DNA of 64,000 nucleotides from a virus. Below the pieces are notes generated by a model that did not search any database, was not told where the DNA came from, and saw only the letters and a list, made by a program, of their open reading frames with translations. Positions within the stretch are counted from its first letter, which is position 1; each line of letters starts with the position of its first letter. The stretch lies in the IMG/VR virus record IMGVR_UViG_3300008954_000007; one strand, given 5' to 3'. Below are positions 1 through 64,000 of this stretch, one piece after another. Made by a program: the position numbers and the translations under genes.

Positions 1-1
1 G

Positions 2-2599
2 ATTGGTGCTTTATTAGATAGTGAGTCTGAATATGAAGCAATAAAAGATGGCTTCAACACTGATGACAATTTAAATGAAATAGGGAAGCTTCTTGGCGTA
101 GATTATGATGGCAACACACTTTCCTCAGATTATGATTATATAAAATTTGGATTTGCCACTGTTGATAATCTTCTAACTATTGGTGGCATGTTAACTTCTG
201 CTAACAATTATGTTAACATAAAAAATGGTTTTGCTGAAAAGGAAGTTAATAATGTTACTGGAGAAACTAGACTTCAAACTATTGGTGGTTTACTAAGCAG
301 TAATGATGAACATGAAACCATAAAAAATGGATATGTAAATGCTGGATTTCTCACTAATGTTGGTGCTTTATTAGATCATGAGGATGAACATGAGTTAATA
401 AAATCAGGATATGCTACAGATGCTAATCTTGAAATTGTTGGTGGTTTAATAAACAGTAATGATGAACACTTAAAAATAAAAACAGCATATGCTACAGATG
501 CTAATCTTGAAATTATTGCTGGATATTTAACTAATGATGTAAGCACAATAAAAGGGCATTTTGTTAATCATGATGGTGGGTCAAATTTAGTTACTATAGG
601 TGGTCAATTAACTGATGATATAGATGCAATAAAAGGACATTTTGTTAATCATGATGGTGGGTCAAATTTAGTTACTATAGGTGGTAAATTAACTGATGAT
701 ATAGATGCAATAAAAGGACATTTTGCTACAGATGCTAATCTTGCAACTATTGGTGGTTTAATAAATACTGAGCCAGAACACTTAAAAATAAAAACAGCAT
801 ATGCCACAGATGCTAATCTTATAATTATTGGTGGCTTAATTACTGAACATGCAGCAATAAAATCTGCATATGCTACAGATGATAATCTTGAAACTATTGG
901 TGGTTTAATTACTGAACATGCAAAAGTAAAACTTGGATATGATACTGATGATAATTTAGGAGCTATTGGTGCTTTATTAATTACAGATAATGATTATGAA
1001 AAGATAGCACTAGGGTTTTCAACATTAGGTGGTTCTGATGCTGGTACTAGATTACAGACTGTAGGGGCTAATATAAACACCAATCATGATGAGATAGCAG
1101 CAGGTCTTACTTCAGAACAATTAGCTATTGTTGGTGCAAATATAAATGATACTGATACAGTAACATTAGCTGGTGGTGCTACTGCTACTCAACTTGAGTT
1201 TGTAGCTCAAAATATAGATTTAACTTCTACTGGATTATCAGGTATTACTGGCTTTTATGACAACATAGCGTTAGAGTTACACCAGTGGGATTATAATCAT
1301 GGTGTTAATACTCCATCAGGAAGTAAGTTTTATTTCTATAACAACTTAGCTGAATCTTTAAGTAATAGATCTCAATATGTGAATCCTAGTGATGATAGTG
1401 CAATACCATTTTATTCAAAACTAGCTCTTGGTTTACATAATACAGATGATTTTTACAGTAACATTTCATCAAGTATAGATATTGGAAATTTATCAATAAG
1501 CTATATAGATCTAGCTACAGCACTTTTAGCTGATGATACTTTTTGCCCTAGTTTAAGTTCAGTGCTTGATTTTTATGATGATTTAGCTAAAGGTTTTGAT
1601 GACACTAAATCCACTACAGGTTTCTATAATGAATTAGCTTCTGGATTTCATGATTTAGATAGTACCATTGGTGGAAGTGTTCCTGGAGCTATAGATTTCT
1701 ATGAGAATTTAGCTAATGGTGTAGCTTCTACTACAGCATTTCATGGATATATTGCTCTTGAACTAGCTGATACAGATAATTTTCATCCACTTTTAGCTGG
1801 TGGATTCTTTAATGCTTATTCTGTCAATGACGATGGTAAAATGGCAGGTGAAGTTCTTGTTGATGAATTGATAGACAATAGTGCTTTTATAGGTGTTTTA
1901 GCATCTAACATAGCAACATCTACAGATTTTTTAGATGCTTTAGTTGAGTGGGAAGACTCTCCACATACTTTCTGGTCAAAACTAGCAGCAGAAATAGATT
2001 TAGCAACTTTATCCAGTCATCTTACGCCTATTAATACATTATCACAAGAGAATATGTATGGTCAAAAAACTATTTCATTAAAATTCCCTAATGATGTACA
2101 TAGTGATCCAGACAATGATCTTGTAATTGATCATACTCATGATTTTTCTGAAAACATAAGTGTATCTGGTTATGCTGATTCTACACAAGTAGATTCTTCA
2201 GGAACTGTTGCAGGAACAACAGATTATTGGCCTAGTGGGGGATACAGTAATCCTTCAGATATTAGATGGAAAGAAAACATTTCTAATTTAACAGAAAGTT
2301 CGCTGGATAAACTTTCTAAATTAGAAGTATTCAATTATGTTTGGAAGAAAGATAGACCATTTGCAGTTGTAGCACCAGAGAAAATTAAGGTAGGTATTTC
2401 AGCCCAATCATTAGAAGAACAATATCCTGAATTAATATATGAAGTTAATGGGGTCAAGAACATTGATACTTTGGGCTTAACCACTACAGTCATTAAAGCT
2501 ACTCAAGAACTTAAAGAAGAAAATCAACAATTAAAGAAAGAGAATCAAGAACTAAAAGACAAGGTTGAGAGGTTGTATAAGCACTTAGGACTTAATTGA
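2..2599 (+). CDS. Tail fibre/spike-like protein with ~23-27 aa tandem repeats and a C-terminal intramolecular chaperone (peptidase S74); 5' end lies outside the window
   Basis: Frame is open from base 2. Repeats IKxxYATDANLxxIGGL. C-terminal SDIRWKENI...GISAQSLEEQYPELI followed by a coiled coil. Confidence 0.75.
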   Translation: MGALLDSESEYEAIKDGFNTDDNLNEIGKLLGVDYDGNTLSSDYDYIKFGFATVDNLLTIGGMLTSANNYVNIKNGFAEKEVNNVTGETRLQTIGGLLSSNDEHETIKNGYVNAGFLTNVGALLDHEDEHELIKSGYATDANLEIVGGLINSNDEHLKIKTAYATDANLEIIAGYLTNDVSTIKGHFVNHDGGSNLVTIGGQLTDDIDAIKGHFVNHDGGSNLVTIGGKLTDDIDAIKGHFATDANLATIGGLINTEPEHLKIKTAYATDANLIIIGGLITEHAAIKSAYATDDNLETIGGLITEHAKVKLGYDTDDNLGAIGALLITDNDYEKIALGFSTLGGSDAGTRLQTVGANINTNHDEIAAGLTSEQLAIVGANINDTDTVTLAGGATATQLEFVAQNIDLTSTGLSGITGFYDNIALELHQWDYNHGVNTPSGSKFYFYNNLAESLSNRSQYVNPSDDSAIPFYSKLALGLHNTDDFYSNISSSIDIGNLSISYIDLATALLADDTFCPSLSSVLDFYDDLAKGFDDTKSTTGFYNELASGFHDLDSTIGGSVPGAIDFYENLANGVASTTAFHGYIALELADTDNFHPLLAGGFFNAYSVNDDGKMAGEVLVDELIDNSAFIGVLASNIATSTDFLDALVEWEDSPHTFWSKLAAEIDLATLSSHLTPINTLSQENMYGQKTISLKFPNDVHSDPDNDLVIDHTHDFSENISVSGYADSTQVDSSGTVAGTTDYWPSGGYSNPSDIRWKENISNLTESSLDKLSKLEVFNYVWKKDRPFAVVAPEKIKVGISAQSLEEQYPELIYEVNGVKNIDTLGLTTTVIKATQELKEENQQLKKENQELKDKVERLYKHLGLN
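546..725 (+). repeat. Near-exact 81-bp tandem duplication inside the fibre gene
   Basis: caataaaagg(g/a)cattttg starts at 546, 627 and 708. Confidence 0.9.
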
Positions 2600-2632
2600 A
2601 TTCTATATAAAAATGGGGTAAGATATAGTAAT

Positions 2633-2662
2633 TTTACAAATAGGCAATGAATCATGTATAAT
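2633..2662 (+). promoter_or_regulatory. Sigma70-type promoter
   Basis: TTTACA (2633)-N18-TATAAT (2657). Confidence 0.65.
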
Positions 2663-2668
2663 AGTCAA

Positions 2669-2717
2669 GCCCTATTTTGTTTTTTGACTCCTTTTTGAAT
2701 TTCAAAATAGGGCATTT
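2669..2717 (+). ncRNA. Candidate hairpin sRNA or leader with a loop antisense to the AAAAAGGAGUC RBS
   Basis: 11-bp stem gccctattttg/caaaatagggc begins at the expected +1. Loop holds TTGACTCCTTTTT. Followed by ATTTT. Confidence 0.55.
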
Positions 2718-2722
2718 TAATT

Positions 2723-2965
2723 ATGCAGATAACAAGAAATATTAAAATAGATATTCCTGATTTAAAGATGAATCAATCTCATCTTAACTATATGGCACAA
2801 CAACATGCAGTTCAATTTTTAAGCACTAAAGATTATTATAATGTTACTACACTTCAAGCTAGAAGCATTAGGGCTGAAGGTAGATTAAACAGTGCTAAAA
2901 TTCATCTTGAAGGGAATCAAAATTTCATTACTAAAATATCAGATCATGTGTTAGAGGACTTTTAA
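2723..2965 (+). CDS. Hypothetical protein, head-tail region
   Basis: ORF coupled to the next gene by TAATG. Confidence 0.6.
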   Translation: MQITRNIKIDIPDLKMNQSHLNYMAQQHAVQFLSTKDYYNVTTLQARSIRAEGRLNSAKIHLEGNQNFITKISDHVLEDF

Positions 2966-3528
2966 TGGCATTTAGTGTAACCTCAGACATATATAAGACT
3001 ATATTTGAAACACTAGTAAGTGAAAGTGATGGTGGTGAGCTAGATTATGTAACTACTTTTCAATCTAGGTTTTACCCTGTAAGAAGGGAAATGGAATATA
3101 ACGCTTTATATCCCTATGTGTTCTTAAGTTTTTCAGGCACATCAAATGAAGAATTACACTCCATGCCACAAATGCATCAATATACTAGCACTATTAGTGT
3201 GGTGGTGTTAACTTGGAATGAGGGTGATGTAAATGTTCAAACAGATGCAGGAGATCTAAATCAAGATGCAGGTTATGTTGATTTAGAAAGCAAGGGTGTT
3301 TTAGAGGTTATTGAGGATATTAAGAGGGTAATTTATACTACCCATAAAGTTAATAGATTTGGATATAGTGAAGGTGAAAAAAGAATTGCTATGTCTGCAG
3401 ATATAGATTGGAACTTTGGCACAGTAGAAAGTCCTACTGTAACAAGCTTACAACCATTGTTGTTAAGTCCTTACATTGAGGCTAAACAATTAAACATTAA
3501 TATTACCATTAGGGAAGGTAGAATATAA
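2965..3528 (+). CDS. Putative tail terminator/completion protein
   Basis: Position directly before the tail tube. YPYVFL and terminal beta-strand pattern. Confidence 0.5.
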   Translation: MAFSVTSDIYKTIFETLVSESDGGELDYVTTFQSRFYPVRREMEYNALYPYVFLSFSGTSNEELHSMPQMHQYTSTISVVVLTWNEGDVNVQTDAGDLNQDAGYVDLESKGVLEVIEDIKRVIYTTHKVNRFGYSEGEKRIAMSADIDWNFGTVESPTVTSLQPLLLSPYIEAKQLNINITIREGRI

Positions 3529-3538
3529 GGGGTTCAAA

Positions 3539-4753
3539 ATGGCAACATTTGCAAGATTTTCATCAGGAGCTATAGGTTTAGGCTCAAGATTGTTCTTAGG
3601 GGAAGAAACTGCATGGGGAGATGCAGTTACAGAACTAAAAACATATAACATCTATAATCAACCTGGTCAAAGACCAGTAAAAACTACTACACCAATTGAT
3701 GTTCCACAGCTTTATCCATCAATGTTGAGAAGAAAACCCATTAAGAGTTCAGTATCTGTAGAGGGTTCCTATACTTTCTCTTTACCTAAAACGAATATAG
3801 CTGATTTTCTTACTTTAATTTTAGGTGATGATGATGGAACAGGTGGAGTTTATGCCTTGAAGCCTTATAACACTAATAGTTGGACTATAATTCAAACAAT
3901 TGGTGATACTAGGATTGCTAGATATACTGGAATGAAAGCTCAATCCATGACTTTAAATATTACAGCAGATGCTGTAGCTTCTTTTGATGTTGCTTTCTTA
4001 GGTAAAGATGAAGAGGTAGATACACCACTTAATGCAAATGGAGATGGTTCTAGTACTGGTTGGTTTACATTTGGTGGTGCTTATGCAGCACCTTTTGCAT
4101 TAACAGATGGAAAAATATCTGGTTGGGCCAATAATGATTTTAGAACTGGATTAGATGAATTTGATGCTGCTGGTGCAGCAGGTACAGATAGTGTTTTTGC
4201 TACATATGACAACTTTGTAGATTATTTCCCATCTTGGAGTGCTACTTTAAGGGTACAAAAATTAGGTTCGCCTAATACAAATGTTGCTGGTAGTGCTTTA
4301 TCAACTACGCCTATTGATGAAGACAACACTATTGTTCCATTTTCAGATCTAAGTCTAACTGTTAATAATGCATTAGAGTTTCCCACTTACATCAATGGAA
4401 CCATTAACAGGAATGAACCTGTTCAAACTAGCTATAAAGAAGTAACTGGCACAATGACAGTTCCATTCAATGAATTCACTGAAAAATTTATTGAAGATGG
4501 GATCTTTAAACAGGAAAATTATATAGCTACTATCAGTTTTACTGATCCAGATGGTGGCTCTAGTGCTGTAGAATTTAAACTACCAAACTTCTGTGTTACA
4601 GGGGATGGTGGTTTACCAGATATTCCAGAAGGTGAGGTTACTTTACCATTGTCTTTTGGTGCTTATGCAGCTTTAGATAATAATGATACTAGTTTTGCTG
4701 ATGGTAATCCTGAAGGAACAGAAGCTCCTTTAGTAGTTACAGTTACTGCTTAA
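3539..4753 (+). CDS. Major tail tube protein (paralogue 1)
   Basis: GSRLFLGEETAWG N-motif, YTGMKAQSMTLNI, EVTGTMTVPF, position before chaperone and tape measure. Confidence 0.75.
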   Translation: MATFARFSSGAIGLGSRLFLGEETAWGDAVTELKTYNIYNQPGQRPVKTTTPIDVPQLYPSMLRRKPIKSSVSVEGSYTFSLPKTNIADFLTLILGDDDGTGGVYALKPYNTNSWTIIQTIGDTRIARYTGMKAQSMTLNITADAVASFDVAFLGKDEEVDTPLNANGDGSSTGWFTFGGAYAAPFALTDGKISGWANNDFRTGLDEFDAAGAAGTDSVFATYDNFVDYFPSWSATLRVQKLGSPNTNVAGSALSTTPIDEDNTIVPFSDLSLTVNNALEFPTYINGTINRNEPVQTSYKEVTGTMTVPFNEFTEKFIEDGIFKQENYIATISFTDPDGGSSAVEFKLPNFCVTGDGGLPDIPEGEVTLPLSFGAYAALDNNDTSFADGNPEGTEAPLVVTVTA

Positions 4754-5817
4754 TGGCTATATATGATCTAAGAGAAGACCCTTCAAGTCTTCTCAGTGGA
4801 ATTAATTCAAGATTGTTCGTTAGAGAAGAGGACGTATATGGAGAACCATATGTTAATGGACTCATCTTTGAGGATTATTATCTTGGATTAATTCCTGGAT
4901 CAGTTATCACTAAAGAGCAATCTTTAATAGAAATAGATTCTTTTACTGGAGAAAAAAGTTATTTCCCTCATCAGTTTGGTAAAAAAACTACTGGTGGGGT
5001 TTATGGGTTTCACCTTAATTGTCAAACTCTTGATAAACTATTTCTTCATGCATTAGGTGAACAAAATAGTAAAGTTTTAGATTTCAGTGTAGATAGAAAA
5101 GAATTCTTAGACTATGGTTTGGGTTTTTTACAAGTAGTAGATAGTAGTACAGAAGATCAAGGATATGTTAGTTATTTTTCTGGAAATAGAATCTCAAGTC
5201 TCACCATAGTATGTGCTGGTAATGAAACATTAATAAATGTTTTATTTACTTTTGTAGGTAATGATGCTCAGTTTTTTAATAAGAGTGAAGTAATAACCCC
5301 TAATGATGCTACTAAGATAGTTGAAAATGTGTTTCCATCTTGGAATTCTCAATTATCTTTAACTAAGATTCCTAATGGGGATAGTTTTATTTTGGCTTTT
5401 AAAGATCTTGAAATAACAATAGAAAACAATCCCATAATTCCTGATTATTTTGATGGTGGGGATACAATAAAAGAAATACAATTAGGTAGAAGAAGAGTGT
5501 CAGGTAGATTTACATTACCATTGTCTTCTAAGAATTCTACTCAAAATACAATTAGGTTTATCAATGATTATTTCAACCAATCCAATTTCTTGATGCATTT
5601 CACTTGTTATAATGAAGATTACGAACAGGGATCTGTTGATCCTTTAACAGGAGATTCAGTCCACATTACGCTTCCCAATGTAGTGTTTTCAGCAGATACT
5701 ACACCTAAAAATATGGATTATGGAATATTAGGTTTTGATGTTGAATTTATAGCATACCCACTACAACAAGGTGAGTCAGAAATCGAATATGATTTAATTC
5801 CATATACTGGAGTATAA
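4753..5817 (+). CDS. Tail tube-like protein (paralogue 2)
   Basis: GINSRLFVREEDVYG, FSGNRISSLTI, GRRRVSGRFTLP. Confidence 0.7.
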   Translation: MAIYDLREDPSSLLSGINSRLFVREEDVYGEPYVNGLIFEDYYLGLIPGSVITKEQSLIEIDSFTGEKSYFPHQFGKKTTGGVYGFHLNCQTLDKLFLHALGEQNSKVLDFSVDRKEFLDYGLGFLQVVDSSTEDQGYVSYFSGNRISSLTIVCAGNETLINVLFTFVGNDAQFFNKSEVITPNDATKIVENVFPSWNSQLSLTKIPNGDSFILAFKDLEITIENNPIIPDYFDGGDTIKEIQLGRRRVSGRFTLPLSSKNSTQNTIRFINDYFNQSNFLMHFTCYNEDYEQGSVDPLTGDSVHITLPNVVFSADTTPKNMDYGILGFDVEFIAYPLQQGESEIEYDLIPYTGV

Positions 5818-5819
5818 GT

Positions 5820-7121
5820 ATGTATTTAACAGGCACTAATCATAGACTCTACATAGGAGAAGAAGCAACTTGGGCTGAAATGCCAACTAAAACAGGGGGT
5901 GTATATGCATCTGTGGACTTTAGTAGCGTATTTAAGCATCCCACTCTTTTTATTAACCCAGGATCAAGACCTGCAATGCAATCCTCTATTTTAGAAGCAG
6001 AATCTTTGGGTTTTACTATTAGTGCTGGAGAATCAAAAACTTCTGTAGCTGGTGGATTTTCTTTTTATCTCCCTAGTTTTAAAAATCAAACTACAGTGGG
6101 TATGATGATTTTAATTAAACACCTAATGGGAAGATTAGATTATCCAACTGGAAGTACTGGTAATTTACAATCATATGTTCCAGAAGATAATAAAAAATAT
6201 GAGTGTAAATTAACCACTGGTGATGATGCTATAGATTATTTTGAAACTAGTGGAAATCAAGAGAAAAATTCTAGCCTTACTATGTTGTCATGTTTGAACC
6301 AAGACAAACAAATATACTTATACAGGGGCGTTAAAGTTACAGGAATGACCATTAGTGCTCCAGATTCTAATTCAGTCATCTCTGTAGATTTTACTTTTTT
6401 AGCTAAAGAAGTCTTAAAATGTAAAACAAATACTAATTCTACATTAACTTTTGAAGATGACACTTCTTTTACTGGTTTTAACCCTACAGATATTGCTCCA
6501 TCAGGATTTATTGCAGCCACTACTGGACAGATAGCAAGTTTTTACTATGGTGCTGCTGCTGATGATCAGTCTACTTATCCCTCATTTAATGATGTAGCCA
6601 ATACTTGGGGTGTTGGTAAGCCAAATGGTGCAGATAAACCCTTTACTGGATTTAGTTTGAGCATTCAAAAACCAATGGATATGATACCATTGTTTGGTGG
6701 ATCTAAAGTTACTTATACAAATGGAGTCATTGATTTACCAACTAAAAAAGATCAAAATATCATTAGTGTTCCACCAGGAATGTCTGGAAGTAAGACAGTT
6801 ACTGGTTCTTTCTCTGTTCCACTACAGACTTTTGATTCTTCTATTTTTATTGGTGAGGACAATAATTATTTAAGTTTATTTAGAAAAATAATTACGAAAG
6901 AAGTTGAACCAGTAGGTAATGAAAAATTGAGCTTTAAGTTTGGGGATAGTACAACATCTACTTTTGAGTTTGAATTTAAAAACATAAGGTTTGCAGGTGT
7001 AGACTTCACTGATATAGGTGAAGATGTAATTGACATACCTATTGAATTCTCAGCTTTACCTGTAGCTAATGAACATACAATTAATTCTTTAGAGAATTGT
7101 CAGATTAACATTACCATTTAG
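5820..7121 (+). CDS. Tail tube-like protein (paralogue 3)
   Basis: GTNHRLYIGEEATWA, YRGVKVTGMTI, GSKTVTGSFSVP. Confidence 0.7.
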   Translation: MYLTGTNHRLYIGEEATWAEMPTKTGGVYASVDFSSVFKHPTLFINPGSRPAMQSSILEAESLGFTISAGESKTSVAGGFSFYLPSFKNQTTVGMMILIKHLMGRLDYPTGSTGNLQSYVPEDNKKYECKLTTGDDAIDYFETSGNQEKNSSLTMLSCLNQDKQIYLYRGVKVTGMTISAPDSNSVISVDFTFLAKEVLKCKTNTNSTLTFEDDTSFTGFNPTDIAPSGFIAATTGQIASFYYGAAADDQSTYPSFNDVANTWGVGKPNGADKPFTGFSLSIQKPMDMIPLFGGSKVTYTNGVIDLPTKKDQNIISVPPGMSGSKTVTGSFSVPLQTFDSSIFIGEDNNYLSLFRKIITKEVEPVGNEKLSFKFGDSTTSTFEFEFKNIRFAGVDFTDIGEDVIDIPIEFSALPVANEHTINSLENCQINITI

Positions 7122-7130
7122 GAGATAATC

Positions 7131-8429
7131 ATGGCTATAACAGGTGCTGGTGCAGCATATATTTATATTAGAGAAGAAGGATTTAAAAAAGCTGATAATA
7201 CTTATATAGATGGTTATGGCTATGGTATGATGAAGCCAGATGGAGTAACTTCATATTTTAAAGAAGATAAACTTACAGGGTTTTTTGAACAACAAACAGC
7301 ATTAAGTGATGACAGTATTCCTGTTTTAACAGATTTAGATGACAATAAAACCCCTGTTGTTGATGCAATGATTAGTGCTGGTACAATGCCTAGTAAAACT
7401 CATCAAAGATTTCACCCCAGGTCTTTAGGCTATAGATATGATATGAATAAAAGTTATATGTCTAAACATACAGTAGAGGGTGGATATAACTTTTATGTCA
7501 GTCAAGCACCATTTTTCAAAGAATTGTTTAACTTAGTCTACCCTGATAATGTTAATGAAGAATTGAAGTCATATGCTATATTTCACCCATTAGAAAAAAT
7601 TGGTGAAGATGATGCTAAGGGTTATGTTTTTACAGGCATGATGGCTAATCAATTTAATTTTAACATACCAAATCAAGATGCTTTTCCAGATGCATCTATC
7701 AGTTTTATGGGTCAAGATGCTATTGTCTATACTAATGTCACCAGCGTTAGTACAGACATTACTGACGAAGAGAGGCTATCTAAAAGAGAATTTAATCCAG
7801 GCACACCACTAGTAGCATGGAATTCTTTAATCACAATACAAGAAGTTGCAAGAGGAGTGATAGGAACTCCTGCTTCTGGAGACTATAATCCTGATACTGA
7901 AGAAGGAACTCCTGCTTCTACAGACTATAATACTGATGGTGAATTACCATTTAGTAATAACAATTTTTTACCAGAACTTCCATTTGATATATTTGATTTT
8001 ACTTTAAATGTAAATAACAATTTGATAGTTCCAGATTATTTAGATAACAGTCAATTTAGACAAAGACCAATTTCTGGAGTTAGAGAAATAACTGGAAGTT
8101 TTACTTTGGGATTGGATTTAGACTCAGTTGCAAGTCTTGTAAAAAATGATGTACTAGATGGATCTCAAGAACTTAATGTTCAATATATGCTTGAGAAATA
8201 TTTATTTAGTTCTGATCTTGACAATACTCAAAAAAGAATTAAAGTAAGACTATATGAAGGAAGTGGAGATAATTTACAGATGGTTGATTTAACTTTAAAT
8301 AATGTTATTTTTGAACAAGGTGGAACGCCATCAGATTTAAATATAAATTATTTAAGGGTTCCTATGACCTATAGGGCTATATCTAGAAAGCTTGATGAAC
8401 CAGAAATTAGTTTAAGTCTCACTCAATAA
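7131..8429 (+). CDS. Tail tube-like protein (paralogue 4)
   Basis: GAAYIYIREEG, FTGMMANQFNFNI, GVREITGSFTLG. Confidence 0.7.
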   Translation: MAITGAGAAYIYIREEGFKKADNTYIDGYGYGMMKPDGVTSYFKEDKLTGFFEQQTALSDDSIPVLTDLDDNKTPVVDAMISAGTMPSKTHQRFHPRSLGYRYDMNKSYMSKHTVEGGYNFYVSQAPFFKELFNLVYPDNVNEELKSYAIFHPLEKIGEDDAKGYVFTGMMANQFNFNIPNQDAFPDASISFMGQDAIVYTNVTSVSTDITDEERLSKREFNPGTPLVAWNSLITIQEVARGVIGTPASGDYNPDTEEGTPASTDYNTDGELPFSNNNFLPELPFDIFDFTLNVNNNLIVPDYLDNSQFRQRPISGVREITGSFTLGLDLDSVASLVKNDVLDGSQELNVQYMLEKYLFSSDLDNTQKRIKVRLYEGSGDNLQMVDLTLNNVIFEQGGTPSDLNINYLRVPMTYRAISRKLDEPEISLSLTQ

Positions 8430-9094
8430 TGATTTTTATAGATACAGTGTTGCCTAAGACTTTAAAACATGCAACACCCACTAACTACTTTTCTTTAGGG
8501 GAATCTAAAACTATAGGTAAGTTTTTTGTGAGAACTGAAGACTTAAATAAAGTTTTTAATTTTTCTAATGAGAATAATGTGCCATCAAGTGTGGGAAATT
8601 ATATCTCAAATGATGAATTCAATAATATTGTTTATTTTATTGATGAAGTAGATGAACATCTTAACATCAATGTTGAGACATTTAGATATGGATCAGCAAC
8701 TGAAAATTTAGAAATATACCCATTGTCTGATGATAGGATTACTCTTTCAGCAATGAACAATAATATGCCTATAGGCATGAGAGTTAATAAAACATTTCCT
8801 GGAAAGAAGGGCTACACCTTATATGATGGAACTTATGTTAGCTATACACCCAATCAAAAACATATCGTTGCTTTCAGTTTTGATTTCTTGCCAGAATCAA
8901 CCTATGATAAGTTAATTGGATTAGTAGACAAGGAAGTAGTTATTTCTCCAGAGCCTATTTCAACCCCAAAAGTCTCACCTTTTGAAGGTCAATCGTTTGT
9001 TTGTCAATTGCAGAACAATAATTTAGAGTTTGATTACACTATTCCAGTTAAAGGAGCAGGTTATAAAGGAACTCTAACATTTTTAGAATCTTAG
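8429..9094 (+). CDS. Tail protein, possibly distal-tail-like
   Basis: Position in the tail operon, beta-rich C-half. Confidence 0.4.
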   Translation: MIFIDTVLPKTLKHATPTNYFSLGESKTIGKFFVRTEDLNKVFNFSNENNVPSSVGNYISNDEFNNIVYFIDEVDEHLNINVETFRYGSATENLEIYPLSDDRITLSAMNNNMPIGMRVNKTFPGKKGYTLYDGTYVSYTPNQKHIVAFSFDFLPESTYDKLIGLVDKEVVISPEPISTPKVSPFEGQSFVCQLQNNNLEFDYTIPVKGAGYKGTLTFLES

Positions 9095-9115
9095 CCAAAA
9101 AAAAGGAGTCATTTT

Positions 9116-9709
9116 ATGGCAAGAAGAGGAAGACCCCCCAAAAACCCTGTAGAGGGGGTTGTTAATGAAGAAGTAGTGCCAGAGGCTACTGAAGAAGAAG
9201 AAGTTACACCAGAAGAAGATTTAACCCCTTCTGAAGAGACTGAAGAAGAAACACCAGTTGAAGATAAACCAGCACCTCTAGCTAGTAGAGATGCACTTAT
9301 TAAGAAAAGATATAGAGAAGGTGTAGTTACTACTAGCATGGATCGTTCTTTTGAAATAAAATCAATAGATCCTAAAACAATGTTGTTAACTAGAGGTACA
9401 GCATTCTTACCAGCATTTAACGATTTTTTGGTAGACCCTAATCCTCAAGCTATTGGAAATCCAGAAATACAAAGTTTTGTTAAAGACATAGTATGTAAGG
9501 CAGTAACGTCTATTAATTTTGTAGATAAGGAATTAGAAAATTGCACTGAAGAAGAAACACCAGTTGAAGTATTAGATATTGATGAACAAGTGGAAATATT
9601 TGGTGCTGTTATGGAACTCTGCTCTACAGAGGAGGAGAGAGAGGAATGGTCGTTTTTTCCTGGCAGGATTGAAGAAACCACAGATGATCAATTGCCTGAT
9701 AGAGATTGA
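9116..9709 (+). CDS. Tail assembly chaperone (gpG-like)
   Basis: Lies between tube and tape measure genes, has a strong RBS and overlaps a second-frame ORF. Confidence 0.65.
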   Translation: MARRGRPPKNPVEGVVNEEVVPEATEEEEVTPEEDLTPSEETEEETPVEDKPAPLASRDALIKKRYREGVVTTSMDRSFEIKSIDPKTMLLTRGTAFLPAFNDFLVDPNPQAIGNPEIQSFVKDIVCKAVTSINFVDKELENCTEEETPVEVLDIDEQVEIFGAVMELCSTEEEREEWSFFPGRIEETTDDQLPDRD

Positions 9710-9872
9710 TGTAATAGCTAGAAGGTATAATCTTAATCCAGTTGATCTATTATTTACTGATTGTGAAAATGAGTTTCTCAGATTGGCCTATATTAGGAAA
9801 ATTGCAGAAATTGGAATAGAACAAGAAAACAAAGCTTATGAACAAGCACAAAGAAATGCCCCATCTTCCTAG
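9653..9872 (+). CDS. Frameshift extension of the tail chaperone (gpGT-like, +1/-2 frame)
   Basis: Overlapping ORF 9579-9872. Slippery TTT TTT C at 9653-9659. Confidence 0.55.
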
Positions 9873-9885
9873 TGGGGCATTTTTT
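9854..9885 (+). terminator. Intrinsic terminator or attenuator before the tape measure gene
   Basis: aaatgcccca/tggggcattt followed by a T run. Confidence 0.7.
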
Positions 9886-9898
9886 GTAGGAGAATAAA

Positions 9899-12800
9899 AT
9901 GGCTGGAGCATCTATAGACATTGGCGTAGTAATGCATGGTTTTGGATTCGCTAATGAATCCTTGGGAATATTGCGCCAAAGTTTTGAAAGAGTTGCTGCA
10001 TCTACAGATAATTTAGAAGCTTCTGCTAAAAGATTTTCTGCTACACAAGGTAATATATCTAGATTATCCAGTAATTTAAGTAGTACATTACAAAATTCGA
10101 CTAGTACTATTCAGGATTTTAACGATAAGATAAATAAATCTGATCATTTTTTTGATAACTTAACTGAAGCTGTAGCTAGAGGAGAGCAGGAACAGGCTGA
10201 TTATGAGAGAACCTTAAGGGAAGTAAATAAATCTTTACTTGACTTAGGGGTGACATTTTCAACCATTGCTGGTACTCATTTAAGGGCATTAACTCAAGCA
10301 TTACTTCAATCTTCCATACAAATGGAACAGTTTCAATTAATGCTTAGAGCTACTGGTGGCAGTGCTGATATAGCTGCATCTCAGATGCAGAGGTTAATTA
10401 AAATGGCAGATGCTCCTGGGTTGGAATTCCAGGGGTTAGTTCAAGGGGTTGCTTCATTACAGGCTACAGGTGTTAGTGCAGAACTAGCTGAAAAATCTGT
10501 ATCTGAAATTGGTAATGCTTTAGCAGCAATAGGTGCTCCAGCATCAGAATTATCAGGAGTAGTAAGAGCCTTTAGTCAAATACAAGCTAAAGGTAGGGTA
10601 TATGCTGAAGAAGTTCAACAAATTGCTGAACGTATGCCTCAAATTAGAACTATATTACAGGATACTTTTGGTACAGGTAGAACAGAAGAAATCCAAAGAA
10701 TGGGTTTATCAGCCAATGAATTTTTAGAGTTATTGGTTGATGGTATGAGTAATTTGAGTCGTGTAGGAGAAACTACACAAAACACAATAAAGAATTTTAA
10801 TAATCAATTGTTCTTGCTAGGTTCAGAATTAGGAGAGGTAATTTTACCAGTATTTAGTGATTTAGTGAAGGGGTTAACTAATACTGTTAAGTGGTTTAGA
10901 GAATTACCCAAGGGAATTAAATCTACTATAGCATGGGTTACCTCTATTAGTGGAATTGTTCTTACATTTTCAGCTATTTTAGGAACTGTTGTAACGACAA
11001 TTGGATTTTTAATTCAGGGATTAAAACAATATTCAATTGCAAGTGCTACTGCTGCTGCAGCAGCAAATGTTCAAGCAGCAGCAGTAGGGGTTTTAAATTC
11101 ACAATTAGCTCTTCAAAATGCTTTATCAAGGGGGTCAAAAACGCCTATAATTGATTCACGTTTTGGTGATGTTTCTAAGGCTAATCAAGAACTGCAAAAG
11201 ATGCAAGGTAATTTGAATAAGGTTACAGCATCTACTACAGCAGTTAGTGTAGCAAGTGGATTTTGGTCTAAAATCATACCTATTTTAACTAAAGCTGCTA
11301 AGATATTTGGACTTTTTGCAGTAGTAGCAACTGTTGCATATACAGCTATATCTAAGATGCTAAAAATAACTAGAGATTCTTATCATTCTCTTAATGACTT
11401 GAGTAGGGGAATAGATTCTGTTGGGAATAAAACTTTTGATGTTTTAAACGCTCAATATAAAAAAGATGGGTTTTTAGATGCCATTAATAATAGGAATGAA
11501 GCCTTAAGAGAAGAATTAAAACTTTTAGACGAAACTAAAAATAAATCTTTTGGATCTATGAGGTTCAAAGGTTTAACTCAGGAATCTGAAGAAACTACAG
11601 AGTTATTTGAAGAAAAGTTAAGAAAAAGAGGAATAAGGTCAGAAATAGACTTGTCTACAGGACAAAGAAGATATCAGCAAAAAATCACTCCTACTTGGCA
11701 ATATTTAGGATCTAGGATTGCTTCTCCTATGGCAAGTGAGAATCCAATTATTGGTTTAAAGTGGTGGACTAATCTTTTTACTAAAAAGTTATTACAGCCT
11801 AAAGTTGATAAGCAACCAGATGGTTATTTAAAAGAGCAAGGACAGAATATTCTTAAAAACCAATATGACCAGGCAGATCAAGAATATGTGGATGCATTAA
11901 GAAATAAAGATCCAAATTTTAAAGCAATAGTTATAGAAGTTCCAGCACCTATTCTAACTTATGCAGAAGATACTGTAGGTGGGGGTAGAACTCATAAGTT
12001 TAAATTAGATACTATAAAAAAGTTTAGAGAAACCATGTCTGAAGGAATGGATATGGTAAATAGATTTGTTAAAGATGAGTTTGGAAAATCTAAATCATTT
12101 TTAAGTACAGATTTAAGTGGGGTAGATTTCAATGTTGATGTAGGTCTTTTAACTGTTGATCAAGCTAAATTGTTGGCAGAGTCTGTTCAAAAAAGCGTAA
12201 AACAAAGACAAGAAGTTTCTAAAAAATTAGGGGAAATAAAAGTTGATAGGCAAGGTGGGTTGGTTGACAACAGATCAATAGCTTTTTTAAGTACTTTAAG
12301 GGCTAATTTAGAAGAACGTGTTGTAGATGAAGAGGGTAATTTAGGTATTGTTTTTGTAGAAAGAGATAAAATAATAAAAGCTGTTGAAACTATAAAACAG
12401 CAAGCCAATAGACAGCAGGGAATTATAGCAGAGCTTTTTAGTAGTAGAAATGAATTTGGGGGTCTTGAAAAAGAGATTGAACACTCTATAAAAAACTCTG
12501 ACTTCCAAAAGGCATTTAAAGAACTCTTTAAGATAGAAAAAGCTACAGAAGATGATAATTCTTTATTAGGGTTTGTTTTTACATTTATTGAGAATATTGA
12601 TGGTAAGCAAGTGGTGCTTAGGAAATCTCCAGAAGAATTTTTACAATTATTAAATACAAAAATAGAACAGTTAGAGAGGTCTTCAAAACCTGAAGACCAA
12701 AGAAATAAACGTGGATTTATACAAGTTAGAAATAAAATTAATTTTTATATAGAAAAATTTCAACAAAGTTATTCTCAAAATGTTGAAGCCACCACTGCTT

Positions 12801-15800
12801 CACTTCTTCAAACTTTATTTATATTAGACTCATTAGGTTTAGATTGGGCAGAAAAAGCTGAAATGTTAGCTGCTGGAGCAGAAAAAAAGACTTCTCCAGA
12901 TTATATCACTAAAGCTGGACTTAGATTAAAAGATTTTATAGATGCTGTTGAACTACAGGTTGATCAATTAAACAATTCTTTTAATGTTACAGGTTTAAAA
13001 ATAGGTACTACAGAAGTACCTACTGTAGCAAGTTTACTTGAAAGTGGAGCTTCTTTTGATCAGATTGATTTAGCTAGAGAATTAGCGCAACAAGAGCAAG
13101 CTATTCAAACTAAGGAGTTAGAAGAGAAGGGTAAGATTGCGAAAGCTTTAGCTGAAATATTAAATGGTGCTAGACAAGATCCACTTTTAAGTCCTGTTGT
13201 TAGATATTTATCAGAAAGATTGTTCCCAAAAGATGTTCCTCAACTTAATTTAATGAATCAAGAGAATTTAAAAGCAGTTAGAGATGTATTAAAAGCATGG
13301 ACAGGTGGTCAATTTGTTACTAGTGATACAACTCCAGATAATATAAATACATATCAATCTAATCTTACTAAGTTGTTTGGAGATGATGGATTTGAATATA
13401 CAACAGATCAGTTTATAGATGATTTTTTTAAAAAACCTGAAGAAAAAGGTAAAGGTAGAGACATACCATTAGCTGGAACACTTATAAAAAGATTTGAAGC
13501 TGCCATAAATTTATTCCCTTATACACAGTTATTAAGATTAGATAATCAAAAGAAAAATATTTTTAAGGAAGGATTAAAAAAATCAGCGATTGAACTAGAA
13601 GAAGCTCAAGTAAGTTTTGATGAACAAAGAGCTAATGTGATGTTAATGGGTCATGCTGAAATTAGAAGAAATTTTGAAATAGATAAAGCTTTATCTGAAG
13701 AGATGAAGGATTATAGGCAACAACAGTTTTTAATATCTAAAGGTGCTGGAACAACTGTTCAGGATATAGATCCAAATAAGCTATCTAACACAGAAAGAAG
13801 AGAGTATGATTTAATAGAGAAGAAAGCAAGAATTGAGCAAAAACAGATTGCTGAGAAAAAAAGAAGATTTGAGATAGATGTTAAGAATGGCCTAGAGTTG
13901 GCAAGGATTGGTAGAGAAGAAGAAATATCTCAAGAGAAGAATAGACTCTATTATGAAGATGAAAGAAATAATTTAGAGATAATAGAGCATCAGAGAAATA
14001 AAATAATAGAAACCATTAAGTTAGAGATAGAAGAAAAAAGAGCATCATTACAATTATCCATTGCTACTATTCAAGCACAGTTGAATTCTTTGGATTTAAG
14101 CGTAGAGGATAGATTAGAAAAAGAAAGACAAATTGAAAATTTACAAAAACTATTTGTGCTCACAGGGCAAGAACTTAGGATTAGACTAAGTGGAGAAAGA
14201 ATTTCTTATCAACTTAAGTTAAGGGAGTTTGAACTAGAGGAGAAAAGATTAAAGCAAGCCATTAAGTTTAGAAATGAAACTGAAAAAATAAACACTATAT
14301 ATGAGGGAATGGATTCAGGAGAATTTGTTCCATTTCCAACATTAACAATACCTAAAATTAATTTTGATATTGATTCGTTTGATTCAAAATTATCATTGTG
14401 GTTTCGTCAAGATTTAAATAATCTTGACGAAGGATTAGATGAAGTCATAGAAAAAGAGAGAAAAGTTAAAACAACTATAGAGGGGTTGAACACACAAGAA
14501 ATACAGAAATCAGTATTAAAGATATCCCAAAGTGCACAGGATGGTATAGATAAAGTTCTTAACAGAGATAATTTAGTCAATTTCTTAGTGGATTTAATAC
14601 CAGTTAGTAGCATACATCCTGAAAGATCTATGGAGAAAGTTTGGCAAAATATGGTGGATAATTTCAAAAAAACAACTTTGAAAAGTATTGGTGATGAAAC
14701 TAATACTTTCGCATCTATAAGTGATTTAGTAGATTATACTTTCAGCAATAAAGATAGAAAATATATAGATAATTATGTGGCTGAATTATTATCATTTGTA
14801 GAGCAAGCAGGTGAAAGTTTTAATGTTAAACCTGATGCAACCAAATTTGTATCTAAAGGAATCAAAAGTAAATTAGACAATTTATTTAATCTTAACAACA
14901 TTTACTCACAAAATGTAGATCTGAAAGATTTTATAAGTGGAAAACCAATAAAAAATAGTGTTCCTACTGATGGTTTAAGAAGTGCTTTAATCTATGCCCT
15001 ATCCATTTCATTGGAAGACTTAGATTTACCAAGTGAAAGAGATTTGTCCAAATACGCTGGAGTTACTTCTACTAGTTCTGAAGATTATGTAGAAAGTTAC
15101 AGAAAAAAACTTGAACCAGTTGTAGATCAACTAATCCCATATATTCAACAATCCCTTGGTGGAATAAATATTAATGACATTTTAGCTTCAACATTACAAG
15201 GAATGTCCAGCTTAGAAACAGCGATATCTAATGTTAACCAAAAATTTAAAAAAATAAAAATTGACGATAAACAAAGAGAATTTGATGATTTTCATACTAC
15301 GTTGACAAAAATAACAGATAGTTCAACTGGATTAGAATTTATGAAAAACTATTCTACACCTGTTAAAAAACAACTATCTGATGCTATTGATGATCCTTCA
15401 TATACTGATGTTAAGGTAGAACTTGTAGAAATAAAAAAAGAGCTAGATTCTATACACGATAGAGTTGTAAATATAGCAGATGTTAAACTTAATGAAGATT
15501 GGAAAACTACAATATCAAATTATAATAAAAATTTAGAATCACATTTAAACTCTATATTAAAAGCTCCAAGTAGAGAAACATTTTATTCTGCAGAAGATGG
15601 TGTGGAAAGAAGTTTATTAAATTTAAGAGCAGAATATAACAATACTTTTGCAAATTTACAAATGGACTATGATGATGCTATATCTGCAGGAGATGATTCA
15701 GCTAAAAAACGTGCTATCTATAATTTAGAGCAAGCTAAACAACAGTTTTCTTCTGGAATATCTTCATTAAAATCTCAAACCAATCAAGCTAATTTGCAAT

Positions 15801-17473
15801 TTGAGCAAACTTTTAATGAACAGCAAATTAGAATAAACAATATAAATGAGATGAAAAGTCGTAGTGACTATACATCGTTGTTTGATTTTAAACAAAGAAT
15901 TGACCTAGAAGACAGAGCATTAAAAGATAGTTATAGACTTCAAATTCAACTACTAGAAGAAAAAGCAAAAAAACAAAAAGGAAATGAGACTGAACTATTA
16001 GCAATATCTCAACAAAGAACATTATTAGAACAACAATTACAGGCTGATTTAATTAGGGCATATAGAAATCATTGGAAAGAAACAATAACTATTGCTAAAG
16101 ATGGGTTTGTCTCTTTATGGGATAATGCTAAGTCCTATAAAGAGAGTAGAGAAGATGAACTGGACGATTATAAAGATAAAATAGAAGATATTAATAAAGA
16201 TTTGAATGATTCCTTAAGTGATTTGGCTAGTGATTCTAATAAAACATTTAGGGAAAAAGAAGAAGAAAGACTTAAAATTGCTAAAGATTATAGTAAGAGA
16301 AGAGAAGATATAGAAAAAGAACATAATGACACAATGAAAGATCTGAGGAATGAGTTTTGGAAAGATCTTTTATCGTCTGCTAGAAGAAATATTTCAGAAC
16401 GTTTAGCAAATAAAACTATAGATTGGACTATAGAGAAATTTACTTTCAATGATAAAGAAAGTATTGATAAATTATTTGAAGGTATAGAAAGACAAAAACT
16501 TCCAGGTGAATTACAACAACAATATGACGAATTAGTAGAAAGTAGAAAGTCAATTGCTGATACATTTGAAAATTCAGGTGGAATTTTTGAATCACTTAAG
16601 AGAAATTTTTTCTCTAGCGAAGATTCTACAGTTGAAAATGGAAATGAAACAACAGCAAATGAAAAAACAGTTGAAAAACAAACTAAGAACTTTGTAGAGG
16701 CTGTAAGTAATCTTAAGACATCTAGTGTTAACACTATGCATGTTGCCACTATGTCTGTGAAAAATATAGAAGGATTGGTTGGTAATAACCAAAGAACTCA
16801 AAAGATAGAAGACGAATCAAAATTAATAAATAGTCTACCACCTACTGCAGAACCAATATTGCCAACAACTGATGTTCCAACTATAAATAATGGTTCTAAT
16901 AATGATTCCTCTAGTGAAGAAACAAAGACAGAAAGCACTTCAGGTCGTTTAGCTGATGCTTTTAAGCATATGAACCCTGCAGAGGCTAATCCATATGCTT
17001 TAATGGCAATGCATCTTGGAACCACTTATGCTAGTGATAGGATGTTAGAGAAACAAGAAACTACTAAAGAAAGAGAAAAATATGCCAAATTACAGTTTGC
17101 AGCAGGTGCAACACTTGCCACTATAGGATCAGCATTAGCATTTTTTGATCCCACTAAAAAAATTGCACCATATTTAGTAGGTCAGGGTCTTAGTATGTCA
17201 ACTAACAGCATGAAAGAAACAGGATGGTTTGATACCAGGGATAATGATATTATCTTACAGAGTATGGCAAGAAGGGCAGGACATACTCAACGTTCAGCAG
17301 AAGATATGTCTAGGTTAGTTGTAGATGGATTTAAAGAAGGTTATGAACAGCAACAAGATGGTTCTGGTAATGTTGAAGTTAATGTTTCAGGTCACTTTGA
17401 ATTAGGTCAAAGGGAACTTCAATATATAGCAGATGAAACTCACATAATGAGAAAAAGAGGGGTCATAGGATAA
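9899..17473 (+). CDS. Tape measure protein
   Basis: 2524 aa, helical and coiled-coil, tape-measure motif AFSQIQAKGRVYAEEVQQIAERMP, hydrophobic segments. Confidence 0.92.
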   Translation: MAGASIDIGVVMHGFGFANESLGILRQSFERVAASTDNLEASAKRFSATQGNISRLSSNLSSTLQNSTSTIQDFNDKINKSDHFFDNLTEAVARGEQEQADYERTLREVNKSLLDLGVTFSTIAGTHLRALTQALLQSSIQMEQFQLMLRATGGSADIAASQMQRLIKMADAPGLEFQGLVQGVASLQATGVSAELAEKSVSEIGNALAAIGAPASELSGVVRAFSQIQAKGRVYAEEVQQIAERMPQIRTILQDTFGTGRTEEIQRMGLSANEFLELLVDGMSNLSRVGETTQNTIKNFNNQLFLLGSELGEVILPVFSDLVKGLTNTVKWFRELPKGIKSTIAWVTSISGIVLTFSAILGTVVTTIGFLIQGLKQYSIASATAAAAANVQAAAVGVLNSQLALQNALSRGSKTPIIDSRFGDVSKANQELQKMQGNLNKVTASTTAVSVASGFWSKIIPILTKAAKIFGLFAVVATVAYTAISKMLKITRDSYHSLNDLSRGIDSVGNKTFDVLNAQYKKDGFLDAINNRNEALREELKLLDETKNKSFGSMRFKGLTQESEETTELFEEKLRKRGIRSEIDLSTGQRRYQQKITPTWQYLGSRIASPMASENPIIGLKWWTNLFTKKLLQPKVDKQPDGYLKEQGQNILKNQYDQADQEYVDALRNKDPNFKAIVIEVPAPILTYAEDTVGGGRTHKFKLDTIKKFRETMSEGMDMVNRFVKDEFGKSKSFLSTDLSGVDFNVDVGLLTVDQAKLLAESVQKSVKQRQEVSKKLGEIKVDRQGGLVDNRSIAFLSTLRANLEERVVDEEGNLGIVFVERDKIIKAVETIKQQANRQQGIIAELFSSRNEFGGLEKEIEHSIKNSDFQKAFKELFKIEKATEDDNSLLGFVFTFIENIDGKQVVLRKSPEEFLQLLNTKIEQLERSSKPEDQRNKRGFIQVRNKINFYIEKFQQSYSQNVEATTASLLQTLFILDSLGLDWAEKAEMLAAGAEKKTSPDYITKAGLRLKDFIDAVELQVDQLNNSFNVTGLKIGTTEVPTVASLLESGASFDQIDLARELAQQEQAIQTKELEEKGKIAKALAEILNGARQDPLLSPVVRYLSERLFPKDVPQLNLMNQENLKAVRDVLKAWTGGQFVTSDTTPDNINTYQSNLTKLFGDDGFEYTTDQFIDDFFKKPEEKGKGRDIPLAGTLIKRFEAAINLFPYTQLLRLDNQKKNIFKEGLKKSAIELEEAQVSFDEQRANVMLMGHAEIRRNFEIDKALSEEMKDYRQQQFLISKGAGTTVQDIDPNKLSNTERREYDLIEKKARIEQKQIAEKKRRFEIDVKNGLELARIGREEEISQEKNRLYYEDERNNLEIIEHQRNKIIETIKLEIEEKRASLQLSIATIQAQLNSLDLSVEDRLEKERQIENLQKLFVLTGQELRIRLSGERISYQLKLREFELEEKRLKQAIKFRNETEKINTIYEGMDSGEFVPFPTLTIPKINFDIDSFDSKLSLWFRQDLNNLDEGLDEVIEKERKVKTTIEGLNTQEIQKSVLKISQSAQDGIDKVLNRDNLVNFLVDLIPVSSIHPERSMEKVWQNMVDNFKKTTLKSIGDETNTFASISDLVDYTFSNKDRKYIDNYVAELLSFVEQAGESFNVKPDATKFVSKGIKSKLDNLFNLNNIYSQNVDLKDFISGKPIKNSVPTDGLRSALIYALSISLEDLDLPSERDLSKYAGVTSTSSEDYVESYRKKLEPVVDQLIPYIQQSLGGININDILASTLQGMSSLETAISNVNQKFKKIKIDDKQREFDDFHTTLTKITDSSTGLEFMKNYSTPVKKQLSDAIDDPSYTDVKVELVEIKKELDSIHDRVVNIADVKLNEDWKTTISNYNKNLESHLNSILKAPSRETFYSAEDGVERSLLNLRAEYNNTFANLQMDYDDAISAGDDSAKKRAIYNLEQAKQQFSSGISSLKSQTNQANLQFEQTFNEQQIRINNINEMKSRSDYTSLFDFKQRIDLEDRALKDSYRLQIQLLEEKAKKQKGNETELLAISQQRTLLEQQLQADLIRAYRNHWKETITIAKDGFVSLWDNAKSYKESREDELDDYKDKIEDINKDLNDSLSDLASDSNKTFREKEEERLKIAKDYSKRREDIEKEHNDTMKDLRNEFWKDLLSSARRNISERLANKTIDWTIEKFTFNDKESIDKLFEGIERQKLPGELQQQYDELVESRKSIADTFENSGGIFESLKRNFFSSEDSTVENGNETTANEKTVEKQTKNFVEAVSNLKTSSVNTMHVATMSVKNIEGLVGNNQRTQKIEDESKLINSLPPTAEPILPTTDVPTINNGSNNDSSSEETKTESTSGRLADAFKHMNPAEANPYALMAMHLGTTYASDRMLEKQETTKEREKYAKLQFAAGATLATIGSALAFFDPTKKIAPYLVGQGLSMSTNSMKETGWFDTRDNDIILQSMARRAGHTQRSAEDMSRLVVDGFKEGYEQQQDGSGNVEVNVSGHFELGQRELQYIADETHIMRKRGVIG

Positions 17474-17670
17474 TGAATTTAGGGAAACTAGCAGACAGAT
17501 TGTCAGATGTGGTCATAGATAAAGTCTCTGAAGAGGGAGAAGACCTGGTAGATAAGATCATCAATAAATTAATGGATGAGAGTGATGAGTTTTTAGATTT
17601 GATTGTTGATAGAATAATAGATAAAATAATAGAGTCTTTAGGTAAATCTAGTAGTGGAGACTCAGTATGA
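17473..17670 (+). CDS. Small acidic helical hypothetical protein
   Basis: Translationally coupled at both ends. Confidence 0.6.
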   Translation: MNLGKLADRLSDVVIDKVSEEGEDLVDKIINKLMDESDEFLDLIVDRIIDKIIESLGKSSSGDSV

Positions 17671-17915
17671 TGAATGATCTAGACGACTTAAAGCTATCAA
17701 TGGTCGAAGTTAAGACAGAAATGAAGGTAGCTTTTAAGATCTTAAATGAACTTAAGAATACTGCAGAAGAAATTAAAGACAATCATTTATTTCACATGAA
17801 TACAGCAATTCAAGAACTTCAAACCAAAATGAGAATTATTGGAGCACTTTCTATTGGATCAGTTGGAATTATAGCTACACTTCTTGGTGTCATTTTAACA
17901 AAGATTTGGAAATAG
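17667..17915 (+). CDS. Coiled-coil plus C-terminal TM protein (XhlA/holin-like)
   Basis: Heptad N-half, hydrophobic C-terminal helix. Confidence 0.5.
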   Translation: MMNDLDDLKLSMVEVKTEMKVAFKILNELKNTAEEIKDNHLFHMNTAIQELQTKMRIIGALSIGSVGIIATLLGVILTKIWK

Positions 17916-17939
17916 CAATTATATTATTTTGAATTGCAC

Positions 17940-17971
17940 AAGCCCTTAAGATTTATTTTAAGGGCTTTTTT
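17940..17971 (+). terminator. Intrinsic terminator
   Basis: aagcccttaa/ttaagggctt followed by Ts. Confidence 0.75.
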
Positions 17972-17974
17972 ATT

Positions 17975-20900
17975 ATGAATCATATAATTTTCTCTAAAAA
18001 GAACTTAGTTCCCTATACATATGCTTTCCTTAAGCCTGGTATAAGGTTTTCCCCATCCTATAAGTCTTCTACTTTTGTTAATTATATTAAGTTTAGTAGA
18101 TCTGATAATCCTACAAAGAAAAATTATAGAGTTACTGTCAATAGTATAGTTGAAGAAGACAATAAATGTTTTGTGAAGATAGAGTCTAAAAACTATCATG
18201 AAGAAGATAATACATATAGTGATCTACAGGGAAATTATGAATTAACATTAGACACAATTACAAAAGTATCTCCAGATGATGCAGAAAATATTTATCCTCA
18301 AATTGAATTTAAAAATTTGGATTTAACCATTGGTGATGAATGGATATTCTGCGATATAGAAGATTATGATCTCACAGATTATTTGGTTAGTTGTAGTTCA
18401 ATTAATTTTCAAGGTAGTGGGAACATAGATCAATATACATATTTAGGGAATTCTTTATCTTTAGAGGTTTTAAAAAGTAGAAATAAAGATCGTTTGTTTG
18501 AACCAGGATATGAAAAAAATATTTTTAAATTATGGAATTATGAGTATCTAGGATATTTATCTGTTTTTGAGATACAAACAGGATTTAAAGAAGAAGATAA
18601 AGAAGTCTTAACATCCAGTTTTTCAGGTTATTTGGAAGAAATAAGTGAGAGATCTAATACAGTTAGTATTACACTTGGTGATGGGATTTATCTCACTAAG
18701 GAATTATATGCACATAATGTGGGAATTGTTATTAAGAGAAGAGATTTAAGACAATTAGGTAGAACTTCTCAATTACTTAAAGAGAACGATATGGACGAAG
18801 TGGGTGAAATTTTTAATAACATATATAACCCACCAAATGAAATTAATTTTGAAACTTTTTATAAACCTATAGTTAAAGACTACAATAATCAAAAATTAGA
18901 GATAGAGTATAAAACAGAAAATAACAAAATAAAAGATTATAAGATTGTAGAAATTAAGGATTATATAAATAGAGTTGGAGATTTAGAGTCTACTAATGCA
19001 TTGTTAGATCATGATAATGGAATTATAGAGTTTGAAGAAGCACCTTTAGATTCTGAATATGATGATATTTATTTCACATTTAAACATGCACATATGTGGA
19101 AACATCCTTCTTTTTTAGCACAGGAGTTATTTAAATCTATTGGATATGATACTAATGATGAAGATTTCAATCAAGAGCCTATTTTATCCAATAAAGGTTT
19201 AGTCTTTAACAATCAGGGTAGAGTCTTAACAAGCAGTGAAGATAGAAGTTCTGAAATAAACTATTCAATAGGATATAGGGAAGGTTTATTTTATTTTGCT
19301 GTGGGTAATAGAATAGTTATAAAAGATGAAAATCAAGGTAGTGAAACTATACTTAATGACATTTATACAGATGTTGGAACTGCAATAGGTGAATGGTGTG
19401 TTTATAAGATTCTTGTAAAAGATAATGATTTAGTTTTCTTCATTTCTAAACAACACCTAATCAAAAGAGATAATCAAGCAGTTTTATATCCAGACCAAAG
19501 ATATGGGAGTAAAGTAAAAGTATATAGATTAAAACTAGATAATGATGGTTATCCATTAGTTACGAATGGTTCTATAAGTTTAATTAAGATTTTTGAAACT
19601 CCATCTGATTCTTCACAAACCATGTCTTTAGATTTTGGAAACAACTATAAATCAAAGATTACCATTGAGTATGGATACACTCTAATGGGAACCCCTGAGA
19701 ATAAAGATTATTCTAATAAAGCATTTATCTATAATAGTCATGTTTATTTTATTTTTCAAGTGAAGATGTTAATGGTGGATGCTAATCCTAATAGTGAAGG
19801 AAAAATTAAGGCTATAGTTGAAACTGTTAAAAATAGGAAGCTTGCTTCAAAAGATAAATATGAAAATATATATTACCCCAAAGTAAAAAATTTTTTGGTA
19901 CGTATACATGTTGATGGGGAGTTTTCAACCACAACATCTAATGAACTATCTACAAATTCTGATAGTAATTATCTGTCTATTCCTAACATTGATACCATTA
20001 ATTCAAATGATATTGTAATTGTTACAGATTCTGATACTAGTGGCTTCAATGGTGTTTGGGAAAATATAGGGGGAAATGATTTTTCTCAAGCTGATGGATA
20101 TTTTGAGAATTTTAATTGGGGTGGTGATGATATGTGGAGATTAATAAACCCTGAACATGACGTGCCATTTTTCCCCAAATTAAAAACTTTAACATTAAGT
20201 GATGGTACTGGAGTTATAACTAACTTGAGTACTTATAATGCTGTAGAGTTGAAGACTCATGATTCTCCATTTACTTGGCATAAAGATATGGAGAAGTCAT
20301 TAGAAAAATGGGCAGAGGACTTTAAATCACTAGAAGAAGAGGAAAACACTAATGAAGATGTTAAATTAGATGATTCTTTTTCTATGTGGGGTAGATTACC
20401 ACAAGCTAGATGTGATTTTTTTGTAACAGAAGATGGTGAAGTATATTCTGTTCAAACAGAAGGTGATGGGGGTGCACATTTTTTAAAAACACCAATGAAT
20501 CGAATAGGTGTAGGTGGGAATAATGAATCAGCATTAGGTAATGGAAGTGATGAAGGAAAAATAAAAATATACAAACATAATATTGATCTTTCAGGTTTAC
20601 CTGAACTTCAGAGAGAAGTAGACTTTAATGATATTGGGCCTCATTTTTTTGATGAAACATCAAGTACTCATATTAATCCTAAATATAATCAGGAGTTTTA
20701 TCAATATTGTAATGAATTAGTTCCTTTTGATATTTGGGGTCTTTGTGTATTAAAAGACGACGATAATTATACATTTTCTTTTTGTTCTCATTGGAGAATG
20801 AGAATTTTTCGTAGTGAAACTAGATTTAGAGATTTTAAGGCTATTGTTTTTAATGTCAATAATAAGTGGGTTCATCAACAAGATGGTGGTGGATTACAAA

Positions 20901-22543
20901 CATATATTAACAATAAACTGATAGCTTCTAAAATTTTCAGAACTCAAAGATTTCTTACTCAAGGTACAAGAAGTTTTGAAACTTTTGGTATGAGATTAGA
21001 TTATCCATATGCTTTAACTGAATATAAAAAAGAAAAAGATGGGGGGGAGTGGCATAATATATACTCAGTTAATAATGATCAAATAGAAGATGCAAAGAAT
21101 TTATTGACCTGGGATACAATGAGATATGAACTGAGGGGTCAGGGTGAACTATCTATGATTGCTAAAAACCCTATTGTTTGGACAAATGAAGATGGCAATA
21201 AGGTTATAGTCTATCAGGGTGGTCATTTTGGTAAGTATGTTACTACAGGCTTGTTAGCTAAAAAAGAATCAAACACAGATAATTTTAAATGGAGAGAAGC
21301 TAGATTAAGTGTTAGGAATGTTAAAAATTGGGAAAAAAATTTTAATGATAAAAGGTTTGATATTAAAAGTGTTCCAATAAAGCATTGTTATCCTTCTGAA
21401 AACTCTCATGGAAGATTAATTCAATTTAAACCTATGTATAATGTTTCTCCTAGTGTGGAGTGGGATTACTTAGGTTATCCATATGGAGAGTCACAAACAG
21501 ATATTTTTAAAGAATTCTCTACTGAAACAGTTGTTGATAAGTATGGTGGTTTAAATTTTGTTTCAGCTAGAAGTTGTAGGGTTGATGTAAATCTTTCCAC
21601 TAGTGGTTGGACTAGGGAAGAAGATTGGAAGGGTGTAAAGTATTTGTGTGGGGGTCATTATGCTGCCAATATAGAGCTAGATTCATCTGTTTTAGAGAAT
21701 TTAGATAATTTTATGTGGATCAGCTACTCTAGATTTTTAACACCAAAGGTTCCTGTAGCAAACTTTAACGACAAATATATATTTAATGTTTTAAATTCAT
21801 TAGCTTTAATAATGGACTATGAGTTTGGGATAGAAAATCAAAAACCTTTCTTTAGGAAAAAATCAAATATTAAATTTCTTACGAATGATTTATTAATTGA
21901 TAGTAATAATATAAGTGATATTGATCCTTCTCTTCAAAAGAATCAATATTATTTCATTCCAACAAATGAAGAAACTGATACGCAGAAGGGTGAGATTATA
22001 TATATTGATAATGATGGTTTACTAATAAGAGGATCTGAAAAAACAGTAGTAAAAATTCATGATAGTGGAAATCCATATTATCTTTTATCTGCAATATTAG
22101 AACCAAGTAATATTATAGCTGCCCCAAACTATAATGTTAATTCTGATTTCATATACAACAAAATAAGGTCTAGCTTTAGTTATTACTCACATTCTTTAAG
22201 GGAGAATGTAACATACAAGATAGATAAACAGGTGAACTATCAAAACCAGTTTAAAAGGAATTTTGAGTTAAATATAGATTACATCAGAAGTAGAGAAATT
22301 GCTTCTACTATTGTTGATAGATTCATTGACTATTTGTCAGTAGAGAATACTGTTTTAGATCTAAGTATACAGTATATGCCATTTTTGAAAAATGGAGATG
22401 TGGTCTTAATAAGAGAGCTAGATGCTTTTAATATAAAGGATCAATTGTTTAAAATAAGGTCTGCTTCTCATGATTTAAAAGAATTCAAAACAAGCATTAA
22501 AGCTATATCTATTAAGAATGCTATGTTAAGGTGGGTTGATTAA
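17975..22543 (+). CDS. Large tail tip/hub protein
   Basis: 1522 aa after the tape measure. C-terminal PFLKNGDVVLI...FKIRSASHD pattern typical of hub proteins. Confidence 0.55.
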   Translation: MNHIIFSKKNLVPYTYAFLKPGIRFSPSYKSSTFVNYIKFSRSDNPTKKNYRVTVNSIVEEDNKCFVKIESKNYHEEDNTYSDLQGNYELTLDTITKVSPDDAENIYPQIEFKNLDLTIGDEWIFCDIEDYDLTDYLVSCSSINFQGSGNIDQYTYLGNSLSLEVLKSRNKDRLFEPGYEKNIFKLWNYEYLGYLSVFEIQTGFKEEDKEVLTSSFSGYLEEISERSNTVSITLGDGIYLTKELYAHNVGIVIKRRDLRQLGRTSQLLKENDMDEVGEIFNNIYNPPNEINFETFYKPIVKDYNNQKLEIEYKTENNKIKDYKIVEIKDYINRVGDLESTNALLDHDNGIIEFEEAPLDSEYDDIYFTFKHAHMWKHPSFLAQELFKSIGYDTNDEDFNQEPILSNKGLVFNNQGRVLTSSEDRSSEINYSIGYREGLFYFAVGNRIVIKDENQGSETILNDIYTDVGTAIGEWCVYKILVKDNDLVFFISKQHLIKRDNQAVLYPDQRYGSKVKVYRLKLDNDGYPLVTNGSISLIKIFETPSDSSQTMSLDFGNNYKSKITIEYGYTLMGTPENKDYSNKAFIYNSHVYFIFQVKMLMVDANPNSEGKIKAIVETVKNRKLASKDKYENIYYPKVKNFLVRIHVDGEFSTTTSNELSTNSDSNYLSIPNIDTINSNDIVIVTDSDTSGFNGVWENIGGNDFSQADGYFENFNWGGDDMWRLINPEHDVPFFPKLKTLTLSDGTGVITNLSTYNAVELKTHDSPFTWHKDMEKSLEKWAEDFKSLEEEENTNEDVKLDDSFSMWGRLPQARCDFFVTEDGEVYSVQTEGDGGAHFLKTPMNRIGVGGNNESALGNGSDEGKIKIYKHNIDLSGLPELQREVDFNDIGPHFFDETSSTHINPKYNQEFYQYCNELVPFDIWGLCVLKDDDNYTFSFCSHWRMRIFRSETRFRDFKAIVFNVNNKWVHQQDGGGLQTYINNKLIASKIFRTQRFLTQGTRSFETFGMRLDYPYALTEYKKEKDGGEWHNIYSVNNDQIEDAKNLLTWDTMRYELRGQGELSMIAKNPIVWTNEDGNKVIVYQGGHFGKYVTTGLLAKKESNTDNFKWREARLSVRNVKNWEKNFNDKRFDIKSVPIKHCYPSENSHGRLIQFKPMYNVSPSVEWDYLGYPYGESQTDIFKEFSTETVVDKYGGLNFVSARSCRVDVNLSTSGWTREEDWKGVKYLCGGHYAANIELDSSVLENLDNFMWISYSRFLTPKVPVANFNDKYIFNVLNSLALIMDYEFGIENQKPFFRKKSNIKFLTNDLLIDSNNISDIDPSLQKNQYYFIPTNEETDTQKGEIIYIDNDGLLIRGSEKTVVKIHDSGNPYYLLSAILEPSNIIAAPNYNVNSDFIYNKIRSSFSYYSHSLRENVTYKIDKQVNYQNQFKRNFELNIDYIRSREIASTIVDRFIDYLSVENTVLDLSIQYMPFLKNGDVVLIRELDAFNIKDQLFKIRSASHDLKEFKTSIKAISIKNAMLRWVD

Positions 22544-22545
22544 AT

Positions 22546-25500
22546 ATGGCAATGCAAATGGAAGGCATCCCACTGGAGATGTCAGATGGATCTGGTAGTA
22601 GTAGAATAGAAATTGAAAGAGAATTAGTTACTGCTCCTGAATTAGATAGTATAGGAGATGTTGGTGATCTTGCGACAGCATTAAGTAATTTATTAGAAAA
22701 TGGGGTTAATTCATTAATAGAAGGAGAATTAAAACCCATTCAGTTTAAAAATATAGGTAATTATCCATTATTCATAACAGACATTACAGGAGAATTATTT
22801 TCTCATGCTACATTGGTAGATAATGAATGGGCAAATTGGAGATTAAATGATTCAAGTGAAAATGAACCATTAAAAGATGAATCTTCAATAATAAATTTTC
22901 CTTTAAGGATTAATCCTAATACAGATAAAAAAAGTTTAGTTATCTATGTGAAAACAGAATTGATTGGTGTATCTAATGTTCCATCTTATCTAACAATAAC
23001 AACAAATGAGATTAACTATAACACCAGAAGAGTAAAGATATTATATCCTGATTTTTGGTTAAAAAGAGGAGAGGGTAAATTAAAAGCAACAAGTATTAAC
23101 TATGATAATGTTCCATCATCTAATAGATTAATCAGAGGTGAATCAGATCAAGGTAAAAATACTATTGGTATAGTTTCATCTATAAGAAAAAAAGACTTTA
23201 ATAGTTTTTGGGTTATTATTGAAAAACCAACTGGAAGTAATATAAACACTAATGGATTAGTGGTTGGTAGTTTAATAACAATTTATGAGACTGATAACCA
23301 TAATGGCTTGTATGAAATACTAGAGGTTTTTGATGGTGATGGAAACACTATAAAACTATCAGTTAAAGGTAAATTTAACAATAATGAATCTTCAGTTGGA
23401 TATTGGACTGTTTTTTCTGATAGTGACAACAAACCACCTGTTTTTAATGGATCAATAACCAATAATTTAAATAATTTTGAGAGTTTGTTGACTGAAGATA
23501 GTGGTGGAAATACATATTTAAACAACAATGAAAAAGAAGAGGTTGAAGAATTCTCAGAAGATAGACATTTAAATTTTGACAGTTTGAAATATTTTAATTT
23601 TGAATGCACAGATTCAGATATTATTAATTACGTTAAAGATCACTCTGAAGGTAATTATTTTTATCTAGGTTGGTGTCCTGGATTAGGTGCTAGAGATTAC
23701 ATATATTCTACAGAAAATGGGAAAATTCCAATAGATGTAATCTTTTATGCTAAGTTATTTACTAAAACTGATAATACTGTTGGTGTTTTTGATCCTGAAT
23801 ATATAGAAAATAGTTTTTTGAAAGTAGTTTTAGGAACTAACGAAATTAGATTTTTTCCTTTAGTTGGGGGATATAAAGATACAATAGATGAATCTAACGA
23901 TGCAACCATTGGCATAGAAGTTGAAGAAGTAACCATTGAAAATGTAGGTTCTTTACCTTTAGATCTTATAAATATATTTGTTGCCAACAGAGAATTAACA
24001 AAAGCTGATGATGAAGGTTTATTTAGCGATAATGGAAGTACACCTAAGAGTTCTCTATTTACAGATAAAGAAATTTTTACAGAAAATGGTAGATGGTCTA
24101 GTTTTTCAGGTGAAAATAAATTTCAAATACCTTACAAAAGCAAAAAAAGATTTGCTTTTGTATTATCTCATGGAAGATACAATGGGAATTTTATAGGAAA
24201 AATTACTTGGATATATAAAACTTTTTCAATTCCACAAATATCTACTACTGATATTAGATCAGAGGTAACAGATTTAAATATAAAATTTAGCTATCCTCAG
24301 ATAGATGTTTTTTTAAGGCATCAATATAATGTAAATGATTTTGAAAACCTAGATTCTTGGAATTATGTTAATAGAAACTATCAAGGAATAAAAAGTTACG
24401 ACTCTCATTATGGAATAATTGATTTCACTAAAGCAGATTTTAAAAATAAAATAGATAAAAAAATAAGACTTATAAATACAGGAAATGCTGATCTATATAT
24501 TTTTGATATTGATATGCCATTTCAACCTAACAATACAGTAGAGACAAATAGAGACGCTTATCTAGTCGATAGGGTTGATATGGATGGTGATAGAAATGAT
24601 AAAAATATATTCTTTACTTTAAGTAGAAGGGTTAAACCATTTATACTGAAACCAATAAATACTAATATAAAAAACCTCAATATATCTGGTGGTCTTTTTG
24701 AAGAAAAATTATATCAAGATGTAGATTTTAAAATAAATGGGAAAGACTACAATCAGCTTAATTTAGAAATGTCTTTACCATTAAATATTTATTCAAATTC
24801 AAATCCAAATGCTACAACTAGAAATTCTTTGGGATACGATCATTTTGTTTTAAAGTTAAAATTTAATCATACAAGTGGTAATAATGGTATATCTGGTTGG
24901 TCACCACCTTCAAATAAGGGGAGAAGTAGAGCAGATATTGATACTCCAGGTGAAGGAAGTAATATAATTTACCCACCAGAAGGATCTAACCCATATGGTA
25001 ATGATTATAATCCAATTGAAAAATCTAAAGGAGAATATTTTTTAGAAAATTTAACTCAAAATTATTTAACCTCAAAAGAACAAAATAATCAAATTAGTGG
25101 AGGACAAATTAGAGTTAAAGGGTATATAAGAGAAGAAGGTATGCCTTCAAATATGAATTATGCAGTATATGTCTCATATAAAAATCAAACATTATTTACT
25201 ATTGCTAATTTATCTAGTGGTAATTTAAGTTTTGATGAAATTATAAGTTTAGATAGTATTGCAGATTATATTAACTCAGGGGATAGTCATAAGTTCCATG
25301 CTCATCAAGGTCTTGATTTTATAGCACAAGCTTTTTTACCAGGTGGTGGTGTTTATAATAAGACATATTTAGGTGGATTACCTATCATTACAGGGATAGA
25401 AAATAGTATTGAAGATAAAAAAGTAGAGATAAGAAACTTAAATAAAAGCAAAAAATACCCACAACCTAATTTAAGAATTTCACCTGATGTATCAGGTATT

Positions 25501-27618
25501 GCTAATGTGACTGTGTTTAGTTTTCATAATGACACTAATTTGTTAGCACATGAGGATTTTATTACGAAAAATGGAACGACCTTTAATGACTTTAGAGGGC
25601 AAAAATTTCAAGAATATCAAGATAATATACTATCAGGAGAACCAACAGGAGAAGAAATTGATTCTAGTGGACATATAATTCTTCCTGAAGATATAGACTT
25701 CACTGAAGAAGATTGGATACGAATGAACTTTGATTGGGAAGTTAAATTAATTAAACCAGAAAGTCATATATACGATATTCTTTCAGAATCAAACTTTTTA
25801 GAAGAAAACATCACTACAGAAGATAAAAATGATTTAATTAAAAGATGGTTAGAAACAGAAGGTCATGTAAAAGATGGAGAAGCATTTAAAGAATACGATG
25901 AATTATCAACTGTTGGAGTTACTTCTGAAGTAGTGGATGTTCATGGAAAACAAGCAGGATATAAAATTTCTTATAATTTAGATTGGGATAATAATAGCCA
26001 CAAAAACTTTTTAGCAAATGATTTTGATATATATAGTCATTCACCAACAACTATATATCATTATGGTATAGATTCCCTTGAACAAAATAATCAGCAAAAT
26101 ACATTTGATTTAAGGGTGCACCCTAATAGTGGAGATAGAAGAACATACATGTGCTTTGCACATGCTGGAATTTGGAGTGTAAGTTTAATTAGAAACTATA
26201 GAGAAAATTTAGGAATAGACCCTGAAAGTGGAAAAACAATTTATGGTGACATATTGGTTTCTAAAAAAGACACCTGTTTTGTTCTTGTTAAGAAAGAGGT
26301 TAAATATCCTCAAATAAATCCTGAAATTTTAGATTTTAATGTTGTTAGAGAGCAATCTGTTTATTCTAAAGAATTAACTATAAGAAACTTTTCACCAGTA
26401 GATAAAAAATATAGAGTTAAAATATTAGATGATTTACCAGAAGGTGAAAGTTTTTATTGGTTATCTCCAACATTACAGTTGTCTTCAGGAGTAGAGTATG
26501 ATCATGATGAAACTATTACATTTACATTGCCAAAATCTAAAGAAAGACCAATCTTTATTCCTAAAGTAGTTTATTATGATAGAGTATATGAAAATGCACA
26601 TATAGCTCAACGTGAACCCCATAACTATAAGGAATTTCCAGTAATATATGGGGAACCTAAGATGTTTTCTACAGATATGATAAATAATGATGCAGAATTA
26701 TTTGCCATATATCAAAGTGAACAAAGCTCTGGAACTGAAAATCCATCTATTGTATTAGGAGAATTGGCAAGAGAAATTTTAGGAACTGATGTAAATGGCA
26801 ATCCTATTTGGGGGGGTGTTAAGTTAAACGATCATGGCTTAAATGATTCTGATTATGTTTATGTTGAAAGTTTTGATGCAGATAATATTTTAGGTGGTTT
26901 GTTTGAAGTTAGTACGAAAATACCTAATCCTGATTGGGATCATGATTCATCTCTTGCATCACCAGAAGGACAGTATGAAGCTGGTCAATTTGGAGCTACC
27001 AGATATATTCCTTCTACTGATAAATTTACTCTTATAAAAAAAGTAATAAAGAATGGAGTTAATGCAACAGAGGGGGTAAGGGGGTTTTATACTAGGGAGA
27101 AACTAGAAAATAAAAAAATAAAAGTAACCATTAAAACTCCAGATGCTATCAATATGTCTCATGCTATTTACTCTAATGTAGCTAACATAGATATTGGTGA
27201 AGTAGATTATGTAAATATTGAGAGTTATAGTGAGTTTATAAGAGGGGCTGAAACATTTGTTCATATAATATTAAAAGATCCAGGGGATTATTTTTTCCTA
27301 GAGAAAAGTGATACTGTAATAATAGAAGGCAGTTACAGATTTATGTTTGATGGAGAATATGAGGTAGAAGATTCTTTTTCTCATGCAATGGAATTAAATC
27401 AAGATCATAGTTTAACCTCACATATAGATTTTAAAAAAACCACTAGGTTAATTATTAAAAAAAGATTTGCACCAAATACATTAGATACTTTAGAGGGGTT
27501 ACCTAAAGGAAAACTAGGTAAAATAAAATCAACAATGATACCTGTAACATTTAAATATTCTGTTTCAGAATATACAGAATATTTAGGTAGTTTAAAACAA
27601 CAGGCTTCTTTATTTTAA
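22546..27618 (+). CDS. Large virion protein with repeated Ig-like (ASH/choice-of-anchor D-like) modules
   Basis: Repeated I.N.G...L.I motifs (KNIGNYPLFI, ENVGSLPLDL, INTGNADLYI). Confidence 0.5.
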   Translation: MAMQMEGIPLEMSDGSGSSRIEIERELVTAPELDSIGDVGDLATALSNLLENGVNSLIEGELKPIQFKNIGNYPLFITDITGELFSHATLVDNEWANWRLNDSSENEPLKDESSIINFPLRINPNTDKKSLVIYVKTELIGVSNVPSYLTITTNEINYNTRRVKILYPDFWLKRGEGKLKATSINYDNVPSSNRLIRGESDQGKNTIGIVSSIRKKDFNSFWVIIEKPTGSNINTNGLVVGSLITIYETDNHNGLYEILEVFDGDGNTIKLSVKGKFNNNESSVGYWTVFSDSDNKPPVFNGSITNNLNNFESLLTEDSGGNTYLNNNEKEEVEEFSEDRHLNFDSLKYFNFECTDSDIINYVKDHSEGNYFYLGWCPGLGARDYIYSTENGKIPIDVIFYAKLFTKTDNTVGVFDPEYIENSFLKVVLGTNEIRFFPLVGGYKDTIDESNDATIGIEVEEVTIENVGSLPLDLINIFVANRELTKADDEGLFSDNGSTPKSSLFTDKEIFTENGRWSSFSGENKFQIPYKSKKRFAFVLSHGRYNGNFIGKITWIYKTFSIPQISTTDIRSEVTDLNIKFSYPQIDVFLRHQYNVNDFENLDSWNYVNRNYQGIKSYDSHYGIIDFTKADFKNKIDKKIRLINTGNADLYIFDIDMPFQPNNTVETNRDAYLVDRVDMDGDRNDKNIFFTLSRRVKPFILKPINTNIKNLNISGGLFEEKLYQDVDFKINGKDYNQLNLEMSLPLNIYSNSNPNATTRNSLGYDHFVLKLKFNHTSGNNGISGWSPPSNKGRSRADIDTPGEGSNIIYPPEGSNPYGNDYNPIEKSKGEYFLENLTQNYLTSKEQNNQISGGQIRVKGYIREEGMPSNMNYAVYVSYKNQTLFTIANLSSGNLSFDEIISLDSIADYINSGDSHKFHAHQGLDFIAQAFLPGGGVYNKTYLGGLPIITGIENSIEDKKVEIRNLNKSKKYPQPNLRISPDVSGIANVTVFSFHNDTNLLAHEDFITKNGTTFNDFRGQKFQEYQDNILSGEPTGEEIDSSGHIILPEDIDFTEEDWIRMNFDWEVKLIKPESHIYDILSESNFLEENITTEDKNDLIKRWLETEGHVKDGEAFKEYDELSTVGVTSEVVDVHGKQAGYKISYNLDWDNNSHKNFLANDFDIYSHSPTTIYHYGIDSLEQNNQQNTFDLRVHPNSGDRRTYMCFAHAGIWSVSLIRNYRENLGIDPESGKTIYGDILVSKKDTCFVLVKKEVKYPQINPEILDFNVVREQSVYSKELTIRNFSPVDKKYRVKILDDLPEGESFYWLSPTLQLSSGVEYDHDETITFTLPKSKERPIFIPKVVYYDRVYENAHIAQREPHNYKEFPVIYGEPKMFSTDMINNDAELFAIYQSEQSSGTENPSIVLGELAREILGTDVNGNPIWGGVKLNDHGLNDSDYVYVESFDADNILGGLFEVSTKIPNPDWDHDSSLASPEGQYEAGQFGATRYIPSTDKFTLIKKVIKNGVNATEGVRGFYTREKLENKKIKVTIKTPDAINMSHAIYSNVANIDIGEVDYVNIESYSEFIRGAETFVHIILKDPGDYFFLEKSDTVIIEGSYRFMFDGEYEVEDSFSHAMELNQDHSLTSHIDFKKTTRLIIKKRFAPNTLDTLEGLPKGKLGKIKSTMIPVTFKYSVSEYTEYLGSLKQQASLF

Positions 27619-27703
27619 AATAAATAATATTTCTTGTGCTTTATTTTTGAAAGTTGCTGTATATATATAGTATAAGAGTTTTTATCACATCTCATTAGGT
27701 TAG

Positions 27704-27740
27704 AAAAAAGCAGTGTTTTTTTTTAAACACTGCTTTTTTT
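27704..27740 (+). terminator. Terminator ending the tail module (possibly bidirectional)
   Basis: aaaaaagcagtgttt/aaacactgcttttttt. Confidence 0.8.
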
Positions 27741-27741
27741 A

Positions 27742-27771
27742 TGGACTATACTACTATAAAAATGATATAGT
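27742..27771 (+). promoter_or_regulatory. Promoter for dnaE
   Basis: TGGACT-N18-TATAGT with extended TG. Confidence 0.55.
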
Positions 27772-27803
27772 TATCCTGTCAAACAAATCATTCAGGAGAA
27801 AAA

Positions 27804-30800
27804 ATGAACTACACTCCCTTGCATGTGCATTCAGATTATTCGTTGTTGGATGGACTTATGTCTACCAAAGAATTAGTAAATAGAGTGAAGAAAAACAACA
27901 TGAGCCATGTTGCTTTAACAGATCATGGAACTATGAGAGGGCTAATTGATTTCTATTATGAATGTAGCACAGCTAATATAACTCCTGTTCTTGGAGAGGA
28001 ATTTTACTTTACTGAAGATAGAAGAAGTAAAGAAGAGCAATTGAATGGTAAGGCATATTATCACACTACTATATTGGCAGAGAATGTTCAGGGTTGGAAA
28101 AATATGATTTCCTTAACCACACAAGCAGCAAACTCTGGCTTCTACTATAAACCTAGAATAGATTATGAGCTAATAGAAAGGTATCATGAAGGAATATTTA
28201 TGGGTTCTGGTTGTTTTGGGAGCATATTCTCTTTTTGCGCTCTTCATGACAATAAGTCGAAATTCAATGATTTATTTGGGTTTTTTACCCCCTTATTAAA
28301 AGATAGATTTTATATTGAACTTACTGCTGCAGAATCAATAGAACAAAAAGTGGTTAACTATAATCTGTTGAGACAGGCTAAGGATAGGGGTATTAAGCAT
28401 GTATTCATGTCAGATGCTCATTGGGCTACAAAAGAAGATTATAAAGTACATGATTTCTTATACACTATGAATACAGGGGGTAAATATGGTGAACCAGGAA
28501 GAAAGAAGTTTCCTACAGAAGAAACATGGTTAAAGTCATATGATGAAATGTGGGAATACTGGTTAAGAGAATTAAAAGAGTTTGATTATAAGGGAAGAAA
28601 AGTTGGTATCTCAGAAGAAGATTTTGCTGAAGGATTAGAGAATACCAACTGGATAGCATCTCAATGTTCTGTAGATATTGAAGAGATACATCAAGATTAT
28701 TTAATGCCTAGCATAGAAGTCAAAGATCCCAAACAATATTTAATAGAGAGATCTTATAAGCATCGTAGAGAGTATTTAAACAAATTAGATGGTAATAGAA
28801 AACAACAGTATTTTAATCAACTTCTAAAAGAAACAGATCTTATTGTTGGTCAGGGTTTCTCTGGTTATTTTATTATGACTGCAGATTTATGTGACTACAT
28901 GAGAGAGAATAAAATACTAAAAGGTTTAGGTAGAGGTTCTGCAGGTGGTTCTTTATTGTCATTTATGCTTGGAATCACAGAGATAGATCCTATGTTGCAT
29001 GGTCTTACTTTTGAGAGGTTTATGAATGAAAACAAAAAGTCTATGCCAGATATTGATATTGATATTAATGATGAGAAAAGACAAGATGTTTTAGATTATT
29101 TTATAGATAAGTATGGCATAGACAATGTAGCTCAAATTGGAACCAATATCACCATGAAACCTAAACTTGCTAGTAAGATGGTGGCTAAGACATTGGGAAT
29201 ACCATTTGATCAAGCTAATGAAGCATCTGATGCTATAGAAACAGAAGATTATGAAAATGAAAATGTTAAGTTCTTAATGTCTAAATATAGTGGATGGTTA
29301 CCATTAACAAAAAGGATGGTTGGTAAGACTAGAGCTATAGGAAAACATGCTGCAGGTATTATTGTAGGGAATCAACCCTTAGATACAATAGTTCCTCTGC
29401 AGAGAGGTAAGAGTGATACATTCATAACTGAGTGGACTGATGGATTATATAGGAAAGAATTAACAGAAGTTTTAAAGCTACTTAAGTTTGATCTATTAGG
29501 TCTTTCTAATTTAGCCATAATTCAAGATACCTTAGATCAAATTAGAGCCAACAACAACAGCAATCTATTGAGGCTAGACTTAAGTGATCAGGATTTATTA
29601 GGGTATATACCCTTAGATGTTGAGCATGTTTATGAAAATATATTTCCTGATGATGGATCTCATAAAACCATAGGTGTTTTTCAGTTTGATACACCATCAA
29701 TGGGAAAACTATTGACTATGATCAATCCCAGGAATATTAGTCAACTTTGTGCTTTAAATTCTATCAATCGTCCAGCCACTAAGAAAGCAGAAGTAGATGT
29801 CTTATATTCTGAGTCATATAAAAGTGGAGTTATAAAGTATGATCATCCATCCTTGGAGCCTATATTAAGGGAAACATATGGTCAAATAATTTATCAAGAA
29901 CAAGTGATGGAAATAGCCAATAAGATTGGTGGAATGTCAATGGCAGAAACAGACCTATTCAGAAAAGTATTGGTGAAATTTACTGAAGCTAACAAAGAAG
30001 AACAAGATGAAATCAGAAGTAAAACCCTTAGTAAATTTATAGAGGGGGCAATAAGTAATGGCTTAAGTGGTGTAGAAGCCAATAAGTTGGCAGATAAGTT
30101 AGCTGAGTTCGCTGGTTATGGTTTTAATAAATCTCATAGCAGAGCTTATGCAATATTGGCATACTACACCATGTATCTAAAGACATATTTTCCTATAGAG
30201 TTCTTAGTGGCTTATTTAAATAAAAGACCAGATGAATTGCACAGTGTAATTCAAGAAGTTGGTTTTGATATGTTTTTACCAGTAGATATAAATAAATCAA
30301 AAGACGTTTTCACCATAGATAAAGAAAGAATTAGGTTGGGTTTTGGTTGTGTTAAAGGACTAGGGAATGTAGCCATACAAGAGATTGTTTCTAAACAACC
30401 ATTTGATTCAAGAGATCATTTCATAGAGTTAGTAGAAAGAAGAAAGGTCAATAAGACTAGACTAAAAGCATTGAAAAACGCTGGTGCGTTAATGCCATTT
30501 GGTAGTGAAGCACAGAATCAAACTACGTTTTCTGATGAAATGAATGTGTTGGGTGTACCTATAGCTACAAATAACTCTTGGTTAATTGAGTTCCTTAAAC
30601 CAATAGTTAAGTTCGTCAATAAAAAGACCAAAAAGTCTTATGAATGCACAAATATAAAAGATGCAGACAATTTAAAGGATGGTGATTGGCTGTATGTATT
30701 GGGTGTTTTAGTAGATGTTAAAAATAAAAACTTTACTAGCAAGAAGAATACAACCTGGTCTGCTTTTGGGTTTACAGGAACACTCTTAGATGAGACAGGA

Positions 30801-30998
30801 TTTTTAGATATCATGTCTTTTAACTTTAGGGATAAAAGATTAAGGTCATCTAAAGTGGTTGGACTATTAGGCAAAAAAAAGACTTTTGGTAATAAGACAC
30901 AGCTAGATGTAAATAGAGTGGAGTTTGTTTTTGATTATAGATCTTTAAGTCCAGGCATGAGAAAGAGAATTGATGAGGCTAAAGAAAATGTTTTATGA
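27804..30998 (+). CDS. dnaE: DNA polymerase III alpha subunit (family C)
   Basis: PHP motifs HVHSDYSLLDG and TDHG, then GRGSAGGSL, PDIDID, HAAG, KFDLLGL, YGFNKSH. Confidence 0.97.
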   Translation: MNYTPLHVHSDYSLLDGLMSTKELVNRVKKNNMSHVALTDHGTMRGLIDFYYECSTANITPVLGEEFYFTEDRRSKEEQLNGKAYYHTTILAENVQGWKNMISLTTQAANSGFYYKPRIDYELIERYHEGIFMGSGCFGSIFSFCALHDNKSKFNDLFGFFTPLLKDRFYIELTAAESIEQKVVNYNLLRQAKDRGIKHVFMSDAHWATKEDYKVHDFLYTMNTGGKYGEPGRKKFPTEETWLKSYDEMWEYWLRELKEFDYKGRKVGISEEDFAEGLENTNWIASQCSVDIEEIHQDYLMPSIEVKDPKQYLIERSYKHRREYLNKLDGNRKQQYFNQLLKETDLIVGQGFSGYFIMTADLCDYMRENKILKGLGRGSAGGSLLSFMLGITEIDPMLHGLTFERFMNENKKSMPDIDIDINDEKRQDVLDYFIDKYGIDNVAQIGTNITMKPKLASKMVAKTLGIPFDQANEASDAIETEDYENENVKFLMSKYSGWLPLTKRMVGKTRAIGKHAAGIIVGNQPLDTIVPLQRGKSDTFITEWTDGLYRKELTEVLKLLKFDLLGLSNLAIIQDTLDQIRANNNSNLLRLDLSDQDLLGYIPLDVEHVYENIFPDDGSHKTIGVFQFDTPSMGKLLTMINPRNISQLCALNSINRPATKKAEVDVLYSESYKSGVIKYDHPSLEPILRETYGQIIYQEQVMEIANKIGGMSMAETDLFRKVLVKFTEANKEEQDEIRSKTLSKFIEGAISNGLSGVEANKLADKLAEFAGYGFNKSHSRAYAILAYYTMYLKTYFPIEFLVAYLNKRPDELHSVIQEVGFDMFLPVDINKSKDVFTIDKERIRLGFGCVKGLGNVAIQEIVSKQPFDSRDHFIELVERRKVNKTRLKALKNAGALMPFGSEAQNQTTFSDEMNVLGVPIATNNSWLIEFLKPIVKFVNKKTKKSYECTNIKDADNLKDGDWLYVLGVLVDVKNKNFTSKKNTTWSAFGFTGTLLDETGFLDIMSFNFRDKRLRSSKVVGLLGKKKTFGNKTQLDVNRVEFVFDYRSLSPGMRKRIDEAKENVL

Positions 30999-31620
30999 GG
31001 AAGAAGAGAAAAAGGATAGACATCAAAAGAAAACTAGAGAAGGAAATAGCATATTTGATTCTGTAGATGAAAGTTGGTCTTGTCCTTCTTGCAAAAGAAA
31101 TAAAGATCAAATATTAAGAAGCAAAGGGGGAAAGAAAGTTGGTGGATTACATAGGCATCATGATCATGCAGTAGAGTGGGATGAAAGAAATGAGACTGAT
31201 AAAACATCTTTTCAAGAAACAATCATTTGTGATCAGTGTAATCATGCAGAAGGTATGGTTAAGAAGATGTATCCAGGGGTTATTCCAGATGTTTTTTCCT
31301 TTAGTCCAGAACAAATAGGAAGATTTATATTGGCTAAACCTAATAGAAAACACAGGGTTAGATTTATGGAAGCACTAGAGTTATTCTTTTCTTTAACAGA
31401 TGTGTCATTAGATGACTTTAAGCAAGCTATGACTGAACATGAAGATATGGAAGGTATACATTCTCATGCATTATATAAAAATTTAGTTCGTAATGGTTAC
31501 CCCCCATCTTTGTATTTAGAGAAAACATTATCTGGAGTAACAGTTAGTAATGATGAGATTAGAGTATCTGGTTCTTTAATACCAGAAGAAGAGGAAGAAA
31601 CTTCAAATTTTAGGTATTAG
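30970..31620 (+). CDS. Zn-binding, HNH-like hypothetical protein
   Basis: CPSC...HRHHDH...CDQCNH. Confidence 0.5.
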   Translation: MMRLKKMFYEEEEKKDRHQKKTREGNSIFDSVDESWSCPSCKRNKDQILRSKGGKKVGGLHRHHDHAVEWDERNETDKTSFQETIICDQCNHAEGMVKKMYPGVIPDVFSFSPEQIGRFILAKPNRKHRVRFMEALELFFSLTDVSLDDFKQAMTEHEDMEGIHSHALYKNLVRNGYPPSLYLEKTLSGVTVSNDEIRVSGSLIPEEEEETSNFRY

Positions 31621-31633
31621 GTCAATTTTAATC

Positions 31634-31662
31634 TTGACTTTAAAATAGCAATGTGCTATTAT
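31634..31662 (+). promoter_or_regulatory. Sigma70-type promoter
   Basis: TTGACT-N17-TATTAT with extended TG. Confidence 0.75.
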
Positions 31663-31691
31663 TATGCTATCAAACCAATAGGAGACATGAG

Positions 31692-32033
31692 ATGTTAAAA
31701 ACTAGCGAAAGTGAAGCTAAGATTCAAATAGGGGTGTCTAAGGCTTTTTCTAAAAAGCTTTATGAAGAGGGTGGTGAGGATCTTTTAGATCGTGTAAATA
31801 GGGAGTCTTTTAATTTATTAGTTGGTACTTCACCAAGCAACTATAGATTAAGGATGTTGAATGAAACAGGACTACATTATTTTTCAGGAAAGGATGCTTT
31901 GAGAATGGGAGATCCTATTTTAGCTAAAGCAAAAAGTTATCAGGAGATATTATATCTAAGAGGGTATTCCATAGAGGATGCTACAAAGGTTACACAAAGA
32001 ACATTTAAGTTGGATAAGGTTGGTAGAATCTAA
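31692..32033 (+). CDS. Hypothetical protein (start revised)
   Basis: AGGAG RBS before in-frame ATG 31692, downstream of the promoter. Confidence 0.65.
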   Translation: MLKTSESEAKIQIGVSKAFSKKLYEEGGEDLLDRVNRESFNLLVGTSPSNYRLRMLNETGLHYFSGKDALRMGDPILAKAKSYQEILYLRGYSIEDATKVTQRTFKLDKVGRI

Positions 32034-32034
32034 G

Positions 32035-32901
32035 ATGAATAGAAAGATTACGTCTATTGGGATGAAAAATTTTCAAAGTTGGGAAGATGGAGAGGTTTTG
32101 TTTGAAAATTTTAATGTCTTAGAAGGCAAATCTAATTCAGGGAAGAGTGCTGTAGTAAGAGCTATATCTATGGTAATTAATGATGATTGGGATTCATCTT
32201 GGCTCAGAAAGGGTGAGTCTATTACTACAGCAGACTTATCTTTTTCAGATGGATTAAGGATTGTTAGATCTAGGGGATCTGTTAATAACATTTTAGTTTA
32301 TAGAGATAGTGTGTTAACAGATAACTTCAGTGATTTTGGTAAGAACTATCCAGAAGAGATGGACAAGATACTGAATACAGACGATTACAATATTGCGAAT
32401 CAGTTTGATGGTCATTTTTTCATTAGTTTAAGTCCAAACAAACGTGCTCAAATTTTAGGTAAGTTTTCTGACTTAGGAAGAATTGATTCCCTTTTGAGTG
32501 AGAACCAAAGAATACTAAGGCAATCAAATAGTAATGCTAAGTTTTTAGAAGAAAGTCAATTAGAGTTAGAGCATGAACTATTGATGGTTAAAGATATTGG
32601 TAAATCATTACCAAGTAGCAAAGAGTTAAAGGAGTTAAATGAACTGATAGATGAGACAAAGGTCTTATCAGATAGGCTTGATAAAATAAACCAACTAATA
32701 GAGGTTGATAGTGTATTGTCTTTAAGTGATGGTTTATTTTTAGCAGAAAATCTTTATCAGGAGTGTCAGTTATTAGTTAGGCAATTAGCTGTATTAAAGT
32801 TCCAAAGAGATATCACTAATATTTCTGAAAATATAGCTACCTTGCAAAATAAGATAGAGGGTCAGATATGCCCTATTTGCGATAGAGAGATAAATTTTTA
32901 G
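32035..32901 (+). CDS. SbcC/Rad50-like ATPase, N-terminal half only
   Basis: MKNFQSW, Walker A GKSNSGKS, Q-loop, coiled coil, terminal CPIC zinc hook. No Walker B or ABC signature. Confidence 0.85.
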   Translation: MNRKITSIGMKNFQSWEDGEVLFENFNVLEGKSNSGKSAVVRAISMVINDDWDSSWLRKGESITTADLSFSDGLRIVRSRGSVNNILVYRDSVLTDNFSDFGKNYPEEMDKILNTDDYNIANQFDGHFFISLSPNKRAQILGKFSDLGRIDSLLSENQRILRQSNSNAKFLEESQLELEHELLMVKDIGKSLPSSKELKELNELIDETKVLSDRLDKINQLIEVDSVLSLSDGLFLAENLYQECQLLVRQLAVLKFQRDITNISENIATLQNKIEGQICPICDREINF

Positions 32902-32910
32902 GAGATATAG

Positions 32911-33738
32911 ATGCAAAATAAGCTTGTCAATTTGAAGGATAATGAGATCCCTTCATTGTGGAGATTTGTTCTTCAACTAGAGGATAGGGTTGCTGAATTA
33001 GAGAATGGAAAAGGAAAAACACCTCTAGAAAATGAAGTAAGTGCTTTTGATGATTTGAAAAATTTTGAGAACCCTAATCAGGGTGGAAAAACCTTGATGG
33101 AAACATTTTTTGATAAAGCAGAAGAATCTTTAGAGGGTTCACCTGTAGATGATAATACATCAGGAGATGTTATTCAGGATATTGAGGAGAAAAGTATTAG
33201 CTCTAGGGAGTTAAACCCTATAGAGGATAGGTATTTTATCCCTCATATTATTTCTAATAGCATATATAGGTTGCCTAGTGTAGATTACTTCATGGATAGC
33301 CACTTTAAATGCCTTAAACAAAGAAAGATTGAACATGATCCCATATGTGATTTTTGTCATCTACAGGCTATGCATGTATCTCATAAATCATATCAAAATT
33401 TAAATAATGAAAGTTTTGAGGACTTATGGTCTTTGTGTGATTGGCACTTTAGAGAAGTAAGTGAAGTAGTAGAGGTAAATGGAAAACCACCACACCCCCC
33501 ATTTTCACCAAAGTGGTTGGTTGTTTCACCTACAGGTCATACTTTTCAGGTTATTTCATTAAAGAAATTTGCTGTATCTAACAAACTTCATGGTGGAACT
33601 TTAGGAAGATTGGCTGCAGGTAAACAACAGGATTATAAAGGGGGGTGGAAGTGTTATGGTTTTGCTAGTTATATCACCAACCTATATGCTCAACAACCTG
33701 GTAGTACTCCAATATTTGTTGATAGTGAGGGCATGTAG
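32911..33738 (+). CDS. HNH-like protein with C-terminal NUMOD-like DNA-binding domain
   Basis: CDFC..HVSH..LC.WH, and SPTG...LKKFA...L...KGGWKC. Confidence 0.5.
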   Translation: MQNKLVNLKDNEIPSLWRFVLQLEDRVAELENGKGKTPLENEVSAFDDLKNFENPNQGGKTLMETFFDKAEESLEGSPVDDNTSGDVIQDIEEKSISSRELNPIEDRYFIPHIISNSIYRLPSVDYFMDSHFKCLKQRKIEHDPICDFCHLQAMHVSHKSYQNLNNESFEDLWSLCDWHFREVSEVVEVNGKPPHPPFSPKWLVVSPTGHTFQVISLKKFAVSNKLHGGTLGRLAAGKQQDYKGGWKCYGFASYITNLYAQQPGSTPIFVDSEGM

Positions 33739-34040
33739 TGGCTAGAAACATAACCATAGAGTATCCAGTGTCCTTGCCATATTATTTTATTTCTTTTGTA
33801 AGGGATAAGAAAAATAAAGATGTGGAGATTCTTTTTAGGGATAAATTAGGGTGGAAAGGAAAACTGATTTATTCCCAGGAAGAAAATGCCTTAACCTGGA
33901 GAAGCATGATTTTTTGGTGGTCAGTAATGAAAAGTAAATTTAGAACTGCGCTATTGAATTGTCATAGTGTTGATGAAAAAAGGCAATGTATGTTAAAAGG
34001 ATTTAAGAAAAGGTTTGGTATTGAAAGTGTCAATGATTAA
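33738..34040 (+). CDS. Hypothetical protein
   Basis: Coupled ORF with RBS. Confidence 0.55.
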   Translation: MARNITIEYPVSLPYYFISFVRDKKNKDVEILFRDKLGWKGKLIYSQEENALTWRSMIFWWSVMKSKFRTALLNCHSVDEKRQCMLKGFKKRFGIESVND

Positions 34041-34290
34041 GATAGAGGAATATAAAAAGATAGTTGAGACAATGTCTCAACTATCCACTGATCTTCTTTG
34101 TTTAGCTGAAAATGAAGATATTATTATAGCTAAGGTAAAACTTACTAAATTAGAAAGTTTGATTAGTTCTAGTCATCATGAGTTAAATAAGTTAACTTAT
34201 CAGCTAGAAAAGTTTTATTTGGGCAATATTACCCATGATCCCTTAAAGGATAATTTTAAAAAAGTAGATGAGATGTATGGTAGTACCTGA
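34033..34290 (+). CDS. Hypothetical protein
   Basis: ORF in the operon, ATG start overlapping the previous gene end. Confidence 0.5.
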   Translation: MIKIEEYKKIVETMSQLSTDLLCLAENEDIIIAKVKLTKLESLISSSHHELNKLTYQLEKFYLGNITHDPLKDNFKKVDEMYGST

Positions 34291-34336
34291 TCTCAAAACT
34301 AGCAATAGTTATTGCTAAATTAATAATGATGTAAGG

Positions 34337-35251
34337 ATGATATTAACTATGATAGAAGAAAGATGGATAGATACTAAGACTTCAGTAGGAAGAGAAGCTA
34401 GGGAAATTAAAGATGATCTTCCCTCAATGGTGATGAGTGGTTGGTTCAACAAATATGAAGCCCAAAAGTTGCATGTAATGTTCAATAATGGAGACATAGC
34501 AGGTTTTTTACATGAGTGGAGAACACTATATAGAGAAGTGAAGCTTTATCCCAGGTGTAGTGTAGTTCTTTCTTATGATAGTGAAAGAGGTGAAAGAACT
34601 AGTGAAACCCTTGGTTTTCACCCTAAGTGGGATGCTAAGACCTATAAGCAAAGAGTTACAGTTAGAAAATGGGCAGTTTATACTTATGGTGTTGATTTAG
34701 ATAAGGTTGAACTTAGGAAAACTTCTTCATCATCTCATAAAAACAGCAACCTTAGTTCAGGGGAATTGAGTGAGATCTATCAGCCCTTTGTAGATGAGAG
34801 AGAAATTGAAAGAAAACTGTGGGGAAAAGAGAAAAACCCTCAATCTTATAGCAAATTTGGTAGGAAAGTTTCAACACCTACGAACAAATTATATTGGAAA
34901 GTTTGTAGTTTATATAATTCAGAAGATCTTCCATATCAGCCAAATTGTAGGGTAGTAAGTTTTGACACTAATGATCTTTTAACAATGAGTAGTGATGAGT
35001 TGTTAGAAGAAATACCACATAAGACAATTTTAAATCATTTTTTAGATAATGATGCTGTTAATTATCAACCCTTTGATGAATATCAAACATTAGAGATTGA
35101 TAATTTCTGGAAGGAAGTAGATGAAGAAGAAAGTAAAGTCCTTAATTTCAATAGGGGATATAGAGTAGGTTGGGGTGATGTAAATGGTCAGTCCAAACTA
35201 GAATGTTTTCAAGAAGAAATATTAGAAAAAGAGGTGTATTTTGGATATTAA
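34337..35251 (+). CDS. Hypothetical protein
   Basis: 304-aa ORF. Confidence 0.7.
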   Translation: MILTMIEERWIDTKTSVGREAREIKDDLPSMVMSGWFNKYEAQKLHVMFNNGDIAGFLHEWRTLYREVKLYPRCSVVLSYDSERGERTSETLGFHPKWDAKTYKQRVTVRKWAVYTYGVDLDKVELRKTSSSSHKNSNLSSGELSEIYQPFVDEREIERKLWGKEKNPQSYSKFGRKVSTPTNKLYWKVCSLYNSEDLPYQPNCRVVSFDTNDLLTMSSDELLEEIPHKTILNHFLDNDAVNYQPFDEYQTLEIDNFWKEVDEEESKVLNFNRGYRVGWGDVNGQSKLECFQEEILEKEVYFGY

Positions 35252-35498
35252 AGTAGAAGTTAAGGTTTATAACCCAGGATGTAATGTAAGTGTTACAGTT
35301 AAGGATCTCCCTGAGAATATGACAGGATATCTGAAAGAAGATGGTTCTGTTGTACCAGAGGTACAGATAGATGGTGTATTTTTTCAAGTAATGGAATCTA
35401 TTGTTAAGGATGTAGTGGAAATAATTAACAATCGTGAGTTGAATAAAAACTCTAATGTAAAATTAGTAAAAGAAGGGTTTGAAGCTAGTTTAGATTAA
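35241..35498 (+). CDS. Hypothetical protein
   Basis: GAGGTG RBS before a TTG start. Confidence 0.6.
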   Translation: MDIKVEVKVYNPGCNVSVTVKDLPENMTGYLKEDGSVVPEVQIDGVFFQVMESIVKDVVEIINNRELNKNSNVKLVKEGFEASLD

Positions 35499-35502
35499 TC
35501 AC

Positions 35503-36402
35503 ATGAAGATACTTTTCTTTACAGACACACACATCACTTCTACTACACCAAGTGGTAGGAGTGATGATTATGTAAGTAAAATTTCTTCTAAATTAGAAGA
35601 AATATCAGGACGAAGTTCTGAAGTAGATCTCATCTTAAATGCAGGAGATATTTTCCATAGAGCAAAACCTAATCTTCAAGAAATTTCTATTTTAGTAAAT
35701 TTTAGCATGGGTCTTAAGTGTCCAATGTATACATGTGCAGGGAATCATGATTTGATTGGATATAACTATGAGAGATTGTCTGACACAGGAATAGGGTTAA
35801 GCTCAAGATTCCTAAATAAAATAAATTTAATAACACCAAAAGACAATTATGTCGAATTAGATAGTGGTGTTCATCTACATCATATTGGCATGAGTTCTGG
35901 CTCAGTGGCTAAGGAATTTATGGTTCAAAGAAGAGAAGGAGCTAATATAGGATTGGTTCATGACATGTTAGTTGAAGAGCCACTTTTTGAAGATCACATT
36001 TTATTAAAGGACTTCAAGACTAACTTAGATATAGTCTTTAGTGGTCATTATCACATGGGTTATAGATCTCAGAAAATAAATGGTAGAGGGTTTGTTAATC
36101 CAGGTTCCATGATGAGGATGACTAGAAAGAAAGAAGACATGGAAAGGATACCTAAGTACGTTATCTTAGAAGTTTCACCTAAGCAGTGGAAGATTTTAGA
36201 AGAGGTTACATTCCAAGTGTATGAAGCAAATGTATTTATTGAGAACATCGAAGATGAAATACAACCATTCTTTGATTCAATAGATACATCACAAGCAATT
36301 GGTATTTCAGCTATTGAGTTTTTAGAGCAACGTGCTGAAGAGATGTTGAGTGAAACAGCTAAAGTTAAGTTTAAAGAACTAAGGAGAACAGTAGAACTTT
36401 GA
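35503..36402 (+). CDS. SbcD/Mre11-like metallophosphoesterase nuclease
   Basis: DTH, GDIFH, GNHD, HD, GHYH and NPGS motifs. Confidence 0.9.
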   Translation: MKILFFTDTHITSTTPSGRSDDYVSKISSKLEEISGRSSEVDLILNAGDIFHRAKPNLQEISILVNFSMGLKCPMYTCAGNHDLIGYNYERLSDTGIGLSSRFLNKINLITPKDNYVELDSGVHLHHIGMSSGSVAKEFMVQRREGANIGLVHDMLVEEPLFEDHILLKDFKTNLDIVFSGHYHMGYRSQKINGRGFVNPGSMMRMTRKKEDMERIPKYVILEVSPKQWKILEEVTFQVYEANVFIENIEDEIQPFFDSIDTSQAIGISAIEFLEQRAEEMLSETAKVKFKELRRTVEL

Positions 36403-36788
36403 AAGTAGTAAAAGACCTCAATAAGTTGTGGTTATTGAATTTGAATACCAATATGTATACATGTTATGATCATGATAAATTTGGCAATAGAATTCTTATA
36501 GGTGAATATTCTAAAAAGGATGTTAAAAGAGAGGAAAGATCTTCTTTTGAAGATGCTAAAAAGTCTCTGAATGGTCATTCATATAAGGGTGTTACCCTTC
36601 ACAAGAGGTCTTATGAAAATGGAGCCAAAAATTTTTGGCATTCAAAATTGCATTTACCTACTAAAAATGGAAAAAGAAAAAGTGTTCATGTAGGTACTTT
36701 TAGAACATCTGAAGAAGCAGCTATTGCTTGGAATAATGCTGTTATAGAAGCAGGTCTTGAATCTGTTAAAGGTCTTAATAAGGTTTAG
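36399..36788 (+). CDS. AP2-domain DNA-binding protein
   Basis: SYKGV...W...HVGTFRTSEEAAIAWNNA. Confidence 0.8.
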   Translation: MKVVKDLNKLWLLNLNTNMYTCYDHDKFGNRILIGEYSKKDVKREERSSFEDAKKSLNGHSYKGVTLHKRSYENGAKNFWHSKLHLPTKNGKRKSVHVGTFRTSEEAAIAWNNAVIEAGLESVKGLNKV

Positions 36789-36799
36789 GAGTATGGTAT

Positions 36800-37156
36800 A
36801 TGAGCATATATGATCAATTCATGTCTGACATGAATGATATTGCTGCATTACTAAAAGCTAGGGAAAATAAATATAAGGGCAAAGGTCTTTATAGGGATGG
36901 CACTAAGATGTCTTCTAATTTACCCAATAGCTATCGTTTATCAACAGATAAGAATAAGAGTTGTAAAAACTGCTCTTCTTATTCTACAGATAATCAACAA
37001 AGGTGCTCTAAGTGGAATGCTGTTGTTAGAGCAGAATATATCTGCAGAGATTGGCGTAGTTCTAGGCTTAATAAGCCTAAAGAGAATGAACCAAAGAAGC
37101 CATCTATTGGTGGAAATTCTCCAGATTTAACTAATGATACATCTATGACAACATAG
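36800..37156 (+). CDS. Protein with a HiPIP-like four-Cys domain
   Basis: YR...CKNC..Y...C.KW...V...YIC..W. Confidence 0.5.
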   Translation: MSIYDQFMSDMNDIAALLKARENKYKGKGLYRDGTKMSSNLPNSYRLSTDKNKSCKNCSSYSTDNQQRCSKWNAVVRAEYICRDWRSSRLNKPKENEPKKPSIGGNSPDLTNDTSMTT

Positions 37157-37170
37157 ATGGGGGTAGCATT

Positions 37171-37413
37171 ATGGGTATAGTGGGTTCTGTAGTAGCATTT
37201 GTGACAGCGCAAAAACTGGCACAAGAAGAGGCAAGGAAGAAGAAGTCAGCTAGGAAAAAACCTAGTAAGGGTCTTAGGATACCAGTAGCTCCACCTACTG
37301 AAAGACATTCTGCCAAGAAAGGTACTGGTTATAATAGGAAGAAATCTAAGCAAGAAGCATCTAGAGAAATAGATGTTGGAATAAAAGAGGCAATGGATCT
37401 TGAAAAACTCTAA
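37171..37413 (+). CDS. Small basic protein with an ArfA-like motif
   Basis: RIPVAPPTERHSAKKGTGYNRKK. Confidence 0.45.
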   Translation: MGIVGSVVAFVTAQKLAQEEARKKKSARKKPSKGLRIPVAPPTERHSAKKGTGYNRKKSKQEASREIDVGIKEAMDLEKL

Positions 37414-37525
37414 GAAAAAGAAACCTTTTTATAGCTTTACTTCTAGAAAGAAAAAGGACAAGCCCAAGATTAAGGAAGAGCATAATCCCAAGGATTGTAG
37501 TAAAAAGTGTAAGTGTGAGAAGTAG
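37400..37525 (+). CDS. 41-aa Lys-rich peptide, not in the ORF track
   Basis: TTG start after GAGG, fills an operon gap. Confidence 0.4.
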   Translation: MKNSKKKKPFYSFTSRKKKDKPKIKEEHNPKDCSKKCKCEK

Positions 37526-37549
37526 TTGCCAGTAAGCAAGGAGCTTTTA

Positions 37550-37675
37550 ATGCCAGTACATAAGGTTAAAGGTGGGTATAAATGGGGTAGCAAAGGGAAG
37601 GTATATAGGAGAAAAGGTGATGCTGTTAAGCAAGGTAAGGCTATTCAAGCCAGCAGGAGAAAGAAAAAGAAATGA
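37550..37675 (+). CDS. 41-aa basic phage protein MPVHKVKGGYKWGSKGKVY..., not in the ORF track
   Basis: AAGGAG RBS, ATGA coupling to the next gene, resembles a recurrent small phage protein. Confidence 0.75.
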   Translation: MPVHKVKGGYKWGSKGKVYRRKGDAVKQGKAIQASRRKKKK

Positions 37676-38106
37676 ATCAAAAACTTAAGGATCTAGGGTT
37701 CCAAGAAGTTAAGGTTGGATCATCTAAGGATTACATAAGTATAGATCAATATGGCTCCATTTCTTTTTCAGGAAGATTGCGTAGAGAACTCAGTATTAAA
37801 AAGACTGAAAGTGCCTCTATTTATTTCAACCCTGATGGTGGACAGTTAGCTATACATATTGGTAGGTTTGATAGAAAGAAAAATAGTGATATGTTAATCC
37901 TTAACATAGAGCCTGATTTAACCATCAGGGCCAAAGAGGAGTTGATAGCTATAGAAGATGAATATGCAGGATACCATTTATTACCTCAAGGGGCTTCAAC
38001 ACATAGCCTAGAAGACGTTGAAATAGAAAATGTGAGCTTACCCCCTGATCCCCACTCAAGAATGGTTCTAGTGGGTCTTAAGAAAGATAAAACGCCATTC
38101 AGGTGA
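37672..38106 (+). CDS. Hypothetical protein
   Basis: Coupled ORF. Confidence 0.65.
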   Translation: MNQKLKDLGFQEVKVGSSKDYISIDQYGSISFSGRLRRELSIKKTESASIYFNPDGGQLAIHIGRFDRKKNSDMLILNIEPDLTIRAKEELIAIEDEYAGYHLLPQGASTHSLEDVEIENVSLPPDPHSRMVLVGLKKDKTPFR

Positions 38107-38109
38107 TCT

Positions 38110-38199
38110 ATGTTAAAAAGATTTATAGCGTTCATATTGTGCTGTGCTATATGGTGTATGCTTTTTTTTTATTGTTTATCAAACTTTGGAATGCATTAA
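38110..38199 (+). CDS. 29-aa single-TM peptide, not in the ORF track
   Basis: AGGTGA RBS, MLKRFIAFILCCAIWCMLFFYCLSNFGMH. Confidence 0.45.
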   Translation: MLKRFIAFILCCAIWCMLFFYCLSNFGMH

Positions 38200-38210
38200 C
38201 CCCATTTAAT

Positions 38211-38239
38211 TTGCAATAACTACATAAGTATGATATAAT
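38211..38239 (+). promoter_or_regulatory. Sigma70-type promoter
   Basis: TTGCAA-N17-TATAAT with extended TG. Confidence 0.8.
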
Positions 38240-38266
38240 TATGATAGGTTGAAAAAAGGAGTCAAC

Positions 38267-39019
38267 ATGGCAAGGAAGAGAAGAAAGAACAGAAAGAGAA
38301 TGGTCAAGTCTAGTACTTCAAAAACCATTAGTGTTGATAGGTATACTGATCTTGAAGATTGTGAGTTATATATTGTAGATAGATTAACTTCTATAGACTG
38401 TGATCTCACCAAAGGGGTTATTAAGTTTTTACAACCAGAAGATTCAGAAGAGTTTGATTGCTCAATTAATATGAGTCAGGTTGATAGTGCTAGAAAACTT
38501 TTGCAAATGATATTTTTCTTAGCAAACAATGAAGCATTTACCAAGAAGCACATTTTTGATTTGATTCATGTGGCATCTCTAGATTCTTACAGCAAGGAAA
38601 GAGATAAGGTCTTAAATGATCTCTATCGTGGTTTTAGGCATGTTGTTCTCTCTAAAGACAATATAATGAAAAACCATTATTTTTGGTGGATTGAGAAACA
38701 TGCTGATGATTTGAAAGAGAGTTTTTTTGATGGCAAAACTCCTGAAGAAATAGAGGAGTTAAGTGATGAAGGTCTTGATCCATCTGATGAAAGTAAATGT
38801 GGTGAAAGATATTTTTCATTTGTGGGGAGAAGTTGGGTTAGTTATTTAAATCGTCTTCCAAGTCACCTAATGAAAAATGATTCTGATATGGCTATGGTTT
38901 TTCAAGCTCAAGGAGATCCTCAAGAGGCAGAATCTGTTGAGGCTAATATTTATTTTGATAACATCTATTTTGATTATTCAGATGAAGACTTTAAGTCTTT
39001 AAAAAAGGAGTCAGCATGA
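38267..39019 (+). CDS. Hypothetical protein (start revised)
   Basis: AAAAAAGGAGTC RBS at 38252. Confidence 0.7.
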   Translation: MARKRRKNRKRMVKSSTSKTISVDRYTDLEDCELYIVDRLTSIDCDLTKGVIKFLQPEDSEEFDCSINMSQVDSARKLLQMIFFLANNEAFTKKHIFDLIHVASLDSYSKERDKVLNDLYRGFRHVVLSKDNIMKNHYFWWIEKHADDLKESFFDGKTPEEIEELSDEGLDPSDESKCGERYFSFVGRSWVSYLNRLPSHLMKNDSDMAMVFQAQGDPQEAESVEANIYFDNIYFDYSDEDFKSLKKESA

Positions 39020-39708
39020 CAGATAAATGGGATGTTAAAAGCTATCAAAAGAATAGGGAACTTGGCGTAATGCCAAACACCATCATGGATAGTAGGCTAA
39101 CTAATGTGTTGGATGATTATCTTGAAGACAGAGAAAAACAAGTTGCCATAACAACTAACATGGAACTGTCTGTATTGGATAGGGAAGATTACTTCTTGGG
39201 TAGGAAGAACTATAGGTTGTCACATAAATTTCCCTATAAAAGGGTTGATATATCTTATGATACTTATACTCCTTGGGAAGATGATAAGTCTATTTATGAG
39301 CTTAAAAACTCTACAGAATATCGTGACGAAGACACAGAAACATTCTTCATTAAAAGCACAATGACCAATAAGATTCTTGTACAAAGATTAATGATTCTTG
39401 TAATTGAAGATGTGTTTTTTCTTGATGAAGAAGTTGAGGATTGCTTCAAGTATTTTACAGAAGCTAAGGTGACCTATAATTTTAAGTATTCCAATAGAAA
39501 TAATTTTGAACTTAAGTATGATAGGGAATATGATAAGTTAGCTGAAGGGTATTTTGATTTTGATTCCTATTGGAGCAATAGAGATGAGATAGATTGTGAC
39601 CATAATAGTTTTGAAATTGAGACTTTAACTGATAGTTCTTTTGAGTCAAAAGTTCAGCATTATGATTGGAATTGGAAATTAAATAAAGATGTTAGGAGTT
39701 TGTTTTAG
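39016..39708 (+). CDS. Acidic hypothetical protein
   Basis: Same RBS at 39001. Confidence 0.7.
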   Translation: MTDKWDVKSYQKNRELGVMPNTIMDSRLTNVLDDYLEDREKQVAITTNMELSVLDREDYFLGRKNYRLSHKFPYKRVDISYDTYTPWEDDKSIYELKNSTEYRDEDTETFFIKSTMTNKILVQRLMILVIEDVFFLDEEVEDCFKYFTEAKVTYNFKYSNRNNFELKYDREYDKLAEGYFDFDSYWSNRDEIDCDHNSFEIETLTDSSFESKVQHYDWNWKLNKDVRSLF

Positions 39709-39746
39709 GGAGTTAACTTAAACAAATGAAAAAAAAAGGAGTCAAA

Positions 39747-40151
39747 GTGTCTCTCATAGGGATAAAACATCAACCACCAACCCCAAACCCTAATGGTGTA
39801 ATCAATGAAGAATTCATCCCTTATTTAAAAAGGGGGTTTAATCTAAATGAGGATGAAATTAAAGACTATAAAAGGTTGAGGAAAAGATCTTTAAAGATTT
39901 ACAACATCATTAAGAAAACAGGGGCGTGTAACGCACCAGATTCATATGGTAATTATGAAAGTTTTTTCTTTAGAGATGATGGAACTGAAATAGATTTCTT
40001 CTTGGGGAAAGAAGAAATATTACAGCAGATCATAGATTTTGAAGAAAAATTGGGTCTTTATAAGAAGATTTATGGAACAACTGATCCACCTTGTCATAGT
40101 GACTTGGAGTCTGTTCATTATGGTGAGAAGGATATAACGTTTTTTTGTTAA
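39747..40151 (+). CDS. Hypothetical protein (GTG start revised)
   Basis: Same RBS at 39732. Confidence 0.65.
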   Translation: MSLIGIKHQPPTPNPNGVINEEFIPYLKRGFNLNEDEIKDYKRLRKRSLKIYNIIKKTGACNAPDSYGNYESFFFRDDGTEIDFFLGKEEILQQIIDFEEKLGLYKKIYGTTDPPCHSDLESVHYGEKDITFFC

Positions 40152-40164
40152 AAAAGGAGTCTAA

Positions 40165-40422
40165 ATGGGATACTGGAGTGAAGTTCAGATAGAGTTAGAT
40201 GAAAAGGAATCAGAAAAAGAAGAAGCTATTAGTATGGGTTATGATGAAGACTATCTTTTTTCTTTGTTTGGGGATAATTGGGTTGAGTATGTAGATTTTT
40301 TTTATGAGTCAGATGAATATGATTATTCAATTTTTGAAGATAAGGCTACAGAATTAGAGAAAAAAGGCATAGCCCATTGGCAATTGGAAGAAAAAAAGGA
40401 GTCCATATGTCTGAGCAATTGA
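40165..40422 (+). CDS. Very acidic small protein
   Basis: Same RBS at 40150, rich in D/E and aromatics. Confidence 0.7.
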   Translation: MGYWSEVQIELDEKESEKEEAISMGYDEDYLFSLFGDNWVEYVDFFYESDEYDYSIFEDKATELEKKGIAHWQLEEKKESICLSN

Positions 40423-40889
40423 ACATTGAAGGTCTAATAGTATCAGAGGAAACCACAGTTTCTGAAGAGATTGAGGGAGAGGTTACTGAAGAAGAACCAA
40501 CGTTTTTGGATATGACCATCAGTCCAGAAACTGAATCTCTAATGGAAGAGATGAGATCTGGACATTCAGTTTATGATCACTCTACCAAGAAGGTTTATTT
40601 TAAGAAGCTACCATCTATTCCACCTATTGGAATTAGTGAGTTTGATTCAAAAAAGAAGTTAGTTGATTGGATCTTTTTTCTAACAGGTAAGAAGCAATGT
40701 ACAGTAAGAACTATTGATGATCTAGTCACTATTGCCAACTCTATCCACACTCTAAAGGTAGAGCACTGTCCTACTAAATTGCCAGTTGATTTGATGGCAA
40801 GAACAGAGGATATAAACACAACCTATAGCCATGATAGCTGGAGAGATGAAGAAGAAGATGATACTCCATGCAATCAAGGTTCTAACTAA
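40407..40889 (+). CDS. Hypothetical protein (start revised)
   Basis: Same RBS at 40392. Confidence 0.7.
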   Translation: MSEQLNIEGLIVSEETTVSEEIEGEVTEEEPTFLDMTISPETESLMEEMRSGHSVYDHSTKKVYFKKLPSIPPIGISEFDSKKKLVDWIFFLTGKKQCTVRTIDDLVTIANSIHTLKVEHCPTKLPVDLMARTEDINTTYSHDSWRDEEEDDTPCNQGSN

Positions 40890-41669
40890 ATGACTAAACT
40901 TAAACTTAGTGATTTGTTGTCTAAGGCTCCAATAAAAAATCCAACAGTTGGATTAGAGGGAGCATTATTGAATGAGTTATTTGATGCATTTGAGGATGGT
41001 AGAGTTTTTTCCTCTAAAAATGCGTTAAGTGTAGTGAAGAAGTATATGGATAAAAGATTGGATTATCTTGATCCATTTTATGATTTTAAAATGATGGGCA
41101 AAGTTAGTGAAAGATCTCAACAAACAAAATTGGGAAAACTAATGGCAAAATTGTCCAATAAGGATGTTTTTTCTACTAATGGTATTAAATATACATTGAT
41201 TAGTAGAAAGATTAATAATGGGAATAAATATAGGTTTATTCCACACAGAGTAAAAAAGGAGTCTTTAATGAAAATTAAAGCAGTTACAGACCAAGAAGCT
41301 TTAGAGCAGTATGAAGAAGCAGCCACTCAACAACCAGAAGAAGGGTTTACACCTGAAGTTATATCTGCATCACCTGAAAAGGTTATGTTTAGTAGCTTTC
41401 AGTATGACTTTGCTACTGGAACTATTCTTGTAGAAGAAGGAGAAGATATAGCCCTTCCTATACACATAGCTCTTAACAGGGAGATTTCACATACAGAGGA
41501 TATTGAAGGTAGAAAAGATGGCTCTGATGTGAGATGCGTAGATGTTTCATATATAACAGGTGCTACCACCAAAGATCAAGCTATCCAGACCATTATTTTG
41601 AAATTCACAAAAACTGGAAAACCTGGACAGTATTTTGATAGTGATGGTTGGCTACATTCAAAAAGTTAA
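40890..41669 (+). CDS. Hypothetical protein with an internal in-frame start at 41268
   Basis: Internal AAAAAAGGAGTC at 41252. Confidence 0.65.
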   Translation: MTKLKLSDLLSKAPIKNPTVGLEGALLNELFDAFEDGRVFSSKNALSVVKKYMDKRLDYLDPFYDFKMMGKVSERSQQTKLGKLMAKLSNKDVFSTNGIKYTLISRKINNGNKYRFIPHRVKKESLMKIKAVTDQEALEQYEEAATQQPEEGFTPEVISASPEKVMFSSFQYDFATGTILVEEGEDIALPIHIALNREISHTEDIEGRKDGSDVRCVDVSYITGATTKDQAIQTIILKFTKTGKPGQYFDSDGWLHSKS

Positions 41670-41693
41670 ATTCTGAAACGTCAGTATAACTGG

Positions 41694-41732
41694 AAGAGTC
41701 CTAAGAGCGTTAAGGAACTTAGGACTCTTTTT
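41694..41732 (+). terminator. Intrinsic terminator
   Basis: aagagtcctaag/cttaggactctt followed by Ts. Confidence 0.8.
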
Positions 41733-41807
41733 CATTTAAAACCAATTGAAACTTCTTATAAACCTAGAAGAAAGGAAAGAACTTTAGAGTTAGTAAAATT
41801 TAGATAT

Positions 41808-42104
41808 TTGGGGTATAAGATAATGATGGAACACATACTTAAAATAGATGATGATAAAATAATAATTAGTCCAGGAAAATTTGAGGGAGAAAAATATTAT
41901 GTGCCATACTATTATGATTTATATCTAGATGGAGCTTATGATGAAATAACAGATGATGAAGAAATACTTTTTAAAATAGATGAAGATGATAAGGAAATGT
42001 TCCCTGAACTTTTACATGTAGACTCATTATATTTATTTCAAGATGATCAAGGTTTTATCTATTGTAGTGTCTCAGATGAGGAAGGGTTGACAATTGATAT
42101 ATAG
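41808..42104 (+). CDS. Very acidic small protein (PGKFEGE motif)
   Basis: D/E-rich ORF. Confidence 0.65.
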   Translation: MGYKIMMEHILKIDDDKIIISPGKFEGEKYYVPYYYDLYLDGAYDEITDDEEILFKIDEDDKEMFPELLHVDSLYLFQDDQGFIYCSVSDEEGLTIDI

Positions 42105-42116
42105 TGATGCTATCAT
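42087..42116 (+). promoter_or_regulatory. Sigma70-type promoter
   Basis: TTGACA-N18-TATCAT with extended TG. Confidence 0.7.
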
Positions 42117-42150
42117 AATACTATTGTTCAAAAAAAAGGAGTCGATGGGG

Positions 42151-42366
42151 ATGGAGATTATGAGTGAATCTGGTAGAGTGCAGAAGAGTTTTTGGTTAAC
42201 CCAAGTTAGTAATCAGTATCTTAAGAGTGCCTCTAAGAAACTAGGCATTTCTCAGACAGGTTTTATCAACATGATGTTGAGTAGACTTAAGGAAAAAGAA
42301 GATAACAATCAGCCAATTATCACTATTAGAGAAGAAGCAGATCTTCCAGATTTGGTGAGCAAATAA
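42151..42366 (+). CDS. Ribbon-helix-helix-like regulator (start revised)
   Basis: KSFWLT...YLKSASKKLGISQTGFINMML. RBS at 42132. Confidence 0.6.
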   Translation: MEIMSESGRVQKSFWLTQVSNQYLKSASKKLGISQTGFINMMLSRLKEKEDNNQPIITIREEADLPDLVSK

Positions 42367-42367
42367 G

Positions 42368-43261
42368 GTGTTAAACAATAAGTTAAGTGGGTTCTTTCAC
42401 CCTGACCAAAAGCTTGATGGATTCTTAGATAAAGAAGAAGTTAAGTTTGGTGGGTTTACTATTGAAGAGAGTAAAAAGTTTGTGGTTCATGAAAATTATA
42501 CATCAGAGCTTGCACCAGAATACACTGAGTGCTTAGATCCATTCATGAAGTATGAACCATGTTTGACATATAATCTAAAAAAAGACTCTGATGGCATTAA
42601 GGCAATTAATCAGTACACAGAAGAGAGATACCAACATGCCATCAGATTTGAGAAGTATGTATGGAAAGATCCTGAGAATCTGAAGTACAGGTGGATGATT
42701 AGCAGAATAGGAGAGATGGCTGTTGAAGAGGTAACTGGCAAGAGTGTATTAAATCTTAATCCAATGGTGGCTAGGTTCTCAGATCAAGAAGACTACAAAG
42801 AAATTGAGTGTGGTATTAAGTCTTTCTCATACAATGCCAGGTACTCTCACTTGCCATTGATTAATAACAAGACTAAAGAGCCAACTATACTTGTCTCTAT
42901 CCTGCATAAAGAAGATTCATACTTGTGTTATGTGGTTGGTTATGCTACTCTGGAAGTATTGCTGGAACCAGAAAACTTAACCACTTCCAATATTAATAAC
43001 AAAGAGATTCTTAAAAATAAGAAATCTTTCCATGCTTTTGATAAGTTGATTAGTCTTAACACACCTGAAAACTTAACCCTTCAGGATAAGATCAATAAAC
43101 AAGAAGAATTCAACAACATCAAAGCAGATTACTTCAAGATTATTAAGATACGTCAGGCTATCATTGAACAATATCAGAGGAGAATTGAAGATGAACAACC
43201 AAGACTTAATCACCATCCACAATCAAATTCAAACACAGAAGGACAAACTGCAACAGCTTAA
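42368..43261 (+). CDS. Hypothetical protein, possible PD-(D/E)xK-like nuclease
   Basis: GEMAV...D...IGIKS-type pattern (ECGIKS). Confidence 0.4.
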   Translation: MLNNKLSGFFHPDQKLDGFLDKEEVKFGGFTIEESKKFVVHENYTSELAPEYTECLDPFMKYEPCLTYNLKKDSDGIKAINQYTEERYQHAIRFEKYVWKDPENLKYRWMISRIGEMAVEEVTGKSVLNLNPMVARFSDQEDYKEIECGIKSFSYNARYSHLPLINNKTKEPTILVSILHKEDSYLCYVVGYATLEVLLEPENLTTSNINNKEILKNKKSFHAFDKLISLNTPENLTLQDKINKQEEFNNIKADYFKIIKIRQAIIEQYQRRIEDEQPRLNHHPQSNSNTEGQTATA

Positions 43262-43412
43262 AGGTGCTAAACAACAGTTGATCCAGGAAATCAAAAAAGA
43301 GTTTCCTGAATTTGATGAAAACAATATCCCTGAAGAGTTCAAAATCTCTACTCAGATTAAAAGCAACCTAAACCAGATCAATAGTAAGCTCAATACCTTT
43401 AAGAAAGCATGA
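43191..43412 (+). CDS. Small coiled-coil protein
   Basis: GAGGAG RBS before ATG 43191. Confidence 0.6.
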   Translation: MNNQDLITIHNQIQTQKDKLQQLKGAKQQLIQEIKKEFPEFDENNIPEEFKISTQIKSNLNQINSKLNTFKKA

Positions 43413-44023
43413 TTGTTGCACTATCAGGTAAGCTGTCTAGTGGTAAAACACTCAGCGCAAGCTTACTCTACAACATGTTTAAAGAGACTTCTTATAATCC
43501 TAAACTGAAGTCTGTTGCCAAACCTGTCTACGAAATTGTCTCTACCCTAACTAATAAGAATATTAGTTATATACAAGATAATAAGACACAGATGTCGCAA
43601 TATAGTAAAACCTATAGGGAACTCTTACAGCTTGTAGGGTTAAACTACAGAGAAGAACTATCTGAAGAAATATGGTTAGATATTCTATTCTCAGATAAAT
43701 ATAATTCTGATAATGATATCATTATAATAGATGACTTGAGGTTCCAAAATGAAGTAGATTACATCAAGAGAAAGGGTGAGTGTTTCTTAGTTAGATTGGA
43801 GAGATACTCAGATCCCATTAATACCAATCTTGTAGAACAGATCGTTAAGGAATATGAACATAAAAAAAACATAGTGCAACACTCCAGTGAAACACAGTTG
43901 GATAATTTTAATGGTTGGAGCACTGTGATAAGCAATAAAGATGATATAGAGACACTGATAAAAAAACTGGAAAAAGAGGTCTACCAACCTGTGATAGAAA
44001 AGATGAGCACAATAAAGGAATAA
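43409..44023 (+). CDS. Deoxynucleoside monophosphate kinase
   Basis: SGKLSSGKT P-loop, RELLQLVG, IDDLRFQNE, HSSETQLD. Confidence 0.9.
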   Translation: MIVALSGKLSSGKTLSASLLYNMFKETSYNPKLKSVAKPVYEIVSTLTNKNISYIQDNKTQMSQYSKTYRELLQLVGLNYREELSEEIWLDILFSDKYNSDNDIIIIDDLRFQNEVDYIKRKGECFLVRLERYSDPINTNLVEQIVKEYEHKKNIVQHSSETQLDNFNGWSTVISNKDDIETLIKKLEKEVYQPVIEKMSTIKE

Positions 44024-44115
44024 AACTTTAACACTGTTTAATGTTATCTTGTATTATCTGTTTGAATAAGATACCAAATTCATAGTATAATAGCAGAAAA
44101 TAATGGGGTAATATT

Positions 44116-44334
44116 TTGGCTAGAAAACAGACTTTTAAGAACAATGAGGTTAAGGTGTGGAAACAGTTTCCACTCAGAATTGATAATAGGCAACACCAAT
44201 GGCTGAAGTCAATATCTGATGAAAAACAAATCTCAATTAACAAGATGATTAACGATGTTCTCAGTGAAGAGAGAGATCGCCAATTGTTTAACATCGAAGA
44301 ATCCATTCCACTTTCAGGAGATGCTAATGAGTGA
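44116..44334 (+). CDS. Arc/RHH-type DNA-binding protein
   Basis: KQFPLRID...LK..S.EKQISINKMIN. Confidence 0.65.
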   Translation: MARKQTFKNNEVKVWKQFPLRIDNRQHQWLKSISDEKQISINKMINDVLSEERDRQLFNIEESIPLSGDANE

Positions 44335-44923
44335 AGAGAATCAAGAAGTAACTGAAGAAGAGGACGCACCTAAGAAAAGAGGTAGACCTGCCAAAACTCA
44401 AGAACAAAAAGACCAAGAAGAGTTTGAAGGATACCTACAACATGTATTTGATAATGAGGGTGGTCTGGCAGACGTAAAAGAGGATAGAGGTGGACTCACT
44501 AAGTATGGAGTCACTATCAAAACTCTTGGTAACTTCCTGGGTAGAGAAGCCACCAGAGATGAAGTAGTCGATATGACCCTAGAAACTGCTGCTGAAATCT
44601 ATCAGAATATGTACTGGAAACCCTCAAGAGCAGGTCAACTCCAAAAAGAACTTAGAATGACCTACTTTGATATGTGTATCAATCATGGTCAACGCAACGC
44701 TGTAACTATCCTACAGAAAGCTATCAATCGTAGAAATAAAGGTGGGATGCCCATCGTAGATGTTGATGGACTGATTGGTAAAAATACTATAAAATATGCG
44801 AAGAAGGTAGATGGTGACTCTCTCAGGGCAGAACGTATGCTTTTTTTCGCTAATTTAGTGATCAAAAAGCCCAGGCAAATGCGTTTCTGGTTAGGATGGT
44901 ATCGCAGATGCATTAGCACCTAA
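44327..44923 (+). CDS. Endolysin, glycoside hydrolase family 108
   Basis: EGG...DRGGLTKYGVT catalytic motif, VDGLIGKNT, C-terminal FWLGWYRR. Confidence 0.9.
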   Translation: MSEENQEVTEEEDAPKKRGRPAKTQEQKDQEEFEGYLQHVFDNEGGLADVKEDRGGLTKYGVTIKTLGNFLGREATRDEVVDMTLETAAEIYQNMYWKPSRAGQLQKELRMTYFDMCINHGQRNAVTILQKAINRRNKGGMPIVDVDGLIGKNTIKYAKKVDGDSLRAERMLFFANLVIKKPRQMRFWLGWYRRCIST

Positions 44924-44944
44924 AATCTAACCAAAATATGCCCT

Positions 44945-44976
44945 AAAAACCCTGCAGAATCCTGTGGGGTTTTTTT
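44945..44976 (+). terminator. Intrinsic terminator
   Basis: aaccctgcag/ctgtggggtt followed by a T run. Confidence 0.75.
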
Positions 44977-45772
44977 ATTGTCTAAAATCTGTCTGTTTGG
45001 GGGGTGAATTGACAGGATAATTATAAGGTTATGTAAGATGGTTAATTGACAGTGGATAATTATATAGAATTGGATGTAGAACTCATGGATATTAAAAAAA
45101 TAAAACGCTAAAAGCGTTTTATTTTTTTTTATCTCTTTCTCACCAAATCACAGTGAAATTATACCAACCTTGTCAAGGTAAAACAACCTTATTGCAGAAT
45201 TTTTCTTAAAATTGTCCAAAAAAGGGGCAAAAAGGGCTAAAATGTCGTCATATGGTAAATTCCAATATCTGCAGGTTTTAGACATCTAAATGAACATAAC
45301 AGAACAGAATGATCATATTTTGCTATGTTAAAGGCATTTTTGGTTCATAGTAGAACCTTAAAAGACAAAATTCACGAAAATATAGTCTAAAACCCTATTC
45401 AGAATGGTCACCAAATGAGAATTAGAGGGTCTAACCACTCTAGAACGCCAAAAAAGCCCTTACAGAGCCTCTGAGGGGTCTTAAACAGCGTTTCAGGGGT
45501 CACAGAACATATAAAAACAGAATATCACCATCAGACACCTGACTAGAATGCGATATTATGACCACCAGGTAGTATTATAGTGGGGAAAAGTGTCGCAAAA
45601 CTGTCAGGTGTCATCAGAATATCCTACCATTAGGTAGGATTATAGAACGTGTTAGAATTTTAACCCCCCAAAATCTAAAAAAGGGATATTTGCAGAATAC
45701 CAAAAATATCAGAAAATAGCCCTTGGTACTGTTCCAGGTCAATAATGGTGTGCGCCTCTTTGCTTAGTGATA

Positions 45773-45800
45773 CAAAAGAGGGGAATTATCCCCCCTTTTG
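45773..45800 (-). terminator. Terminator for the leftward operon
   Basis: 12-bp stem with a G.U pair on the minus strand. Confidence 0.65.
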
Positions 45801-45809
45801 TAGTTTATT

Positions 45810-46202
45810 CTACAGAATCTCTTCTGAGATATCACCTTCAAGCAGATCATCAGATTCATCAAACAGGTCAAGTTGTTTTGCATCATCTGCAGAGTTACCA
45901 TTTCTAGCCAAACTTAGAAGTTCAATCAGCTTATTGTTCATTTCATCTAGTTTAGCCTCAATACCCTCACTCCAACTCTTGTTGTTCTCCCTGGTTTCCT
46001 TGATCCTTTCTACTTTTTTCTTCATGGCTTTATCCATTGATTCTACCAACTGTTTAGCAGATTCTTTAGGATCAACAAACAACCTATGACCTTTATCAGT
46101 GGTCAAACATTCAATCTTTCCTGCATCAGCATATCTGATTACACTGTTAGTGCTTTTGCCTGATATTTCAGCAACATCTGCTACAGTTCCAAACTCTCTC
46201 AT
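45810..46202 (-). CDS. MerR/Xis-type HTH protein with a QLDLF motif
   Basis: TVADVAEISGKSTNSVIRYADAGKI..T..GHRLF, coiled coil, QLDLF. Confidence 0.75.
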   Translation of the reverse strand: MREFGTVADVAEISGKSTNSVIRYADAGKIECLTTDKGHRLFVDPKESAKQLVESMDKAMKKKVERIKETRENNKSWSEGIEAKLDEMNNKLIELLSLARNGNSADDAKQLDLFDESDDLLEGDISEEIL

Positions 46203-46498
46203 CTTATATCTCCCCTTTTGTTAAACCAATCCAAAGCTTTAGTGGCTGAGTGATAAATGTGAGTTTCAGGATCTCTCCAACTGCACTCAATCCACTGTTG
46301 ATAATGATCTTCTTCAGAGTCTATTAAATATTCTAGTGACTCTTTCAAAGCTTTAACTCCTTCTTCATCAAACTTCTTAATTTCTTCAACTGTTGTTGGC
46401 ATATCTAATCTCTCCCACATATTTTTCTCATGTGTTAAATCACATTCCATACCATTAGGACATTCCCTATCTAATATGCAAGTTTCTAAACAGTTCAT
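46199..46498 (-). CDS. Hypothetical protein
   Basis: Coupled ORF. Confidence 0.6.
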   Translation of the reverse strand: MNCLETCILDRECPNGMECDLTHEKNMWERLDMPTTVEEIKKFDEEGVKALKESLEYLIDSEEDHYQQWIECSWRDPETHIYHSATKALDWFNKRGDIR

Positions 46499-46500
46499 GT

Positions 46501-46749
46501 TTATCCCACATATAAAGCACCATGTTTTAGTGCCAACTCTATGTGAGTATTCTCTAACATATCTTCAGTAGATTTAAAGTTTTCTTCTGAGTCATCCATC
46601 ATGTGATAGATCTCCCACTCATCATCATTTGAGTCATACCAAATGATTTTGCTGGACACTCCACCAAACTTACCAAGAGAAATAGAACACTCCACTGATT
46701 CTCCATCAGCTAGTTTTTTTAGTTCATTTAAACTTTTAATCCTATTCAT
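46501..46749 (-). CDS. Hypothetical protein
   Basis: ORF with RBS. Confidence 0.65.
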   Translation of the reverse strand: MNRIKSLNELKKLADGESVECSISLGKFGGVSSKIIWYDSNDDEWEIYHMMDDSEENFKSTEDMLENTHIELALKHGALYVG

Positions 46750-46939
46750 CCTCTACTCCATCATCGCTGAACCACTCTTTAACATCTGTTATGTTTGACA
46801 TAACATACCTACAACAAAACCACATAATATCTTGACAATCCCACTCTTCTGGAAAAACATCACCATGTTCTTCCAGAAGGGTATCAAGATCATCTCCAGC
46901 TAATTTGATACTCCCCAATTTAATGTATGGAAGTTTCAT
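46742..46939 (-). CDS. Hypothetical protein (start revised)
   Basis: GGAG RBS and ATGA coupling. Confidence 0.6.
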   Translation of the reverse strand: MKLPYIKLGSIKLAGDDLDTLLEEHGDVFPEEWDCQDIMWFCCRYVMSNITDVKEWFSDDGVEDE

Positions 46940-47082
46940 TGTTTTGTCCACTCCAATACTTTGATTAAAAGCTCTCTTGCCTTTTCAGGGTTGATTAACC
47001 AATACATATCAATAAAGAAACCAAACAGGAAAGCACTGACAGTTGCAGATGCAACTATCAGTGTGTTAATGATTAACCTCAT
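46936..47082 (-). CDS. 48-aa membrane peptide, not in the ORF track
   Basis: MRLIINTLIVASATVSAFLFGFFIDMYW..., ATGA overlaps at both ends. Confidence 0.7.
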   Translation of the reverse strand: MRLIINTLIVASATVSAFLFGFFIDMYWLINPEKARELLIKVLEWTKQ

Positions 47083-47954
47083 GCTACTTTCTCCATTTTG
47101 TTTTTCTTCTGCAGATCATCACAGAAGTTAACAGCCTTTTGTGCATAGCTGGAAGCTGAAAAGATTAGTTTCTTATCTTGGGCTAAACGTTCTAACCATA
47201 CCTTGAGATAAACTACATTTTCTTCTCTTGGTGTAGTTTGGATGTTGAAGTCTATTCCCATGAAAATACTTCCCAATTCAGCAACCAGTTCTTCAAAGGC
47301 ATAAGTAGTTTCAGCACCCATGCGCTTCTCAAACTTTTTGTTCAGCCTGTTACAACGTTTTTCAGCACTAGTCCAGTGAACTACTTCATGAGAGAGGACA
47401 TTGTAATAGCGTTCAGTGCTAACAAATTGGTCTAAATCAGGCATACCCACATAATCTTGAGAGGGCATGTAGTATGCTTGATCTTTGCCATGACGTATGT
47501 CTGCACCAGTGTTAGCAAAGTATTGGTCAATATGAGATATGGATTCATTATCCAGACCTTTAGTTTCTGGTGGAGTCCAATCACCTTCAACTTGGTCAAA
47601 GTTAAAGATAGAGTATTGTTTCACCATTGGGAAAAACTGTTGATGACCTTTGTCATCCAAGACAGGCTTTCCACCTTCCTTTTTAGGAATGTAATTGAAA
47701 AATATAATTGGTGTACCAGTGGAACCTTTATTCACTTGGCAGTCTAGAGATTTCCATTGCTTGTACGTTCCCCAAAAATTGCTCTCAAAATCATTAAATA
47801 GCAACATCAGGGAGTTAACCCCACGATAGGATTTTCCTGTTGTAGCATTCCTGTTACCCACTACATTCCAAGGCTTAGTCCAATCAGAACCTGCTGTTTC
47901 CAGCAGGTTGATTACGTTGTTGGTTGCTATGTCATATACTGATAGTTCACTCAT
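47079..47954 (-). CDS. ardC: ArdC-family ssDNA-binding antirestriction protein with zincin-like domain
   Basis: W.KPW, N..TGK.Y.GVN.L.L, WGTYKQW, HEVVHWT, YAFEELVAELGS. Confidence 0.9.
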   Translation of the reverse strand: MSELSVYDIATNNVINLLETAGSDWTKPWNVVGNRNATTGKSYRGVNSLMLLFNDFESNFWGTYKQWKSLDCQVNKGSTGTPIIFFNYIPKKEGGKPVLDDKGHQQFFPMVKQYSIFNFDQVEGDWTPPETKGLDNESISHIDQYFANTGADIRHGKDQAYYMPSQDYVGMPDLDQFVSTERYYNVLSHEVVHWTSAEKRCNRLNKKFEKRMGAETTYAFEELVAELGSIFMGIDFNIQTTPREENVVYLKVWLERLAQDKKLIFSASSYAQKAVNFCDDLQKKNKMEKVA

Positions 47955-48011
47955 GTTTTTCTCCTGTTTGTTATAGTGGTATTATACCATACTTATAGGG
48001 TATGTGCAACC

Positions 48012-48770
48012 CTAAAGGAAAGAATTGAAGCCACCACCTGCATTATCAGTTTTGGCAAACAGTTCCTTTTGGTCTTCTTCTTTTGGATTATCCTTAACTT
48101 CTACCAAAGTAGTTAATGCTATGCGTTGCAGTTCTTCCAACATGCGTTGTTGAGTTTTATGCATAGCTATCATCTGTTCCATCATCTGACCATGATTATG
48201 GTGAGCTATAGTAGACAAATGATTAATAGTTAAAGTTAAGGATTCTTCAAGACCATTAGAGATAGCATCTGCTAAAGATGATTCATCAATAGTAGCTTCT
48301 ATATCAGCATGGGAAATGTCAACCTCAATACTACTGGAATCTAGTTCTGGTTGTAGGTCTATATCTTGAATAGCTCCTTCAACACTTTGGACAGATTCAT
48401 TAATGCTTGCTAGTTCAGTCTTGACATCTCTAATCTCAAATTCAAGACTTTGTAATCCTCTAGAACCATTCTTCTCAGCAGACTCTTTACTCTTCTCTAC
48501 CAACAGATTGGTATCAGAAGTATTAACGTTAATAGAATTTAGCTTCTCAGTAACTTGTCTGCACATAACAGCAATTTGATCTACACTACTTAGAACCATT
48601 GTTTGATTCTTAGAAACTTGATCTTTTAGATTGTCCTCAATACCTTCAAGATGAACAATCATTTTGGCAGATTGATTGTAAGTAGGACTAGTCACTAAAG
48701 ATTCTAAAGAATCTCCAATACCTAATAAGGTTGATCTTAACTCTTCTACTGTCTTGGTTGAATCACTCAT
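48012..48770 (-). CDS. Coiled-coil hypothetical protein
   Basis: Own promoter and AGGAG RBS. Confidence 0.7.
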   Translation of the reverse strand: MSDSTKTVEELRSTLLGIGDSLESLVTSPTYNQSAKMIVHLEGIEDNLKDQVSKNQTMVLSSVDQIAVMCRQVTEKLNSINVNTSDTNLLVEKSKESAEKNGSRGLQSLEFEIRDVKTELASINESVQSVEGAIQDIDLQPELDSSSIEVDISHADIEATIDESSLADAISNGLEESLTLTINHLSTIAHHNHGQMMEQMIAMHKTQQRMLEELQRIALTTLVEVKDNPKEEDQKELFAKTDNAGGGFNSFL

Positions 48771-48850
48771 TGTTAAATCTCCTGATTGGTTAAGGGTTAA
48801 TGAACTTGAAACTATTGGAATTATACCATAATACTATAACAATGACAAGG

Positions 48851-49069
48851 TTAATTTCCCTTACCATAGGTAGAACCTAAATCCTCTATTGTTAGAATAT
48901 TATCAACGTTACTATGTATTTCTTCACCATTCATTTGGTGAGCATAAAATGAACCATCATCATAGATTGCATTAACAAAGTATTTCCCTGATTCATTTAC
49001 TACAGTTACCCAATGTCCTAATTTTAATGCAAAACTATAGCTTACTACTTTTCTAGGTTTGGTACTCAT
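48851..49069 (-). CDS. Small beta protein, paralogue of 52205-52468
   Basis: Shared STKPR, L.LG.WV.V, DDG.FYA and GEEI. Confidence 0.7.
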   Translation of the reverse strand: MSTKPRKVVSYSFALKLGHWVTVVNESGKYFVNAIYDDGSFYAHQMNGEEIHSNVDNILTIEDLGSTYGKGN

Positions 49070-49260
49070 AGAATGTCTTTCACCTCAAACTCAGTACCAT
49101 AGTAATCCCAATCAATTTGTTGTACACCATCAGAACTTACTCCATATTCATTAGCTATCTTCTCTACCATTTCTTGAGCTTCCCTGGGGCTAGAGGCTTC
49201 AACCTCTAGCTCCCCATGAAATTTCTCTTCCATATGGCAATGGACTGTATATTTAGGCAT
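49066..49260 (-). CDS. Hypothetical protein (VEA.S..EA motif, start revised)
   Basis: AGGAG RBS before ATG 49260. Confidence 0.65.
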   Translation of the reverse strand: MPKYTVHCHMEEKFHGELEVEASSPREAQEMVEKIANEYGVSSDGVQQIDWDYYGTEFEVKDIL

Positions 49261-49474
49261 CTCTAATACTCCTGTCAATCTTATCTAAAACTAACATGGT
49301 TATGACCTCACCCATTCTGCTATCAGGTTGGTCTTCTTCAAAGGTTCCACATAGAGCACAGATAGTTCTATCTGTTTTCTTGTGGATGTAGTTGTGTTCA
49401 CACTCACAATCCCAATAGTCATCAGTGGTTTGAAATGTAAGGTTGTCACTAGTAATCACGTCAATGCTTGGCAT
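49253..49474 (-). CDS. Small Zn-ribbon-like protein
   Basis: WDCEC...C..CG...QPDSR, own promoter. Confidence 0.7.
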   Translation of the reverse strand: MPSIDVITSDNLTFQTTDDYWDCECEHNYIHKKTDRTICALCGTFEEDQPDSRMGEVITMLVLDKIDRSIRDA

Positions 49475-49575
49475 GTCTAACTCCTAAATGATAGAGGAAT
49501 TATATCATAATGATAGTGTGTTGTCAACCCCTAAAATCAAAAAAGTGCTATTTATTTTAAGGTGTCTCTAGGCAC

Positions 49576-49606
49576 AAAAAAGGCTCTAGGTCTTATCCTA
49601 GAGCCT
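49576..49606 (-). terminator. Intrinsic terminator
   Basis: aggctctagg/cctagagcct with an A tract on the + strand. Confidence 0.8.
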
Positions 49607-49667
49607 AATGTGGCAGCACACTTTGCTTGGGGTATGTCAAGCAAAATGTGTATGCACTAGCCTGGGG

Positions 49668-50471
49668 CTAGTGTTCAAGAAATATGACGTTCTTTTTAGT
49701 GGTATAACATAGCCCACAGGATGCACAATTTTTGGCTTTTTTGGGTTGATATTCCCCCATCCAAAATCTCTTGGATTTTTTGGTTTGTTGTGGGCAAATA
49801 AAGGCTTGATTATTTTTTATTTGATCTTCTGCTGAGTGGTGACTGATTCCAATAGCTGTCATTTCTTCAGCGTTAGAACCTGATTGACGTATCCAAAATC
49901 TATCAGAATATTTTTCTCTGAGTTCAATTATAGCTTGACCTATTTCTGCGTATTCTTTAGTTGTAGATGTGGGTAGATATGCAGTATAACCAAATACATT
50001 TATAGGGAATTGATCCAATGCCTTAGCCCATTGTTCAACATATTCTAAGCTGTAAAAATCACCTAGAACATGGGGGCGCACTACAAAAGGGCGCATCCTA
50101 TTTTCTACTGTTAAAGTTTGGAGTTCCCACATCATAGACTCCAGAAGTTCTGCCCCATGTTCTATCCTGTGAGCAAAACCCATTCCATTACCATAACACT
50201 TGCGCCACATTAAACAATCAGTTGGACAGGTTTCTCTTTCTGTTAATGTGGTACTATAGAATTTTTGACCAATCCATTTTCTAGCAGTTATTATGCTTTG
50301 TTTTTCCTTTTTGTTTAGTTTCTTATACTTTCCAGTGTAGTCAGTACAGCCACCTAATTTGGTATTATCTCCTGCAGGTCTAAATATTCTGACATCACCT
50401 GGATTTCTAATGGTGCTTGGATGTATGGTCAATCCTTCAATTACGTTGGGGTTGGTTGCTGTTAGTTGCAT
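49668..50471 (-). CDS. Gp88-like Cys-rich (putative Fe-S) protein
   Basis: N.KLG, TCPTDC....CY, R.HVLGDF, YT, CP.Q...CASCGLC...VIFLEH. Confidence 0.75.
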   Translation of the reverse strand: MQLTATNPNVIEGLTIHPSTIRNPGDVRIFRPAGDNTKLGGCTDYTGKYKKLNKKEKQSIITARKWIGQKFYSTTLTERETCPTDCLMWRKCYGNGMGFAHRIEHGAELLESMMWELQTLTVENRMRPFVVRPHVLGDFYSLEYVEQWAKALDQFPINVFGYTAYLPTSTTKEYAEIGQAIIELREKYSDRFWIRQSGSNAEEMTAIGISHHSAEDQIKNNQAFICPQQTKKSKRFWMGEYQPKKAKNCASCGLCYTTKKNVIFLEH

Positions 50472-50653
50472 GTTTTCTTTCCTTTGTTTGATAGCACAAT
50501 TATACCATTATACTATAAGCATGTCAAGAAAAAAGACCCCCTAAAATGCATTAATAGCAAATTAATTTGGGGTGTCTTTATTGGCGCAAACCCATTGCCT
50601 ACCTTACTAGGTAGGCAATACCCTGCGCCACCCTGCTAGGTGTATATACGCAT

Positions 50654-50690
50654 AAAAAATGCCTGTCCTGGTCGTCATCAGGACAGGCAT
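50654..50690 (-). terminator. Intrinsic terminator
   Basis: atgcctgtcctg/caggacaggcat with an A tract. Confidence 0.8.
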
Positions 50691-50801
50691 CATACACGAA
50701 GACAATGTCCAGCTAGTGAAAACATGTTGGGGTGTAACAAGCCCCAATTTCCCCCCCAATACTAGCTGGACTATCAAACAGGATGAGGGGGGGAAAAATC
50801 G

Positions 50802-51107
50802 TTATACTAGCTCACCACTAACAAATCTCACAGAATGAGAATATGCGTCTTTAAATTTCCCAAAACTTTTAACTATTCCTTTCTTATAGTGTGGGTTCTT
50901 ATCAGAAGGTTGACACACTGTTAAAAAGCATCCTGGGTGAATTTTATATATGGTGAACCAGTTAGAAATCTTAGAAATTACATTTCTATAGCATGGGTTT
51001 TCAGTTGTGCTTGTACCATCAAAACCCTCTTTATAAGTGGGTTGAGAACCAGAAGCAATAATCTCTATATCATCAGAAATTCCTAGAGTGGCTAGTGTAG
51101 CTAACAT
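50802..51107 (-). CDS. Hypothetical protein (start revised)
   Basis: GAGGTG RBS before ATG 51107. Confidence 0.6.
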   Translation of the reverse strand: MLATLATLGISDDIEIIASGSQPTYKEGFDGTSTTENPCYRNVISKISNWFTIYKIHPGCFLTVCQPSDKNPHYKKGIVKSFGKFKDAYSHSVRFVSGELV

Positions 51108-51109
51108 TA

Positions 51110-51331
51110 TTACATACACCTCAAAGTACAGTAGTTTAGTTGAATTAAATGTTTGGCATTTTGGGGAAATGGTTGTTTCATTAACCAAACAATACCATCA
51201 TCTATTAGGTATTGGAAGGCAGAAATATATTCTGCCTCTGTTATTTCATTAGAATCAACACCATCAAATACTAATTCATCAACCCCATCTACATAGTATT
51301 CTATAGTCTTAACAGCTTCTAAAATTGTCAT
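51110..51331 (-). CDS. Conserved-looking small phage protein (FQYLIDDGIVW)
   Basis: Coupled ORF. Confidence 0.65.
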   Translation of the reverse strand: MTILEAVKTIEYYVDGVDELVFDGVDSNEITEAEYISAFQYLIDDGIVWLMKQPFPQNAKHLIQLNYCTLRCM

Positions 51332-51642
51332 TATAGCATCTCCCCACTACTGTAATCTTCATCAGTACCCCAACCAGCAGAGGCTAGAGCATCACCATCT
51401 TCCATGTAGTTGTCTGGTGAGTAATTAGATTCTAAATGGTCATCTTGTTGTTCATCTCTCCACACTACCAACTTATGTCTAATCTTAGCTAGAACTAACT
51501 CTACCATGTACTCTTCTAATGGTTCATCCTCATAGGCTATATTGTTAAAACCTCTGATTATATCAGTACATATATCTGCAGTGCGTTTGGCCCAATCTTC
51601 AATCTTAGGTGTTTCCAAAATTCTTGCTGATTTGTGCATCAT
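51331..51642 (-). CDS. Hypothetical protein with DALASAGWGTDEDY tail
   Basis: AGGAG RBS, recurrent phage motif. Confidence 0.7.
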   Translation of the reverse strand: MMHKSARILETPKIEDWAKRTADICTDIIRGFNNIAYEDEPLEEYMVELVLAKIRHKLVVWRDEQQDDHLESNYSPDNYMEDGDALASAGWGTDEDYSSGEML

Positions 51643-51651
51643 AACTAACTC

Positions 51652-51909
51652 CTATTCAGATCTATGGATTCTAGGTAATTCATGTTCACTTACTGTATTT
51701 TCAGGGTATCTCTCTGGAAATAGGTCTTGGTGAAACCCTAAAATGCTTTCTTTAGATAGGCTCAATACACCATCACATCCATTCACTAGAATGTCTATGA
51801 TCTCTCTATCTCCTAGAGTATCATACTCTCTCTCAGCTATCTCTACACACATAGATTCTAATCTAATTCTTTCAGCAGAATTAGGTGCAAGGTTGTCTAA
51901 TATACTCAT
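51652..51909 (-). CDS. Hypothetical protein (start revised)
   Basis: Promoter cassette and RBS before ATG 51909. Confidence 0.7.
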   Translation of the reverse strand: MSILDNLAPNSAERIRLESMCVEIAEREYDTLGDREIIDILVNGCDGVLSLSKESILGFHQDLFPERYPENTVSEHELPRIHRSE

Positions 51910-52204
51910 GTCATTTCCTCTGTTTGATGATAGAGGAATTATATCACATTGATAGTAGGATGTCAACCCCTTTTTTCAAAAAAGTGGGTATTTTTTAGGG
52001 GTGTCTTTGGTCTGGAGTTATCCACCTGGTATGCTCCAGGTGGACAATGCGTCGGCAGACTTTGCTAGGGGTCAGATCCCTCAAACCCTGTGGTAGCAAG
52101 GGTTTGACCCCTAGCATGGTCTGCCAAGTGGGGCATGGGTGACATAAATCGTGCCAACCATATTGTCAACAAGGGTGTAAACACACCCTTGTTGACAAGT
52201 GCGT

Positions 52205-52468
52205 TTACACGCTTTGTGGTATTGGGTTCCTTGGTCTTGTTCTAGCTTTAGCATAGATATCATATACAGTGGTATTGATTTCCTCACCATCTACACTGTC
52301 AGCATAAAAGAAACCATCATCTAGGATTTTGTTTACCCTATAGTGTCCACGTTCACCATTAACCAATACCCAATCACCTAATCTTAAGCTGGTTTTATAG
52401 TTAGTTTTGTCTACATACCTGTAAACACTGCAGGGTCTTGGTTTGGTAGATTCAAAAAGTGATTGCAT
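52205..52468 (-). CDS. Small beta protein, paralogue of 48851-49069 (start revised)
   Basis: AGGA RBS before MQSLF. Confidence 0.65.
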   Translation of the reverse strand: MQSLFESTKPRPCSVYRYVDKTNYKTSLRLGDWVLVNGERGHYRVNKILDDGFFYADSVDGEEINTTVYDIYAKARTRPRNPIPQSV

Positions 52469-52514
52469 GTTTTTATCCTGTAGTTGTGGGGGGCAATTGC
52501 CCCCCATGTTGGGG

Positions 52515-52811
52515 TTAAGCCTTGACTATATCAGAGATCTTGTACCATCCAGGTTTTGCACCATTTTCTCTTGTCAAGTAAACATAATCTATACCAAGAG
52601 GTTTTAGTATTTCTTGGTGGTTTTTGTCATATCCATCACCATTTTTAGATCCTAGTAATACATCTGCAGAGATGTAAAAATTGCATTTGCTGAAGTATTC
52701 AGCACCAAATGATTCACACTGATCTCTGTCAAGGTAAACATCTTTCCCCATTGATTCAAATGTGGGGTCAAAGTTTTCATTCTTGTATTGGTTCAATTGT
52801 TCTTGCAACAT
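52515..52811 (-). CDS. Hypothetical protein (start revised)
   Basis: Promoter cassette before ATG 52811. Confidence 0.7.
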   Translation of the reverse strand: MLQEQLNQYKNENFDPTFESMGKDVYLDRDQCESFGAEYFSKCNFYISADVLLGSKNGDGYDKNHQEILKPLGIDYVYLTRENGAKPGWYKISDIVKA

Positions 52812-52870
52812 GTTTTCCATCCTTTGTTTGATAGTGTTATTATACCACAATGCTATAAGAAAATCAAGGC

Positions 52871-53122
52871 TTATTTAGCCTTGATTTTCATATCTTCCAA
52901 TGTTAATTCACCATGAATGGGAGTATCTGAAAGGAAGTTTTCATCCATTTCCTTAAAGTTTTTGTATCTAGTTTGTACTAGATATTTACCATTAAATTTA
53001 CCACTTTTGGTTATACCATGTTCTATAATAGTGACAGGTGATTCCCATCCCCAATTAACAGGGATTTTGCAATAAACTTCCTGGTCAGGGGTGAATCTAG
53101 GTTGGCTTAAAATTTTACTCAT
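52871..53122 (-). CDS. Hypothetical protein (start revised)
   Basis: Promoter cassette before ATG 53122. Confidence 0.7.
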   Translation of the reverse strand: MSKILSQPRFTPDQEVYCKIPVNWGWESPVTIIEHGITKSGKFNGKYLVQTRYKNFKEMDENFLSDTPIHGELTLEDMKIKAK

Positions 53123-53216
53123 GTTTTTCATCCTTTGTTTGATAGTAGTATTATACCATATTACTATAAGTGTGTCAACCCTAAAGTGTGTTTTATTTAG
53201 GGTTGACACCATTTAT

Positions 53217-53459
53217 TTATCCTTTACAGGTTATGCTAGGATAATCGTTAGTGTTCCAACTTTCTATAATTTCTCTATCCTCACACTGGCTGTCATACTT
53301 TCCCCAATACCAATCACTGAGAAAAAACTTTAAATTGTCCTCATCTTGCCAAGTGGAAGTCATTACGTTATCAACGTCTGTTTGTGTCATAGTTGGTTCT
53401 GGAAAGTTAATTTCCAGTTGCTTGTAGTTGCATGATCTAGTAACAAATTTTCTTCTCAT
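53217..53459 (-). CDS. Hypothetical protein
   Basis: Promoter cassette. Confidence 0.7.
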   Translation of the reverse strand: MRRKFVTRSCNYKQLEINFPEPTMTQTDVDNVMTSTWQDEDNLKFFLSDWYWGKYDSQCEDREIIESWNTNDYPSITCKG

Positions 53460-53516
53460 GTTTTCATCCTTTGTTTGATAGTATAATTATATCATAATAC
53501 TATAGTGTGTGTCAAG

Positions 53517-53541
53517 AAAAAAACGCCATTTCTGGCGTTTT
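53517..53541 (-). terminator. Intrinsic terminator
   Basis: aaaacgcca/tggcgtttt. Confidence 0.7.
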
Positions 53542-53547
53542 ATTTTG

Positions 53548-53805
53548 TTATTCTTTATCCTCAACTACCTCTAAACTACAGCCATTATTGCCATCATTAT
53601 AGATACAAGATGTCCAATCATTAAGGCAGTAATTGCCATCATAATTATCAACGACGCAAACACAAGGCAATTCTAATCTACCATCACACCATATGGGAGT
53701 TTGGAAGTCTAGACCAGCATTGATAACATCTGAGTTGGTAATTACAAAGGCAGTTTCAAGGAATCTTCCTTGAATCTCATCTAAGTTTTTGGGTCTGTAG
53801 TACAT
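53548..53805 (-). CDS. Hypothetical protein
   Basis: Promoter cassette. Confidence 0.7.
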   Translation of the reverse strand: MYYRPKNLDEIQGRFLETAFVITNSDVINAGLDFQTPIWCDGRLELPCVCVVDNYDGNYCLNDWTSCIYNDGNNGCSLEVVEDKE

Positions 53806-54262
53806 GTTTCTATCCTTTATTTGATAGCATAATTATACCATAATACTATAACACTGCCAAGGTTAAATTCACTTAGTGAGCAAATTTTTTTTTCAAAAAG
53901 TTTTGGGGTTGGATATGTTTACGTGTGTGTTGACATAGCTATGGTTCACAAACCATGCCAACCACAATTGTCATATCCAACTCCCCAAACGCCTATGGTC
54001 ATTGGATATCACATGTCAACAAACCCTGTTGACAACCCCCTTAAATCTGTGTACACCCTGTTGTTGACAAGCGTCTACATTTGCATACACTGTCAACAAG
54101 GGTTTATTGGCACATGATATGCGCCAACGCCCTGCTAGGGGTATATTGGTGATTAGGGGTGGTACTATATGTAGTGGTATGCCACCCTGGGGGGATACCA
54201 GAAGTTGTGGTGTCCTGGCATAAGGTGGCATACCATATTAGAGGTTGTAGTAGGTGAGTTGT

Positions 54263-54391
54263 TTACTTGATGCCAAAGACGTACATCATAGCATCTACTG
54301 ATTTGCAGACTTGGAACCAACCCCAACCCATAGCACATCCCACTAATAGGCTTAGTACATAGGCTAGAAATTGATTGAGTGCTCTAGTCAT
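54263..54391 (-). CDS. Small membrane peptide (start revised to MTRALNQF)
   Basis: AAGGA RBS, hydrophobic helix. Confidence 0.5.
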   Translation of the reverse strand: MTRALNQFLAYVLSLLVGCAMGWGWFQVCKSVDAMMYVFGIK

Positions 54392-54695
54392 TGTTAGTTT
54401 CCTTTTGAGTGGTTGCCATGTGTTCCTTCCATTGTGGGTCTTGATAGTGTTCTTTAAGGTATGGCTGTATGGCATCATATGTAGCACTAATAAAGTTCTT
54501 TAAATCCTGAATTTGGCTAGTTTCTAGCTTGTTATCAACTACTAACTTAGCCAGAAGGTTTCCCCAAAATATATTCATGATAGTGCGCCAATAACTTCCA
54601 GGGTTATTGGCATTAGCATGAACGTGAACGTTACCTATTTGTGGACGCAGACTTCCAAGTTTTTCTGATCTCATTTCCTTCAGATTTTCCATCAT
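54384..54695 (-). CDS. Hypothetical protein
   Basis: GGAG RBS. Confidence 0.6.
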   Translation of the reverse strand: MMENLKEMRSEKLGSLRPQIGNVHVHANANNPGSYWRTIMNIFWGNLLAKLVVDNKLETSQIQDLKNFISATYDAIQPYLKEHYQDPQWKEHMATTQKETNND

Positions 54696-54852
54696 ATTTA
54701 CTCCATTTCTTCATTCTTTCAGCTTTTTGTCTATCCATATGGCTAGAGAATTCTATGTGGTCATTAAGGCTACTATAATTAAAGTCTGCCTCTGCTTGGT
54801 TGTAGTTACCTGCGTTAAGTGTGCTTCTGAATGGGCTATTGGTTGGTTTCAT
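54631..54852 (-). CDS. Hypothetical protein
   Basis: Promoter cassette. Confidence 0.6.
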   Translation of the reverse strand: MKPTNSPFRSTLNAGNYNQAEADFNYSSLNDHIEFSSHMDRQKAERMKKWSKYDGKSEGNEIRKTWKSASTNR

Positions 54853-54955
54853 GTCTAATCATTTCCTTTGTTTGATAGTGGTATTATACCATTATACTAT
54901 AACTATGTCAACCCCATATCCATTTTTTTAGGGGTTGACATCATCTTTTTTTCAC

Positions 54956-55300
54956 TTAGGGGTTATCTGGTCTATCATATCCTAGAGCACCAAAAGCATC
55001 GTCTGTATTGCTTTCTGTTGTGGTGGTTTCCCAAGGCATATCTTGAAACACTAGGTTATCATTCTCATCTAACATATCTCTATCCAACTGTTGACCAATC
55101 CAACTATAAGGACATCCACTCCTTGCTTTAGCTACACCATAAGGCATAATGCCATAGTCAAGATAGTAGCTATATAGTTTGTTAAATAGATCTGGATGAC
55201 TTGACAGTTCAGTGCGTTCAAGTAGGACAGCCATTGCGTCATGCTTGTATTCCATTACTATAGATCTAAGTGATTGGGGTTGATGGGTTGATTGATTCAT
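54956..55300 (-). CDS. Hypothetical protein (MPYGVAKAR.G.P motif)
   Basis: Promoter cassette, recurrent phage motif. Confidence 0.7.
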   Translation of the reverse strand: MNQSTHQPQSLRSIVMEYKHDAMAVLLERTELSSHPDLFNKLYSYYLDYGIMPYGVAKARSGCPYSWIGQQLDRDMLDENDNLVFQDMPWETTTTESNTDDAFGALGYDRPDNP

Positions 55301-56370
55301 GTTTTCTTTCCTTTAATTGATAGTGGTATTATATCATATCTATAGCATGGTGTCAAGGTTAATGTGCAATTAATTTACTGGCATGTCATGTCATGCCAAG
55401 TGGTACATCTTACTATGCCATAGCATGTCACACATGTTGGCACAATGTGACATGCCAATGTGCAACCCCCTGAAATTTTGGAATGCCATACTCTGCCAAC
55501 TGGCTTTCACTCCAGAGATTCTCAGGGGGTTGTATATTGGCACACAATATGCGCCAACACCCTGCTTGGGGGTACTTTTATAAGGTTGTTTCCTTAGTGT
55601 GGTCTGGACAAGCCCATAGGGGTGATATAGAAGTTATTTCTTTGTTCTTGGTGAATAAATAAGTGATGATATACTAGATGGATGGTTGGTCAATGAGGAA
55701 ACACAACATTTATTATTAATTAACTAAAAATCTAGGCTTAGATTGACGTTAAATATATTAATATGTTGTTGGTCAATAGTGTGAGTGGTGGTTGGTTGTT
55801 TTCAGTTATGCATATGTTAATTAGCGACTATTTTATTGTTCTTTATTTCTTGTTTACAGAGCATATAGTTTTAATGAATAGGGAATTAGACTTAAAGATA
55901 TACTTAGATTTATTAAGGTCATTTAATACATTGTTTGTAAAACTAATGAATGGAATATGCTATGTGGGTAAATAAATTTTGGGATTGTCTAATTGGAATT
56001 TATCGTTGTTTAAAAGTGGGTGTATTGCTAGGTTTAGGATTTATGGTTGGTGTTGTTTTAATTCTTCTAATATTGTTAGTTGGATGGATATTATTTGCTT
56101 TATATTTGTTCTCTTGATGGGCTAGTTGTTGTATATATATTATTTACAGTTGTGATGACATTATTTATTGAGGATTGCTTAGCTATATCTATGGTGAGTG
56201 ATGATATGGTGTTGACTTGAGGGTTGTTTAAGTTAGTAAGTGATTCGTTATGATATACTAGTAGGGATAGCATCTCCTATTGAAGATTAAAGTGATTGTA
56301 ATAGATGTTGTAGTAATCATTTGTAGTTGTTTGGTTTTCTTTAGGTTAATGATAGTGATTAAGCATATAG

Positions 56371-56811
56371 GTGAATAAAGTTATGGCTATTGGCAATGAT
56401 AATAACAATGGTGCTAAGGCACATGTTGAGTATAAGGATGAAGGAGATGCGTCACGAAACAATTTATCTGATGATAATAGTATCAAGTATGATATAGAGC
56501 CTATAGGATATTTTGATTTTTTAGTAAAGCATCGTAATCGCATTGTTAAAGACTCTATATCTATAAGGTTCACTAACGATCAAGTAAAAGGTATCGTTGA
56601 GACATTAAGGAGATATGTACCTATTGACAGTGGTGTAGGTGTGATGCTAATGGTTGCAGTTGACGATAGTAAAAGCTCCATGCTATATCAAGATGGGGTA
56701 GCCATACAGGATTTTGTTATTAAGATAGATAGTGTTGTTCCAATAGAGGACAGTGAGTTAGTTAGTGGTGATCAGGATGCGTCAGGTCAATTGGTCTTTG
56801 ATTGGTCTTAG
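56371..56811 (+). CDS. Hypothetical protein
   Basis: 146-aa ORF after a long non-coding gap. Confidence 0.55.
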   Translation: MNKVMAIGNDNNNGAKAHVEYKDEGDASRNNLSDDNSIKYDIEPIGYFDFLVKHRNRIVKDSISIRFTNDQVKGIVETLRRYVPIDSGVGVMLMVAVDDSKSSMLYQDGVAIQDFVIKIDSVVPIEDSELVSGDQDASGQLVFDWS

Positions 56812-56997
56812 TTTTTTTTTCTTTATTTTTATTTATTCTTGATGGTTGTATATGTATGTAGTTATAGTTTAATAGATTTGGAATTTTTTAAATTTTAAAT
56901 TGAGATTTTGAAAATGGGTCTGCTGTGAAAATTATATTCGTTTTTGGGATTGTCAAAGTCTCCTTATTTTAGAAAAATGTAATTTGGCTCTTTTCTG

Positions 56998-57267
56998 ATG
57001 CCAGGAACTCTAAGAGATATGTTCAATAAAGATAATATTGCTTTAACCAATAAAGTATCTAGGCTTATGGATGAGGTTAGAAAAGACATCACTAAGATTT
57101 GTAAGCTGGATAAGAGCCTCAAGGGAATGGCCTGGGAAGAGAAGATGTCTAAGCTACCATCAGATGCCTGGATGATAGAACAGATGATGTTCCAAATAGA
57201 AAACTACATGAAAAGACAGAGTGGTCTAGATAAATGGAAAACACCTCTAAATAAGGAGCAATTTTGA
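56998..57267 (+). CDS. Hypothetical protein
   Basis: ORF coupled to the next gene. Confidence 0.55.
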   Translation: MPGTLRDMFNKDNIALTNKVSRLMDEVRKDITKICKLDKSLKGMAWEEKMSKLPSDAWMIEQMMFQIENYMKRQSGLDKWKTPLNKEQF

Positions 57268-57527
57268 GACTTAGCAACTACAACATTGCCAAGACCCTGT
57301 TCAAGTACATTTGGTTTGTGAGAAGAAAGAAGTGGTTCTTAAGATTCCCATTTTTACCCATTCCACCTATTAGATGGATATTGTGGAGAATGGAAACAGC
57401 CTGGGGAATACAAGCAGATGACTTTAAATGGGGAGATTTACCTAAATTAAAGGTAATGTGTAGGGATGCTTGGTCTTTTGGTAGGTTTCTAACTATGTTT
57501 ACCAATAATGAGAAACCCTTATTTTAA
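57264..57527 (+). CDS. Hypothetical protein (PFLPIPP..W..WRMETAWG)
   Basis: AAGGAG RBS. Confidence 0.65.
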   Translation: MRLSNYNIAKTLFKYIWFVRRKKWFLRFPFLPIPPIRWILWRMETAWGIQADDFKWGDLPKLKVMCRDAWSFGRFLTMFTNNEKPLF

Positions 57528-57608
57528 AAAACAGGATTTGTCAAAACTGCTTTTAATTGCAAAAACTAAAAACTGCCTTTTTCTGGTCACAATGTTCTTG
57601 AATACACC

Positions 57609-58025
57609 ATGAATAGAAGATTAAATTGGGATGAGTACGCCATAGAGTTAGCCAAAACAGCTTCCCTTAGAAGTGAAGACCCCTACATCCAAGTGGGAGC
57701 TTGCGCTCTAGGCTATAACAACAGAGTACTTGGTCTAGGCTATAATGGTCTAGCTCCAGGCAAGGAAGTAGAACCAAGCTTCTGGCAAGACAGAGACAAA
57801 CGCAGACCCTACATGATCCATGCAGAAGCCAACTGTCTATCTCTATTCAAATCTGGTGAGTGCAAACTCCTAGCAGTGACCCTAATGCCATGTTCTTCTT
57901 GTGCTACTCTCATCGCAGGATACCAAATACAGAGGGTAGTTTATCTGGAGCTATATAAAAGAGATGAAAAGGCTATAGAAATACTAGATTTTTATGGTAT
58001 AATACATCAGCAGGTAACATTATAA
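57609..58025 (+). CDS. dCMP deaminase
   Basis: RSEDP..QVGA, GYNG, HAEAN, PCSSC. Confidence 0.93.
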   Translation: MNRRLNWDEYAIELAKTASLRSEDPYIQVGACALGYNNRVLGLGYNGLAPGKEVEPSFWQDRDKRRPYMIHAEANCLSLFKSGECKLLAVTLMPCSSCATLIAGYQIQRVVYLELYKRDEKAIEILDFYGIIHQQVTL

Positions 58026-58035
58026 AAGGGGTCAC

Positions 58036-58611
58036 ATGAGAGCAGGTAAACTCTCTAGGTTGGAAGAAAGGTATTCCAGGGGATATAGGGGTGGATATAG
58101 AGATGGGTATGAGGCTGCAGTACAGGATTTTTTCTCACAATTCAGTACACCTAAAAAGTGGAAAGATCAGAGAAGACAATTACTAGCCCACATACAAAAC
58201 TTAGATAAGTGGTGGAAAGCAGAGATAATCAGTTCTACAGGATATGATTTCCCACCCATCTTTGAGTTTTTAGAAGAGAAGAAAGCTACGTTAGAAGAAA
58301 CTTATGGTTGCGTCTATTTTATCAACATAACCAACACCAACTTCCTCAAGGTGGGCTACACCTATAATTTCAAAACTAGGTTCAATCAAATACAAAATAA
58401 TGTACCCTCTGACTTAATAGTTTTGGGGAAAGATTGGACAAAACAACCAAAGAAGTTAGAGTCTGCTTACCACACTTTACTCAAACCCCATAGGCTAAAA
58501 AATGGTGAGTGGTTTGAAGTACCCAAACTAACGCAGACCATCAACAAGTGGAGAAACCACCTTAAAGATGACTATCAGGTAGATGAGGATTTTGAAGAGG
58601 AGTTGGTATAA
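58036..58611 (+). CDS. T5orf172/GIY-YIG-like nuclease domain protein
   Basis: VYFI...KVGYT...R..QIQ...E...H....GEWF. Confidence 0.8.
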   Translation: MRAGKLSRLEERYSRGYRGGYRDGYEAAVQDFFSQFSTPKKWKDQRRQLLAHIQNLDKWWKAEIISSTGYDFPPIFEFLEEKKATLEETYGCVYFINITNTNFLKVGYTYNFKTRFNQIQNNVPSDLIVLGKDWTKQPKKLESAYHTLLKPHRLKNGEWFEVPKLTQTINKWRNHLKDDYQVDEDFEEELV

Positions 58612-58901
58612 TGAATTTAGTAGAGAGCATAAAAGAAAAAGTTAACCTTCAAAGCATTATTGATACAGTAATAGATCAAGTCTCTGATGAGACAGTTCTA
58701 TATCCAGACCTGGAGAGAGCATTAGTGGGTATAGTCTCCAGGTTTGGTCAACCAGACATCATGTGTTATGACTATGATAAAGTAATAGAGATCTATATGA
58801 ATGATGGAATGACAGATGATGAAGCCAGGGAGCACTTTGACTTCAACACCATAGGGGCATGGTATGGTGAAACTACACCATGTTTCATAAGGAATTCTTA
58901 A
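58611..58901 (+). CDS. Conserved-looking phage hypothetical protein
   Basis: GM..DEA.E.F.FN..GA..GE.TP.F. Confidence 0.7.
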   Translation: MNLVESIKEKVNLQSIIDTVIDQVSDETVLYPDLERALVGIVSRFGQPDIMCYDYDKVIEIYMNDGMTDDEAREHFDFNTIGAWYGETTPCFIRNS

Positions 58902-60330
58902 AGTTCTCTAACTGCTTATATACTTCTGCTACCAGTTCATTTTTCTTAAATGGCTTACTAACATAGCCATTCATCCCTGCTGCTTCACACTGATCCCTTA
59001 TATCTCCTATTACACTAGCAGAAACAGCCACTATAGGTATATTATAAAGACTAGAAGCCTCTTCATGTTTGCGTATCTTCCTAGAAGCCTCAAATCCATC
59101 CATAACAGGCATTTGTATGTCCATCAGTATTAGATCATAGAACTTCCCCTGAACCATGCTCAGGGCTTCTTCACCATCCTTAGCTGTATCTAGGACACTG
59201 CAAATATCAGCTAGACAACGTTTAGCTAATACCATATTAACTTCATCATCATCAACCACTAAAATTTTAAATTTAGCCATTTTTTCTACATCAAAAATTG
59301 GACATGTTTTCTTAAAGCAATTCTCTATACACAGTGACAATTCAAACTGAAAGATTGAGCCTTTAGTACTACTCTTAGCAGTTATTTCTCCACCCAATTT
59401 CTGCACAAACCTCTGACTAATAGCCAACCCTAATCCAGTTCCACCATATTTACGTGTATTGCTTTCATCCACCTGGAAAAAGGGATCAAACAGTGTTTTA
59501 AGATACTCTTTATCAACACCTATACCAGTGTCCTTAACTTTAAACTTCACCCCTAGCTCACCAACATTAGACACAGACAGAGTAACCATTCCTTTCTCAG
59601 TGAACTTGATGGCATTACCCAATAAGTTAGTTAGCACTTGATGAATCTTCTGTTCATCTCCAAACCTAACTACATCACGCAGATTATCTATCTCTAATGC
59701 AAACTTTAAATCTTTCTTTTCTGCTAGTGGCTTGAAGGAATCAACAACTTCCCTACACAAAGTAGCTAGATTGAAAGACTCACATTTTAAAGATACCTCA
59801 TTAGACTCTACACTGGAGAAGGTTAGGATCTCATCTATCACATGTAACAAACGATTTGAGGAGTGCACAGCACGTTGAATATCTTCAGCTTGAACATCTG
59901 TTACTTCATCTAAGTTAATAAGATCCAGAGATCCTATTATCCCATTCATGGGAGTCCTAATCTCATGACTCATTCTGGATAGAAACTGAGTCTTATTATC
60001 ACTCTCTTCTTCAGCAATCACCTGGGCTTTCTCTGCCACAATAGTAGCGTTTTGAGCTATCACCTTATCAGCTAAAGCATCCTTTAGTTCTTGCTTCAAC
60101 CCCTCTAGTTGGCCCTCAACATGATTGCCAACTTTCTCAACAGCAGTTTCTCTATGCTGAGTCAACATTTTTTTTAAAAAATTTCTTGTTTTAACACCCT
60201 CTTTTCTTTGCACATGAGCTAATAATTCTTTAATTATAAACACCACCCCTAATGCCCAAAAAAAACCCAATAAAAGTGAGTGCCATATTTCTAGATTAGA
60301 AACTGAAAATGTAAGAAAACCTGTCATCAA
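58885..60330 (-). CDS. Membrane-anchored hybrid sensor histidine kinase (HisKA-HATPase-REC)
   Basis: H box MSHEIRTPMNG, N box NLLGNAIKFT, DTGIG, GGTGLGL, receiver LVVDDD...LMDIQMPVMDG...KP, one N-terminal TM. Confidence 0.95.
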   Translation of the reverse strand: MMTGFLTFSVSNLEIWHSLLLGFFWALGVVFIIKELLAHVQRKEGVKTRNFLKKMLTQHRETAVEKVGNHVEGQLEGLKQELKDALADKVIAQNATIVAEKAQVIAEEESDNKTQFLSRMSHEIRTPMNGIIGSLDLINLDEVTDVQAEDIQRAVHSSNRLLHVIDEILTFSSVESNEVSLKCESFNLATLCREVVDSFKPLAEKKDLKFALEIDNLRDVVRFGDEQKIHQVLTNLLGNAIKFTEKGMVTLSVSNVGELGVKFKVKDTGIGVDKEYLKTLFDPFFQVDESNTRKYGGTGLGLAISQRFVQKLGGEITAKSSTKGSIFQFELSLCIENCFKKTCPIFDVEKMAKFKILVVDDDEVNMVLAKRCLADICSVLDTAKDGEEALSMVQGKFYDLILMDIQMPVMDGFEASRKIRKHEEASSLYNIPIVAVSASVIGDIRDQCEAAGMNGYVSKPFKKNELVAEVYKQLENFKNSL

Positions 60331-60363
60331 TATTTAATCCTCATCCTCTACTTTTACATATTT

Positions 60364-60777
60364 TCATCCATCACTGTTACCACTTCTGGTGTCAAAAGTG
60401 CTGGATACTGCTCCCCCTAGAATTCCTGTTAGGACTAGCAATATTCTTTCAAAAAAAGCCAGTTCTTTTTCTAGAGTGGTGACTTTAAATCCCCAAGATA
60501 GCACAGTTAAAAGAGCCATTGTTAAGATAAGTACAAATACTCCTAAAAATGTTTGTCTAACAATTGATATTTGACCAGAAAGTTTTTGACTTAAAGCTAA
60601 TTCCTTATTACTTATATCTCTTTCTGCAAGAGCATTTTCAGTAATTTCCCTAAGTTCTTTAACCTCTTCCTCTAAAGCAAGTTCTCTTTTTTCTAATGCA
60701 GCTTCTTTTTGTTCAAGCTCAATAATAATATCATGATCAGACTTCTCCCCATAATTTCCATTAATTTCATTTGTCAT
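60364..60777 (-). CDS. Coiled-coil plus two-TM membrane protein
   Basis: Heptads then two hydrophobic helices, co-oriented upstream of the kinase. Confidence 0.7.
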   Translation of the reverse strand: MTNEINGNYGEKSDHDIIIELEQKEAALEKRELALEEEVKELREITENALAERDISNKELALSQKLSGQISIVRQTFLGVFVLILTMALLTVLSWGFKVTTLEKELAFFERILLVLTGILGGAVSSTFDTRSGNSDG

Positions 60778-60791
60778 CAGAACCCTCTTAT

Positions 60792-60824
60792 AAAAAAAAC
60801 CCCAAGGGTATCAGTCCTTGGGGT
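60792..60824 (-). terminator. Intrinsic terminator
   Basis: accccaaggg/tccttggggt with an A tract. Confidence 0.7.
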
Positions 60825-61019
60825 CTGCAACGCATCTGCTATCTCCAACTATTCAAGGTACTCTCCTATTAAGGGTAGGTTAATACCTAGAATAATAAAT
60901 GATTAATTCAATAGATTTGTGTCAAGATCAAAGTTTTAAACTGTTACAGATGATATTAAGCATCTGATGTACTCTTAAATTAATCAGATATAATATATCA
61001 TATTGAGGGTTGATTAAAC

Positions 61020-61053
61020 AAAAAAAAACCACCAAGATAATCTTGGTGGTTTT
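61020..61053 (-). terminator. Intrinsic terminator
   Basis: accaccaaga/tcttggtggt with an A tract. Confidence 0.75.
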
Positions 61054-61288
61054 ACGATAGGAGACTTTTAATGAATAAAAGTTTGTTATTCACCTTGCGT
61101 CAAAGAAAGCTATTTAGGTCTAGCAGGAAACCCTTGAGGTGTAACAATTCCTCTGGATTTCCTGTTCAACCCACATGAACTTTTCTTAAACTACTATGTC
61201 AAGAAGGAGTTAACTTGTTGACGTTCATTCTCCCTATGTCAAGAAGAATGATAATTGATTCTATCATGAGTAAAACAACAAGTCAAAC

Positions 61289-61362
61289 AAAAAAGCCACA
61301 CCTTAAAACTCAGGAAGAGTTGGTAGGAGAAGGTATGGCTTTTTCAAGGAGTTGTTTATGTC
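61289..61362 (-). ncRNA. Candidate sRNA with anti-SD tracts
   Basis: TG-TATAAT at 61369-61377, 15-bp terminator stem, CU-rich 5' end and loop, no ORF. Confidence 0.55.
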
Positions 61363-61394
61363 CATATCATTATACCATACCTATAACTCTAAGC

Positions 61395-61489
61395 AAAAAA
61401 AACCCCCATTGTGTTAAGCCCATCATCACTTGTTTTCAACACAACAGGGGGAGAATGATCATTAGTTCAAGCTCATTCAAGCCTCATCC
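61395..61489 (-). ncRNA. Candidate sRNA
   Basis: TG-TATAAT at 61496-61504, long stem plus U8 tail. Confidence 0.5.
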
Positions 61490-61512
61490 ATCTATATTAT
61501 ACCATATTACTA

Positions 61513-61902
61513 CTATGAAATAGCAAGTTGAAAAACTCCAGAAAACAATAAAGTGGCTAGACAATACCAGAAAGTATAGTTTTTATTTGTTTCTTGCTTT
61601 TCTAAATCAACGATCAATCTATATTTGTACAACTGATGATTTTTATAGATGACTGAATAGATAGACTCTTCAACTATCTTAGGGCTTATGTTTTCTTTCC
61701 AACCATCCTCACTTAGTAATCCATTGTTCTGACATAAAGACCCCATCATTTTTCTACCTATCTTCCTAGCTTCTTTTTGATCCCAGGCATTTACAAAAAC
61801 AATCAACTGATCTTCACCATTTAAATGATAAGAAATAGAGTGGTCTTTTTCTCCATATGTGGTAATAGAAATCATAAATAAAATCATTATTAGTTTTTTC
61901 AT
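61513..61902 (-). CDS. Exported or membrane protein (signal peptide and C-terminal TM)
   Basis: MKKLIMILFMISITTYG signal-like N-terminus. Confidence 0.6.
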   Translation of the reverse strand: MKKLIMILFMISITTYGEKDHSISYHLNGEDQLIVFVNAWDQKEARKIGRKMMGSLCQNNGLLSEDGWKENISPKIVEESIYSVIYKNHQLYKYRLIVDLEKQETNKNYTFWYCLATLLFSGVFQLAIS

Positions 61903-62095
61903 AATTAATTTTTGTTATTAACAGCAACAAAATTGATTGGCATTAAAGTCCAACTTAGTTTCTTGACATATAATTCGTCAGCTTGGCATATACTTATTGA
62001 TTAATAGCGTGTTGGCATCCTACAACAAAATTTAGTAACTAAGCAAGATTTGACAATCCAATTTATAAGATCATAGCATTAAGTGCTATCTCAGT

Positions 62096-62188
62096 AAAAA
62101 AAAGTGTTTGTAGGGTCAAACAGGGATTGCTCTCCAAAAGGAAAGTCTTACATCCCCTAACCTAATGGATGATGCCCCACCCATTTGT
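62096..62188 (-). ncRNA. Structured RNA scaffold, copy 1
   Basis: Repeated ~85-nt element with compensatory stems, ending in a hairpin and U tract. Confidence 0.7.
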
Positions 62189-62480
62189 GCTTTATAGATT
62201 ATGATTTCAGTATCCTAACTAGGTTTTCTATGCCCCCCACTGGCAGTTGGCATTTCAGCTTCCACAAAAAACCAAACGTAACCCCACAGGTGTAGCTTTG
62301 ACATTTTTAGCCTGACGAATTGACATTTACACAGGTCTGTAATATGGTCTTGGCATTAAAACCATCTTCTTCTTCTGATTGACATAAGAAACACATTGGT
62401 ATTAAATCATACAATAAACCTAATAAATGTATTTGACATTTAAACTTCTGTAATAAGAAGATATCAATATGACAAAAAGA

Positions 62481-62569
62481 AAAAGTGTTTGTAGGGTTAA
62501 ACAAGAATAGCTTTTCAAAAGAAAAGGCTTACATTCTCTAACCTAATGGATGATGCCCCACCCATTTGT
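62481..62569 (-). ncRNA. Structured RNA scaffold, copy 2
   Basis: As copy 1. Confidence 0.7.
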
Positions 62570-62830
62570 ATTTTGTCAATTATGATTTCAGTATTTTCAT
62601 GCGAATAACGCAGTGGTTTGACATTACAAAGACATACATTTCAATTGTGTACGAATATTGGCATTAACAATCACTAACCCCTATATCTGTTGTCATTAGT
62701 CGCACTTAGAACATTTGGCATTACTCTTCTACTGAGAACGCCTTTGTGGTGATTTGGCATCTATGCTACGTTCAAACCCTTGGCATTTTCCTTTGTGTTT
62801 TATTGGCATTAACTTAATGGGAAATTGGCA

Positions 62831-63046
62831 TTATTCTTCATATGCTATGATTGCTCCCATGTTCCACCAGGTTTCATACCTATAGCTAAAGCCATATTGA
62901 GACAACACTTCTACTACTATCTCTAACATCCTATTACTATTACCTGTAACAATCTTAAATGATGCCTCAGTTGTTAATAGTATATGGTCTTCCACCACAT
63001 TATATACATTACTATGTCTCACACCATGTAAATTCAAACATAACAT
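62831..63046 (-). CDS. Stand-alone Smr-domain-like protein
   Basis: LNLHGVRH..V...V...I...IVTGNS..M..IV..VL.....N.GAI, with an AAAAAAGGAGTC RBS. Confidence 0.6.
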   Translation of the reverse strand: MLCLNLHGVRHSNVYNVVEDHILLTTEASFKIVTGNSNRMLEIVVEVLSQYGFSYRYETWWNMGAIIAYEE

Positions 63047-63275
63047 GAGTTGACTCCTTTTTTTGTGTTTGGTGTAAATTTTCTAAATTAGTTCATATTT
63101 CATGTCTTGGCATTAAGGTAGTGTTCAACGTTTTGACATTTAGCGCATCAGAAAAAGGATATGTATCAAGCCTTTAGATTGGCATTTAAAAAGCCTAAAG
63201 AAATTGGAGATTTGGTACGATTTGACAATCCAATTTAGAAGATCTTGGCAACTAAGTGCTCCCTTTAAAATAAAT

Positions 63276-63364
63276 AAAAAGTGTTTGTAGGGTCAAACAG
63301 GAATCGCTTTCAAAATGAAAGGCTTACATTCCCTAACCTAATGGATGATGCCCCACCCATTTGT
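63276..63364 (-). ncRNA. Structured RNA scaffold, copy 3
   Basis: As copy 1. Confidence 0.7.
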
Positions 63365-63407
63365 GTTTTTGTCATTTATAATTGCATCATTGAGGGGATT
63401 ACTCAAC

Positions 63408-63668
63408 TCATAGTCTTTGACATTTTTTTGAAGGCCAATCAGCTATTGACATTGACTTTTTCGCTTCATCCTCACCAACTAGCTCCACTAAACTTTGAAC
63501 AGCTAGATTTTGTTTAACTCTAAATTCTTTTGGTAGTTCATTAATTACTAACATAATTCTTTCTACTTCTGAAAGAGAAGCATAATAGATCCTATATTCA
63601 TCTACCTTAAACATCCAACTTCTAAGGGATTCTTTCTTAGGGTTAAATACAGTTTCATTAATCTTCAA
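63408..63668 (-). CDS. Hypothetical protein embedded in the array
   Basis: 86-aa ORF with a TTG start. Micro-repeats are absent from most of it. Confidence 0.5.
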   Translation of the reverse strand: MKINETVFNPKKESLRSWMFKVDEYRIYYASLSEVERIMLVINELPKEFRVKQNLAVQSLVELVGEDEAKKSMSIADWPSKKCQRL

Positions 63669-63958
63669 TTGGCATTCTACCTATTAATGTGTTGGCATCT
63701 GGCTTAGTTTCTTGACATTTAACTTAAGTTGTTCAAGAGAATTGGCATTAACATTCAGCAATCTTTATCCTTGGCATTACACGTTATGGTGTACTAACAT
63801 GGCACTAGGGATAAGTTTACGAACACTCCTGACATCGACTTGGCATATACCCCCATTGGGCCAACACCTTTGTTGACATTATTAGTCAGCGCAGGAAAAA
63901 CTCAGCAAAATGTGTTTGTCTTATTTGGCATCATACAATCCCTTAAATGACAAAAAAG

Positions 63959-64000
63959 AAAAAGTGTTTGTAGGGTCAAACAAGAATAGCTCTTCAAAAG
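63959..64000 (-). ncRNA. Structured RNA scaffold, copy 4 (truncated by the window)
   Basis: gtgtttgtagggtcaaacaagaatagctcttcaaaag. Confidence 0.7.

Follow-up and report, generated by a model that had tools for sequence, protein, structure and literature searches.

A conserved hairpin with a loop complementary to a private class of ribosome-binding sites in the putative leader of a marine phage tail operon

The loops of c4 RNA (phages P1 and P7) and sar RNA (phage P22) pair with the ribosome-binding site (RBS) region of phage mRNAs and block their translation (PMC12197685). This is the nearest mechanism to the hairpin described here, which likewise appears to be a phage RNA with a loop complementary to phage RBSs, over 11–13 nt at nine RBSs in the genome studied and over 12 nt in its relatives. 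The c4 RNA is encoded upstream of its target in the same operon. The hairpins of Staphylococcus aureus RNAIII, RsaE/RoxS and Listeria LhrC carry an unpaired CUCC-type loop, which pairs with the Shine-Dalgarno (SD) sequences of several mRNAs. In the S. aureus icaR mRNA an anti-SD motif in the 3' UTR reportedly pairs with the SD of the same mRNA and limits its translation. In the Escherichia coli ompA leader and the Bacillus 5' stabilisers a stem-loop forms the extreme 5' end of the mRNA; for these no specific loop sequence is needed. For large lytic phages, the usual account of how gene expression is timed invokes promoters, sigma factors and a small number of proteins such as RegA and RegB. 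The T4 RegB protein recognises the extended SD motif GG*AGRAYARAA of one class of phage genes and inactivates these mRNAs (PMC3014915).

The hairpin lies in a stretch of viral DNA of 64,000 nucleotides, referred to as the window, which has a G+C content of 33%. The window belongs to a phage genome of about 144 kb that has been assembled many times from marine metagenomes; an identical copy of a 187-amino-acid protein neighbouring the hairpin is carried by 17 metagenome contigs, eight of them 50–200 kb long. No relative of the window was found in a phage collection by megablast, and a protein search of IMG/VR found no relatives of the phage. A scan of IMG/VR for the loop and promoter pattern gave only 20 matches, which is chance level, and these were without the hairpin. 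Neither tRNA genes nor Rfam families at the gathering score were found in the 64 kb. Homology to c4 (Rfam C4, RF01695) was likewise absent at the gathering score, positions 2560–2800 gave only noise with E > 2 to unrelated families.

The window begins with the end of a giant tail fibre gene (2–2599). The first cistron 3' of the hairpin is a conserved 80-amino-acid gene (2723–2965, + strand; alignment A2), which belongs to no Pfam or PHROG family. It is followed by tail-tube paralogs from 3539 onward and by the tape measure gene (9899–17473). Other recognisable genes in the window encode a histidine kinase of the hybrid type, which includes a receiver domain (HisKA, HATPase_c and Response_reg; 58885–60330, − strand), an ArdC-like anti-restriction/metallopeptidase protein (47079–47954, − strand), a dCMP deaminase (57609–58025, + strand) and a GH108 endolysin with a PG_binding_3 domain (44255–44923, + strand). 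The PG_binding_3 domain of the endolysin suggests a Gram-negative host. The best bacterial homologs of the histidine kinase are just 33–40% identical to it and are scattered over many phyla.

Between the stop codon of the fibre gene (2599) and the ATG at 2723 there is a predicted promoter directly followed by the hairpin. The promoter is of the sigma-70 type (TTTACA-18-TATAAT, 2633–2662, + strand; 11 of 12 matches), with the −35 hexamer at 2633–2638, a spacer of 18 nt and the −10 hexamer at 2657–2662, and it has the best promoter score in positions 2000–3500. The hairpin comprises 45 nt (2669–2713, + strand) and is supported by folding and by covariation. Its 11-bp stem is formed by GCCCTATTTTG (2669–2679) and CAAAATAGGGC (2703–2713). 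The 23-nt loop (2680–2702) contains TTGACTCCTTTTT at 2684–2696 (+ strand), this is the anti-RBS core, UUGACUCCUUUUU, which is the complement of an RBS motif found elsewhere in the window. The fold has an energy of −16.7 kcal/mol (z −3.65, with 0 of 200 shuffles equally good) and its predicted apical 7-nt loop is CUCCUUU. An A/U-rich spacer, AUUUUAAUU (2714–2722, + strand), separates the stem from the ATG and contains no SD. A first-pass annotation of the DNA had described the promoter, the 11-bp stem, the 23-nt loop and the motif, and all are present. It had also placed the expected +1 at the first base of the stem; the stem starts 6 nt past the −10 box, so a predicted transcript start at or beside that base is reasonable.

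A second pairing can be drawn in RNA that reads through from upstream. In positions 2655–2727 the stem could be lengthened by pairing of UGUAUAAU, the −10 box, with AUUAUGCA, a segment that takes in the ATG of gene 2723. Comparable imperfect pairing, of UUAUAAU with AUUUUAA, is present in two relatives (L011 and L022). In transcripts arriving from upstream, such an extended stem might mask this start codon.

Relatives of the locus were found in marine metagenomes through homologs of the 187-amino-acid protein. They gave five further variants of the intergenic region, six in all, in L018-21 (89% identity in the 187-amino-acid protein), L011 (64%), L024 (62%), L022 (52%) and L025 (51%); the neighbouring proteins of the variants are 33–89% identical. 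In all six the TATAAT is exact and ends 6–7 nt before the stem, where a transcript start is predicted, and in all six the stem is followed by an A/U spacer of 9–13 nt without an SD and then by the ATG of a conserved protein of 80–84 amino acids. The stem varies between 10 and 17 bp, the hairpin between 45 and 46 nt and the loop between 17 and 23 nt. The sequence AUUUUA directly 3' of the stem is kept in five of the six. The 10-nt core of the loop, ACUCCUUUUU, is invariant in every variant, down to a protein identity of 33–40%. The distant relatives L012 and L016 (40–44% identity) have a promoter and no hairpin in this module.

The stem shows covariation. In an alignment of the hairpins only (A3), 93.8% of cells are paired, a count that is slightly lowered because the L024 row is off by one column, and four of the 12 pairs have changed on both sides. 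Three of 500 shuffles were as good, and slid controls gave 30–59% pairing. The stems contain G-U pairs on the + strand only, and four of the six variants fold at −17.5 to −24.6 kcal/mol as the + strand and at −7.7 to −12.7 kcal/mol as the − strand. Since the G-U pairs are strand-specific, the structure is that of an RNA read from the + strand. Compensatory stem changes and strand-specific G-U pairs are together the generic mark of a structured RNA under selection, and both are found here. Compared with the 89% relative, the hairpin has one change in 45 nt, whereas the gene next to it has diverged at 21 of 81 third codon positions (26%). The promoter region (2633–2662) has four differences from the same relative, all of them in the spacer, and the hexamers are untouched. 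The hairpin is very probably a real RNA structure under selection.

The motif complementary to the loop, AAAAAGGAGTC, has ten exact matches in the window, compared with 0.12 expected from shuffles (both strands). Nine of these are RBSs 3–7 nt ahead of gene starts and the tenth is the hairpin loop, in antisense. The first-pass annotation had noted that the loop is the exact complement of a motif before nine starts, extending to 13 nt at 38252, 39732 and 63052; this holds, with the 13-nt sites at 38253, 39733 and 63052. In the window AAAAGGAG is followed by TC in every case, which makes these sites a distinct RBS class (class II) and not merely strong SDs. Other genes in the window have (U)AGGAGA-type sites (class I).

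Seven of the nine class II sites belong to successive genes at 38.2–42.1 kb, all on the + strand. They precede gene 38267–39019 (RBS 38252–38263, motif at 38253), gene 39016–39708 (39001–39012, motif at 39002, within the end of the upstream gene), gene 39747–40151, which has a GTG start (39732–39743, motif at 39733), gene 40165–40422 (40150–40161, motif at 40151), gene 40407–40889 (40392–40403, motif at 40393), an ATG at 41268 (41252–41263, motif at 41253) and gene 42145–42366 (42132–42143, motif at 42133), where the site lies just past a TTGACA-18-TATCAT promoter. The ATG at 41268 is either internal to ORF 40890–41669 or the start of a separate gene of 133 amino acids. The RBS of gene 40165 is retained in the relative L028 despite replacement of the gene upstream. 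The other two class II sites are that of gene 9116–9709, AAAAAAGGAGTC (9099–9110, + strand, with AAAAAGGAGTC at 9100), which is conserved across lineages, and that of the 71-amino-acid gene 62831–63046 (63052–63063, − strand, motif at 63052–63062). Two variants of the motif also match the loop. One, AAAAAGAGGGGTC (17452–17464, + strand), precedes a 65-amino-acid gene 3' of the tape measure and pairs with the loop via G-U; the other, AAAAGGGGTC (58024–58033, + strand), precedes gene 58036 (T5orf172 domain) and is a G-U-tolerant match. Searches of Pfam and PHROGs with the class II genes were empty save for one weak repressor-like match, for gene 42145.

A metagenome scan with the protein encoded at 39016–39708 found three short loci only and no diverged lineage. 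The cluster at 38200–42400 is mosaic; in relatives of about 90–95% identity (L026 and L028) flanking genes have been swapped, yet the junctions retain A6-8GGAGTC. The RBS that these genes share may double as a recombination joint. A third type of RBS is found in an early cassette block at 47955–55358 (− strand), which has at least eight perfect TTGACA-17/18-TGnTATAAT promoters. Most of these are followed by ..CTATCAAACAAAGGAwrGAAAAC and an ATG, and this RBS type does not match the hairpin loop.

Pairing energies separate the two main classes. Class II sites form duplexes of −15.5 to −19.2 kcal/mol with the loop and of −8.2 to −10.5 kcal/mol with a canonical anti-SD. Class I sites give about −8 kcal/mol with both. 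When both strands are scanned with a naive duplex score, each of the nine class II sites ranks among the best 27 of about 32,000 windows, and the non-RBS sites 61193, 13101, 37925 and 46372 score like them. Each of the nine sites reads A6+GGAGTC while the loop offers only U5, so part of the conservation of the RBSs is unexplained by pairing.

The 3' tail of 16S rRNA has a conserved CCUCC core. Judged from this core, the first-pass annotation was correct that the usual 16S tail does not explain the UC after GGAG; the missing G has a separate cause. No RBS in the window has a G after GGAG, because GGAGG/CCTCC is nearly purged from the window (2 copies compared with about 46 expected on both strands, the most under-represented 5-mer). 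The purge accounts in part for what comes after GGAG; it does not account for the invariant UC. Other words are purged as well, namely CCG/CGG (1 copy, 116 expected), CGAG/CTCG (0, 25 expected), GGACC (0, 24 expected), GGGAC (0, 20 expected), GCTAGC (0, 17 expected) and GGCC (22, 85 expected). GGAGG is not purged in the distant relatives L012 and L016. The purge looks like avoidance of multiple restriction sites, and it strips the canonical GGAGG SD from the phage.

Co-variation of loop and RBS in related phages, which the first-pass annotation had proposed as a check, was looked for, and the flanks of the two have changed together between lineages. Two of the hairpin contigs could be extended to gene 9116 by contigs found through homologs of that gene, L054 joining L011 (2684-nt overlap, 100% identity) and L051 joining L022 (through its first 55 nt, 100% identity). 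In the window the loop reads UGACUCCUUUUU (GACUCC) and the RBS of gene 9116 reads AAAAAGGAGUCA (GGAGUC), these form 12 contiguous Watson-Crick pairs. In both joined lineages the loop reads AACUCCUUUUUA and the RBS of the gene 9116 ortholog reads UAAAAAGGAGUU, which again form 12 contiguous Watson-Crick pairs. Each joined lineage has one antisense copy of TAAAAAGGAGTT, in the loop, and one sense copy, at the RBS of the ortholog, with none elsewhere. The window has zero copies of TAAAAAGGAGTT and the joined relatives have zero copies of AAAAAGGAGTC. In the hairpin-less relatives, which have no loop, the RBS of the ortholog is AAAAGGAGA, plain AAAGGAGA or AUGGAGA, and neither AAAAAGGAGTC nor TAAAAAGGAGTT was found in 53 kb of their sequence. 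The small gene past the tape measure is orthologous between the lineages and has a loop-matching site in both; at L051:10453 it reads UAAAAGGAGUUAUC. The RBSs of a 68-amino-acid gene in L011 and L022 fit the loop less well, and that of the equivalent 62-amino-acid gene in L024 is plain AAGGAGA. Counted as events, the co-variation is essentially a single compensatory change, G-C to A-U, between two clades, plus the co-absence of loop and motif, L011 and L022 being close kin. As evidence this is numerically modest, but it is specific. A protein that binds RNA cannot recognise a sequence and also the complement of that sequence, so the simple links between loop and RBS are RNA-RNA pairing or a site at the DNA level.

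The gene 9116 family has no family match and no PDB profile match. Its proteins start with an AT-hook (MARRGRPPK) followed by an acidic body and are encoded just before the tape measure. A conserved ORF overlaps the family in the +1 frame, also before the tape measure (9116–9872 in the window, 5444–6191 in L051). From this arrangement, gene 9116 and the overlapping ORF may be a tail-assembly-chaperone pair with a programmed frameshift.

The explanation that fits the locus best, to which we would give about an even chance, is that the 5' leader of the tail operon mRNA carries an anti-RBS loop, which pairs with a private RBS class. A host-type promoter would start the transcript of the tail-tube operon at the base of the conserved 45-nt hairpin. 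The open loop would display ACUCCUUUUU and its flanks, which resemble the anti-SD tail of 16S rRNA, and it would be tailored to a private phage RBS class (A5-8GGAGUC in the window, UAAAAAGGAGUU in the relatives), with which it would pair over 11–13 bp. The targets within its own operon would be gene 9116 before the tape measure and probably also the small gene after it; those on other phage mRNAs would be the cluster at 38–42 kb and gene 62831–63046. Pairing would compete with the ribosome, most likely lowering translation of the targets while the tail operon is transcribed, and repression is the direction of control that we infer. Why a strong SD should be coupled to a repressor calls for a reason, for example timing. 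At the 5' terminus, the hairpin would probably also protect the end of the mRNA. Hairpins at the very 5' end are classical mRNA stabilisers, so for a hairpin at this predicted 5' end a double role is likely.

It is possible, if rather unlikely, that the leader acts purely in cis, stabilising the tail operon mRNA and/or setting the SD-independent translation of the 80-amino-acid gene. The U/C-rich loop would then be kept as the recognition site of S1, Hfq or a protein factor of the phage, with the complementarity to SD-like RBSs a by-product of any CU-rich loop. The position of the stem 6–7 nt past TATAAT and the lack of an SD at the first gene in all six variants fit such a leader, as does the poor termination tail, which keeps the hairpin on the mRNA. 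In general, 5'-terminal stem-loops such as those of the ompA leader and the Bacillus 5' stabilisers are established stabilisers. However, a purely cis-acting leader leaves the ACUCC of the loop unexplained, because an rRNA-like or generic pyrimidine loop would give CCUCC. The recurrence of the same 11–12-mer only at a special RBS class, the joint change of the loop and RBS flanks and the absence of both motifs from the hairpin-less relatives are also left unexplained.

The first-pass annotation had read the hairpin as an sRNA from the structural region that might shut down translation of a gene set or, alternatively, as a hairpin that those mRNAs might open. The link between the loop and an RBS class stood up, through the selection on the hairpin, its covariation, the invariant core and the joint flank change, but the discrete sRNA of about 50 nt did not. 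A stand-alone RNA of this length, terminated or processed just past the stem and acting in trans as a regulon switch, is an unlikely form of the same pairing. In its favour, the hairpin follows the promoter directly and AUUUUA is kept in five of six variants; the RNA could be released if transcription partly terminates within the A/U spacer or if RNase E cuts there, and leader-derived sRNAs are known in bacteria. A terminator scan found none at the hairpin, however, and its tail AUUUUAAUU has a T score of 2.16 and d = −45, compared with +3.9 for the clear terminator at 17940. The clear terminators of the phage have loops of 3–8 nt and T6 tails, whereas the loops of the leader hairpins are 17–23 nt. 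The hairpin does not conform to a Rho-independent terminator, with its G+C-rich stem, short loop and U-run. As in sRNAs of the anti-SD-loop type, it has an unpaired C/U-rich loop complementary to several SDs; it does not form a terminator-ended unit of its own. A conserved gene, without a promoter of its own, begins 9–13 nt past the stem. This position and the poor terminator make the hairpin likelier to be the 5' leader of the tail operon mRNA than a free sRNA. Functional pairing between the loop and the RBSs is the best explanation in two forms, the leader-borne one at about an even chance and the free sRNA as the unlikely one.

Classical terminators are located at 9860–9880 and 17940–17967, directly before the ATG at 9899, which has an SD, and the ATG at 17975, which has none. 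The stem of the 9860 terminator, GCCCCAT/AGTGGGGC, resembles the stems of the leader hairpins of L011 and L022, and its loop is CUUCCU.

A site at the DNA level is quite improbable. Here a phage or host protein would bind or modify the DNA in either orientation, its specificity would differ between lineages (GAGTC as opposed to GAGTT) and the position in the loop would be incidental. A changed protein specificity would also yield a joint change of loop and RBS, promoters (2657, 38234 and 42111) are found just upstream of three of the copies, and short DNA words are under heavy selection in this genome. RNA-RNA pairing is favoured because the sense copies have a fixed distance from the start codon and the antisense copy is placed in an RNA loop. 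All sense copies are 3–7 nt before starts, several of them inside an upstream coding sequence, which points to a function in RNA or at the ribosome, and the antisense copy coincides with the loop of an RNA structure that G-U pairs assign to the + strand. The word GAGTC itself is neither enriched nor avoided (59 copies, 45–66 expected).

Chance, in which the pyrimidine-rich loop of a leader hairpin fits a frequent RBS word by accident, is the least probable reading: SD-like words are common, A/U runs are cheap in an AT-rich genome and the small number of antisense 11-mers expected in 64 kb (about 0.02–0.06 by a base-composition estimate) is judged post hoc, but the relation recurs independently in relatives with a different 12-mer and the 10-nt loop core is invariant at a protein identity of 33–40%.

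Two further candidates were rejected. A CsrA-type decoy on the minus strand, with an SD in its loop, has C-A mismatches in the stems and no start codon past the motif, and the neighbouring genes are all on the + strand. An invertible segment between the inverted 11-mers would invert the tail-tube genes.

If the loop of the tail operon leader does pair with the class II RBSs, the phage would be able to silence or ration a set of genes by means of RNA only, including single cistrons in a long structural operon. This would explain the oddly invariant extended RBSs of some phages. More tentatively, and with considerable doubt, we suggest a private translation channel, in which the extended RBSs of a subset of genes fit the ribosome less well than they fit an rRNA-tail mimic made by the phage, and the late tail-operon leader reprograms the translation of phage mRNAs by RNA alone. 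Such a channel would place the mimic on an abundant late leader and would reach cistrons inside the same operon. A loop complement, RBSs of a private class and their having changed jointly together provide a simple sequence signature with which uncultured phages can be searched.

The c4 RNA acts in one immunity operon of temperate phages, whereas the hairpin would be part of a late structural-operon leader with 9–11 RBSs spread over 60 kb as its candidate targets. The c4 RNA is a processed free RNA; processing is not indicated for the hairpin. RNAIII, RsaE and LhrC are bacterial stand-alone sRNAs with terminators, which pair with generic SDs through short seeds. The hairpin instead has an 11–13-nt complement to a private extended RBS and is predicted to lie in an mRNA leader. 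RegB and RegA are proteins, the candidate recogniser of an RBS class here is an RNA loop. Compared with the 5' stabilisers, the 5'-end position of the hairpin is predicted from promoter spacing in six variants, and the loop is its most conserved part. The icaR mRNA is monocistronic with its motif in the 3' UTR, whereas the hairpin would be carried by the 5' leader of a long operon, with targets on other transcripts also. The novel element, judging from the sequence, is that the leader of a late structural operon matches a private class of RBSs at 9–11 genes, with cistrons of its own operon among them.
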